Of a stretch of 64,000 bases of DNA, positions 1 through 64,000 are shown in pieces (the first letter of the stretch is position 1; every line of letters starts with the position of its first letter). The DNA is taken from contig CM074808.1 in the NCBI GenBank assembly GCA_037447605.1, forward strand, positions 1 through 64,000, in the 5' to 3' direction. Below the pieces are notes generated by a model. It did no database searches and was not told where the DNA came from. It worked only from the letters and a program-made list of their open reading frames with translations. A program made the translations under genes and the position numbers. The DNA is from Zygnema circumcarinatum SAG 698-1b (lineage: Eukaryota; Plantae; Zygnematophyceae).

Positions 1-606
1 GGCCACAAAGAGGCCACAAGGCCCTGAGAATACAAAGGCCCACAAAGAGGCCATAAAGAGGCCTGTAAAGGCCTGAGGCCTGAGGCCACAAAAGGAGCCG
101 CAAGGCCTGGGAGGCCGCAAGAGAGGCCTGAAAGGCCTGAGGCCTGAGGCCTGAAAGGCCACAAAGGCCGCAAGGGCCACAAGAGGCCATAGGGCCACAA
201 AGAGGCCTGAGGCCTGGGGCCACAAGGGCCACCAAGGGCCCTGAGAGACCTGGGGCCTGAGGCCTGAGGCCATAAAGAGGCCTGAGGGCCCTGAGGCCTG
301 GGGCCTAGGGGCCCTAGGGCCACAGAGGCCTGAGGCCACAAGGGCCACAAGGGCCACAAGGAGCCTGAGGCCACAAGGGCCCTGAGAAGGCCCATAAAAG
401 GGGCCACAGGAGCCCTGAGGCCACAAGAGGCCACAAGGAGCCTGAGGCCTGGGGCCACAAGAGGCCTGAGGCCACAAGGCCACAAAGAGGCCCTAGAGGC
501 CATAAAGGCCACAAGGGCCCTAGGAGCCGGGCCACAAGAGGCCCTGAGCCTGAGGCCTGAGAGGCCACAAAGGAGCCTAAGGCCTAAAGGCCCTAAAGGC
601 CACAAA
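1..606. repeat. Degenerate GGCC-anchored minisatellite (units such as GGCCACAAAG, GAGGCCT, GGGCCCT, CCTAGGG)
   Basis: GGCC recurs roughly every 7-12 nt throughout, in scrambled short units. It continues off the left edge of the window. Confidence 0.9.
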
Positions 607-957
607 GACCGCGTTGTCATGGGGACTGCACGTGCAAAGGACCACTGACCATGCACCCCAGGACACAGAGCACCGGAGACAGAGCAGTGAGTTCTTTTCG
701 TTTATTGTTTTCCTTGGCGTCATGAGGGGGACGAGAAGGGTGCCGCTACCACCGACTAGAAAACTGGCAGCAACTCGTCCTTGCGGCCCAGATCATCAGC
801 CACGCCTCCACAGCCGTGTTCCACAAACACCAACAATAAGAGCAATAGGTGCTGCTAGTTGAACAAACCAACAACAAGTCACAAATCTACCAACTTCCGC
901 CCTTAGGCTCCAGCTTTACAGTAAAATCTCCCTAAGTCTAACGCTACTGTCAGTGGG

Positions 958-3900
958 CTAGCACAGAAAGTCGACGGCCCCCGGCAGAACGTCCACGGCC
1001 AGGGGCAAGTGGCCCAAAAACTCCCCATCGGCCTCCACCTCTATCGTGGATGGCCCCATAGATGGGTCTCCCACCTCCAACCTCGCCACTCTGCCACGGC
1101 AAAGCAATCGCCAAATATGGATCTCGTGAGCAGGCCATGGAACCGAATGTGACGGACATGGTTATGTTCCCCTGAACCGAGAAACAATCTTGCACATCCT
1201 CAAACCACTACTCGGTCCCCCAGCCCCAACCCCCCTTTCCTCTCCCGAGCTGTAAACCTCCTGCTATGCATCCCGCAACGACCATAGGTGCAGGCCAGAG
1301 GCTCTCGAGCAAGCGAATGCATGGCCATGGAGGCCCCTGCCAGTTGCAGGACCGACGGGACGACAGTGCAGAAGGAGCCAACCTTCTGTGAGTTACGCGC
1401 TTGAGGTTATAATGGCTCCCCGCGAAAAGGTGCCATCCCTTAAGGATGAAGTCGAGGAGTTTGAATCCGATGAGGGTCACTATCTGCATGGGTGCATGCG
1501 ATGAAGCAGTCAAAGGCGGGGCCTGCCGCATGCATACGAGTTTTGTAAACTGAAAATGAAGGGTGTCCGCCACATCGAGGCATTCATCAATCGCCTTCCC
1601 TTCATCCTTCCCTTCCAGATCCAGTTGTCGTCTACTCTAGCTTGCTCTAGTTAGAAGGGGCTTGTTTTTGGAAATGACTCCTTGAAAGGGGATTTTGCCT
1701 CAAATGATGCCCAAGAATCGGCTAGGCATATAGAACCTCGCATCCAGTTTCCCGGAAAAGGGATCTGCAGTAGGGGCAATTTTCATGCCACCTCCAAAGT
1801 AGGCACCGTTTGCGACCACAAGGGCTGACATGGCCTTCACAAGGACCCCCTGCTCCTCATCCACCTGCAGCCCAGCGCAGCCACAAGAGCTGTCACAACG
1901 GCAGCCATGGCGGATGGCTCGCCCGCAACCAACGCTAACAGAGCAGCAGGCAGCGCACCCTTAGAATGACGTCACGGTTGACGTGCTGCAGGAACGCCAA
2001 CACCGCGCCCACAACGTAGCACAGAGGACCAAGGAATTTGAACTTACTGGCCACCTGGCCAGTGCGCGCACTCCTGCAAACTCCAAAAGACCGTCCTCCA
2101 CTCGTAACTACAGAGACGTGCAATTATGTAGACATACATTCGGCTCCCCTTGTCATGAAGAAGCCCGGTCTTGGTCTCCTACCACACATCCCAATGCCTA
2201 TCGCCCTACGCTAGAAGGAAAAAGTAAGGGAACCTATGTCTGGGTGGTGTGATGCTCACAGGTGCATGTCCAGTACGTTGACAAACATGCGAGCCGCATT
2301 CAGGCCAGCGCAACGAGCCCGTCCAGTCGCTTCGTCTTTCCTGCAGTTCCATGACCAGAGAGGGATACAACCTGTTCATCCAAAACGGCTCAAGAACTGT
2401 AAACCTCGACAAGAACGGTTGCTCACCCCCCGTTCCTGCGGCAGTTCCCATAACCTTTGTGAATCGATACACCACAGGTTAGGCCTATGATGCTGTCAAA
2501 AGGCAGCAATAATCGTCAGCATTCTCAGATTACAGTAACACGAACGTGAGAGTTTGGCTTTCGAGTGAGGCAGCAGACCTCTGCTGATGCGTTCCACAGC
2601 GCCCTTGACGTCGTTACTCTTCCTGCACACCATGGCAGTCCACGTCGGAGGATGTTCTGCTCATTGCTCATTGTTGGCATGCTGGCCAGCACCTGACGAA
2701 TGGGTAACATCAGAGTTCACACGCCACCGCTGATAACCAGAGCAAAACATGGAAGGGACATCACAATCTTCCAGTGAGGCATGCGCAAACAGATGGGGTT
2801 GGGAGTGCAAAGTAACATAAGGTTCTGTCCACAGAAATAGAAAACTGCGCTATAAACATACTCAGGTTAGTAAACATCCATGCCAAATGCGCGCCATTCT
2901 AATGTGAGGAATCAAGTTTGTTCTCTGCCAGAGTCACAAACACCTCGAGCTTCCAAATTCCAAACGATTTTGAAACCGCAGACTCTAACAAACAAATGTA
3001 CTTACCAGCCGAAGGTTCGAGGAAAGTCGCAGCCGGTCCCCAATGGAATGAGCTGCCACAATGACCCCAGAAAAAGGGAATGTTAGCATACTGAATGCAC
3101 TCTCGCACAGTAGCCTGACACTGGACTGCCTTATCAGACTTTGCATAGCGCTACCGTTCAGACGTAATAAACGGCAAACAATCGCAGCATAACTGCACGG
3201 CAATGTTTGAAATCATCACCGAAGAGGATGAGAGAGCAGAACTGGGAAATTCTCCATTTTATTTTTTTTTTTTTTGGCGGGCTTCCTAGAAGCTCACCCC
3301 ACAGGCCGTGCGTACACCATCTCCTTCGCCCCCAGAAGGCGCCACAGGCTCGCCATCCAAAAAAAAGCCGTTTACAATCTGCAGGAAACCCAAACTAATC
3401 CAGAACGTTAGATTCTCATGGACAGTGTAGCTGGCTTACAATGCTCATGCACGCCACTCTCTCTAGCAAAGGCAATGCTAGCTTCATACAAACTCAAATT
3501 CAAGGTACAAAGCAGCAAGCAGCAATGTTTTTCTTCAATCAAGCTCTTGAGTGCACCTTATTTAGGGTCCCGTCTCCTCCAACCGCCACAACTGCATGCG
3601 CTCGGTCCATCACCGCCTGCAATATGAGGCAGGCTTCCCATCAACAAGGAAAAACCACACCAATAGCTGCTAGCAGGAGAATTCAACAATTGCTAAAAAA
3701 TCTCTAACTGACAAAACATGAGCGTGAATTCAGATGCTTATGGGTGCAAACAAGCATTCGTAAGAGTGGCAGGTATTTAGCACTAAATCGAAACAGAATC
3801 TCTGCAAAAGTGCTCACAACAAAAATTGGTTTGGAGAACTCCCCAATCCTAACATTTGGTACTTGCTAGGGTTCACATATTGTGCGATTACCGAAGCTCA

Positions 3901-4835
3901 CCTTCCGCGCCATTTCCGTTGCATCCTTTTCGTGCCGAGTGAACTGCTCCACCACCTGCGCATCTCCGAAAGCTGACGGTGCGTCTTGAATATAATGTAT
4001 GCTTCACAGGTTTTCTATTTTCCAAATGCACTCAAGATCACTAATTTAGCCATAGCAAAACACTGACGGTGGTTTCCCATCAGTAGGAATCCCTAACGAT
4101 GACGAAAACAGGGATGTAAAGAATGGATTTTTAAGGTCAACAACAACAACAACGACGAACCAGAGCGAGCAATCGGCGACGTTGAAATAATAGTATCTCA
4201 CATTGCAGTCGTTTCCCAGAGCCTTCTTCAGCAATGGAACAATCTTTTTCCACTGGCGTGCAGCCCGACCATTCGCACCTGTCGAGGGAGAGAGAACGAG
4301 TGAGAACGAGAGAGAGGGAGAGAGTGCGTGGGGAGGTATAACCGCAACAGCAACATACGCAGATGCGAAGTAGGACAACTTTTTCAACATCCGGAAACGT
4401 GCATTGATTTATGCCAGATGTGAAAATATGTCGACAAAAGAATCTACAAATATTGAACAGAAAAATACAGCGTGTAAACATGCCATCCTTCGCTATCAAC
4501 CTCTCCAGTAAAACAAAAAAAAACGAGCTTTACAACGTGGCTCATTGCTCAGCACAAACCAACAACAAAGTTTCTAAGGTAAGAGACTATACATTGCATT
4601 GATAAATAATTACAGTATGCGTCAATGTAAATACGGCTAGCTTTTGACACACAGCTATGGAGAAATGCCTAGTTCATGACCCGAAGAGCCATAAACGAGT
4701 GGGCGCCATGGCAGGCGGGCGCACTGGCGGGGTTGATGATGACGACGTAGTCCCGCCCCCCGCGCGGCGCCGCCTCCTCCAGCCCCCGCTCCCGCCCCCG
4801 AGCGCCGCCGCAGCCGCCATGGCCGCCATGGCCAT
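958..4835 (-). CDS. LCBK2: Sphingoid long-chain base kinase 2-like / DAGK catalytic (YegS-like) lipid kinase, multi-exon
   Basis: Spliced exons translate to RDYVVIINPAS|ANGRAARQWKKIVPLLKKALGNDCN|VVEQFTRHEKDATEMARK|AVMDRAHAVVAVGGDGTLNK|IVNGFFLDGEP...|LIPLGTGCDFPRTFGW|...MFVNVLDMHL|SARTGQVASKFKFLGPLCYVVGA...|...NGAYFGGGMKIAP...|...EADGEFLGHLPLAVDVLPGAVDFLC*. These are colinear with the recalled Arabidopsis At2g46090 protein and carry the GGDGT and PxGT motifs. The start is uncertain, and two apparent 1-nt frameshifts are present (see findings). Confidence 0.88.
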
Positions 4836-5115
4836 GGCTCACCGTGCTCCGCCTCCGCGGCTCCGCGGCAGTAGCGGTCGAGGCGGTGACCGACGGTGAC
4901 GCCTGGCGCGGGCGCGGTTTCCCTCCTTCCCGCCAAAGACATCCTGTCCTTCGCGTCCTCCCCCTCCCTCCTGCTCCGCCTCCTCGCTGATCCCTTGGCC
5001 CCGGAGGTGTCGCTACTCGCTTCCCACGTCTGCCTCGCACTCTCCTCGCAATGCCGCGACAGCCCGGCCGTACCGCGCAGGCGAGGGTCCACCGCCCCCC
5101 GGCCCGTGCCGCGGC

Positions 5116-5125
5116 GCCACGTGGC
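5116..5125. promoter_or_regulatory. Perfect palindromic G-box GCCACGTGGC in the short divergent LCBK2/RIQ2 intergenic region
   Basis: Exact sequence match. Function is inferred only. Confidence 0.5.
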
Positions 5126-5249
5126 CGTCTCTGCTCCGCACACGCCGCCCGCCTGCTCCCTCCCTCCCTCTGCAGCGCCGCCTCGTCTCGCCTCGCCTCC
5201 GCCTCGCCTCGTCCGCCCTCACTCCCACCCTCGCTTCCTCCTTCCATCG

Positions 5250-5312
5250 CTCCCTCCCTCCCACCCTCCCTCCCTCCCTCCCTCCCTCCCACCCTCCCTC
5301 CCTCCCTCCCTC
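5250..5312 (+). repeat. (CCCT)n microsatellite, probably in a 5'UTR intron of the RIQ2-like gene
   Basis: Tandem CCCT units followed by the acceptor-like tctgtccctgcag just upstream of ATG 5334. Confidence 0.75.
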
Positions 5313-5333
5313 TGTCCCTGCAGGAGCGCGGCC

Positions 5334-7066
5334 ATGGCGGCTTCCATGCTGTCGCAGGCGCAGGCTGTGGCCGGTGTGCCCTCCGCTCTCTCCTATGGCT
5401 CCTCTGTCGCCCGCGGCTGCCCTACTCTTGCCTCTGCGCCGCGCAGCCGCTCTAGCAAGGCGTCTGCACCGCGGCCTCTCGTTGTAGCCATGGCGATCAA
5501 GAAGAAGGTCAGGAAGGCGACGGCTTGTGTGTTGCATGTTCTGTTTTGTATTGCGTTTTCCAGACTGCATGCTGATGAGCAGCATCACACGTCGTTTGCT
5601 TATTTAGCATCCACTTACATCATTTTCATTTAATAAGTTCTATTCGGACTCTTTTTTATGATGCGATTCTTCGTTGTTGATCGATTTATGTCATAGGGGT
5701 AATGCAGGTACTTTCATGTATTCGCATTTTGTCTCCGTGAGGGCTGAGTCACGTAGGTTTATTGCAGGCCCTTCCATATGTTTTGCTTCAGTCGTTCATG
5801 TTGGCACTGTGGGCCCACACTAAGTTACTCAATAGGGAGTACAAAAGCATGGGTGCGATTAAGTCGGCGATTGCTGTCAGATCACCTTTAAAGTGAGAAA
5901 GGCCAAAGTTCATGCGACTGCGGGGCGGACTATATCGTCGTCATGTTCAAGAGTGGTGATTCAATACATGAAATTGAGCTCAACGTAGTATCATCACCTG
6001 CGTACGGGACTCTCTCACTGCAGATGTCTAGGTCATCCGAGTGTAGAGAGACGGCCGTGCCATGACCCGGCTTACTCGAGGATGGTCATGAACTTGGAAC
6101 TTGGAAGGCCAGTGACTTGTGTTACACACTATATCGATCGAATGAATGATGGCAGCAGCACCGATATGCTGAGATCTACAGGACTCGTAGGAAAATCATA
6201 AGTTATCGCGTTTTAGCTCAAACGTAAAATACTGTACAGGTAGTGTCAATCTGTCATGAGTTTTAGTTCGCACTGAAAAGTGCTCTCTCGTTATCAGTAC
6301 AGTTCTTGCGTTTCTGTATCCAGGACGCGCCAGTCGAGCTGATGTTGAAAAGATCTCATGAATGCTGAGATCTTGTTAAGGCTGTCCATTCCATGACGTC
6401 TACATGTGTCGAAGCATCAGTGCAAATTGGGAAGCTATTTTGAGCTGGCTCAGTTTGGAAGCTTGCTGAAAGGCCTGAAAGTCCCTCATCTCAAGACGTG
6501 CAGTTTGCTAGGGGATGGTTTTGATGGTCAGAGTAGCTGGACGCACTGTTGTTTGCATCCCCTACTGGTGCTGGTTGTGACGAACACATCGTTAGTTGCC
6601 GTTCTAACGATGTTTTTACGTGCAGGTCAATGCATACGATGATGAGTGGACGAAGAAGTTCTTTTCATATGGCATTTTTGCCGAAAACAGTGAGGTTAGC
6701 CAGGTAAACTTGGTGAAGAGCTTAGAGAAGAAGAAGCTGCTTACCAATATCGAGAAGGCTGGACTACTTTCGAAGCTGGAGTCTTTTGGGTTTTCCCTGT
6801 CGAAGATCGAGAAGCTTGGCTTGCTTTCAAAGGCTGAGTCTCTTGGAGTTCTGTCCCTAGTGGAGAACTTTGCAGCGTCCTCCCCAGCCGCCCTGGCCTC
6901 CCTCTCTTTGCCCCTCGTGCTCGGGGCAATTCTCACCCCCATCATTGTGCCGGACGATAGCACGCTCCTCTTGGTCGGCCAGTACACCATTGCGACGCTG
7001 CTGGGAGTCGCCGGCCTGGGCACCTTCACGGCTTCCATCGTCCTTGGGATCTTGCAAGACGACTGA
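5334..7066 (+). CDS. RIQ2: DUF1118 thylakoid membrane protein, RIQ2 (At1g74730)-like, with plastid transit peptide; 2 coding exons (5334-5507, 6626-7066)
   Basis: MAASMLSQ...VVAMAIKKK|VNAYDDEWTKK...KLLTNIEKAGLLSKLESFGFSLSKIEKLGLLSKAESLGVLSL...IVPDDS... matches the recalled DUF1118 pattern (VAMAPxKKVNxYD, LLSKAExLG). The intron is GT-AG and in frame. Confidence 0.9.
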
Positions 7067-8085
7067 AAACTGCGATGCAACCGCAATCGAAGGGGTGAGG
7101 GCCCACAACTGTATGTAGGAAATTTGGTCATTTCGTAGTCAAGGTGAAAGTCAACAATCCACTGCCCGGTGTGCAGGAGGTCACAGTGGGCACGCTTGCT
7201 TTGCTTGCAGCGACCGTACACTTTTGTATACTCCCACGCTTTTCGTTTTCCGTCCCAGCGTTGCGCACTCATTGAAATTGCGGAGCAGCGTCGTCCCGAC
7301 TGTAGAGACTCAGTTGGACTCAGTGACTCGGTGTGTAGGCAGGTCCCCTGATTTTGTTGAAGTTATAGATGGCTGTCTGAGTGTAGGAACTGAGAGCAGC
7401 CAAAGATTTTTTGGCTTTGCGGTCTTTGTTGAATATGGATGGCTGGCAAACCGCAATATCCCTTTCTGTGGATGGTTTCCTGTCGCATGAGGGGGGAGAG
7501 GGGGGGGGGGTGGGGGAAGGCGGGGAAGGGTTGTCTCTCGATCTGTCGATGTGATGTGTCTAATGAGCAGACTGGGACCTTCGGCGGCTTCCGTTCTAAG
7601 TGCACAAGGCCCAGCAGCTCAGCTTGCACCAAAGTCAGCCTCCTGTCGAACATTTCGCCAAAACCAATTGAATGGGAACACGTCCATTAGAATACCTCGG
7701 CAAGACCGGCTAAATGGCTTCTAGCATGAGAGAGCAAACCTGCGTCAAGAGCTGTCTGTCTCGTTAGCTCGCAGGATGACGTGACGTGGGTAAAGTCCGC
7801 CTCCGCTACGCCCCATTACAGTCAGACTATCCTCGAAGCATCGAAGCGTTGTGCCCAGCATATGGCCGATGCCGCCTGCAATCCGACCTGTCTTCGAACT
7901 ACAAGCTGTTGACCGACGAGTTTTTCGAATCCCTAGCAGGGGGAGAAGGACTTCGCTTCCCCCTATGGTATCCGAATTTGCGTGCTACGAATTTTGACCC
8001 TGCACTGTAGCAAGCAAATTCAACGTAGGGAACCGCCAGATATTGGCGGGGGTTCATTCGTTTGGGATTTATGCGTGGATAACGC

Positions 8086-8777
8086 AAACTTTCATTGAAC
8101 TCGCGATGGCGAGGCCATCAAATTTACATGGATAAAAGCAAAATGTGGAACCACGAAGGACTGGTCACAAAGGACCGAAACACAATAAAACGAAGCTAGG
8201 AGCGGAAAACTACGCCTAGGCATAACAACGCAGCCCTAGAAGCAGCCGCGAAGGTCACCGATGTGAGGCACGTCGCGAGGAGGGAGCGGCGGAAGTCCAC
8301 CAACACGGTCACCAACAACTGCAGCACGCCGAAGTAGCGTAGAAGCGAGGCAACGCTGAAGGGCGACGGAAATACGTTGTCGATAAAAGGTAGCCAAGAT
8401 CGCCGGAGGAGGGCTTCCGGGGCCGTGCATCTCGAAAGAGCGATGGGCGCACTGGCGAAGGAAGGTATCCAAATGGGTGTCGAGGCAGCCAAAAATCTCA
8501 ATAGCCATAGGAACAAACTCGTCGGCTGCATCACGGTGAGCATATGCACGCTCCTTGCGAAGGGCCGCATCGCGAGCAGCCACGCCTTCATGATGTGCTG
8601 CACGTGACAATAAATCGCGACGGGTTGGATCGGCCAACACAATATCCCCAAAAATACGCCGGGCACCATCCATAAGAGCCAAATCAGGGCGAACTCCGCG
8701 CTCGCCACGAATAGTCGGCCGTGGGGACACCAGGTGGCTCGGCTCCCGTCGCACAAGGTAGTTAGCTCACCTGCTAA
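8086..8777 (-). mobile_element. 5'-truncated non-LTR retrotransposon (RLE/CRE-like C-terminal endonuclease region plus 3'UTR) with 12-bp target-site duplication
   Basis: ORF 8236-8754 reads RPDL-x12-DIVLADP...RKERAY...FVPMAIEIFG...RQRISVALQR, typical of RLE non-LTR C-termini. The direct repeat CGTGGATAACGC flanks it at 8074-8085 and 8778-8789. Confidence 0.85.
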
Positions 8778-8846
8778 CGTGGATAACGCGTCCTGCCAGT
8801 ACATTAGTAGCATTTATTAGTCCAATATTTGTCACCACTCTGTCCC

Positions 8847-9052
8847 GGTGGTCTCCCACCCCTTCCTTCACGTGCCGCGCCACATATTGGCGACCTTCGC
8901 GGCTGCTTCTAGTGCCGAGTTGTTGAGCCTAGGAGTAGACATACGTTTTGAGGCTTTTTCTTTGTCTTTTCGTCCATTGTGACCGCTCCTTTTGGTTCCC
9001 GATGTTGATTTTCTTCATATACGTTTGATGGCTTTGCCATCGTGAGTTCAAT
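8847..9052 (+). mobile_element. Second, shorter 3' end of the same non-LTR family in the opposite orientation
   Basis: Encodes GGLPPLPSRAAPHIGDLRGCF*, versus GGLPPLPPRDVPHIGDLRGCF* in the minus copy. The 3'UTR similarity runs to gagttcaat. Confidence 0.8.
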
Positions 9053-9874
9053 ATACCATCTTTTCTTCTCTGTCACTATCATGTAGTAAAGGAAGATTTG
9101 ACGTTCTCTCCTATGTCATCGTGCGACATGCCGACGATGCCGGACAAGGTCACTAGCAGCTCATATACATACACATATACGTATATATTTGATGGCCTCG
9201 AAATATCCAAAACAGGGGGAGTGGATAGCCAAAATGGAAGTACGGAATTTCCCGAAAAGGGGGAGAGAATATCCAAAAAGTGGGGAAAGTCTATCATTCT
9301 CTTGCGCAGGCCGTGCCAACCGGAATGAATGCCTCGACGCGTGCGGGCGAGCGCGACGCTTCCTAGCGCGGTCGCTCCGCGCTAGCGAGGCGAGGCGAGG
9401 CGACGGACTGGCGGGCGGGCGGGCGCAAAGCGCACGCCATTCATTCATTTCACATCGTGGCTTGGTTTCTAAGAAAAAAAAAAAAAACTTGAAAACAGTG
9501 AAGTGTCCAAGACTGAAGCCGTCTTTCTCTAAGCTCCAAACCCCGCTTGCAAGACTAACTACAATCTTTGGTGCAAGTTTTGAAGCTAAGAAGAGCCGCT
9601 TCCCTTCCAACCACAAAAGCTAATGCCCTGTTTGGCAAAAAGTGTTTCAGGTTGGCGAGGTCAGGACGACCATGACGAGCTCCCTCCCGGTGGCACTGAC
9701 TGAGGCCGGCAGCCGAACGAAACAGGAGACCGCATTCGACCGCGCGCTGTTCGCCTTCCTCCGCGGCTCGAGACAATGTGGCGTTACGCCACGCGGCGCG
9801 CTGCGATAGACGCTCGAGAGCAGCGCCAAATGACGAGATGTGACGCAATACGGGCTTCGAAGGCGCAGTAGTGC

Positions 9875-12800
9875 TCAGGCCGAGCCTCTCAGAAGCTTCC
9901 GCAGAAGAGAGTAGCCGGGCGCGGAGGCGAGCACCTCCACCGGCCCGAGTTGACTCACATAAGGCGTCTCGGCGAGGATCAGAGTTGAGGAGATTCTGCA
10001 CAGTTGAAGGGTTTTAAGGGGTTCAAGATGATGTAGGTCCTAGAAATTTGAGTGGGGAGTTTGTATCTCCATTCTCAAGCATACGTTTGAACAGATCCAC
10101 AGGCTTAATGCTTATTAGAGATGTTAGGGTCATCAAAGCTTGGGCTTCACAAAAAGGCATTGTGTATTTTCAAGCTTTTTCGGGTTTTTGACATTCAGAT
10201 TTCGAGAGTTTTTGGTCGATTTGAAGTTCGAAGTTCTATAAGGTTTGGGTCTTCTGAGCTTCCATCCATGGCAAATCCTCCAGCACTTGCACAATCGAAC
10301 GTGAAGGCAGGCACATGCAAGGGAGGTGGTAGGAGAGAAAACAGAGGAAATAGGAGGGGAGAAAGGGAGAGAGAGACACACCTTCCTTCAGCTATTTGGA
10401 GAGCCTGAAGGGCTTTGGCTACCGACTCCACGAATGCCACCGGACACCTGAAGAGGACCAACAGAGAAGTATATAATTGAACTTCTAAACAAAACAGTAG
10501 ATGCAGATCCAGATCATCCAGAGTATATTTGACTCGCACAAACATACAAGTGGGAAAGTTGCAAAACAGGAGAATGAAAAAATAAAGGACACAGCGAGCA
10601 TGAAAGAGAGAGACACAGAATGAGAGAGTGAGAGATTGAGAGAGCAAGCGAGGGAAAGAGAGAGAGAGAAAGAGTCCAGTGTTGTGCATCCACACCGAGA
10701 ATAGAACACTGCACTGGGCATCCGTGTCCCAACCATCAGGAGCGCCTCCTCAGGCCTCTGCAGCCCAGCTCCCCAGTCCTGCATTCAGAAGCCTGGCAAG
10801 ACACTCCCCATCCTTCCTCTCTCTTCGATTCCCGACCAACTCGTCCTTTCATTCCCGTCACTCCGTCCCTCGTCCCGCTACATTTTTTCGCCCAACTCCA
10901 TTCTCTTTCCTCTCATTCCCTCTACCTCTTGCCCTCTTGTCGACCCAAGTTTTCCCACCCTCTCCCTCTACATCTTTCTCCCAACTCATCTCCCATCCTT
11001 CTCTACTATTTTCCTCACTAACTCCCCATTGGCACACTTTTCCTTTTCCCTGCATCCCCACTACCCCTAACCCCCCTCTGTCTTCCTCACCCAATCCTTT
11101 TCCCTCGTTCTACCTTCTCTTGCCTGACTCCTGTCGCCAACCTTTCCCTCCACCCACCTCGTCTCCACACCATTCCCAACCCTCGTTTCTTTCTCCTTTC
11201 CCTCGTTACTACTGTCCTTTTCCCCTCCCAATCCTCCCTGATCCGTACCCCTATCCCCCTCTCCCTCACCCTGAGCTGTGCGGCCAGCAGCGCGAGGCGC
11301 CTGACGGGCTCCTGCAGCGCGGCGTCCCAGCAGGCGCAGAGCGGGCACAGGAGCAGCGCTACCAGCACCACCGTGGCGCCCGCGTGAACCACCCACAGCG
11401 GCAGCAGGGCGCGCGGCCCCGCACCCGCCCTCTCCCTCTCCCTCTCCCTCTCCCTCTCCCTCTCCCTCTCCCTCTCCCCCGCCGCCGCCCCCTTCTCCGC
11501 CTCCGTCCTTCCGGCGCGCCGCGCGCTCACTGTCACCTGCGACGCGCCCAAAACAGATTTGTGAGTGGGGGGCCACGCGCACACGTGCCTGAGTGAGTTT
11601 GTGTAAGTATATACGTGAAAGAGTGAGAGAGTGAGCGAGAATGGACCTGCAGGAGAGAGGCATGAGAGATAGCGAATTCTGCTGTCCGCGTAGCGAGCAT
11701 GCCGGCTGCACCCAGCACGAGGAGGCCCCGGATGTGCAGCATTCGCTGGGTCACCAAAGCGACAACCTCCCTCACCTGCACTTGCATAACCGTAACACAC
11801 TGAAAGCCTAAATCCCCAAGAACAAAATTTCCATACTCGATTATCCTCGGACCTTCTGGAAAGCGAAGATAAATAAAAAGATACCCTCCATGCAGAAACA
11901 ACTGACCCCTGAATACTCTACAACCTCCTTGACATCCCGACACCTCCACTCTACAGCATGAACCGCGGAAAGCGCGCCTCTATTACAAGGCGAGCACGCA
12001 CTTTGGGATCGGACGAGGAGGCGAGCAGCGCCGGCAGCTGCCACAGCAGGCCGGCGAGGACCTGGTACGCGGCGGCGGCGGTCAGGGAGCCGTCGCGACC
12101 GCGCCGAAGCTCGGCGGCGGTCAGGAGGGCGAGGGGAGCGGCCAGGGGGAGGTAGTACGAGGGCAGCTGCAGAAGACGCGGAGGGAGAGGAGAAAGAGGG
12201 AGAAGACGAGGGGAGGAAGGGAGGCGAGAGGGAGAGAGAAACATAGAGAGGCACAATGGGAGAAGGAGAACGGCAAAAAAATGGTTGGTGAAGGAAAAGT
12301 AAACGAGGCACTGATGGATCATACGAGACGAGAAGAGTGGGAGAGAGAGGCGAGACGGGAGGAGGGGGGGCGGAAGGGGGATAAAAGAAAGAGAAATCGG
12401 ACTGACAGTGGGACAAAGAGGGAGAGAAAGGAGAGAGAGGCGCATAGGGAGTCGGGCGTCTCGAGCTCCCGTACCTGAGATGCTGAAAGTGCAAAAAAAG
12501 CGAAGGTGCAAAGCAGCCACACAGTCGCCAACAATGGCAGGCGCCCCTCCCTGGGCTGCTGCCTCCACCAGAGGACGCGCTCCCAGTTGAACGGAACAGA
12601 ACGGAACAGTGCGGATGGTAGAACTAGCGACCATGGAAAGTACGCGAGCACAACTACCACGAGTCCATAAAACCAAGGTCTGCCTCCATGGTGGTTAACT
12701 CCCTGCACGTATCTCTGCCAGCCGGAAAAAGGACGGAAAGGGGTGAGGAGACCAGGAACATCTCTCCTCCCACACTCCACTGTCTTCCCTCTGTGTCTCA

Positions 12801-15800
12801 CCTCGTCACCTACCCTACATATCTCCACTCTCTCGACCCACACTCTCGCGTCAGATACGCCCTAACAGTGTTTCCTATCTTTCGTCTCGTGAACTCCCCA
12901 TTCTCTCTCACTCCTGCAACTTCCAGCAAAATCCCTGCCCTCTCTGCCTCTCTCTGCTTTCTCAGGCTCTCCTCTCTCACATTCCGAATAGAGTCCTTTC
13001 TTGCTGTTGAAAACAACTCAGATTCTTCTCCCTCCTCCCTCTTCCCTCCTTCCTTCCCTCCCTGCCACTCTCTCTCTCCTCTCTCCCTCTCCCTCCCTCC
13101 CTCTTGCATCGCGAGCGCACCTCAAAGTTGTGGTATCCAAAGAACGTGGCTGTGTAGGCTGTTCCGTGGCGCCGGTGCATGACGCAAAACCACGGAGCCG
13201 CCAGGGCCGCCACCGATGCCAGCCAGCACAGTGCCCGGCCTCTGCTCTCCTCTCCCTCCAACCCATTGTACACACACTAAATTCAATTCTCAAGAAGCAG
13301 AATAGAACGGAACGGAATAGATTCAGCGGAACAGAAGGAAACAAGATGAAACTGAGCAGGAAAAAGATAGAAACAGAGTGGAACAAAATGAAGCAAAACA
13401 TGCATCAATTTGTTTGCATTTCTGGAAAGAGCACAAAGGAACTGTGGCTTGTAAGCTGCATTCAAGCAAAACGTGCTGATTCGCCCCTCGAAACTCTAAA
13501 ACGTGGACAATATTAAAGCCCCCAAGTTTCCTAAAAGCTTCCATAACGACCATACAATGTCAACGTCTAGACATCCTAACATGACTTAGAACCCGGAATG
13601 GCTCAAAGCCTTCCAGCTAAATCCCCGAAACCCCTCAAACCCTGACCCTTACAATTCTCTCCAGCATCTCCAAGTCAGAGGAAGTGGCTCACACGGCAAT
13701 CCGGTGCAGCTCTCCCGTGCAGAGCAGAAATACCGCCCAGATCCCAACCTGCCCTCTCCGCGCGCTTCAGCTCCTCCTCACAAACATCGAGCCCCTCCCT
13801 GCCCTCACAATTCTAGAATCCCTGGTGGAATCCCAGAAAGCTTACAAACACCCTACTAAAATCTTAAAAGCCCAAAGAACATTGGAAGAAGTCGCCAGAA
13901 ACCCTAACTGCAACCCCTACAAACGTAAAGGAGTCACTAGTTCCACCATTTGGTTATTTGTTCTCTTTTGTCCCTCTGGATTCATGGGAGGGAATGAGAA
14001 CGAGAGACTCACAGGCAGCACAAAGCCCACCGGACCCTTAGACAACACCGCACACGCAGTGAAAAGTGCTGCCAGCGGGGCCCCCCACAGCGCCCCCCCC
14101 GCGTAGCTCCAAAACAGGGCCAGCAGCGCTCCTCCCACAGCGGCCGCGAGGGCCATGTCACTCACGGCAGCGCTGCCCCACACCACCACCTGCACGCGGG
14201 GCTTTCGGACTTCAGGGTTTGCAGGGAGGTTTTGCTCTTAAGGCCTTAGGGCCTTCAGACTTTTCGCAGTTTGACAACGTCCTTAAGGACATTCAACAAT
14301 TTCGAAGGTTTCAGGGATTTTAAGGCCTGGGTATAGGCATCAGTATAACTTTGTCCACTCTTCAACCATGAACAGCAGGTGGAGCACATTACAGCCAGAT
14401 TGAGGCAGAAGGCTGCTGAAGCTGCCAGTGCAGTTGCCCAGCGACGTCCCACTTCGCTCTCCTCCTCATCCTCCTTGCTAGCCTCCATCTTCTCCGCTCC
14501 TGCTTCCCCTTCCTCTTTTCTCCCTCCTGTTGCAGCAGCACTTCGCTCTTCATTCAAATAACGAGGTAGGGATATTGAGAACTTTGCTGCTGTGGCCAAT
14601 AGCGCCGTAGCCAGAAGAGTAGCACACAGTGCAGAGGGCAATCGAGCGGCCCATACATCAACTCCGAAAAGGTGCATCTGAGGATGTAGCCATGGACGAA
14701 AAGCTGGCTTAGAGACGACGATTAAGAGCGGTGTTCACTCGGATGAATGGTATGCCAAACCCTAAAACACCTTCTCGTCATTGCAAATCCAGATAGCCTA
14801 CAAGCCCTGAAAACCCGGAACTCCTAAAAAAGACTCCCTCCGAGACCCAACAACCCTCGAACGTCAGCTTGCTAACTTTCTGGAAGCCATAAAACTCCCC
14901 TTCGGATTTCCTGGATTTTGCAAGTTAATGGACGTACACTCGCCGCCATGAGGTAGTACACAAGCGGCGGCTTGTCGAAGCGCGGCATTCCGTTGAATTG
15001 CGGAGTCACAAAATCTCCTGTCACGAGCCTGACCAACGCTGTCACTTTTTTTTATCAGAACGGACGGAAGAGGTGAGGGAAGTGCTTTCACTCGGGTTGA
15101 ACTGATTTTAGTTTGAAGTGATTTTTTTAATTGAATCGATGTCATCAACATTGAACGAGCAGTAATAGAGAAACCCTTCACCCTTCAATTTTTTCAACGA
15201 ACCCGGAACCTACGACCTCTAGAGTTGCAAGGGGCTCAGCGCGGATGCACATTTGGCGCGCGGCCTCGACGAAGAGCGGCTCCGTGTCGTCCACGAGGCC
15301 GGCCGCCCGCCCCAGCAGCCCCCATGCTGACGTGGCAAGAACGCCCAGCCACGCAGCAGCCACAGCCCAGCGCTGCCACGTGCGCAGGCCTGCCAGCTCA
15401 GCCTCCACGTCAGCAAACGGCAGAGCCCGATGAAACGCAACCGCCACCCGCCGCTGCGCCGCTCTCTCTCCCTCTCCCTCTCCCTCTCTCTCTCCCTCTG
15501 CGTCTTCCAATCGATGGCTAACCTTCTCTGCCTCTGCTTTTCTTTGCCTCTCCCTACGCCTCTGTCTCGCCGTCTCCTTTTTCACCCCATTCTCGCCCTC
15601 TATGCTCCATCCCCCCTCGGAAGCTGCTGAGCATGTCACTCCTCCGCGGCTCTGAGGGTTCCTTCGCAGACGACGTGCTCCGGCATGCGAGAGTAAAGGA
15701 GAAAGCGGTTGATTTTGGCAGCCTCCGGACTTAGAATCTATCGGAATTTCAAGGGTTCCAATGTTTTTGGAGCGTTTTGAGGTTGCAGAAGTGTACAGCC

Positions 15801-15909
15801 TACACTCTTTGGCTGAAGGCCTCCCACGTGCAGCAAGCAGGGGTCCAGCTGACGCGCGTAAGACGGAGGTGGAAAAGCGGGGCGCAGGAGGGGAGGACGC
15901 GAGCGCCAT
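9875..15909 (-). CDS. ArnT/PMT-2-like (GT83/GT39, GT-C fold) polytopic glycosyltransferase of cyanobacterial type, with N-terminal plastid-type transit peptide; about 11 coding exons
   Basis: Exons give GLVDDTEPLFVEAARQM|LVTGDFVTPQFNGMPRFDKPPLVYYLMAA|..FGVDVWAARLPSA..|..WGSAAVSDMAL..AVLSKGPVGFVLP|..APWF..TFFGYHNFE|RYVQGVNHHGGRPWFY..YFPWS..|LPSYYLPL..|..DAALQEPVRRLA..|..LMVGTRMPSAVFYSR|..ILAE..*. This is the motif order of cyanobacterial ArnT-like proteins as I recall it. The leader MALASSPPAPRFSTSVLRAS...GGVTCSA is S/T/R/A-rich. Confidence 0.85.
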
Positions 15910-16074
15910 GGCTTCGCACGCATTCCGGGGCCCAGGAGGCGAGTCGGGAGGGCCTTTGCTTCTTTCCTTCCGGGGGGGGCGAAGCACAAGCGAGCGAGCG
16001 TAGCCGTGGCAAGAGGCGAGGCTGCGCGCGCTCATTGTCTCGCGGGCGGGCGGACGGGCGGGCGACTCGGCCTG

Positions 16075-16144
16075 CGACCGACTGACCGACTGACTGACCG
16101 ACCGACTGACCTACTGACCGACTGACTTGACTGACTGACTGACT
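16075..16144. repeat. (GACT/GACC)n tetranucleotide array, probably in a 5'UTR intron of the ArnT-like gene
   Basis: cgaccgactgaccgactgactgacc... On the minus strand it ends in the acceptor-like gtcgcag. Confidence 0.75.
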
Positions 16145-16493
16145 GGAGCAGGCTGGCACAAACGCTGGGCACAAACGACCCAACAACGCGACGAGCTGAC
16201 AGCCGCGGCAAGTTGCCCACCCACCCACCCAGAGCGGCCGGCCGGCCGGCCCTGAGGGGAAATCAATTCGCGCCTTCCTTCCGGGGCCGCCTCCTCTCCC
16301 TCTTCTCTCTCCTTTCCTCTTTGTGGAAATTGTTTCGAACCATTGGTTGGCAGCCTTTGGATGCGTCCAATGGTTGACAACCATTGCCACTACAGGAGTT
16401 GGTATGAGTCATAAGTAGCGCCTGCAAGCATTGGCTTGCAGCGGTTGGCAGCCCTTTGCGTTCCGCACAGCGCCGCGGGGAAGATATTTTGCA

Positions 16494-16518
16494 GTACGGA
16501 CGTCCGTACCTTCGTACA
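16494..16518. promoter_or_regulatory. 16-bp perfect palindrome GTACGGACGTCCGTAC plus TTCGTACA (SBP/SPL-type GTAC sites)
   Basis: Exact sequence, about 110 bp upstream of the phosphorylase ATG in the divergent ArnT/phosphorylase intergenic region. Confidence 0.5.
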
Positions 16519-16616
16519 GACGTCCTGCCTGCGGGGGCCGTCCGTCCGTCCGTCCGCGCGGGGGAGAGAGACACGCGAGGCGACGCAATCAGCAGTCGGA
16601 CGAGGGGGCCCGTGCC

Positions 16617-19600
16617 ATGGCGTCCATGGCGGCCTGCACGCGCTGCCTTCCCTCCGCCGGCCCCTCGACTCGCCTCCTCCCTGCGCTTTCTCCCCGCCCG
16701 ATCGCATGGCGGACCCCCAGGCGCCGTTCTGCCCCTCTGGGAATGCGATCTGGCGGTGGCGAACGCGGCGCGGGGCCGATCCGCGCGGTGCAGCAGCAGC
16801 GGCGCGCGCCGGCGCAGGCGGTGCCGGCGGAGGTGGTGGCGGAGAACGAGAGCAGCGAGCAGTACACGGTGTTGCGCGTGACGGCGGTCAACCGGCCGGG
16901 GCTCCTGCAGCTGATCACGTCCACGTTCCGCGACCTGGGGCTGGACGTGGGGCGCGCGTCCGTGGAGCTGGACGAGGCGGGGCGCGTGCAAGACCAGTTC
17001 TTCGTGACGGATGCGGCAGGGGGGAAGGTGACGGACGTCGAGGCGCTGCGCCACATCTGCCGCTGCCTGGAGGCCGTACTCGACCAGGACGCGCGCCCGC
17101 ACGCGCAGGCGGCCCGCGGGCAGGGGCAGCAGCAGCAGCAGCAGGTCGGGCGGCCCGTCACCTTCCAGCCCGACCGCGCTTCGCTCTCCCTGGTGGATTT
17201 GGACGCCTCGCCGCAGCAGCGGCGGCGCACGGAGCTGCTGTACGGCCTGATGGACGGGTACATCCGCAACGACGTGCTCGCCATCCAGCAGAGCATCCTC
17301 GACCACGTCGAGTACACCGTCGCGCGCTCGCGCTACAAGTTTGACGACTTCGAGGCCTACCAGGTGCCCCCCGTCTGCTTCTTTCCGTGCTTGAAGCGGA
17401 TCGACCCGCGCTGCAATGCTGCCTCCGGGTCGGGCCGCATTCGTCGCCCTGTCGTTGCATCGCCCGTGTCAACAATGGCGTGGTGATGGGTCGTGCCGCA
17501 TCCCCGTCCACTTGTTGGTCATGCACAAGTTGCATCGTGCCAAGAACTTGGGCGGGTGCCAATTCCCTCCCCTGAACCCATTGTTGCTCCTTGTCTTGCG
17601 TGGATCGCTTGTTGCGCTGCAACCACTATTTTCGCATTTACGTTGTTTCCAGTCTCATTTAAATCCTTGATTGCTCCTATGTGCGGCATCAAATGTCTTT
17701 TCGTGCAAAAGGCTGATTTTCCATGTTTAGTTTTGGTCGCTTCCGTTAAAAAATGTCAAGCTTTGGTTTTGGATTATGTGTAAGCTTGGGGGGGGGTTCA
17801 GAATTTTAACGTAAAGCATTGTGGATCCATTAAACCAAGCGGCCGCATCGTGGATCGATGCAGGGGACTGCCTACAGCGTGCGCGATCGGTTGATTGAGA
17901 GCTGGAATGACACGCAGCAGTACTTCAAGGATCAGGATCCGAAACGAGTATACTATCTCTCCATGGAGTTTTTAATGGGTGAGAATCTCGATTTTTTCCT
18001 CTAAACCCCCAGAATATGGAGATTTATCGACTATGCTAACATAAGCAGTGGAATGTTTGGTACGAGGCCGAGTTGTTAACCAAAAGAGGTGGAGATCATG
18101 AATCGCTTAGTGCATTTTAAGTGCGTAGGGCTTTAGTTTCAGACGCCCGAAACACTTCATTAGCTATCTACAAATTTTAAATATCAGTTTTTTGTAATTT
18201 TACAAAGCCTTTAGAAACCCTGTAAATGATTCGAAACTCTAAAGGCTTGTTTTCTTATAACTGTAGATTACATTCTAAGGTCCTTCGACTGAAGGTCCCC
18301 AGACACCCATGATTTGAACCGGGAACGTATTTTTCTGCAGGAAGGTCCCTACTTAACAGCATTTTCAATCTGGGAGTGAGGGATCAGTACATAGAGGCAC
18401 TGCAGCAGCTGGGATATGAGCTGGAGGTGCTGGCTGAGCAGGTGAGATCAGTTCTTCAGTGCTCTCCTACTCTCGCCCTTTTTGACTTTCTGAACTCTTG
18501 AACTTCTGAACTTTTGTGTACGGTGGAAGAAACACTTACAATTTATCATTACTAGGTTGCTGGAGAAGTAGACAGAAACCTGGAAGCGAAGATTAACAAG
18601 GTGATGTGGACCACTTGTTACTTAGTAGAAGATCCTGAGGGAAGGGGAGGGGTTGTGGTATCAGGAAAGAGATGCTGCTCTGGGAAATGGCGGCCTTGGA
18701 AGGTAGTAATTGGTCCACCAGCCCCCCCCCTTCTCTTTCTCTCTTTTCTCTCTCTCTCACTCTCCCCGTCTCCTTCGTCTTTTTCTCTCTCTCCCTTCCC
18801 GTTTGATCATTCCAGCTTTTTTGCTGGTTAACGTGCAAAGGGATACACGTACTTGACTAGATTGAGGGGCATGAATGTGCATCTCCCATGTGCGCTGTGT
18901 ACCCGCTAATTCAAATGCCCCTTTGAAGGGCCTCCGACAGGTCTCGGGTCGGAAGTTCAGCCCTCACTTTTGCCTGCACGTACTCTTCTGAAGTGTGAAA
19001 GGGACGGCTGGGTGCAGATTGGCTGCGTGCTTCCTGGACAGTATGGCGTCACTAAACTACCCGGGCTGGGGGTGAGGGCATAGCGCTGCTCTCCTAGCCT
19101 CACTCCCCATTGCCTCTTCACTGTCTCACCCTCTTCCCCTCTCCTTCTCATTTTCCTTCCGTCCTCCCTCTATCCTTCACTTCCCTCTCCCACTTCCATT
19201 CCCACTCCCTATCTTCTCTCTTCTCCCCTATCTGCCTGTCCTTGGCTTCTCCTTTTCCCCTCGTTTTCCCTCTCACTTTCGCGCTCTCCTCTCTCGATCT
19301 TTCCCTGTCCTCCCCCTTTCTCTCCATCGTCCGCTTCCCAACACTCTCTCGCGTTCCTGTTTGTTGTCTCCATACTTCTTCCCCTTCCTGTCAGGCTTCA
19401 ACTCGATTTTGCTCCTTCAATCCTGGCTCCCCCAGCCTTCTCTATCTCTTCCTTTCGTATTAGATCTCGTCAGCGCCTGAGGATCTGAAAGCTCGCCGGC
19501 CCATATTCCTGACGTGTATCCTCTGTCTCTGGCAGGTACGGAATCCGGTACCAGTACGGCATGTTCCGGCAAACCCTCCGCGATGGCTTTCAGCACGAGC

Positions 19601-22600
19601 AGCCCGACTACTGGCTCACGTTCGGGAACCCCTGGGAGATAGAGCGCGTGCACGTCACCTACCCCGTGCGAGTGAGTGCGACCGTTCTGATTTAAGGTTT
19701 GAGAAATCTGAGATTCTTCAAAGTTGTGAGTCTAAGCTTACGTTCATTGCATTCTTATTCTATCGCTGTCAGTCATGCACTGAATTTGCAGCCTTGAATG
19801 CAGATAAGGGTGTTCTGACACGAGCAGGGTCATGCAGAGAGAATGGTGGTGTGAAGAATGATTGCAAGGGCGATGGAAAGGCATTGCGTGAGGACGAGCG
19901 AGAATTGGGTATGGATGTGCTCATGTCGTCCTCGTTTGCCCATGCACCTCAGTTCTACGGTCAGGCGGAGGAGGTCATCGAGGGAGGCCGCAAGAAGCAT
20001 TGCTGGACGGGAGGCGAAACGGTACGCTTCGAGTCGTGGCCGGGCCGTGCTTCTGCCGATGCATCTCTCTCCTCCCTCTCTTTCAACCTTCTCTCTTCCC
20101 CGCTCCCGCTCCCCTCTCTCCCCCTGTTTGTCACCAATCTCTCTGCATCTCCCGTCAACATTCGTTTGAAAACGCTTTGTGCAAAGCGCGTATTTCGAGA
20201 GTATTCTGCTCCAGTATATTTGAGCTGGTTAATGGAGTTATCGTTGTGTTGCGAGTTTCTCATATAATAGGTTGAAGCGGTAGCATACGACAACCCCATT
20301 CCTGGGTACTTGACGAACAATACCATCAACTTGCGGCTGTGGGCGGCCAAACCGAGTGGCGAATTTGATTTGGTGGGTTTTAAAAGGCTGCAAGAGCCCC
20401 AGTACCCTCCAAAACCATGAATTCTGAAGCATAAATTTTTTGTGATTCCTTGAATATTTGAAGACCTCGGCCCTCTAGAAAACCCCAACATGTTTGAAAG
20501 TTTGGGAAAAAGAGGTTTTCCAGGAGCATCGTGCATTACGTTTTGGCAATTTCAGAGTCTTAGAATGGCAGCAAACCTTAGGAAAAGCAGTTGAAATGTA
20601 TGAATTCTTGAAGGTCGTATGAAAAAAAACAATAGAAGTCCCTCGAACCTGCAACAAGCCATAACTCTAAAATTTATAAACGGCGAAGACCTTTGAAGTT
20701 GTCATCAAGTCTTAAGACTTCTCAATTTCAACTTCCTTTGAAAACCGCATTGGGGTCATTTCCATGGTTTACGCAGCAATCATTCAACACGGGGGACTAC
20801 GTGACAGCCATTCTGAGCAAGCAGAGAGCGGAGGCCATCAGTTCGGTGCTCTACCCGGACGATCGGACTTATCAGGTCCCACCTACACCCTAAGCCCTAG
20901 AGAGCCCTGCTGCTGCGGCGTCCGCCGGGGCAACCCTGCAGGCGAGCTCAGAGAGAGAGTCTCTTTGTGATGATCGATGGGAGGTTTCCCTCAATGAGGA
21001 TGAGCAACCGAAGGCTGCTCCGCATGGCGCTGCAGGGCAAGGAGCTGCGGCTGAAGCAGCAGCACTTCTTCGTCTCCGCAACGCTTCAAGACATAGTACG
21101 GCGCTACAAAGACCAGCATGACAACTTTGATGACTTCGCCAACAAGGTACTGCCATCCTGAGGGCAGCCCTGGCTGGGAAGGGAGAGGAGGGAGGGAGGT
21201 CTTAGAGGGAGAGAGAGAGGAAGAGAGATGGGAGGAACAGAAGCACAAGGAGAGATGGGAGGAACGTTAGAGGCAGAGGAAGAGGAGAAGTGAGGGTTGC
21301 AGAGTGAGAGATGGAAGAAATGGGAGTAAGCTGAGGGAGGGGAAAGGAGGGATGGGACAGTGACAGATGGGAGAGGAAGGGAGGGACAGATGATGAGAGA
21401 GAAAGTTGAAGAGGGCACGAAAGAGATGGGAAAGTGGAATGGAATGAGACAGAAAAATGAAAGTAAGGAAGAAGCAGGCGAGGGAGAAGGCAGGCAGGCA
21501 AACAAGCAAGGCAACCCAGTTTTGGGGTGCGGGGCGTGCGTGCGTGCGTGCGCAGGTGGCCCTGCAGCTGAACGACACGCACCCCTCCCTGGGCGTGCCG
21601 GAGCTGATGCGGCTGCTCATGGACGAGGAGGGCCTCGAGTGGAAGCGCGCGTGGGCGCTCACGCAGCGCTGCTTCTCGTTCACGAACCACACCGTGCTGC
21701 CGGAGGCGCTCGAGAAGTGGCCCATCGAGCTGCTGCACTCCGTGCTGCCGCGCCACCTGCAAATCATCTACGACATCAACTTCCACCACGTCGAGGAGCT
21801 CAAGAAACATATCGGCGCCGACTACAGCCGCCTCGCGCGCATGTCCATCATTGAGGAAGGGGAGCACAAGGTATGTGCTTCCCTACTACCCCTCTTGCGG
21901 TTACAATACGCGCTTGCGGGTTGAAATGTAGCACGCTCTCTTTCACGCATGCACGCTTCTCTCTCTCTCCCTCTCCCTCTTCCTCTCCCTCTCTCTCTCT
22001 CTCCTCTCCCTCTCCCTCTCCCTCTCCCTTCCTTCCTCCCTCCCTCCCTCCCTCCCTCCCTCCCTCCCTCAGCACCTCTCATTCCCCCCCCCCTCCCTCC
22101 CTTCCCCCAACACCCCCCCGCCCTCGTAAAACACATTCGCTTACTCGGTTAGGGCACGCTGAATATTGTAGTGGCGGGGAGAGTGGGAGAACAGGCAGTT
22201 CGAATGGCGAGTTTGGCGGTGGTGGCCTCCCACACCGTCAATGGAGTTGCAGTTCTGCACTCAGAACTCATCAAGAACGTCCTCTTCAAGGTGCACTAGC
22301 CCTCCGATTCCTCCCTCCCATTCCTACTCCCACTCCACTGGAAGGAATGCGTACTTGCCGGATGTAATTTGTTGAAAATGAGGGGCTGAGATGCTTTAAA
22401 TGGCGTTCTATAATTTTTAAGCAATATGGGAGGGATTGAGGGGCAGAGGATTTAGTACTACTACGTATCTTCTCTTCTCTCCATTTTTGCACTTTTTTGT
22501 TCTGAGCGTAATGTTTGTTCGAGCAGGACTTCTATGACATCTGGCCTCAAAAATTTCAAAACAAGACTAATGGAGTCACACAGGTATGCATCCTCATGCG

Positions 22601-25529
22601 CCTCGAAAAAGATTTAGCTCTAGGAGGGAAAATTTGAGACAGAGAGAGAGGGGAGGGGACAGCTGGATTGGGCTACATTTGGTCTGAGTGGCTGTAGCAA
22701 GAGGGTGACGGGCCTTCCGACAAGAGAGAGAGAGAGAGAGAGAGAGAGATAAAGAGGGAGAGAGTGAGAGAGAGAGAGAGTACTTGGGACAGGGAGAGAG
22801 CGAGATGGGAGAGATGAGTGAGAGGAGGAAGGCTGGCTGGGAGCTCAGAAAAGGGGAGCTCTGTTTTGGTGGACTCTCAACTCCGTTTCAAAGTTGGCAG
22901 CGGATGTTGCGGTGTGTGAGTGAGGCTGAGGTGGGTGCAGCGGCGGTGGCTTGCCTTCTGCAACCCCGCGTTGGGGCGCGTCCTCGAGGAGCGGTTGGGC
23001 ACGCGCGCGTGGGCGAGCGACCTGGACCTCCTCGCGGGCCTGCGCCGCAGCGCGGACGACCCCGCCCTCCACCGCCAATGGTGCGCCGCGCGGCGCCAGA
23101 ACAAGGCGCGCCTCGCCACCTACATCGAGGCGGCCACCGGGGTCAAGGTGGGCTCTACGCCGACGATTGGACCATTGCGGAGCTTACTTACTGGGAGGGG
23201 GAGACAGAGAGATAGAGACAGAGAGACAGAGAGATTTTCGTCAGGACTCGACCCTTTCAATGTTGGGAAAGGGGTGAATGCAGGTGAGCATCGACGCAAT
23301 GTTTGACGTCCAGGTGAAGCGTATCCACGAGTATAAGAGGCAGCTGCTCAATGTGCTGGCCATCATCCACCGATACGATTGTATCAAGGTGCGTGTCCCT
23401 CCCTGCCCCTACCACTCTCCCTCCCCCTCTCTCCTCTCCCCCCCTCCTTCTGTGTGCACATTAAACTTTTGCAATGCCGGCAATCACTATTTGCAGATTT
23501 CTTACATTTAGAGACTTTGCGCTCAAGGCTTCAGATTCCCAGTGGGGGTACCGACTGTTTGTGAGTTGTAGGTATGGTTCACAGGGTTTCCGCGAACTCT
23601 CGTGTCAATGTCCTAACTTTCAGGGGCATTGAAGAGTGCTCCCTGGTTAGTACCTGCGTTATGAGTAACGGTCAAGAGGTCAAGAGTAACGTAGTGATTG
23701 TGGTTTAATTTAGGGCTAGCGTTCGGTCAGTGTTCTGAGGATGAGGGTTAAATATGGAGTTAGAAGTGGCCAGGGTTTCAATTTTGGATTAGCTTGAACT
23801 TAGAGGCCCTGGTAGCGACTAGATCGCGCTTCATTAGAATGTGAGGTACGAACAAGAGTTGTCACGTCAGGAGCGGCCTCGCCGATGCATGCTTGGATGC
23901 TTAATTAAGCCCTTGTAAGGACTCAAGTACGAACATGTTGTGAACTTGTGATTCGACATGTAGATCAGCAATAACATGAACATGAAATGCCAATGTGAAA
24001 ACCCACAGAGCATGAAGCCGGAGGATCGGCAGAAGGTGGTGCCCAGAGTGTGCGTACTGGGCGGCAAGGCGGCCCCCGGATACGACATGGCGCGACGCAT
24101 CATCAAGCTCATCTGCACCGTCGCCGAGAAGATAAACAACGACCCCGATGTCGGGGACCTCCTCAAGCTGGTAACGGGAAAGCACCTGACAATCTGAAAA
24201 CTGGCAACCCCTCAACACTACATCATCTGAACCCTAAACTTGAAGTCGCTGCAGGCGTCAATGTAATGTTCTCTGGGGTTGGCAGGTGTTTGTTCCCGAC
24301 TATAATGTGTCAGTAGCCGAGCTCATCGTTCCTGCAGCCGACCTTTCTCAGCATATTAGGTGAGGAGGAATACATTCTAAAGATCGCCTTATAATTCCCA
24401 CTTCCAGCTTTGGATGCTGTTGATGTCGGTCTTACGTATTTCTCGACCTGTTGTCGATTGAATACCTTTCCCTCACATCCTCGTAGTCCTGAATTGGTCG
24501 CTCATTGTTGCCGCCCTCCTGCGTGGGCTGCGCAGCACGGCGGGCAACGAGGCCTCGGGCACGAGCAACATGAAGTTTGCGATGAACGGAGGCATCATTC
24601 TCGGCACGCTGGACGGCGCCAATGTGGAGATCCGCGAGGAGATTGGCGAGGAGAACATGGTGAGCTCAACATTCACTTCGTAATCCCTTCCTCTCCTTTG
24701 TCTGGCTTGCCCGCAGAGCTCAGAGTTTTGGGATGTTGGTGACAAGGTCAACCGTAAATCGTATTGTGGTCGCAGTTCATCTTTGGAGCGCGAGTCGACG
24801 AAGTTCCCCGCCTGCAGGCTGAACGCAGACATTTCACACCTTGTAAAGAGTTTATACGCGTTGTCGGGTGGGCCCTCAATTTCTGAAACCCTAAAAAAGA
24901 TCAGCATAAAGATTACTAGAAGGGTCGCTTTAAGCCACTGGCAACGTGCTTTCCTCTCTCGTCTGCTACGTGTTCTATGTCCTCACCTCGCCCGCCTGGT
25001 CATGGACTTAATGCTCCCCACTAGGTTGGTTGTGTGGAGCACCTCCGTCCTGCCCCGTTTCTTTGTCGTTGTGAGCGCCAAACACAACTGTGTGCGCGTG
25101 TGGCAGAATGATAAGGAACGACTACTTTGGCGCCGCCGAGCATTTGGTGCCTCTCTGTGACTCCATTGAGGGCGCAAACGACTTGTACCTTCTGGCGAAT
25201 GACTTCCCGAGCTATTTGATGACACAGGCAAGTACTAATAACCCAAAAACTGGAAAGAAGGTCCGTGTTGGATCGAAGGCCCACGTATTCATCAAATTCT
25301 GCGATCTTGCGCTCCTAAGGACCATTGGAACTGGTCGTTCTGCCCTAAATTTGTGGCCTTGCTAGCAATTTTGCAGGCGGCGGTGGACCGTGCGTACGTG
25401 GACACGGCGCGGTGGACTCGCATGTCCATCCTCAGCACGGCCGGCTCGGGGAAGTTCAGCAGCGACCGCACCATCCGCGAATATGCGGAAGACATCTGGG
25501 GCGTGCAGCCCTGCATCCGCCCGCTCTAG
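16617..25529 (+). CDS. Alpha-glucan (starch/glycogen) phosphorylase, GT35, with transit peptide and N-terminal ACT domain; about 20 exons
   Basis: Exon 1 (16617-17363) has a transit peptide and ACT motif ([24 protein letters not shown]...DQFFVTD). Later exons give [76 protein letters not shown], the PLP-lysine motif [10 protein letters not shown] and [14 protein letters not shown]. No L78-type insertion is seen. Confidence 0.95.
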
Positions 25530-25947
25530 CCGCTCTACCGATAAAATCATGTACAGCTAGCTACAAGTCACGAGTCTGTTCACTGGCGTTTTGCTAAGGA
25601 GGAAGGCGTGAAATGCTTTTTGGTCGCCTCTGTGGTGCGATATATTATTTTAAATAAAAAATAATTTTGATTACTCATACAAGCCGACGAAGTGGGCACG
25701 TCAAACATGCTGGAAAATTCCTTGCCACTTGTTTTGATACATGCAGCTTTGAAGTTTTCTCCTATCCCCTCCTCCCAACTACAGGACGTTTCACAAAAAA
25801 CGGTGACGAGGGCTTCTGGCAGGAGCAAAATTTGACACGCAAATTTGCGATTTAGTGGATGGCCTCTTTACTGTACAGTCATAGTCATGGTGTTTTGTGT
25901 TGGGAAGGAAGGAGCCGACATAAGTCTGCCGCCCGCCCCCCCCCCCT

Positions 25948-28900
25948 CTACTCGGAGTCGGAGAGCGCCGCGTCTATGAGTTGGCGCGTCTCCTGCTGGT
26001 GGATGCGGTGGCTGCCGGTGGCGGCGGCCGCGGAGGACGCTCTGCCCACATAGCGAGCGCGGCTCCGCTCCGGCCCGCGATCCTTGCACAGCTCGCGCAG
26101 CGCCGTCTCCAGGCGGGGCTGCACGTAGCTCCAGGCGCCCATGTTCTTCGGTTCCTCCTGCAAGCGGCCCGCAGCACTGTGAGGGGAGGGACAGGAAAGG
26201 GAAGCCGTTTCACGATTCACTCGATTCAGCGCAACCCTAAACTGTCAAAACGACGAGCGCTGACAGAGCTCTAACCTGCACCCACACGATCTCGGCGTTG
26301 GGGTAGCGCTTGATGACAGTCGCCAAGCGGTCCATTGCCAGAGGGGCGATCTGCTCCAGGCGGACCAGCGCGACGTTTCTGATCTTCCTAGCTCGCCGAG
26401 CATGCGCGAGAAGATAATAAATCTGCACGCAGCAGTTCATGTCCACATGAAAAGAAGGGAGCAATTTAACAAGGACGCCAATGGCCTCGTTGCAATTGAC
26501 CTCGGCTGAACAATGTTCTACGACAGTAACGATATTGCGAGCATTGCTCACCACGACCTCTAACAACCCGGAAAAATGAAAATTCTTCTCGTAACCAAGC
26601 AAACGCTGAAATACCTAGGGCTTCGGAGAAACCCTGCAAATCCCCAGGAGATCCCTGACTATATCGTCGACGTTCTGAAGGTTGGCGTGAGTGGACAGCA
26701 CCTTCCCCGAGCAGAGGAGCACGCGCTGAATGTCCCGCCGGGGCAGAAGGTCCTCCCCCAGATGCCGCAGATTGTCAGCCGGGTCCCCGTCTGCAATCAC
26801 CCGCCTGATGCCCCCCTGCATACAACTGCTTCAACCGACCAAAAGCACTGGAAACCCTAATGCAGTTGTACGTACATGACTATTCATCGCTTACACATTT
26901 AAATCCAAAGAGAAGTAGCCTACAGTTTCGCTCAGCAGAGCAGAGGACAAAGCAAGAATCCTGCAAAAAGGCACAAACCTGAAGTATGTGCCTGGAGCCA
27001 TGTCTGCCAGTTTAGAGACACAGGCCCTGTGATGCAACAGAAACTACAGGAAAGCCCACAGCCAAACCCTTCTCTCCGCAGCCCATTAGCAACAAAAATC
27101 GTGAAAGTCAGAAGCTGAAATCCAGGGATTACTCTTCCCGACCCCTCCCCCCCTTTCAAACCCCACGTTCCTGCAATCAGAAAATCTGCAATCTTTTCAA
27201 GAACCTTCATCAGCACCTAAGACCCCAACCTCATCTGCTCAGAGTAGTAAAAGCGACGCGGCGACACGGGCTGCAATACGAGCAGGCTGTGGAGGCAGCA
27301 AGCCTCCGGAGTGCACCTTTGGAGCCATGACGACCAGCGGCTTCGAGTACGGCCGGCAGACCTGCATGCATAGGGCGATTCCCTTCATCATTATCATCAT
27401 CGCCGTCATCACTATCACCACCATCATCATCATCGCCATCGCCCCGTGAGCACACCTGGCGGCGCAAGAGGTGAAAGAAGTTCGCGGGCGATGTCACGTT
27501 CACCACACAGCTGCAACGCAGTAAAGCTACAGCATTCTGTCAATAAAGCTTCAAAAAAGCTCTACAACCAGAATAGTGAAAGGTAGCAATGTGAAGTTCG
27601 ACTTAAAGCACAGGTTGTCTAATCCTTTATGACACAGAGAGGGAAAAAGGGTTCTGTCTTGTCTCTGGAAGCTCAAAAAATATAAAATAAAAAAGAACCT
27701 ACAGGTTGTGATCTTTTTCTGCATTTCTGCGCATCCACTGCGCCATGAAGAGCTTCCAGTCGTGCCTGCAGAAGGAAGACTGGGCAGGTCAGGCCTCCCC
27801 TCTGTCGCTCTTCAGAGCTGACATCTTAAAAAAAACCCCTACAAGGCCATAAAAACCTCAAACGCATAAACCATGAAGTAACCCAAACAACACCATGAAC
27901 ACATCACATCCAAACAGAAACAGCAAGCACGTAAACCCGATACACCCTGCAGACCCTAGAGAGTTTCCCCTCGCCCTGAAGCAGCTGCACAAGTCCCGCC
28001 CCCCCCCACCGGTGCAGGCGGCCCTCCGGCCCGCCGTCGAGTTCTGCGAGGAGGCGGGTGAGGTCCGGCGGGTCCCCCTCCTGCGCGCCCTCCGCCGCCC
28101 GCCGCGCCGCCGTCAGCTCCTCGAGGTCGCTCCGCGTCAGATAGCCCTTGCCGCCTGGGGGAGGAGGGAGGGAGAGGGGCCAAGAGAGATGGGAGAAAAA
28201 GATATGGGAGGAGCTAGAGAGGGGGGGGCGAAAGGGAGGAGGGAAGGAGGGGAGGAGAGAGCGGGAAACGAAGACAGCAGAGTGGGTTAAAGAGAAAAAG
28301 GGAAGCGCGAGGGAGGTGGCGAGCTGAAGAGTGGCGGAGTTCAGCATGGGCACGAGACGGGGAAGGGAGCATGGCCTGAAAGCTCTCGAATCCTGCCAAG
28401 ACTTTAGAACCCTATGCAGGGACATGAGTGAAGAGAAGAGAATGACAGGACGAGCAAGGACGGAGAGCGAAGGAAGATAGAGAGGGAATGATCTCCGCAC
28501 CTCTATCAGCCGCAGTAAAGCCGGCCTCAATGTCAGCCGTGTGTTGGGGCCCCAGCCCGGGGAGGTGGTCGGGGTCATCACTGCAGAGCTGCACACACCA
28601 CCGCGTGCGTGCGCGCATGGGCCCTTTGGACAACAGTTTTTCGGGGTTGAAAGGTTGGTTTGAGGATTGCGGGGTACCTGCAGGAACCTCTCGAGTCTCG
28701 CGGAGCTGTGGTCCGGCCCCTGCCCGTCGTGCCCGTGCGGCAGCAGCAGCACGAGCCCGCAGGCCGCCCGCCACCGCGCCTCGCCGCCCGCCACGAAGGT
28801 GTCGATGGCCGCCTGCGCGTTGTTCGCGAAGTCGCCGAACTGCATCATCGGAAGGAGACAGGGGGGGGGAGGGAGGAAGGACTAGTTGTGGGGCAGCAGG

Positions 28901-31900
28901 AGAGAGGCAAGTAAGGGAACGAGAAGGGAGGAGAAATGGGAAGGCTGTTGCGGACCTGAGCCTCCCACATGACGAGAGCGTTCTCGCTAGCGAGACTGAA
29001 TCCGTACTCAAAGCCCAGCACGGCTGCCTCCGAGAGATTGGAGTTGCACACTAAAAACGGACTTTGTTGTCCCGGCGCCATTCGGTTCAGTGGAACATAC
29101 CTGCGGCCGCAGGGAGAAAAAGCTAATAGAGCGAGAGAGATAGGGCCTTACATCTCCTGGCTGCCACTCGCCAGGGGCAGCCCTTGCTGTTTAGCAGAAT
29201 GGACAACTCAGAGATACCTTCCCTACAAACTCTGTGCAAACCTATACGGACTTTTGTCAAAGTCTATATATTATATGGAAACACCAATAGGAATCTTACA
29301 AACGATAAAAAATTCACGCAGACCCAAAACTCGCTTGCAAATACTAAAACAACATCAAACCGTATAAAAAATTCCTTACAACCCCTAAAAAGCTTCTCAC
29401 AAATCCCAAAAAATCTACTTCTAAATCTCGGAAAACCCGTGAAATGCCCTAGAAACGCGGTCGCAGTGAAGCTGAACAGGTGACGAGCGGCCTACCGCTG
29501 CGCGGTGGTCTGGTCGTAGAGCGCCGCGTGGCGCTGGCTGAAGGTCCCGCGCTCGCAGTCCTGCCCGCTCAGCCGCACGGGGAAGGGGGGCTGCGCCGAG
29601 AGGATGGACCTGCGGCCATGCGACCATGCATCATCCATCATCGACCCATCCATCCACATGCCATTCATCCCTGCTTGCAACCATCCACATCCATCATCAT
29701 TAATCATCAATTGGATGATCAATGATGATGATGATGATTGGAAAATTTTGCCCCTCAGGTGCGCCCTTACTATCCACAGATGCATCTGTTGTCTATAATC
29801 CGATGGCATCTATATGCATCCATCGATTCATCCATGCATCACGCGCCAGTCAAAAATTTCATGCATCATGGATCCACTTGCCTGGGAAAATTCACCTATT
29901 TCGATGCACGCTTTTTCAGATTTTCACAGTTTCTAGGGTTCAGGAGATTCCTGTGAGGATCTTCAGAGGTTTCTACAAGGAAGCACAAACCCAAAAGCCA
30001 AGGCCTCCGCCATGGCCCAGTCTATGCCTTCGCCAGTCTCCACCATCTGCAGTCGAGCTTGTAGGAGGGCCTTCACCTGCAGGACATAGAGGATATCAAA
30101 GCTTCTCAGAATTCTAGGGTTCCTGAAGGAAGGGTGGTGAAGCTACAAAGGGTAGGGATGGGCGACCTGAGGATGCAGGTGGAAGTCCTCAGGGACCCGG
30201 CAAGCAGCACTGCCCTGCAACCCTCCTCACGCCTTGCCACAGGTGAGGGAGGGGGGGAGGGAGGGGAAGGAGGNNNNNNNNNNGGGAAGGGAGGGAGGGG
30301 AGGGAGGGGAGGGAGAGGAGAGAGGGGAGGGAGGGAGGGGAGGGAGGGATGGAGGGAGGGAGGGAGAAGATAAGGAAAGGGAAGAGGCAAGGTGAGAGGA
30401 AGAGAGAGCAAGGCCAGGAGGTCGCGGAAAGGAAAGTAGAGGAGTGCAGGGACGAGGGCGAGGGGCAGGCTAGGGACACCGACCACGCGGCGCAGCGTCT
30501 CCAGGTCGACCCCCGTGGCCTGCGAGCCCCTCTGCTTCGTAAGGGAACCCAGTGCCTCTCCTGCATTGACCGCTTTCCACTGTTTTCAGCATTTTCAAGT
30601 TGCTGGTAACCCCATAAGCGAAACAAGAACTATGAATTTAACTTCATGTAGAAACCTGAACTGAAACCTACAATGTGCAAACACCCGCTCCTTCCCTTCA
30701 CCACCGCCTTCTTGATGTACTGCAAGTGCCAGCCACATGCGCCCAAGAGTTCTAGAAGACTATGACACCCTGAGAAGCCTGGCAGTCGAATACTGGCTTG
30801 GAGATTTGAGGGCCTGATTTTCTACTGTAGACTTTGCGTGACTTAAGGCAGACTTCCTTTGTAAAGAGTAACGTTGTGTGTGCAGGGCAGATTGTTAGGA
30901 CCCCAATGTGAGTGGAGAATCAGCGCACCCTGCCAGTTGGCCGCGAGCCACGCCTGCGGAGTGGGGGCGGCAGTGTCGGCCGCGCGGTAGCGCTCCTCGA
31001 ACTGCGACGCCGCCTGCGCCGCCCACCTGTCCAGGTCCTGCGCGGCCCTCAGGGTTCAGGACTCGCGCTGGCTGCTGGAGAAGGAGAAGGGTTCAGGACG
31101 CGACACAAGGACTTGGGGGGCGGCGCGGCTGACCGCCTGCGTGACAACTCTCTCCTCGAGAAGGCGCTGGGAGTAGAGCTGCAGCGTGGTGGGATGCTGT
31201 GCGATTTTCGCATAGGCTAAAGGCTGAGTCACGCTGGGATCATCCTGGGGATCCACACAAAACAAGACCTCCAAAAGAACACTTTTAATTGCAAATCCTT
31301 ATATTGCACTACACATGCAGCAGAGAAAGATAATCTTTTCCAAACAAAGGCGGGGAGGTGGCCCACCTGTTCATTGTGGCCATGGCGGCGGTAGCAAACG
31401 AGGTCCACCACCACGTCCTTCAGGAAGCGCTGAAAGGAACCGTCCCCCCGGCCCATGAAGGTTTGCCAGTTATATTCGTAGAGCTTAAGGTCAGGCTCGT
31501 AGGGGCATTTTGAGGATGTCTTGAGAAGCTTCCTCAGGCACTCACTACAGAGCTCATGTGCAGGTGTTCTGACACATGTGCGGTTGAGAATATTAAAGTC
31601 TAGAGCCTCTTGAAAGTCTTAAGGCCTTTGTAAGACTTGATCAAGCGTGATCAGAGGATTTTAGGGCCCGCAGGGTTGCTGAGGTCTCGCTCGTTTTTTG
31701 AGAATGTATCCAGGCTCATCACTGCTTTTAAGATTAGAATGGCTTAAGAAAAAGGTTAAAGCTTTCGAAATAATAGACGTTGGAGTAGCGGTGGAGCTGC
31801 CGGGGTTTTGAAGGTTCTTGAGTTTCCAGGGTTTACCTGCCGCCATTCGGCGGCGAGCCGGCAGGCCTGCAGCACCGCCTCCGGGTCGTCGCCGTTGACG

Positions 31901-33203
31901 TGGAATATGGGCGCGCCCACAGCCTGCACCGCTAAGGAGCAGGAAAGAGCTCTAATCCAGTAGAGGAAGAAGAGAGAGTGGAGGGGAAAGCTGAGGTCAT
32001 CGACGGAGGAGAGAGGGGAAGGTATGGAAAGGGAGGAAAGTGGAGATGATTCCCACTTTGGCAACATCGCTGGGGTGCACTGAGGAGCGTGCAAGCTTTG
32101 GATCCGTCGTGAAGCCGATTTGATTATTCACTATCACATGCACCGTCCCACCAGTCGTGTATTCTGGAAGCTCCGCAAGCTGCCACGAGAGTTGAAGCAG
32201 GTGAGAGAGGGGCAGGGAGAGGGGTGGAAAGGAGATAGGGGGCTAATGGACAAGAAGGGGAGAGAGACGATGTAGCAAGAGAGAGAATTCGTGAAAGTCA
32301 TAAAGTCGAGGCATCTTAAGATCCCTAAAAGGTAAAGATCCTTAAGGAACCAAAATTCTAACCGACCTTGCTTTCCCAGCTCTAGCGTTGAGTAATCAAA
32401 GACTATGGTCTTTGGAGCGAGAGTCTTTTGGTCTCGAGAGTTTCCAGTTTCTCATCATCTTTAATGGCTTCCGGTATGAGGCATCAGCGCACCTGCAGCA
32501 CCTCTGCCGCCAACCCCAGTCCGCAAAATGCGGCGTCCCCGTGCAGGAGCAGGCCCTTTCCCCGCCCGCCCGCCAACCGCAAATCAGAGGCCCGGAGGGG
32601 GAGGGGGATGGGGAGGGGGAGGGGCCTCTGGGAGGAGGAGTCAAAGGCTTAGAGCATTAGGATAGAATGGGGGAGTAGGACTTAGTGTCTAATCCGAACC
32701 TTCACTGAGAAAGGCGAGGAACTCTAGGCAATAGGTGGTATTGCTAGTTGCAGCATTGCAAACTGAGGGCATAAGCTTGTAGCCTGGTGACGCAATGAGT
32801 ATAAGACTTACAGTAAATGCTATGTGCATGCTAGCTGTGCGCTTGTATTACACTGAAAAGAACCAACGACTTTTGGACTGGTGGGTTTTATATTAAAAAA
32901 CTTGTTTTTGAAGTGTGTGACTGTAATGCTGCTAGTTGTGTGGCCGGAAAATGTTAAGATAATTTGGATGGAAGTAGGAGAAGCAAGATGACCGAGTGAA
33001 GTACAAGCACAGTGGTGGAAAGTGCAGCAAAGCGCAGGGCCCAGACCATGACTCGCTTGCGGGTGCGGTCGCAGAGGAACATCTGCCGTGCGCGCGCGCG
33101 GCCCGCCACGACGGGGCTCACCGCCTCGAGGTGGCTCGGGTTGGGGGAGAGGGAGATCTGCACCTGCAAGGTGGTGGGGGGGGGGGGGGGGGGNNNNNNN
33201 NNN

Positions 33204-33236
<33 letters not shown>

Positions 33237-33445
33237 AGAGGGAGAAATGAGAAAAAAGAGCTAAACCGAATTCCGAAACAGATAGAAAGCAAGGTAGAAG
33301 GAAAGCTGGACCAGCGGGCGACCAAACGGTACCTGACTAGTCATAAATTATTTCATGGCAGAAGCACAAGAGCTCACATGCCAGAACTGGCACGGACGAA
33401 TGCACACGCTCATTCGAGTGTGTCTGTGTGCGTGTGTGTGTCTGC

Positions 33446-33497
<52 letters not shown>

Positions 33498-36447
33498 AAA
33501 AAACTTGTCTCCGCCACGCAAAGCAGGTGAAGGGGCAAAGAAGGCACCTTGCGTGTGCCAAACTCAAGGCAATTATGAGTTCCCTGCGACCGCCCAGGAC
33601 GTGCAAACGAAAAAAAATAAGACACAACTTTCTATACATGAAAAGCTGCGTTGACACAAATTTCCCCCGCCATTCAAATTTTTTGAAGTTTTTAAGGGTG
33701 TTGTTAAAGCTCCACCAGATGGTACTTGACATCGCCCATATGCAGGTGGGAGGGGCCCTGAAACTCCGCCACAATGCTGCTGAGCGGCTTCCCCAGCAGC
33801 GTGTGCAGCACGTTCAGCCGCCCCCTGCGCCCCCGCGGCCGCGCGCGCGTCAGACCCCCTCTCCTCCCCTCCCCTCCCCTTCCGCCCTCCCGCGCCCCCC
33901 CCCCCATCTCCTCTTCCCCCCTTTCCCCCTCGCCGTCTCCCCCCCTCCCTCACTCCCCTCTTCCGCCCTTCCGCACTTCCCGCTTCCCCCTCACCCCTTC
34001 CTCCCTCCCCTTCCTTCCTCCCCTCCCCCTCCTCCCTCTTCCTCCCCTCCTCTCTCCCCGTCCCCTCTTCCTCCCTTTCCCTCTCCCACCCTCGCCCCCT
34101 CCCCTCCTCCCCGCTTCCTTTCAACCCCCTCACCTCCCCCTTCCCTCTTCCCCTTTCCCCCCTCTCCCCCCCTCCCTCCCCGCCCCCTCCCTTCCCCTTT
34201 TTTTTCCTCCCCTCTTCCCCGCTTCCTCTTTTCTCCCCTTCCCTCTTCCGCCTTTCCCCCTCCCTCCTCCCCCNNNNNNNNNNCCCCCCCCCCCTCCCTC
34301 CCCCCACTCTCCCCAACCCCCCTCCTCCCCCTCCCCTTCCTCCCTCCTCCTTCCCCCTCCCCCTCCCCTGCGCGCCCTCACCGGTGCGCCATGCCGAGCT
34401 CGACCACCTCCACTCCCTGCTCGGCAGCCTTTTCAAGGAGGCTGTACAGCCCCGGAATGAGGCTCTCGCAGCCCTCGATTCCGAACCGCTTGGACGCTGG
34501 AAATTTGGCCGCCAAAAATCGCTCGAAGTTGTCTGCAGAAACACGCAATCAAACACAGCATTCGACTCAAGCAAATTGAAATCAAATGGCCAAGTATCTG
34601 AAATCGAGCTTCCAGATTCCTTTGCATGAAGCTGGGGAATTGTGTTTGTCGCTCCGGGTTTTCCAACGTTACGGGCTTTTTGAAGTTTCAAAAATGTACA
34701 CGTTTTGAGAGTGTCTCAAGCTTCATCCGCCATTTTAATATCTTAATATGTAAAGCAGGCTGTTTTCAATTTAGAGTTATAAACGGAATTAGAGCAGCAA
34801 AAAAAGAGGAAGTCGTCAAATTTCTCTGACTAAAGTTGCTTGGTAATGGCGGCTGCTCCACGACTCTACGCATAGGCCATTAGGGCTTCTCGGTTTGATA
34901 GTCCCCTGAAGAGACATGCAGCAGGCGAAAGAGAGCAACTCGATTGCACTGCATACCGGCTGCTGCTTTATGACTGTATGCATAAGGCTTGCAACTCTTG
35001 CAAGTTATGATTCCTTAAGGGCTATCGAAAGAATAGAAAAAAAAACACCCTAAGTAAGGAAGCAAAAGGACGTGCCTGCGTACAGCAGACGAAAGAGCGC
35101 TTCCCGCTTCTGGGAGGGAGTGAAGAGGCTGCGGCGGGGCGGCCTCTCCATGGCGGCCTGAATCCAGAGCTGCTGCTCCTCGCTGGGGAGGTGCGCCGCC
35201 TCCACTGTGAGCGTGCCGCAGTAGCTGCTGCGGAGGAGCGCCACCACCTCCTCCAGCGTCCAGAACAGCTGCGTAGCCTTCGCAATTTTGAGAGTGTCTC
35301 CCAGAAAGTACCTGCACGGCGGGCGTGCTCCGCTCTCTTGAGCAGCGGACAGAACATATTACACATCTGCATAACTGCGCGATTAGCTTTTCCAGGGAAC
35401 AGGAGGGAGGGGGGGTAGGGGAGGAAGGGCGGGGGGTGAGGGAGTGCGGCAGGGAGGGAAGGCGGAAGTGGGGAGCTCGAATTTGCGTTTTCTTCATAGC
35501 GGTAGAATCCGAGGTTGATAACCCTAACATTCCAGAAATTTTAAAGACTCCTGCAGGTTTTGAAACCAAAACGAGTTTGAAGAGTTTTGTACTTAGTGCT
35601 ATTGTAACTAGGTCACTTGAGACCCTGCGGAACCCTTGCCCTTGCCTATCCTTACTGTCGTCGCATCCGTCACAAAGGTATGCAGCTCGAAAGTCCTGAA
35701 AATGGTTGCTGGTTTCTTTAGTTGTCCAATTTGAAAGTTGTCCGTCACTCGGTTTCCAAGAACGGGTTATTTCTAGAATTTAGAACTTCTCGGTTGCAAG
35801 CACTCAAAGCTCAAAGTGCTCCAGGCTGGTGGCATGGTTTACAGTCTCTTAGTAAATGCCATCATTTGCCTTCAGACCTGCTGCATTGCACTGAATAAGT
35901 GTCCTGGGCATTGGAAAATCTTTAGACGGGTCAAGTGAACCACCAGCACGCTGTAATGCAGAATACCGAGAGTTCCGATGAGGTGGAGCAAAAGGCTCGC
36001 TCCCAGCACCCACCTGCGATGCGGGTCGACATTGTGCAGGCCCACAGCACGCAGGTCGAGGCGCGGATAGTTGCGCAGCAGCCGCGACAGGTCTGCCGCG
36101 TGCGCGGGAGCCTCCACTCTCTCCGCCCATTCGTCGCCCTCCCTCTCCCTCTCCCTCTCCCGCTCACCGTCGGGGTCGTCGTTGGCGTGCGTGAGCGGCC
36201 CGAGCGTGCGGCCAAGCGGGTCGAGCGTGGCCACGAAGTGCCCGCGGTCGCGGAATGCGCGCACCAGCGCCGCCAGCCGCAGCGTCGCGGCTGTCGTGCT
36301 GATGTCCTGCGGCTGCGGGGCCGCGCCCTGGGGGGTGGGAGGCACTCTGCCCGAGCTCGGCCCGGGGTTCAGGGTCGCGCCCCCTGCCAGCCCGCGCCGA
36401 CATGCCGGGCCACGGCGAAAGGTCGCCAGAGGCCGCCATGGCGCCAT
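25948..36447 (-). CDS. OGDH: 2-oxoglutarate dehydrogenase E1 component (ThDP-dependent), divergent, multi-exon
   Basis: [79 protein letters not shown] (ThDP motif), [108 protein letters not shown]. Three N gaps lie in its introns. Confidence 0.93.
30274..30283. other. Assembly gap (10 N) in a GA-rich intronic tract
   Basis: Run of 10 N. Confidence 0.99.
33194..33203. other. Assembly gap (10 N) inside a poly-G tract
   Basis: Run of 10 N. Confidence 0.99.
33420..33496. repeat. Compound (GT)n-(GA)n microsatellite in an OGDH intron
   Basis: gtgtgtgtgt...gagagagagag seen directly. Confidence 0.9.
34274..34283. other. Assembly gap (10 N) in a C/T-rich intronic tract
   Basis: Run of 10 N. Confidence 0.99.
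34533..35075 (-). other. Non-canonical GC-AG intron of the OGDH E1 gene
   Basis: The upstream exon ends TAC GCA G|GCACGT and the downstream exon starts ctgcag|AC AAC TTC GAG. Only this phase-1 GC donor keeps the frame [13 protein letters not shown]. Confidence 0.75.
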
Positions 36448-36683
36448 GCTGCCTGCCTGCCTTCCCGCTCCCTCCCTCCCGCTCGCCCGCGCGGCTCTAG
36501 CGCGAAGGGCGGGGCTAGCCGTTAGGAGGTCGGCAGGGCACGGCAATACGATATGGGAATCGCGATATTGTCTCGTATCGTGCGTATCGGTCCGCTCAGC
36601 GTGCGCGCTTTTGGTTGGTTGTGAAGTGGATGGCGTCGCGAGCGAGCAGCGCGGGTTCCTACCTGTGTCGGCTTCACCTGGCG

Positions 36684-36765
36684 GGCAGGCACGAGGCAGG
36701 CACGAGGCAGGCACGAGGCAGGCACGAGGCAGGCACGCAGGCAGGCACGCAGGCAGGCAGCCAGC
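36684..36765. repeat. Short tandem repeat (GGCACGAGGCA)x4 plus (GGCACGCAGGCA)x2 upstream of OGDH
   Basis: Seen directly. Confidence 0.85.
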
Positions 36766-37808
36766 CCTCAAAGAGTGATGCAGCCTACATCACAGCAGTA
36801 ATAAAATCCAAACTCACGTCCGTTCCATGCCATAGTCACCACAGTTTGCAGACCAGCGACGGAAGCAACTCACTTCACCTCCGCTCACTCCGCCGTTTTG
36901 CTCGCAATGTCGCTTGGCCTTGCGCCAGAGTCGCCAGCTTTGTCTAGAGGACATAGTCAGGGACAGGGGTCAACAATTATTCCCCTGCCTTGAGTTGGCA
37001 GAGAACCAAGGGCAGTTACACTAGCTCAGAGAATAGCTCCACACGCAAAAAAATCCCGCAGCATCAACGGTCCAGCGGCTATTTAATTCAAGTTAATTCT
37101 TTTCGCCACGAAAAACAGTGTAGACAATATTCCTTTAGACAGGTTCTACTATACTTGTCTCGTTTTTTTGGCTTTTGCAATCAGACCACTTGGCCCCATT
37201 TTGACCGCTCGTCCAAACTTGGAGCACCCACCTTGAGACTACTTTGCGGGAGGCAGCCAACGAGTGGCACTCCTCACTTAGACAACCGCATCATACGTCA
37301 ATTTCACCTTCCCATATCCAACAGTTTTGCGTCTGTCTACAAGACTGATCCTGAAAAATGAACTCTAAAACAACAGCATAACATAGCTAAGTCTACAGCT
37401 TTAGAAAAAATCTTTTTATCAATTTTTTTAAAACCAGGCTGACCGCCAGCCCACGTTGTCATGAGTGGTGAGGCCCATCAAATCTGATTACGGCACTGCT
37501 ACAACTCTTGTGCGTAACAATATAACTTGCCCTCCTATTTACAAAGTTGGCATAATGCCTCCCTGTACTCCTGGAGCATCCAGCGGCTCCCGACAGCATG
37601 CCCTCCCTCTGCTGGAGGCTCGGCGGATGCCTGCAACCCCCTCCTCCCCGACCAGAGCAGCCTAAACCCCTTCTAAAGTGCACTCCTTCGGCCACGTCCA
37701 GGCGGGGGCTTTGCAAGGCCTCGCAGATCCACCTCACTTTCCTGCCACTTCCAGAATTCTGCAAGTATCCACGGGAGTGGAGATTTTTGCAAAAAGCATT
37801 CCCACAAT

Positions 37809-40496
<2,688 letters not shown>

Positions 40497-40724
40497 GTTT
40501 ACAAGCCGACTACAGAATCAGGCACTGAAAAATCGAAAGAAATTGAATATCTACTGCCAGCAGTCTCTGGCGCCGGTCAAACGGCGAGCGGATAGGGGAA
40601 AACGGAAGGGAGACGAAAGGGCAGTAGAGAGGGAGCGGCGGTGCAGGAAGTACCGTACCGTAGTCCCCTGCCTGCCTGCCTGCCTGCCTGCGTGCGTTGC
40701 CCAGACTTCCCCTCCCCTCCCCTC

Positions 40725-40786
40725 CCGTGCCGTGCCGTGTCGTGCCGTACCGTGCCGTACCGTGCCGTGTCGTGCCGTGCCGTGCC
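40725..40786. repeat. (CCGTG/CCGTA)n pentamer array
   Basis: About 12 units, upstream of the RabB ATG. Confidence 0.9.
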
Positions 40787-40887
40787 CTGCTCTGCGCCGG
40801 AACGGAAGGAAGGCTCCGTTGGGGCTCCGTCCGCCCGGCCCTGCACGCACGCACGCGGAGCCGCATGGTACGAAGGTACGGGATGCA

Positions 40888-41038
40888 GGCATGGCATGGC
40901 ATGGCATGGCATGGCGTGGCAGGGCATCGCGTGGCATGGCATGGCATGGTATGGTATGGTATGGCATGGCATGGTATGGCATGGCATGGCATGGTATGGT
41001 ATGGCATGGCATGGCATGGTATGGCATGGCATGGCATG
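40888..41038. repeat. (GGCAT/GGTAT)n pentamer array
   Basis: About 30 units. Confidence 0.95.
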
Positions 41039-41260
41039 ACCGCGCGCCATGCGGCTGCGAGCCATGCCGCGTGGGCCGTGGTCGACAGCACGCTCCCTCT
41101 CTCGGCCCAGGGCGGCGATCTCGCCCGCCCGGCCGCATGGCTGGCTGGCCATGGCTGGATCGTGAGAATCATGTTTGCCATGCGACCCGCGTCTCTTGTT
41201 TGCTTGCACTTCGCCCTCGTACGCCTCCGCGGTCGTCCGTTCCTTGGACGAGGCAGGCGA

Positions 41261-41302
41261 GTGTGCGTGTGCGTGTGCGTGTGCGTGTGCGTGTGCGTGT
41301 GC
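41261..41302. repeat. (GTGTGC)7 hexamer microsatellite
   Basis: Seen directly. Confidence 0.9.
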
Positions 41303-42318
41303 GTGGTGGCCACCAGTACAATGGTCGGTTTCGCATGCTTTACGAACATGTTGTGGATTGCTTCTCGCTCGCGGTGCTCTTGGCATGCTGTCGTGCGAAG
41401 CTTTGGTTCTCTACGTCACATTTCTAGTAGTCGTGTTTATTCTTCTTGTACTGTCGCTCTGAAATCCACAAGTTTGCATTCCAACAAGCTCAAACATTAA
41501 CCTATCCATGGATTCACAATCGTGGGGTTTCAAGAGGTTTTACGAGGTTCCTTCGGTTTTAGCAGGCATGCTCTGCACGGAAGATAATGTAACAGGGTCT
41601 AGGAAAAATGGCATTGTAACAACTTTGCGACATGTTTACAATGTTAGTAGTCTTTATATGGCGCCTACTCGTCAATGTTGATTGATACGACACCCCTTGT
41701 CACGTCTTCCTTTTGTAGAAATTGTTGAGAAATCGATTTGTTCCGAGTAAGTTCTAAATGTCGTACTTCACACCCCCCCCAATGCCCGTCCATGTGTGCT
41801 GCAGTCCCTCAAACGTTGAGGTTCAATAATTAATGTAATATCCCCCAACAAAACAACAAAGTATGAGAGGTGCGAGAGAACATGATATGGATGATAAATT
41901 ATCTTTGCGATATTATTCTGTTGGCCAATAGGATACGATTTTTCACTACAATATGGTAAAAATTTGCAACGGCTCGTGCCATGCACAATGAGAAGATTCT
42001 TGACGACTGCGTAGTGTCTAGGATGGTCTGACATATGTTTTGTACAATAGCTCGCAACCTTCTTGTAATTTGTGCGCGACAGGATGAACACGGAGTGCAG
42101 GGGAAAGAACGGGTTTATCTAAACCTAGATACAAGTTTAATTAGACTTGCAATTATTTTGTAACAAAGCTGAAAGCGCGACCGAAAATATACACGGACGG
42201 CGAACGACTCACTCTGAGTGCGAGATGGATGACTGCACAACGGATGTGATGCAATGTGTGCAAGTGATGACGACATGTGCAACAATAATAGTTTCGGGAT
42301 GATCTCGAACTCCGTCCG

Positions 42319-42476
42319 GTACAGTACTCCGGTGCCACACTGCCACCTCGAACTCAACGTCAACTTCAGCGAGGCCGCCCCGCGGGCCGCGGCAGGGCAA
42401 ACTCCCCGCGTGACACGACGTGACAGGGGTGATGGTGAGTACCGTACGGTACAGTACAGTATCGATTTGTCCGTAC
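42319..42476. promoter_or_regulatory. GTAC cluster (7 sites) including palindromes GTACCGTACGGTAC (42439-42452) and CCGTACGG (42471-42478)
   Basis: GTAC at 42319, 42324, 42439, 42444, 42449, 42454 and 42473, between RabB and the hnRNP gene. Confidence 0.45.
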
Positions 42477-43487
42477 GGCACTGACCAGCACGCGAGCATT
42501 GCAGTGGCCCGGGGGCTGCGGGGGGGCATCGGACGGTCCATGTGCGGCCCCCTCCCGGGAGCCTGCTCATCGGACGGCTCCCGGTCGCCGAGAACGTCCC
42601 AGATTCATTCCCTCCCTCCCTCCAGCACGCAGGCGGGCGGGCGGGCAGGCGGGCGTGCCCTCTCCCGCCCCCGCTCGCTGCATCCCTCCGCCCGCCCGCC
42701 CGCGCGCGCCCTAACGCCCGCCCCCCCGCCTCCTCGCCCTCTCTCTCGCTCGCGCCCGCCCGCCCGCCAGGTAACCGCCCGCCATAAGTAGAGGAAGCCG
42801 CCTCTCGCTCGCGCGCCGCTCTCGCTCTCTCCCCTGCCTTCCTAATCCGACCGCGGGTTCCCTCAGAGGTCGCCACTCAACAGCAGGCGCTATTTTGGCA
42901 GGTACGGCGTCACTGCTCTCTGTGCCGGGAGTCTGGAGGTTTTGGAAGGGTTTATGGTAACCAGCTTCCCGGCACGAATCAGTGGCGTTATGCTCTGTGG
43001 AGGAGACTGGACGAAGGATTCCTTGCACGGCGGTAGTGTGCTGAGGGCTCGACATGGTCCCTTTTCCTGTTGGCATGGAAGTGTAGAGTTCACTCCTGCT
43101 CAAAGCCGAGCGATGAAGGTGTTGTTGTGCTCGCTTTAATTCAAGCGAAAGTGTTCGCATATTAGGGATAAAGCGAGAGCGTTTAGCAGACTCACTTGCA
43201 GCGCTGTCTGTTTTAGCAGAGTAGGGCTAGCTATGTGTGGACGAAGTTGCTCCTCAGGTTTCATTCCCAAGCAGGCCTCTCTGCGTATCTGGCTGCGCGG
43301 GTTGTGAAGGGCGAATTCTGCGTCTTTGTCTTTCCGGTCCATTTGGCTCGGGCCTGCTGCGTCCGCAGAATTGTGTGTAACGGCGCTGGTCGCAGTTCAA
43401 ATCGAGAGCGGTGTGCTGATCATTAGTTGAGGTCCTCCGGGGACGTGCCTGCGGTGCTGTCGCAGCAGGGGAGGAATATCAGGCGCA

Positions 43488-46400
43488 ATGTCGGGAGCGG
43501 CAGGGTTGGTGGGAGGCAGCGCCCTTGACGACGAGCTGTAAGTTTCAAAGCAACTGCCGCGTATAGTTTGGCCGGAACAGGGTCGTCCAGTGAGTGCATG
43601 CTATACAGCTCCAGGTATTTCGTTCCGTTGAATTTCCTAAGCTCCTGAAGTCAATCTACGGAACCTGATTTTGGGATTACCTCTGGTTCATATGAGTACG
43701 CTCAGGGTACTAGCGCATCATTAAAGCAATTTGGAGTGCCTGTGGAAATGGATTTATTCAGCGTTATAGCATTTTGAGCTCTTCTTACCGAGAATCTGTC
43801 CTATAAAGTTTGCTGAAGCAATAATCGTGAGTGGCGTGGTACGTCACTTGACGCCGAGTGGGTTACACTTGCAGTAAGCGGAGCAATGTCGTGAGACTGA
43901 GGGGTCTACCGTTCAGTGCTACGGAGGCAGACATCACAGATTTTTTCAAGGGGCTGGATTTGGGGCCGGATGGCGTGGTGATTCAAGTGAATTTCCAGGG
44001 TAAGCGGTGGACTTTTAGACATAGTTATAAACATAGTTTCCTTGTTTGTCTGCAACCTTCTCAAGTTATCTGGTTTTTCAATGGGACAGCTTACGTTCCT
44101 ATCTTGGTTGCAAATGTATGGATGGCAGGGCGATCAACTGGACAAGCATACGTTCAGTTTGCCAGCGCGGAACAGGCCAATAAGGCTTTGGAACGGAACA
44201 GGTAACAGGGAAAATGAGTTTGGTCATTCGTGAAGCATGTCCTGGAACTTCTGTTAGTAATTTTTCTCGGCTCATTCAATTTCTTTTGCATGGTTGCTTA
44301 TTGGAATATGCTTTCCTTCTTTTCTGCAGGCAGCACATAGGCTCCCGGTATATTGAAGTTTTCAAAGGTCATCCGGCTGACATGCAGGTGAGCAGTGATC
44401 CCCCGGGATCTTGAAAGCGAAAGAGGGAGAGGGAGGAAGGGAGGGTGAGGGAGAGAGACGGAGGGAGGGAGAAAGAAGTAGGAGTTAGGGAAGACAGAGG
44501 AGGGAAGCATAAGAGGGGTTTGAAGGGGGCTGTGTCTCTACCATTTTTTACCAATGTAGTGGGAGGTTTTTTGTTCCGCATGGAGGGTTTCGTCTGCATG
44601 GGCTTCATACTGAGGGAGGGGTTTCGTCGTCATCTCGCATGGCGGAGAAAGAAGGATTCAAAGTCGGGTTTTCCTTCTCTTTCTAAGTGTAGGGGAGGGC
44701 CTGGGAAGTAAACTTGCAGCTGTTTTTCTGGTGTTAACTGCAGGCTGCACTGCGGATGGTGGGACGGGGCGGCGGTAGTTCCTCTGTTTTGGCTGCGAGT
44801 ACGGGGGCGGTGAATGGGGGCGTTGTCGGGACAGGAATCCCAGGCATGGCGGGGAATCCGGATATGCGCTACACGGGAGTGGTGCGCATGCGTGGCATGC
44901 CCTACAGGTGGGTCTGCATGGGATGGACCCTTTATCCAAGGAAAAGTACGAAAGCATCCCTTTATGCGAGATTATATGCAAGAACTTCATGCACGGCTGT
45001 ATAAGAAAGAACTGTACTTTACAAAAGTACTTTCAACTCTGGCGGGATGATAAATTCTTGACATATCAACCATAGACACCTGATGCACAAGTGTTAGAAG
45101 ACTGCTCCCGTAGCAACAGATGTCAGGGCTTTTCCAACGTCAGGTTGAGTCTTAATGTACGTACTTCAGTGATGTACAGACATGGCACGAGTTATTCATC
45201 GCTAAGTGCTAACGTCATGTTTTTTTTTTGTGATGGATCTGTTGCTTTATCAATACTTCGGAGGCTCTCTGACTCAAATTTCATGCCTGGGATTCTGTCC
45301 ATTTTCCAGCTGCACGAACGCAGACATTACAGCCTTCTTTAAAGGAATGCAGATTGTGCCAGATGGAATCTTCCTTCAGACCCATGCTGATGGACGACCA
45401 ACTGGGGAGGTAAGTCTGCAGGCTTTTGATTATGTGGAATTCAGGATTCTGCTGCGTGTTTGAAGCATTTTCACGGTTCTGGACCTATCCACTGTCCAGT
45501 TCTGTCATTGTCTAGGGTCCTCATTGTTTTCCTTTACTCCGGGTGTGAAATTTCATTTCGGCTAATTTTGCTGTAAATGAATTACTCTTCCTTTCCTTTC
45601 TTCCCCATTCCCTCTGTGAATGAAGGCTGTACTGGCTGTGTCTGTAGAAGAGCAACGTGTATTGCATGTTTATCGAGATAATTTGGTAACCTTACGAGCT
45701 GGTTCTGGTTCTGGTTCTGGTTCTGGTAAACGGTCTTAATTCTCAACCTTAAACGCCCAAACGCCTACTATCCGGGCAGTCTATATTGAACCCTGGTATT
45801 GTTGCCTCAATGATTTTTTTTCAGGCTTTCGTGGAGTTCCTCAATGAGGAGACAGCTGCTCGTGCGATGCAGCTTCATCGGGAGCCCATGGGTTCGGTAA
45901 GCACAATTGCATCATCCTGCTTTTTTTGAAAATTGGGAAGATAATCATTTGAGGAAGTAGAATGTCCAGTTTTTTGTCCAACTCGATACGCACATTGTTC
46001 ATCTTTGGGCATCTGTTTGTATTTAAGTGTTGCTATAAGTATTTCAAACTTGCACTTAGTCAATGGACATTCATTTATCAGTCTCTGTTGTATGCCACTT
46101 GCATGGATCTGTTTGTATTTAAGTGTTGCTATAAGTATTTCGAACTTGCACTTAGTCAATGGACATTTATTTATCAGTCTCTGTTGTATGCTACTTGCAT
46201 GGGAGAGCGGCCATGATGATATTGAGTTGGGTTGTTTATCCTTTGAAGGACCATAAGTTTATAGTGAAATCGTTTAACTCACTACCAGAGTAGTCGACAT
46301 TTTTAGTGATCTTTTACGCTTGTGTTGTTTCCATTATTGTTGGTGTTGCAGTTTCACTAAATTCAAACTTTTGTAGTTGACTTTTTCGAGAGCAGATTTC

Positions 46401-48088
46401 AGTTCTCTCTTTGCGGAACTGAATGATGCCTACTTTCGTTTCTGTGCAGCGATATGTGGAGCTGTTCCGCAGTACAAAGGGAGAAATGATGACAGCAGTG
46501 CAGCAAAAAATGTATGGCATGTACCCAGGTGCCGGGTATGGGCAGTTCGGGATGGGGCAGGTAATGCTGTTGGAACTTCCTTCTTTGTTAATTTGCAAAG
46601 TACAAAGAACGGCCTGGTCAAGAGTTTTCAGAGTCCGTTACTTGATATCGTGGTGATATGCTTGTTTTTGGTTTTGCAGCCATGGAGGAATGCACTGCTG
46701 GAGTTTTTGGGAGTGTGTTGGATCATATAATAGCAAATATCAAGCAATGAAAAACGTTTTTTGGCATTACAGCTGTCAAACAAGGCTGTTTTTTATTAGT
46801 AGTTGTCTCACAATGATTGACTGCTATTATCTTGAGACTGTTTTACTTACACTCTGAAAATGTTTGTTTGCAGATGGGGATGATGGGCATGATGGGAATG
46901 GGGGGTATGGGCATGGGACTGGGGGGAATGGGGATGATGGATTCGGGAGAGAATGTCTGCATCAAGATGCGGGGACTCCCATATAATGCAGGGCAGCGGG
47001 AAATCATGGACTTTTTTGAAGGGTATCAAATTGTGCAAAGTGGAATCCACATCGTAATGGGGGCAACCGATCGTCCTACTGGGGAGGCATTTGTCGAGTT
47101 TGTCTCACCAGAAGAAGCAGCTCGCGCGATGGAGCGCCATAGGCAAAATATTGGGTCACGCTATATAGAGCTTTTCCGAGCCACCAAAAGGTAACTTCTT
47201 GTTCTGGCATTCAGATTTTTTTTGTCATTTCAGAGTTATTAAGGGTTTTGTGTAAAACCATTGTCTTCGGCGGATTGCCATGTGAAGTTGTGTTAAGCAA
47301 ATGCCGCCTGTTCTTTGTTGACATCTATGCTGTTTTTTTTTCTGTTTTTTGTCTTTAACTGTTGCTATATGGCTCTCTCTTGTGGCTTGAATTGGATTTT
47401 GCCAGCGAGGCACTCCTTGCCATGGGAGGAGGCGCTCTCGCGGGCTTCAACATGGCAGCTGCTCTGGATCCCAACATGCAGCTGTTGCTTCTTCAGCAGC
47501 AGGTGAGAAACGGCTGGCTTAAGTGCTACAATGCAAGGCTCTTATGGAGGTCTCCCGTCATCTTTCATTCTGCCTGCCTCTCCTCCTTTTCCTTTATTCC
47601 TCATGAATTTAGATTGTGATGAGTCCGTCCTGGCTGACGCTGGCACTCCCTGGGAGGGCGGGCGGGGTGACGGATGGCAGCAATTGGCTGCCATGGGGAT
47701 GGCAGGTGGCCTCCCAGCTGGGTGGGGAGTGCAGGACATGCAGAACGCTGCAGCGCAGGCTGCCGCCATGTACCAGCGACAGGCGGGCACTGCCGGCACT
47801 GGGGGCGCCACAAGCACCTACACCTTTGATCCAACTTCTGTAAGCAATCCCCCACTCCTTGTTCCGTTCTCAGCTTTCCAGGTTTCCAGTATTATGGGGG
47901 CTTTCACTTATTTTGGTTTCCTGGAGTACTGGACGATTTGGAAGTCTTAGATTTTCGAGATTTCATGTTTCTAGAAATTAAGGTGTTCAAGGCTTAGCAT
48001 GTACTGTTCCTGTAGCTTATATTTGCAGGTCTGGTGTATGAACTTGACTCGCAGGCTTCTATGTTCGATATGTACTTGTCATTCATGA
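43488..48088 (+). CDS. hnRNP F/H-like (glorund/ESRP/GRSF1-type) RNA-binding protein with three quasi-RRMs and a Gly/Met/Gln-rich linker and tail
   Basis: qRRM1 VVRLRGLPFSATEADI...GRSTGQAYVQF...HIGSRYIEVF; qRRM2 VVRMRGMPYSCTNADI...GRPTGEAFVEF...MGSRYVELF; qRRM3 CIKMRGLPYNAG...DRPTGEAFVEF...IGSRYIELF. The last exon and stop are uncertain. Confidence 0.88.
46011..46202. repeat. 96-bp tandem duplication in an intron of the hnRNP F/H-like gene
   Basis: atctgtttgtatttaagtgttgctataag...cttgcatgg occurs at 46011 and again at 46107, with few substitutions. Confidence 0.92.
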
Positions 48089-48679
48089 GCTAGAGGAACA
48101 GCCAGCATAAGTCGCCCTGATTCCGACTGAGATCTATGGGGGTTGGTTGTTGGGTATTGGTTGTTGGGTGTTGGCAGAGTCAATGATCGGAAGGAACGGG
48201 GGAGATGACCTGCTGACGTGGGGGGGCGCTGGATAGGAGCAGGAGGCACTCTAGTGTAAGGGCTTAGGGTTATGGGGGCGAGGGGGCGCCTAGATGTAGG
48301 GCAGCGGGGCCGCCAGGAATGTGAGCGCCACTCGTTGTGGTTCCACGGCCGACTAAGTTGGTTTTGTTCCAGTCGGCTCGCTGTACTCGAGTGTCTGTGA
48401 TGCGCCATGGTCCGTCCACGTGTTAACTTCTGCTCGCTCTCCCTCCCTCTCCCTTCCCCCCTGTCCCCTCCTCCCTTCCGTCCTCTGTCACCACCTCCCT
48501 TTCGCTTCTCTTCCCCCTCGTCCTCTCCGTCTTCCCTTTCCCGCTTCCCCTTGGTATGAAAACGGCGCGGAATGAACAAGGGCGTGACTTGTCTACGATG
48601 TTTTGCCTCTCGCCTCTTTGCTGGGGCACTCGTTGTTGGCATTCCCGCAGTGTGGCCGCAGCCTTGCATCACGGCCACC

Positions 48680-48726
48680 ACTGCTGCTTGCTGCATGGAT
48701 ACAGTGGCCATGCAGCAAGCAACAGT
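48680..48726 (-). other. Near-perfect hairpin: 19-bp stem, 9-nt loop, extendable on the minus strand
   Basis: Minus strand actgttgcttgctgcatgg-ccactgtat-ccatgcagcaagcagcagt. The single non-Watson-Crick pair is G-U on the minus strand. Confidence 0.6.
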
Positions 48727-49526
48727 ACCGGACAGCCTCGCGAAAACACCGCCGAGCAACACCGCCGAGCCAGAGCCTGTCGCGCTGCCCTCGCGACATG
48801 GGGCCAAATAAGGGAGATCCCCTAAATATCGTAAATAGCTTATTTATGTAAGATTTTGAGATTAGTTTACGTGATTTCAACTTAAATACCACACAAGCCC
48901 CAAAAAAGCATTTTTTTGGTTAAAAACAAAATTGAAATGAATTGCATTTGCAACCACGATAGCAATGATGTATATAAACTTTACTTGTTGGTATAACAAC
49001 AAGGCTTTAGAAACTGGTGCAACTTCTTCGACTCTCATAGATTGGTAAATTTTATCAATCAATTAGAACAACTGTGCATTTGGCAATCACAACATATAGT
49101 TGCTTATTCAAAAACTCAATTGCTCGGAAACTTTGTAAATCCAATCCTAAGCTCTCTATTTCCTTTTCCATCCATCATTAATTACTCCAAGTATCACTTT
49201 AGAATCCATCATAGTCTTGAAATTTCCTCACAAAAACTCTATTCCAAATCATCACCTCTGAAATTCTAGGTGTAGTCACAAAAGAAAAACTGAAATAGGA
49301 ACTAAAATTAGAAATGAAATGAAAAATGGTCCCACTCCCTTAGGAGTTTTAGGCTGAACAAGACAGTTATAGAAGTGATGCAAACTACTCAAAGAGACCC
49401 TCGAAGAGCGGTCAAACTATCAAACTGTTTGCAGTGAAGAATTCCTTCCAATGAAAAGTCTGTCAACCTCTTTCGAAACTCGTCTTTCTCCCAAACAATT
49501 CCTGTCTTCCTGTATTCCTATCACGT

Positions 49527-49554
49527 CCGTACGTGTACGGTTTAGTCCGTACAA
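49527..49554. promoter_or_regulatory. Three CCGTAC hexamers (inverted pair CCGTAC-GT-GTACGG plus TCCGTACAA) upstream of FBL17
   Basis: Exact sequence. TCCGTACAA fits the TNCGTACAA SBP-box consensus. Confidence 0.5.
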
Positions 49555-49798
49555 TCCATATTTACGTGTTTTTACAAAACCAATTTAGGGGACAGTCCCC
49601 TATCTTAAGCCGAAATCCCCTATTTGACGAACCCAACGTCCCAATTGCCCTCCTTCCTGTCAGGGCCCGCCACGCGGCGCGCGCGGAGAGGCTTCCCCCG
49701 GCCCCGCCCGGCTCCTTGCCGCGCTTTTTGCGGCACTCAGTCGATCGCTCGCGCGCTCGCTCGCCCGGAGGAGGGCGCCGGGAAGGGTGCGCTGGGGC

Positions 49799-49808
49799 GA
49801 CACGTGGC
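49799..49808 (+). promoter_or_regulatory. G-box/ABRE-like GACACGTGGC (a second palindromic GACACGTGTC at 50065-50074) in the FBL17 5' region
   Basis: Exact motif matches only. Confidence 0.35.
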
Positions 49809-50595
49809 GCTGCCGGGGGCCAGCTGCCGCTCATGCGCGCGTGCTGGGTTTATGGCGCGACGGAAGGGGCAGGGCCGGGAAGGGTAAGCGGGAGAGGTTT
49901 GTTCCTCCGAGGGAGGGAGGAAGGGAGGGAGGGAGGGAGGGGGGGCATCTGCCGGGGGGCTGCTGCTGCTGCTGCTGGTGATGTTGCCGTGATGATGCAG
50001 AGTTTAGGGCTTTGGGGGGAGGAGGTGAGGGTTTGGCCATTGGCGTGTGCCTTAGTGAGCTCCTGACACGTGTCGTTGGCACATTGTGCGTGCAGGGAGC
50101 AGCTGCTTTGTGAGGGTGACAGGCGGCGGGTTTGCAGGGAAGGGAGAGGAAATAGGGCTTTCGGAGGCTAAGGGCTTCGAAGTAAGAGTGGACAACTGAG
50201 GGAGAGAGAAGGAGATGGCGTGCTTGAAACAAAGCTCGCGGCTTATGCAGCCATGGCTGCCCGTGCTGGCTTCGATCAGCTGACTTCACTTATACTCTCT
50301 TCCCTGCAGTAAAGCTTCGAGCTTTCTTACTTTCAGCCATGTCTTCTCCTCCTCCCCCTCGGTGTTCGGTCCTCCCATCCCCGGCCCATCTCTGAAACTT
50401 CGCCTTTCAGTCCCATGGCATGCATGGACCATATCGATACGTGCAGAACCTTCAAGTTCTCGCCTTCCTTTCCTTTGACTTTGCCGCAAGAAGGTCACAT
50501 CGCTAGCCGCCAGATGGCAGCAGTCCCTTGCATGTGACGCGGTACCAGCAGCCCCACTGCCATCGCCGTCGGCCTCGCCACCGGCGGCGCGTCAC

Positions 50596-53500
50596 ATGGC
50601 CGCCGCGGAGGATGCCGCGCCCTCGTCGTCCTCCCCGTCCTCGTGGAGCCCCCCCGCCGGCGTGAGCTCGCCCGGCCCACACGTGCCCCCCCAGAGCGTC
50701 ATGGACGCGCTGCACCGCCCCGACGCTGTGCGCCCGCTCTTCCCCCCTCTGAACGCCTCCTCCGACCCTCCCTCCCTCCCCTCCTCCTCCCACCCCACCC
50801 AGCATCAGACATGGCGGCCCCGCTCGGCCTCCCAGTCGGGCGAGTCCGAGCTCGGGGCCAGCTACGAGCAGAGTGAGGACACGTGGCAGCAGCAGCAGCA
50901 GCTGCGGCAGCAGCCGATAGGGAAGCGACAGCGAGGATCGTACAAGTGTCGGCGGTGTGGGCAGCCGAAGAAAGGCCACACATGTCCTCTGGAATCTTCC
51001 TCCAGCCCCCACACTCCCATACATCATCATCAACATCAACATAGACAACATCCTCGTCAACTACATCATCTTGATGATGCAGCAGGACATGGGGGGCCCA
51101 GAGGAAGCATGGTCATGACCATGGCTATGTCGTCAGCAGCTGACATTAGCCCCAGAAACCCCCAGCAGCAGCAGCAACGATTTGTGATGGGGCGGCCTTC
51201 TCCTCTCTCTGCGCGAGAACCCCAAGTTGGCGATTCCCCTCAAGGATTGGAGATTTCTCCAGGGCCGCAGACACTGCCGCGGCGGCAGCTGGCAGTGTCT
51301 CCTGGCGACGGTGCCACTTGGCAGCCGAGAAGGGTTCAAGGCTCAGGATCGAGAAGCGTCGCTGCTCAAGGGGTTAAGGTAGAGCAGGACGAACAGGAGA
51401 GGGTTGATGAGGAGGAGGAGGAGGACGATGAGGTGGAGGAGGAAGAGGAGGATGGGGAGGGAGAGGAGGGCGAGGATGGAGTGGAAGCTTGTGAACAGAG
51501 AGAGGGGCAAGTGGCTGAGCTTCGACGAAGGTTAAGGATGGTGTCTGCAGTAAGCCCTACTACTACGGGATATTCGATGGAAGGAATGTCGTTTTACAGG
51601 GGAGGGAGAGAGCGCCTGGATGCGGGAGAGGGGAGGAGAAAGGAGGAGAGCAGGCGGTGGTTAGCGCGGTCGCCGAGGTGATTCTCTTACAGCCTTATTT
51701 TTTTTTTATCAGGCACTAAGAACGATGGATATCATACCACTTAGAATGTGGTGTTCTTTGGTACTTTTCCTTTTCCTTTTTTTAAATCAGCAGCTGAGCT
51801 CGGATGGAGGTTAGTGATGTTTCCATTTTCCACCTCTGTTATCAGTCACATTATGTCATATCTTTTTACTTCTTTTCCGTTCTGCCCCCCTGCAGTCAAA
51901 GAGGCATGCAGCAGGCGGGGCGGCCTGTGTCTGTGGGCGTGACTCCAATCAAAGGGGTCCCTTCGATTCCTCAGTGCACGCCAGAGAGTAGTGAAAGGAA
52001 ACACTTGCCGAGATTTGACAGGTAAAAAGGTGGCCTCTTCCCCTCTCGTGTTCCCTTCCGTATTTCAGGAAGCTTTGTATGAGGACATTTCACTCCTTCA
52101 GCGGGTGCAGTTCTTTTTAAGGGAGATAAAGGAATTTATTGCACATTGTAAAAATATTGTTTTAGCATGTTTGTTTCAGTGAGAGCATTAACTTGGATGT
52201 AGAAATCAACGGAGAGCAGCCCTTGTATTCAGGGAAGTTGAAGGGTTCAGGGCTCATTCCCCTGCGCTGAGCTCAAGCAGCGTTCAGGAACAATTCGTAC
52301 TGAGAAATGGAACGGGCGGGGGTCTCTTCACAGAACTGAGCCGAGCAGCAGAGCTCCGACTCCGATAAAGAAGCGGAGCCCGCAGGACTTGTGCATGCTT
52401 ATCATCCTCTCTAAGGTGTGCCCACTCTCTCCGTGCCCACGCTGATCCACTGCCAGTCTCCTTCACTGCTCCACTACCGACTCGCTATGACTCTTCGTCG
52501 ATGCCTCGCTAACTCACTATCACTTATTTTTTTCACAATATTGTTCGCTATTGCTGGATAATTCGACTGCATGTTCGGGTCACAATCGTGTGTTCCTCTC
52601 AGAGGCAAGAAGACAACCTTCAATGAAAAACATTATCCTCCAAGGGTCTTCAAGCATCTTTGACACCCCGGATGCTGCCTCTCTCTGCTTGTGCAGCTGC
52701 CGCCGCAAGATCTGCTGTCTGCTACCGCCTGCTGTCGGAGATGGAGGCGACTGGCAACAGAGATCTGGTGGGCGCCATCGGCAAGCAGATTGTCCTTGTG
52801 CACTGTCGATGGACAGTCTTGTCATTGCTCATGCGTACACTTTTCCCAACTTTCTCTTTTTGCTTTCCATATCACTCTCACCTCTCTATCTTTCCCTACC
52901 TTCTTCATATTCGTCAATGAATGCAGGAATGATGTGAAGGAAGCCACATTTGTGCTTTCGGAATCGCCATGTCCAAGCCGCTATCTTTCATTCATGTTGA
53001 TGCGCTGCCCATGCCTCGTGCGACTCACCCTCAAAATGCAAACGTGAAAATCCTCAAACCTTCAAAAACTCGAATTCTTAAGCAACCGAGTAATCCGGAA
53101 AACCTTAGCGAGCTCTCGTCTCCAACTCCACATTAAAAAATGAGAAAGCCGCTAGTTAATTTTGTAAAGCAGGCACTTGCTTCTTTCCTTGTGTTATTCG
53201 TCGTTTGCTTCTTCATGCAGTTCAAGTGCAGCTATTGAGTGAGATTATGAAACTGGGTTTCACTTTTCTCCTATGCAGGACTGTTGATGACGACCTCCTT
53301 CGGGGAATCGTCGCAAACCGAACTCATTTGAGTTCTCTTAAGATCTTGAAAGGTCGTGCAAACGTTCCATGCGCAATAACAGGGTAAGCGTGAGTCGTCT
53401 CCCCGTTAAAAGTCGAAACCCTGTAAATTTCTGTGGATGATACCCTTTCGGCAGAACGATTTGTTTCAGCAAACTGTGGTCTCGTCCCTCTTAATCCCGA

Positions 53501-56500
53501 CGTTTCAACGCTTGGAAACGGAAAACGGTTACTTGGGAAGATTCTCTTTATAAGAGGGAGGCTGCCATGTGGCAGTGCGGGAGTGGCTGACCTGACGCAG
53601 GGCTGCCCGAAGCTTGAAATTCTGGAGGTTGACGGCTGCGATCAACTGGTGGAGTTGACAGTGCGCAGCGCAAGGTAGGCTGATTTCTTGTGGCGTGGTG
53701 GCAGAGGGGGGACGAGAGAGGGGGGGGAGAAGGGAGCTCAAGAGAGCCAGAGGAGAAGGAGAAAGGGACGGGCAAACGAGGAGATGGAGAGGCAATGGTT
53801 GAGGGTGAGGGACTGGAAGATGCTGAGAGGGTGAAACAGAAGGGGGAGATAGAGAGAGAGATAGGAGAAGTAACGTAGAGGGCAGGGCAGATGGACAGTA
53901 AGAGATGAGGAGAGGAGAGGGAGCGAGAGGGAGAGGCCTTGAGTTCTCATCACTCGCACGTGCCGGAATGCAGCCTGCAGCGGATCTCGCTCTCCAGCTG
54001 TCACCGCCTGGCGAGCGCCGACCTTGACTGTCCCAGTCTCCGAGAAATCTCATTGGATGCGCTCGACCCGGGAGCAGAGCGAGTCGTAGATCTCCAACTG
54101 GGGTGCCAGGTGGCAGCCATCGAGAGCCCCAAGACTGCATCAGACCTTTCCCTTGTGCTGCAGCAGGTGGGCCCCACTTCTCAACAGAGGGTGCAGATAT
54201 CGAGATCTGATTAACTGAAACCCGGTCTGCAAAAAACCTAACGAACCAAAATTGAAGAATGTACAAACCTGCAAAACCCTGAAACACTAAAGAGTGGCAC
54301 CTTGAATGGAAGGTCCTGATAACCCCGATAACATCTGACGAAGCGTACTTTAGGGACAACAAAGACTAATGAACCTCTATGGATATTTTAAGCCTTCCAG
54401 TTGTTGTCTTCCGCTTCTACCCTGGCCGTGTTTCTTATACACGTCTCTTGAGACTTTAGGGTCCTCAGGACTTTTAAGGTATTGAAAGTAGGTGTCTCCC
54501 AATGTTGCCGACATGGACTGTAGGACCCTCTAGTCGTGGGGCTGCAGGGTTGCGCCGTTTCATGGTTTCTGGGATCGGCAAAGCGTTGCTTCTCACGGCC
54601 GCGCCGGCCCCTGTTGTTGCATGCAGGTTGCAGCGTCCTGCCCTGCCTTAGAGAAGGTTCACGTGGCTTCGCCTCAGCTTACAAATGCAGTAAGGATCCT
54701 TAAAGGGTTGGGGAATTTAAGGCCTCTTGTCACTTTACTTCTGCTTTCTTTCCATATCTCCCTATCTCGCTCTCTGTCTCCTCCTCTAGGGGTTTCCTTC
54801 TTACTATCTGTCTCCTGAATATCCCTTGCTCTTTTCCCGTCTTCGTCCCTCTTGTTATGTGCATCTATTTCCTTCTCTTACTCGCTTTCCCTCTCTTCTC
54901 CTCTCCAACTCTTCTCTCCGTTTCTCCCCTTTTGCAACGCTATCCCTCCTTGTCCCTCCCTCTATCCTTCTCCCTCTCTCCCTCTCCTCGTTTTAACCTG
55001 TTCTCCCTCACTCTCTCCTTTTCCCGACCCCTTCTCTCTCTCATCCATGGTCAGCTTGGGTGATGGCAGGATGTGCGGGCGCTTCTAAGCGGACCGCACA
55101 ACAACATGCGCGCTTTGTCGCTCACTTTGGCGCCGCTTCTCACAGACGGTGCGCTGCAGCACTTGGGAGGGGAGAGCAAGAGTGGGAGAAAGGACGGGCG
55201 ATGAGCGGCAGGAGAGCGACGAGAGGGAGGGGGGTCGGAGGGAGAGAAATAGAGGGAGAGTGGAAAACTAGGAGGAAGGAGATGGAGGAGGAATGAAATG
55301 ATGGGAGGGGGGAGGATTGCACTTTTCTTTAACCATAGTTTTAATTTTCTTACGGGAATATTGTGCATGTTTGAAGTTATTAATGGAAATAATCAAGTAA
55401 CTAATTACAGGAATCTTTCTTTACCTGAGTGCAGAATCGGCAAGAGAGATTGTAGACAGGTGTGCCCTCATGCAGTTGGTGGACATGAGCGGGTGTTGCG
55501 GTCTTGCCGAGAGGACGCTCCAATACTTGAGGTGAGCTTTAGGCATACGGATATATAGGGCTCCGGGTTCTAGGGTAAAGAGCGAGTAATTGCCTTGAAT
55601 GAAAATTGAAGTATGATCGGTATTTTCTTAACGAAAGACTTAATTTTTTTCTTACTTTTCTCTCTCCGTGTTCCCCTCCGCCCTTTCTCCTACCATGTCC
55701 GCTTTTCACCTCACTTTTCTGCCTCTCGTCATCCTTTCCTTCCCACTCTCGCTCTCTCTCAAATCCCCTTGTCGCGCTCGTCTCCCTCGTGGTTTCTTTG
55801 CGCAGTGCCACGTTTTCAGAGTCGTTAACGCACCTCTTCCTGGCGGCCTGTCCCAACATGACACCTGGCGCCGTCCGTACGGCTGTGGCGGCGCTGCCGC
55901 GGCTGAAGCTGCTTGACCTCGGCCACAGCCTCGTCGCTCGCCCGGAAGAGAGGGAGAGTGGGGGGGGGAGGGAGGGAGGAGGGCCTGGGAGGAGGGAAGC
56001 AGAGGGAGAGGGAGAGAAGCTACAGAAGGTGAAAGAGGAGAGTCCAGCTGAAGAGGGAGGGGAGGGAAGGCTCGCTGCCGGGGGAGGAGAAGGAGGGTTG
56101 ACTATCAGGAGACGGAGAAGAAGCTTGAGCAGGAAAGGAAGTGGGAGAGGTGGGGTGGCTAAGGGAGAAGAGAGGAGGGAGAGGGAGGCGTTGAGTGAGA
56201 GGATGCTGCAATTGCAAAGTGGAAGTTTGGAGAGGTTAAGTTTGTGGGGATGTACACGATTGCAGGTATGCTCTTTATCAATTTTCAGCCTGAGGGTTTA
56301 GGTTTACAGGCTATTAGGGTCAGTGGAGTTTTGGAGGGCTTTTGAGTTGGTTTTCCTCTCTCCTTAGTCAGCTTCATGTGAATGGGTTTATCTTGTATTT
56401 TATGTATTCCTGGCGGATGAGAATATTGCTTATTTTGTGATCCGAGTACACTGAACATAGGCGAGTGGTATTCAGAGGGGCCGTTTGGATATTGGAGAAT

Positions 56501-57309
56501 GAATAGCAATCAGGTGGTCATTCTGCTTCCTCTCCCTCTTGGTGTCTTCCTCTATCTCTCCTTTTCTGTCCGGATTTTCCACTTTTTTTGCCCTTTCTTT
56601 CTTCTCTGTTTCCCTCCCTCCCCTCTCCCCCCCCCACCCCATTCCCCCTCCACTCTTGACGCTCGCCACTCTCCCTCGCCTCTGCAGGGGGTCGAGTTGA
56701 ACTGCCCTTCGCTGCTTGAGCTGAACCTAAACTTTTGCGTCAATTTGGAGCCCAGTCCCTTGGCCCTCGACTTCCAGTGCGCCAGACTGCACCACCTGTC
56801 GACCTTCGGATGTTCTGCACAAGTGATTGACTATTTACATAGAGCACCATGGGGTCTACCTCCTCCCTCCCCGTCTCGCTCTCCCTCTCCCTCTCCCTCT
56901 CCCTCGCCGTCTGTCTCTCCCGCTCCCTCCCCCTCACTATCCGTTCGCCCACCATTCTCTGAAATTCAGCCGCCTGCAAGGTGATCGAAACTACTTTTTT
57001 TCAACGCTTCTTCTCTTCTCTTCGCTCATTTCCGCCCACAACGCAAGTTTTTCTTCCTTTGCTGCTCTTTGGAGGGACCGGTCAATGCAGACGGTCTGCA
57101 GGGTATCCTTTGCAACAGGGAAGGGGCACACCATCTGGTGTATTTTGCAAACAGTGTGCATGCACGGGGCTTTGAAGGAAATCTAAACAAAAGCAGATCC
57201 TGAAAATCCGAAAGCAGAAGCTGACGCGGTGCTTCTGTGCGGCAGGTTGAGGGGCCGACGAAGTCGATCCATGAGGAGCCCAGTGAAGGCGCGTCCGGAG
57301 CAGTCGTGA
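50596..57309 (+). CDS. FBL17: F-box/LRR-repeat protein 17-like (SCF substrate adaptor, cell-cycle regulator), multi-exon
   Basis: N-terminal RGSYKCRRCGQPKKGHTC (FBL17 signature, as recalled for At3g54650), F-box ..LCMLIILSK|LPPQDLLSATACCRRWR, then cysteine-containing LRRs (RCPCLVRLTLKMQ, CPKLEILEVDGC, CPSLREISLD, LERLSLWGCT, CPSLLELNLNFC). The last exon is uncertain: the stop is at 56984 if the final intron is unspliced. Confidence 0.88.
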
Positions 57310-58050
57310 AAGGGACAGAATTTGAATACGAGGTGGGGTAGGGAGGGAAGGGGAAGGGGGATGGAGAGAGAGAGGGAGAAGTTGGGGGATGGTGAACTGG
57401 AGAGGGAAGGGAGGGGGGCAGGCAGCGAGATGAGGGAAGTAGAGTGATTAATTAGGTAGGTGGGAGCTCTTGCGAAAATGCACTGCGGGAGGGAGAGGCG
57501 TCACGTCAGTGCACTCAATAATGCACCGCACGGTACAATGCCGCAACGGCATGATTCAGCTCACGGCGCCGAGGAAGTGTGGTAATAGGCAGTTTCACCG
57601 CAGCTTCTTCAGCGAGACGATTGCAGCAAGGGGCTTGGGGTATAAGGCAGCCATTGTGACAGAGAAGAGGAGAGCGTCAGCGGTAGGGTGGCGCTGGCAT
57701 TTGCTGGCACGGTGAGGCTGTCGTATTTCCTGCAAGAGGGCTGAAGTTGGCCTTGCTGCCCGCTATGCTTTCAAAGACTTTTCAATCTCTGAGACACATT
57801 CTGTGCCTGTGCGGTTACGCCTTTATTGGAATGTGCTGAGGTGCTGATCCGAGGCTGAGCACGTCTCAAAATCAAGTTAAAAAGAACTAACCAAAATATA
57901 GCTGACAAACAACCTCGACAACGTTTTCTCAAAAAAAAAGGAGAGAGAGAGAGAGAGAGAGAGACAGAGAAAGTGAGACAGCTCTTAGTTAATTTTGTTC
58001 TAAGTTTCCGAATTAACAGAATGTCGCGGCATGGAGGCCTTAGCAGGACA

Positions 58051-60643
58051 TCAGATGCGCCTCCTGCTGTCGCTGCGAGGACGCTTTGCGGGCGGAGGGC
58101 TCGTGCGCTCCTGTACAGGAAACCGCGCGAGGGAAGGGTAGGCACTCTGCTGAAGGGAGGGCGAGGGGACGGAGGTACAGGGAGAGGGGGGCGGGGAAGG
58201 GGCGAGAGGTGAGGTCCGCGCCTCACCTGGTCGAGCACATTGAGCTCCTCTGCATTCGGAGTGAGCTTTAACGAATCCTGTCCTCCGCAGCGACCCAAGA
58301 CACCCCGAATGAAAAGAGGCCTAACATCAGTCCCAGTCACACAAAAGAAAAGCGCAAGACTCGTTTGGTCACTGCAGCAAGACGAAGAGGCATTGAAGCG
58401 GAGACACCGATTCACCTGAGGCTGCGCGACCTGCTGTGCAGCTGCCTCCACTATCTGCACTTGCAAAACACAACAGTATTAAAGACATTTCAAAATCACA
58501 TCCAATCAGTTGAGCGGCAACAGCACATAGAATGCACTCTGCAAGGCCACAGATTGCCGACCGATCCTGGAATTCAATGCAAGTGAATACATTTGAAACA
58601 TCGTATTTTTCCCTTTGGGATTCGTCATAACAGGTTGACCAATGCCTCCCCTTCAACCACACAAGGCTGCAGAGCACTTCAGAGTACACGCACATTCTTC
58701 GCCCTCCCAACAGCCATGCCCGGCGGCGCAGCTTTAGCTGCAGTCGGGCCATGAGCATGGCGGTATGCTGAGCTGCACAGCCATTACAAAGCATTTTAAA
58801 AGAGTTGAAATGCCTTTCAGAGGTTTAAAGAACATAGGGTTCTCCAGATCCTTGAGGATTCTGTTACTCCTGCACTTTTTTTTTCTTTTAGGCTCCTAGG
58901 CACATATTCTCATTATACGTTCCCTGCACCTACAACTAAATAGGCGAATTCTGGATTCAGAAAAAAAGTGCACCTACATTTGTTGTAGATCCCATGTCTT
59001 CCTACTGAATCGGAATCTTATCGACCTTCATGTCCCTTGTTCTCTATGTGCTGTCCGTTTTAGTGTTTTCAGAGATTAAGAGATCTTTACGCTATAGAGC
59101 TTCTTAAGGTTTGTATGGTATGCCAGAGACTACACCTTATTTGATGGGGTAAAAGCTCGAGGGCGGAGGGAGGGTACTGAAGGGGAGGGTGTGGAAGGGA
59201 CAAGGGATCGAAAACGGACGGCTGCGAACTGTACATGAGATTCTCCCCGGCTTTGGGAGCAGCAGAAGCCGTAGCTTTTTGGGTAACAGGAGGCACCGCT
59301 TTTGTGCTGGCTGAAATGAAGAGGGAGGAGCCACAAACAGTGGACGTGAGTATCTGGAGTATATCCGAACAAGAAATTCGGAGTCTGAAGAGTTAGACTG
59401 AACAAATTTGACGACAATCAGGCTTAAAATAATGCTACGACAGCATAAGGCTGCTACTGCCTACTTAAGACTCGCTGCTGATGGAGTATGTGATCGAGTA
59501 TTCCCCGTCTCTCCTCCCCTCTCCCCCTCCTCCTCCTCGCTTCCCCTCCACCTCCCCTTCCCCTCTCTCTCTCCCTAGCGCAGTGTTATTCAGAATCTCC
59601 CTAAACAGAGTTTCGAATGTGTCTAGAGTTCCTAGCGCCTTAAAGAATTAGGGTTTGCAGGGTATACAGTCAGTCCTGCGCAGCACTGCGCGGCGCCGAT
59701 CCTCCAGCTTCGCCCTCACGTCAGCGAGACTTTCGAAGTGCGGCGCGTACGCCACCTTCAGAAGGGCGCCCAGGAAGGGCTGCTCGTCCAGCTTCCGCTT
59801 CGCGAACCTGCACGCATGCTCATCAGGCTGCCTACGGCTTTCAAAACTATGGGAGCTTTGAATTTCGGAGAATTCAGGACCAATCGTGAGTTGAAGATTC
59901 TAGGTTAGGGAAAACTGGAGTTTTTTCAGGTACCTTTGCTGATTGGCTTGAGGAAAAAACCTTGAATTTCATCGATAGAGTCCAAAAACAAAACATAACA
60001 TAGAAGAGCTAAGGCCTAGGAACAGACTCTGCATCGTGACAACCCTAAAAGCCTGAATGCTATGCAAAAGAAGGAAACACTGAAAACTCACCTTGCATTC
60101 GCGATGTGAACAAACTTGATCCAGTAAACGTCTGTGAAGGGCTCGCAATCCTCCTCATCCATCAGGCGATACCTGCGCCGCATGTGGTTCAAAGATTTTG
60201 ACTATACTTTGAGCACATACCGTGAATTTTTTCATGGTTGAACAAAGTAGAATGCCAATTGCAGCAAACGAGGGAGAGAGAAAGAAGATAGTGCTCACTC
60301 TTCAATAGGGCCGTACAGAGCGAACAGCTTGATAAGATCATCGATGCAGCCGAGCGCTGGCACGTTGCGCACTACTAAATACCTGCCCGCTCTCGCCCCC
60401 TCTGCTGTCAGGCATTTTTAGGGACTTTCGGGGTCAAAATATGGCGGACAGCTCTTCGAGTGTTCAGGGATATTCAGGAAGTTTACCCAACCTACATTAT
60501 TGGTTAGCGGTGCAGGCCCGCTTTAAGTTCTGATGGCATTGCCAGTTAGGAGAAGGGCGCGGGGCGGACCTGGACTCCTGGCAGACGGTGTACACGCGCA
60601 CGGCCACCTCCCTGCGCGCTGCGCGGCGGCCCTCGCCCGCCAT
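58051..60643 (-). CDS. RBM48: RNA-binding protein 48 (minor/U12 spliceosome factor), multi-exon
   Basis: MAGEGRRAARREVAVRVYTVCQES|RYLVVRNVPALGCIDDLIKLFALYGPIEE|YRLMDEEDCEPFTDVYWIKFVHIANA|RFAKRKLDEQPFLGALLKVAYAPHFESLADVRAKL... ending ...KRPRSDSRRRI*, colinear with the recalled human and plant RBM48. Confidence 0.92.
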
Positions 60644-61567
60644 GGCCCCATCGCCCGCCGCCGAGCTCCGCCGCGTCCGACTGCCAAGGCGTCATGCGAA
60701 GTGGCCGCACCGCGTCCCCCGCAAGCTTGCCGAGGAGTTGTTTTTTTCGGGTCGACCATGCGGCCATGGCGAGTACATGACGCGCACAGTCCGCGCGTTC
60801 ACCGTCCCTCTCGACCTTCGTTTCTCGTCCTGTAAACAAACGTCCTGCTCTTGGCTAAACCAAACATTCTCACTCCTGGTGCGCGCTTGAAAGAAACGAA
60901 AATGATTGTTGCGCGAGTGGTTTCTTCGACATTAGGGCGTTTCAGACTTAACAAAATGAAAAGCGTTACGAAAAAAAAGGTTACGAAAGTACTCCGCCGC
61001 AGAAGGATCGCGATGTTATTGGAGCACTCGTTCTGGTGTCAAACTGACGAACACGCATACTAACGCTTTTTAAGGCTGACGCGCCCTTTTACCATTGTTC
61101 AGAATTTTGTCGTCCAGCTTCAAAAGTAGATAGGCCTGACAGTGGAAAAGAGGAAAAGGCATTTGACATCGAGCATGTTGATCAAATCTGCGAGTAAAAC
61201 AGATCAATTGGTTTATGTATTCCCTTTTTTCGTTAATGTTTGAACGCTGACTTCGATGTGCACGCATCGAACAGGGTGTGGCATTGATCTCGTGCTGGCG
61301 ATGCCATCAACCGCACATGGACTAAAGCAACACGGAGAACCACGGGAAGCGGTCGCGACGGAACATTTGATAAGCTGTGAGCGGAGCACTCCGCTCCCAG
61401 GCCCGCCCGTCAGCGCCTCGGGAGTCGGGAGTCACCGCGCAGGTCGCCCACGCGGAGGGGCATGGGAGGAGGGAGGGAGGGAGAACGGGGCGGACGGGCG
61501 GTCAAACCCAACAGCCAGCCAGCGGGTCGCGTCGACGGAACGCGAGGAAAGGCGAGGCGAAAGAAAG

Positions 61568-61640
61568 GTAGAAGGTTGTGGGCATGGCCGGAGGGGAACT
61601 CCCGGGGCCGTACATCTCGAAAGGTGATTGGCGACAAGCA
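61568..61640 (-). mobile_element. Small relic of the same RLE non-LTR family
   Basis: CRQSPFEMYGPGSSPPAMPTTFY versus CAHRSFEMHGPGSPPPAILATFY in ORF 8236-8754. The DNA ccggggccgtacatctcgaaag matches ccggggccgtgcatctcgaaag. Confidence 0.75.
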
Positions 61641-62317
61641 TTCAACATCAGCATTGGCTGGTTTTTAGGAGATACAGAGAGCAACGTAAAATGGTACAAA
61701 CGAAAAGATTGCTCAGCGTCTTTATACTAGAATTATTATAAGACGTTTTCATATTGTGTAACTTTTTTTCCAAGATAATTTCCTTCTGATAAAAAAATGT
61801 CGACGACAGTTGCAGGATCTTGAGGGCCTCTGCAAGATGGTGATGACGTGTGGTCACCCGTAACGGGGAGCACAAGCCGTTCAATCCGACGGTCTTGAAC
61901 GCAGAGCAAAGCCTCCATTCGACGGTGCAGATCATTGGCAAGTACGACCCATGCCCGCACGCCTTCACAGCCCTCCTTGCAACTCAAGATGCCCTCCGAC
62001 GGAGGAGCACTCGACTGCAGCACACAGACACACATGCCGTGCCCGCCTCTCTTTCTCTCCACTCCCTGACGATCACAACTACCTTCTTCTTCTGTACCTC
62101 AGAGAAAGGAAAGCAACCTGCCGCTGCTTCTGCTGTAGGAAGGCGAGCCAGAGGATATCATCTTCAGGCGCCTGCCATGACTCCCCAGCGCGCGAATGGA
62201 CGTACAAATGGCACCGAGCCCCTACCATCGAGTTACGACTTGCCAACCTTTCCAGATCTAAACTTCTAAACCTGCAGGTTTGCTGATCAGACAACTTGCC
62301 ATTTCCCAAGTTCTTTA

Positions 62318-64000
62318 TCAAGAGGACCCCCCTCTCCATGTGTTCCTCGAGCCCCCTCGCCCCGTCTCCCCATAGCCCCCCCCTGGCGGGAAGTGGCGGA
62401 AGTCGTCCTCTTGTGTTTGCCGCGCGTGTGTCCACGGTCTGCCGCGGGCCTCCTCAAACGGAGGGGGGCCGTTCTGCGTCTGCACGAGGGGCCAAAAAAT
62501 GAGAGGGACAATGCCACAGACCCACAGAAGCAGGACAACCCCAGAAGGCTGCAAAGCCCTTGAAGAACTGCACCACAAATAAGATATGCGGAAAGGCCAA
62601 AGCACCCCCCACCTTTGGTGCGGCAGAGGCGGCCATCCGGCGCAGCGCCCTCCCGCCCTCCCGCCGCCGCTGCCTGTGCAGCCTCTGCACCGCCTCGAAC
62701 TGCTGCATGCGCTCCTCGAAGTCGAAGCTCTGAACTGCTTTAGCATCCGCATGCGAGTTGCCCTCCAAGTCGTCTGTACTTGATGTTTTCAAACTGCGGA
62801 TCTCCTCCGCATTCGGGTTTTTCGGGTTTCCAAAGGTGAAGGCATGGCCGCCGGGAGCCATGGCTCCCGCTGAGGGAGCACGTGACGAGACATTAGTTTG
62901 CTCCTCGTAAGGGAGAGGAGTGAGAGGTGCCGCCGCGTCTTCCCCCGGAAAGGGTGCTTCCCGGAAAGGGATTATTCTCTTTTCAGCTTCGTCTTGGCTG
63001 GGCCTCCCTCGAGAAGGGAGGGGAATTTGCATGAGGGCATGAGTGGGAACTGACTTCAGACGCGTACGGAGAACTTTGAAGGCCCCGCTTTGCTGCATAT
63101 ACACAGAGAATACAAAAGAGGCGAATGAAAAGGGAACGGCGAAATGAATTCTCGTTAAAACAGGAATTTTCAGTTCTCTGCCACCCCCATTTTTTGTGGG
63201 GGTAGACAAAGTACATAAGAAAGCTCAAAAACGATTCCTGGTTTTTGCCACCACGAGGTGGTCGGGAGGCACCTGAGGAAGAAGCATGAGGAGGCCGTAG
63301 AGAGTCTTCAAGAGGGCCGAGTACCGCCCCGGCTCCAAAAGCTGTGCAGCCTCCCCCCCCTCCCAACAGCTCAGGCAGTGCCAGGACTGGCGTGCAGAGG
63401 GACCGCAGAGGCAGGTGGGCTTTAGAGCAACAAGGGGAGGATCATGCCTGGAGGTGCGCAGTCATATGCCGTGCTTTGCATACTTTCTCTACCTTGTCTA
63501 CAAGAAGACCATAATTTAGGACGGGCAAGAATGATGAGCCATCGCACTCCAGGCATGGAATAAGTTCAGACCTTAAACCCAGTCCTAACTCAGCCATAAG
63601 CGTACCTCTAGTTCTCTATTTTCACCTCACCTCGATCTTCCTGACCCTACTGCCAAAAACCCTGAACCTGCCCCTACGCAAGCCAAGTCCTGTCCCTAAG
63701 CCTGATCCCCGAACCCCACAAGCCCTGAGCTTCTCCCAGACGAGTGCAGACCTGCAGGCGGAGGTAGGCGAAGATGGGCGTCTCGAGGAGGTGCACGAGG
63801 CGGTCGAGCTGCACGAGGAGGTTCGCGTTGATGTCGTCCTCCCCGAGCGAGGCGAGCATGGCCGCCGCGTGGCCGTACGCCTGCGCGAGGAGGCAGAGGC
63901 TGAGCGCGGCCGCGGGGGAGTGGCACCACGACCGGTGCAGCGCGCCGAAGAACGCGCGGCCCTCCGCCAATACCAGGGACCGCTTCAGGAGGGCGCGCAG
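62318..64000 (-). CDS. VAC14: VAC14 homologue (PIKfyve/FAB1 complex scaffold), 3' part; the gene extends beyond the window
   Basis: FFGALHRSWCHSPAAALSLCLLAQAY...LLVQLDRLVHLLETPIFAYLRLQ|LLEPGRYSALLKTLYGLLMLLPQ|QSGAFKVLRTRLKSVP...DFEERMQQFEAVQ, the Vac14 Fig4-binding region. The exact final exon and stop are uncertain. Confidence 0.92.

What the first reader, a model, noticed from the sequence alone, without database searches (positions are those of the whole stretch)
9875..15909. Intron-rich nuclear gene for a cyanobacterial-type ArnT-like GT-C glycosyltransferase with a plastid transit peptide
Seen: a full-length polytopic protein retaining the family's conserved motifs (DxxE in loop 1 DDTEPLF, FDKPP, RLPS, SDM, LSKGPVG, HN...HH..PWFY, LPSY), fused to an S/R/A-rich leader ending in VTC/SA and split by canonical introns, so it is not a bacterial contaminant. 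Established: ArnT-family enzymes transfer sugars from polyprenyl-phosphate donors to envelope lipids (lipid A) or proteins; plastids derive from cyanobacteria; streptophyte algae and mosses retain plastid peptidoglycan synthesis that uses a polyprenyl carrier. I know of no characterised plant or algal plastid ArnT-like enzyme. Inference: an endosymbiont-derived, lipid-linked-sugar glycosylation pathway of the plastid envelope (glycolipid, peptidoglycan or protein modification). This is the best candidate for an undescribed system in this window.
Basis: partly seen in the sequence, partly recalled or inferred. Interest (0 to 1): 0.8.

Follow-up and report, generated by a model that had tools for sequence, protein, structure and literature searches.

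The report
Cyanobacterial-type ArnT-like glycosyltransferase gene in a plant genome
This is a real, 13-exon nuclear gene for a membrane sugar-transferase whose only close relatives outside green algae and bryophytes are in cyanobacteria; the family was already noticed in moss and is annotated in databases, but no study of its function turned up, so a role in the chloroplast remains an inference.

Summary
On the minus strand, 15909..9875, thirteen exons joined by twelve GT-AG introns give an uninterrupted 781-codon ORF. It is 60% identical to, and colinear with, an 808-aa transcript-derived protein (P0001).

Ten of the twelve introns sit at the same alignment column and phase as in the Physcomitrium and Calypogeia orthologues. 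This rules out bacterial contamination.

The family matches Pfam PMT_2. A confident AlphaFold model of the orthologue matches ArnT best (TM 0.71/0.81). The residues that bind polyprenyl phosphate and sugar in ArnT are conserved. It scores far below the ArnT equivalog cutoff, so it is ArnT-like but not ArnT.

Eukaryotic members occur in mosses, a leafy liverwort, all streptophyte algal classes sampled, and one marine picoeukaryote. They form one clan (100/100) that is sister to, not nested within, an exclusively cyanobacterial family.

All eukaryotic members carry a 55-200 residue N-terminal extension. In the window it is rich in Ser, Thr, Ala and Arg. Plastid targeting, the donor sugar and the acceptor were not tested.

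The presence of GT83 in moss was reported in 2013. I found no functional study. This is a new member of a known, uncharacterised family, of moderate interest.

The parts
15251..15909 (-). Exon 1 (659 nt). Holds ATG 15909, the N-terminal extension of about 180 residues, TM1 and the start of loop 1 (GLVDDTEPLFVEAARQ). Donor is AAT|GTGCAT.
15910..16035 (-). Possible 5' extension of the CDS. An in-frame ATG at 16035 (MSARS...) would add 42 residues. Which start is used was not resolved.
14938..15028 (-). Exon 2 (91 nt): LVTGDFVTPQFNGMPRFDKPPLVYYLMAAS. D238/K239 correspond to ArnT E84/K85. It is the same size as exon 2 in moss and liverwort.
14393..14677 (-). Exon 3 (285 nt): the RLPS helix, then a variable acidic loop.
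14013..14189 (-). Exon 4 (177 nt): SDM (D356, corresponds to ArnT D158) and LSKGPVG (K396, corresponds to ArnT K203).
13693..13748 (-). Exon 5 (56 nt, same size as in moss and liverwort).
13121..13241 (-). Exon 6 (121 nt): ends in FFGYHNFE.
12475..12714 (-). Exon 7 (240 nt): RYVQGVNHHGGRPWFY... R464 corresponds to ArnT R270. This exon alone matches ArnT 5EZM with E=0.011.
12002..12166 (-). Exon 8 (165 nt): LPSYYLPLA. Y547 corresponds to ArnT Y345.
11647..11775 (-). Exon 9 (129 nt). The intron that follows is specific to the window's gene; it is absent from the moss and liverwort genes.
11270..11443 (-). Exon 10 (174 nt). Its 5' boundary is uncertain because the acceptor lies inside the CCCTCT microsatellite at 11428-11478.
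10696..10757 (-). Exon 11 (62 nt, same size as in moss and liverwort): start of the C-terminal soluble domain (EALLMVGTRMPSAVFYS).
10382..10447 (-). Exon 12 (66 nt).
9875..9995 (-). Exon 13 (121 nt, includes the stop codon at 9877-9875).
16036..16616 (.). Intergenic region shared with a divergently oriented gene (ACT domain, then a phosphorylase-like start from 16617 on the + strand). It contains a GACT-type tandem repeat at 16075-16145. Probably a bidirectional promoter and 5'UTR region (inference).

Best explanation
This is a nuclear, vertically inherited streptophyte gene. It encodes a polytopic GT-C glycosyltransferase with the ArnT fold, made of about 13 transmembrane helices and a C-terminal soluble alpha/beta domain. 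It belongs to an orthologous group otherwise found only in cyanobacteria.

By analogy with ArnT, the enzyme most likely takes a monosaccharide from a polyprenyl-phosphate-sugar donor. It would transfer the sugar to an acceptor on the non-cytoplasmic face of its membrane. The N-terminal extension of about 160-200 residues most likely acts as an organelle-import signal. The enzyme would then sit in the plastid inner envelope or thylakoid membrane, with its active site facing the intermembrane space or lumen.

Shown here: gene structure, homology, fold, conservation of the catalytic and donor-binding residues, and phyletic distribution.

Inferred, not tested: plastid location, type of donor, and acceptor (an envelope lipid, peptidoglycan or its lipid-linked precursor, or a protein).
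For: Gene model:
- 13 exons, 12 GT-AG introns and an intact 781-codon ORF.
- 10 of 12 introns share column and phase with the Physcomitrium and Calypogeia genes. An eleventh lies within 1-3 columns.

Expression of the family:
- The closest orthologue, P0001, is an uninterrupted 808-aa ORF on 2.9-kb contigs from two sequencing runs, so it is spliced mRNA.
- Trinity and MMETSP transcripts exist for other members.

Family and fold:
- Pfam PMT_2 above the gathering score for orthologues.
- phmmer against PDB finds ArnT 5EZM at E=2e-21.
- The AF2 model has pLDDT 91.6 and pTM 0.92.
- The best fold match is ArnT, E=4e-18, TM 0.71/0.81. OST, ALG and PMT reach TM 0.47 at most.

Active site:
- WIN keeps all 28 invariant family columns.
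- D238/K239, D356, K396, R464 and Y547 align with ArnT E84/K85, D158, K203, R270 and Y345.

Origin:
- After the eukaryotes, the named hits in the top 120 of two searches of 5.8 billion proteins are all cyanobacterial; the rest carry no source name.
- Every taxon-named locus among the best 80 of 490 relatives across 185,579 prokaryotic species is cyanobacterial; a few are titled only 'uncultured bacterium'.
- Eukaryotes form one clan, 100/100.

N-terminal extension:
- The loop-1 motif starts at residue 41-51 in cyanobacteria and at 99-246 in eukaryotes.
- In WIN the first 34 residues lack acidic residues and are rich in Ser, Thr, Ala and Arg. There is no hydrophobic signal-peptide core.
Against: - No targeting predictor or localisation data were available, and the extension is not conserved in sequence between species. 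A mitochondrial, dual or other location is not excluded.
- The position aligned with the ArnT catalytic Asp55 is Thr209. An Asp lies two residues upstream (D207, nearly invariant in the family), so the loop-1 geometry may differ.
- The family scores only 81-129 bits against the ArnT equivalog model, whose cutoff is 567. Substrate cannot be carried over from ArnT.
- Cyanobacterial gene neighbourhoods give no donor or acceptor clue. There is no conserved ArnC/GtrB-like GT2 or flippase nearby.
- The eukaryotic clan is sister to the sampled cyanobacteria, not nested within them.
- Transcription of the window's own copy was not shown.
Confidence: 0.6

Rival explanations
1. The locus is bacterial (cyanobacterial) contamination of the assembly, or a very recent transfer, rather than a resident nuclear gene.
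For: The nearest non-eukaryotic relatives are cyanobacterial.
Against: - There are twelve spliceosomal GT-AG introns. Ten are at positions and phases shared with moss and liverwort orthologues.
- Coding GC is 63% against 49% in introns.
- The flanking genes are eukaryotic and split by introns.
- The eukaryotic sequences form their own clan, 100/100.
Confidence: 0.01
2. It is an ER or secretory-pathway GT-C enzyme (PMT, TMTC or PIG/ALG-like). It would use dolichyl-phosphate sugars to glycosylate secretory proteins or GPI anchors, not a plastid enzyme.
For: - Pfam names the domain 'dolichyl-phosphate-mannose-protein mannosyltransferase' (PMT_2).
- UniProt calls the Chara protein 'mannosyltransferase'.
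- Localisation was not tested.
Against: - No PF02366 (PMT) hit and no MIR or TPR domain in the eukaryotic members.
- Fold matches to PMT, ALG, OST and PIG enzymes are far weaker than to ArnT: TM 0.26-0.47 against 0.71-0.81.
- The N-terminus has no signal-peptide-like hydrophobic core.
- All close relatives are cyanobacterial, and all identified eukaryotic hosts are green algae or plants.
Confidence: 0.12
3. The gene entered the green lineage by horizontal transfer from a cyanobacterium, unrelated to the plastid endosymbiosis. Earlier authors assumed this for moss GT83. Its location and role need not be plastidial.
For: - Ulvskov et al. 2013 favoured HGT for the occurrence of GT83 in moss and red algae.
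- No glaucophyte or red-algal member was among the top hits.
- The distribution is patchy: no Marchantia, Selaginella, fern or seed-plant hit in the top 120.
- The eukaryotic clan is not nested in any sampled cyanobacterial subclade.
Against: - There is a single eukaryotic clan that also holds a marine picoeukaryote besides the streptophytes. This points to one old acquisition, at or before the base of Streptophyta.
- A sister position to the sampled cyanobacteria is what an endosymbiont-derived gene would also show, if the donor lineage is deep or unsampled.
- All members have N-terminal extensions.
Confidence: 0.3
4. The enzyme is mitochondrial or dual-targeted and decorates lipid A-like molecules made by the plant Lpx pathway. 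It would be a true functional analogue of ArnT or RgtD.
For: - The ArnT fold and donor-site residues are conserved.
- UniProt labels the domain 'RgtA/B/C/D-like'.
- From general knowledge, not tested here: plants keep LpxA-K and KdtA homologues.
Against: - The phyletic pattern does not follow the Lpx genes. To my knowledge these are kept in seed plants, whereas no seed-plant member of this family appeared.
- Scores are far below the ArnT equivalog cutoff.
- No arn or rgt-type neighbours occur in cyanobacteria.
Confidence: 0.1

Closest known systems
[quoted passage not shown]
   Same: - Same GT-C fold, with about 13 TM helices and a C-terminal soluble domain. It is the best structural match, TM 0.71/0.81.
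- Significant sequence homology, E=2e-21.
- Equivalents of E84/K85, D158-K203, R270 and Y345 are conserved.
   Different: - About 18% identity.
- 81-129 bits against the 567-bit cutoff of the equivalog model.
- Thr sits at the position aligned with D55.
- No arnBCADEF-type neighbours in cyanobacterial relatives (compare the E. coli operon).
- The eukaryotic copies are nuclear, intron-bearing genes with N-terminal extensions.
- The acceptor is unknown.
Cyanobacterial 'ArnT family / glycosyltransferase family 39' proteins (e.g. P0102 Leptothermofonsia, P0156 Leptolyngbya NIES-3755)
   Same: - 38-42% identity over more than 500 residues, with the same length of core.
- Shared family-specific motifs F[AV]EAARQM and RFDKPPL[IV]Y.
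- Sister clade in trees.
   Different: - The cyanobacterial proteins lack the N-terminal extension and lack introns.
- They are themselves uncharacterised. No functional paper was found.
Physcomitrium patens LOC112279176 (XP_024369131.1, UniProt A0A2K1L0W3); probably the 'P. patens GT83' mentioned by Ulvskov et al. 2013, though that link was not verified
   Same: It is the orthologue: 44% identity, 10-11 shared intron positions and the same domain architecture.
   Different: - It comes from a different lineage. The window's gene pairs with P0001 (100/100), not with mosses.
- The window's gene has one extra intron.
- The moss gene is annotated only as uncharacterised.
Eukaryotic protein O-mannosyltransferases (PMT1/2/4, GT39) and TMTC1-4
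   Same: The GT-C superfamily, the shared Pfam clan (PMT_2) and the use of polyprenyl (dolichyl)-phosphate sugar donors.
   Different: - No PF02366 hit, no MIR and no TPR domains.
- Weak structural match, TM 0.26-0.42.
- These are ER enzymes of opisthokonts, whereas this family's kin are cyanobacterial.

Membership tests
GT-C superfamily, ArnT/PMT_2-like (Pfam PF13231; CAZy GT83/GT39 clan) | Significant match to the PMT_2 profile above the gathering score | tested here: met
   Orthologues P0001, P0002, P0006, P0008, P0010 and cyanobacterial P0012, P0013 score 28-38 bits against a cutoff of 26.1. Isolated window exons are too short and give no hit. The spliced window protein could not be submitted by reference.
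GT-C superfamily, ArnT/PMT_2-like (Pfam PF13231; CAZy GT83/GT39 clan) | Polytopic fold of about 13 TM helices with a C-terminal soluble domain, superposable on a solved GT-C structure | tested here: met
   AF2 model of the orthologue P0001:190-808: pLDDT 91.6, pTM 0.92. Foldseek finds ArnT 5F15 at E=4e-18, TM 0.71/0.81. This was tested on the 60%-identical orthologue, not on the window protein itself.
GT-C superfamily, ArnT/PMT_2-like (Pfam PF13231; CAZy GT83/GT39 clan) | Acidic D-E/D-D motif in the first extracytoplasmic loop (ArnT D55/E56) | tested here: inconclusive
   E210 aligns with E56, but T209 aligns with D55. D207/D208 lie two and one residues upstream, and D207 is nearly invariant in the family. 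A residue-level structural superposition was not available.
GT-C superfamily, ArnT/PMT_2-like (Pfam PF13231; CAZy GT83/GT39 clan) | Residues that contact the polyprenyl-phosphate and the sugar (ArnT K85, R270, Y345; D158-K203 pair) | tested here: met
   K239, R464, Y547, D356 and K396 are present in the window protein. They are invariant or nearly invariant across 70 family members. Their roles are taken from PMC7801869.
ArnT proper (lipid IVA/lipid A L-Ara4N transferase, NCBIfam NF009784 equivalog) | Score at or above the curated equivalog cutoff (567 bits) | tested here: not met
   81-129 bits for three streptophyte members, the marine eukaryote P0008 and two cyanobacterial members.
ArnT proper (lipid IVA/lipid A L-Ara4N transferase, NCBIfam NF009784 equivalog) | Genomic association with arnBCADEF-type donor synthesis and flippase genes | tested here: not met
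   In 82 cyanobacterial loci the recurrent neighbours are a 190-aa membrane-anchored protein without a Pfam match, DUF565/Ycf20 and a P-loop kinase-like ORF. One locus has GT2 and sugar-nucleotide genes 4-6 kb away. The E. coli arn operon serves for contrast. This test does not apply to the eukaryotic locus.
Eukaryotic protein O-mannosyltransferase (GT39, PMT1/2/4) | PF02366 PMT domain with lumenal MIR domains and the C-terminal 4TMC module | tested here: not met
   The eukaryotic members match only PF13231. Fold matches to Pmt1/2/4 are weak, TM 0.26-0.42.
Nuclear-encoded plastid proteins of endosymbiotic origin | Cleavable N-terminal transit peptide and import into plastids | not testable with these tools
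   Only indirect evidence exists. All eukaryotic members have a 55-200 residue extension relative to cyanobacteria. In WIN, residues 1-34 have no acidic residue and are rich in Ser, Thr, Ala and Arg. No predictor, proteome or localisation data were available.
Nuclear-encoded plastid proteins of endosymbiotic origin | Phylogenetic nesting within, or sisterhood to, cyanobacteria to the exclusion of other bacteria | tested here: met
   Every taxon-named prokaryotic relative retrieved is cyanobacterial; many others are unnamed. The eukaryotic clan, 100/100, is sister to the cyanobacterial clade. Nesting inside cyanobacteria was not seen, and the root rests on very long outgroup branches.

The most novel reading that the evidence does not exclude
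Streptophyte algae and bryophytes retain a polyprenyl-phosphate-sugar-dependent glycosylation step from the cyanobacterial ancestor of plastids. It would act at the periplasm-equivalent face of a plastid membrane, either the intermembrane space or the thylakoid lumen. There it would decorate plastid peptidoglycan or its lipid-linked precursor, an envelope glycolipid, or a lumenal or intermembrane protein. No such organellar GT-C pathway has been described.
Probability: 0.35. Interest if true: 0.75.

Novelty: new member of a known kind. Interest (0 to 1): 0.5.

Why it matters
If the enzyme is plastid-located, it would be the first GT-C (lipid-linked-sugar) glycosyltransferase assigned to a plastid. 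It would point to a bacterial-type envelope or lumen glycoconjugate surviving in streptophyte algae and bryophytes. No hit came from annotated vascular plants. These are also the lineages that, from the literature, keep plastid peptidoglycan (for example PMC9434261, seen).

It would also give a handle on the function of a widespread cyanobacterial family, with 490 species-level hits, for which I found no functional study. The question can be tested directly because Physcomitrium has a single orthologue, LOC112279176, that can be knocked out.

If the enzyme is not plastidial, this is simply one more uncharacterised gene of bacterial origin.

Tried and rejected
- **Pfam on single exon ORFs:** no hits. 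The exons are too short, so I used orthologues instead.
- **The spliced window protein:** it could not be handed to the search, fold or Pfam tools, because no reference exists for a spliced product. Structure and Pfam tests were therefore run on the 60%-identical orthologue P0001. The window protein was compared only in scripts.
- **Source organism:** not identified. Rfam and tRNA scans were empty. An exact-ORF look-up was blank. The SRA run ids of P0001 appear in no paper. The careful tree does not resolve where WIN+P0001 sits among streptophytes. The quick tree's 95* sisterhood to mosses plus liverwort did not hold up.
- **Tandem second GT-C gene:** it looked like a conserved partner in two cyanobacterial loci but occurs in only 3 of 82 loci, so I rejected it.
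- **The 190-aa cyanobacterial upstream neighbour:** it is conserved in 30 of 82 loci but has no Pfam hit. The AF2 model is poor, pLDDT 67, and there is no PDB fold match. I did not search for plant homologues because the top-120 list would be filled with cyanobacteria.
- **Outgroup rooting:** cyanobacterial paralogues first attached to the long Closterium branch, a long-branch artefact. After removing long rows and adding E. coli ArnT, the root fell between eukaryotes and cyanobacteria, but on branches longer than 8 substitutions per site. I treat the root as weak.
- **Intron mapping in algae:** in Klebsormidium, Chara and Closterium it was only approximate because the models are partial. I did not use it.
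- **Harholt 2012:** the main text does not mention GT83.
- **Literature:** ten searches found no functional study of plant or cyanobacterial members.
- **Third protein-database search:** left unused, because no remaining question justified its cost.
Full report
**1. The observation**

The finding places a gene at 9875-15909. ORF listing and three-frame translation of the minus strand show conserved peptide blocks scattered over three frames. A search with one block (exon 7) against 1.84 billion representative proteins returned 67 hits. The best, P0001 (808 aa), is 63% identical in that exon.

tblastn of P0001 against the window gives 13 colinear matches from 15579 down to 9890. For each of the 12 junctions I listed every GT/GC..AG pair that keeps the frame and scored the junction peptide against P0001. 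In every case the best solution is a canonical GT..AG intron of 203-512 nt.

The spliced CDS runs from ATG 15909 to the stop at 9877-9875. It has 781 codons and no internal stop. An in-frame ATG at 16035 would add 42 residues, and I could not decide which start is used. Coding GC is 63% (GC3 66%), against 49% in the introns. The acceptor of intron 9 lies in a CCCTCT microsatellite, so a few residues there are uncertain.

**2. A resident nuclear gene, not contamination**

I mapped the Physcomitrium (XP_024369131.1, locus L086) and Calypogeia (L088) proteins exactly onto their genes. Each has 12 exons. In a joint alignment:
- 10 of the window's 12 introns fall in the same column with the same phase as in both bryophytes.
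- The last intron is within 1-3 columns, with the same phase.
- Intron 9 is specific to the window.
- Exons 2, 5 and 11 have identical lengths: 91, 56 and 62 nt.

Gene structure shared across deep land-plant lineages excludes a bacterial contaminant or a recent transfer.

The nearest orthologue, P0001, is an uninterrupted ORF on 2.9-kb contigs assembled from two sequencing runs. For a gene with 11-12 introns in relatives, this means spliced mRNA, so the orthologue is transcribed. Trinity (Coleochaete) and MMETSP transcripts exist for other members. Transcription of the window's own copy was not tested.

**3. What the protein is**

- Orthologues match Pfam PMT_2 (PF13231) just above the gathering score.
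- P0001 matches ArnT of Cupriavidus metallidurans (5EZM) with E=2e-21. Window exon 7 alone reaches E=0.011.
- An AlphaFold2 model of P0001:190-808, built with a 70-sequence alignment, has pLDDT 91.6 and pTM 0.92.
- The best PDB match of that model is ArnT (5F15/5EZM), E=4e-18, TM 0.71/0.81. The next matches (OST STT3, ALG9/12, PglB/AglB, Emb, PMT) have TM of 0.47 or less normalised to the query.
- The window protein keeps all 28 invariant and 67 of 80 nearly invariant columns of the family alignment.

Residue roles in ArnT are summarised in PMC7801869. Using those roles, the correspondences are:

| ArnT | Window protein | Role in ArnT |
|---|---|---|
| E84/K85 | D238/K239 | K85 contacts the lipid-carrier phosphate; E84/K85 contact the metal |
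| D158-K203 | D356-K396 | sugar and acceptor contacts |
| R270 | R464 | role not established in the source read |
| Y345 | Y547 | lies close to the donor phosphate |

The one deviation is the loop-1 D55/E56 pair. E210 aligns with E56, but T209 aligns with D55, with Asp two residues upstream.

Against NCBIfam, the only hit is the ArnT equivalog model, at 81-129 bits where 567 are required. The protein therefore works like an ArnT-type GT-C enzyme but is not ArnT. It is also not a eukaryotic PMT. It has no PF02366, MIR or TPR domain, and its fold match to PMT is weak.

**4. Relatives and origin**

Two searches of the 5.8-billion-protein collection (queries P0001 and P0008) give the same picture.

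The eukaryotic members found are:
- Mosses: Ceratodon, Physcomitrium and several Sphagnum species.
- A leafy liverwort: Calypogeia.
- Streptophyte algae: Chara, Coleochaete, Closterium, Mesotaenium, Spirogloea, Klebsormidium, Chlorokybus and Mesostigma.
- One MMETSP transcript (P0008), with an 81%-identical relative (P0219).

P0219 is an intronless gene on an 8.5-kb marine contig, next to chlorophyllase and NFACT-R genes, so it comes from a marine picoeukaryote.

After these, every hit that carries a taxon name is cyanobacterial. No Marchantia, Selaginella, fern or seed-plant protein is in either top-120 list, although an orthologue would be expected to rank above the cyanobacterial hits.

A scan of one genome for each of 185,579 prokaryotic species, using family motifs, found 490 relatives. 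Every taxon-named locus among the best 80 is cyanobacterial, and a few are titled only 'uncultured bacterium'.

In a careful ML tree (LG+C20+F+G4, 40 rows) the 16 eukaryotic sequences form one side of a 100/100 branch. The window pairs with P0001 (100/100), and deeper streptophyte relations are unresolved. An earlier quick tree had suggested that the pair is sister to mosses plus liverwort (95*), but this was not upheld.

Rooted with E. coli ArnT and three cyanobacterial paralogues, eukaryotes (99*) and cyanobacteria (97*) are reciprocally monophyletic sisters. The outgroup branches are extremely long, and early-branching cyanobacteria were not sampled.

Cyanobacterial ancestry is therefore well supported. 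A single old acquisition is likely. Endosymbiotic versus horizontal transfer is not decided.

**5. Targeting**

The conserved loop-1 motif begins at residue 41-51 in cyanobacterial proteins. In the eukaryotic ones it begins at 99-246, and at 204 in the window protein. The window's leader starts MA. It has no acidic residue in its first 34 positions and is rich in Ser, Thr, Ala and Arg. It lacks a hydrophobic signal-peptide core, and a highly charged stretch follows it. This fits an organelle-import sequence. However, no predictor or localisation data could be used, and the leaders are not conserved between species. I rate plastid localisation as probable, about 0.6-0.7, not as shown.

If the bacterial topology is kept, the active site would face the intermembrane space (inner envelope) or the lumen (thylakoid).

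**6. Clues to function from cyanobacteria**

In 82 cyanobacterial loci the recurrent neighbours are:
- a co-oriented upstream gene for a 190-aa protein, in 30 loci. It has an N-terminal membrane anchor, a Pro/Ala/Ser-rich linker and a strongly conserved domain of about 100 aa without a Pfam match;
- a divergent DUF565/Ycf20 gene, in 35 loci;
- a P-loop kinase-like ORF, in 31 loci.

A second GT-C gene follows in only 3 loci. No ArnC/GtrB-type GT2 or flippase is consistently linked. One locus has GT2 and sugar-nucleotide genes 4-6 kb away. The 190-aa protein gave only a weak model and no fold match. Donor sugar and acceptor therefore remain unknown.

**7. Prior knowledge**

Ulvskov et al. 2013 (PMC3797821) state that, to their knowledge, the only GT83 in Viridiplantae is in Physcomitrella. 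They also report GT83 in red algae and favour horizontal transfer. The orthologues are annotated in NCBI and UniProt as uncharacterised, or as 'Glycosyltransferase RgtA/B/C/D-like domain-containing protein'. Ten full-text searches found no functional or localisation study of a plant or cyanobacterial member.

**8. Verdict**

The sequence observation is correct. The family assignment and the cyanobacterial affinity are well supported. The gene is a new member, from a lineage not yet represented, of a known but uncharacterised family.

What is new here is the wider phyletic picture: all streptophyte algal classes sampled, mosses, a leafy liverwort and a marine picoeukaryote, with no hit among annotated vascular plants. 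Also new are the shared intron structure and the confident ArnT-like model with a conserved donor site.

Interest is moderate (0.5).

Noticed in passing
window 16617-17483 (+): A divergently oriented neighbour begins about 580-700 bp from the glycosyltransferase start. Its first exon encodes an S/R/A-rich leader and an ACT domain (PF24931/PF01842). It then continues into a sequence that, from memory, resembles the N-terminus of alpha-glucan (starch) phosphorylase (...[24 protein letters not shown]). An ACT-phosphorylase fusion would be unusual. The phosphorylase part was not verified.
   Followed up: partly
window 27904-28848 and 35872-36771 (-): These look like pieces of a large multi-exon gene. 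One ORF matches Transket_pyr. Both resemble 2-oxoglutarate dehydrogenase E1, from memory of its motifs. The gene appears to span at least 9 kb.
   Followed up: no
window about 34.3-34.5 kb, and throughout: There is an assembly gap: a run of N gives XXXX in ORFs 33428-34579 and 33573-34691. Microsatellites are very frequent, of the types GA/CT, CA/GT, GCCT and GACT. Some lie inside coding sequence, such as the GEREGEGEGER stretch in exon 1 (15462-15499) and the acceptor of intron 9 (11428-11478).
   Followed up: partly
L007:5193-5765 (+) and 29 other cyanobacterial loci: A conserved cyanobacterial gene sits directly upstream of the GT-C gene in the same orientation, in 30 of 82 loci. It encodes a 190-aa protein with an N-terminal membrane anchor, a Pro/Ala/Ser-rich linker and a highly conserved C-terminal domain of about 100 aa (HWDF.P.EG...FAQDGSRRYWGPY). 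It has no Pfam match and no fold match. It could be a partner or a substrate of the transferase.
   Followed up: partly
L007:4694-5026 (-) and 3630-4688 (-), and about 30 other loci: A DUF565/Ycf20-family gene and a P-loop kinase-like ORF lie divergently upstream of the cyanobacterial orthologue in 31-35 of 82 loci. From memory, the kinase-like ORF resembles D-glycerate 3-kinase. To my knowledge, Ycf20 is itself a family shared by plastids and cyanobacteria.
   Followed up: no
L001:9827-11626, L002:9709-11277, L039:4414-6027: In three cyanobacteria a second, very divergent GT-C gene (PMT/PMT_2) follows the orthologue within a few bases. This suggests an occasional two-enzyme operon.
   Followed up: partly
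L085:551-2710: An intronless 719-aa family member (P0219) lies on a marine metagenome contig next to chlorophyllase and NFACT-R genes. It is 81% identical to an MMETSP transcript (P0008). The family therefore also exists in at least one marine picoeukaryote outside the known streptophytes, whose identity was not determined.
   Followed up: partly
P0071 (Mesostigma, 1308 aa) and P0016 (Closterium, 1127 aa): These two gene models are much longer than the 670-810 aa family norm. P0016 has a very long branch in the trees. They may be fusions or mis-annotations.
   Followed up: no
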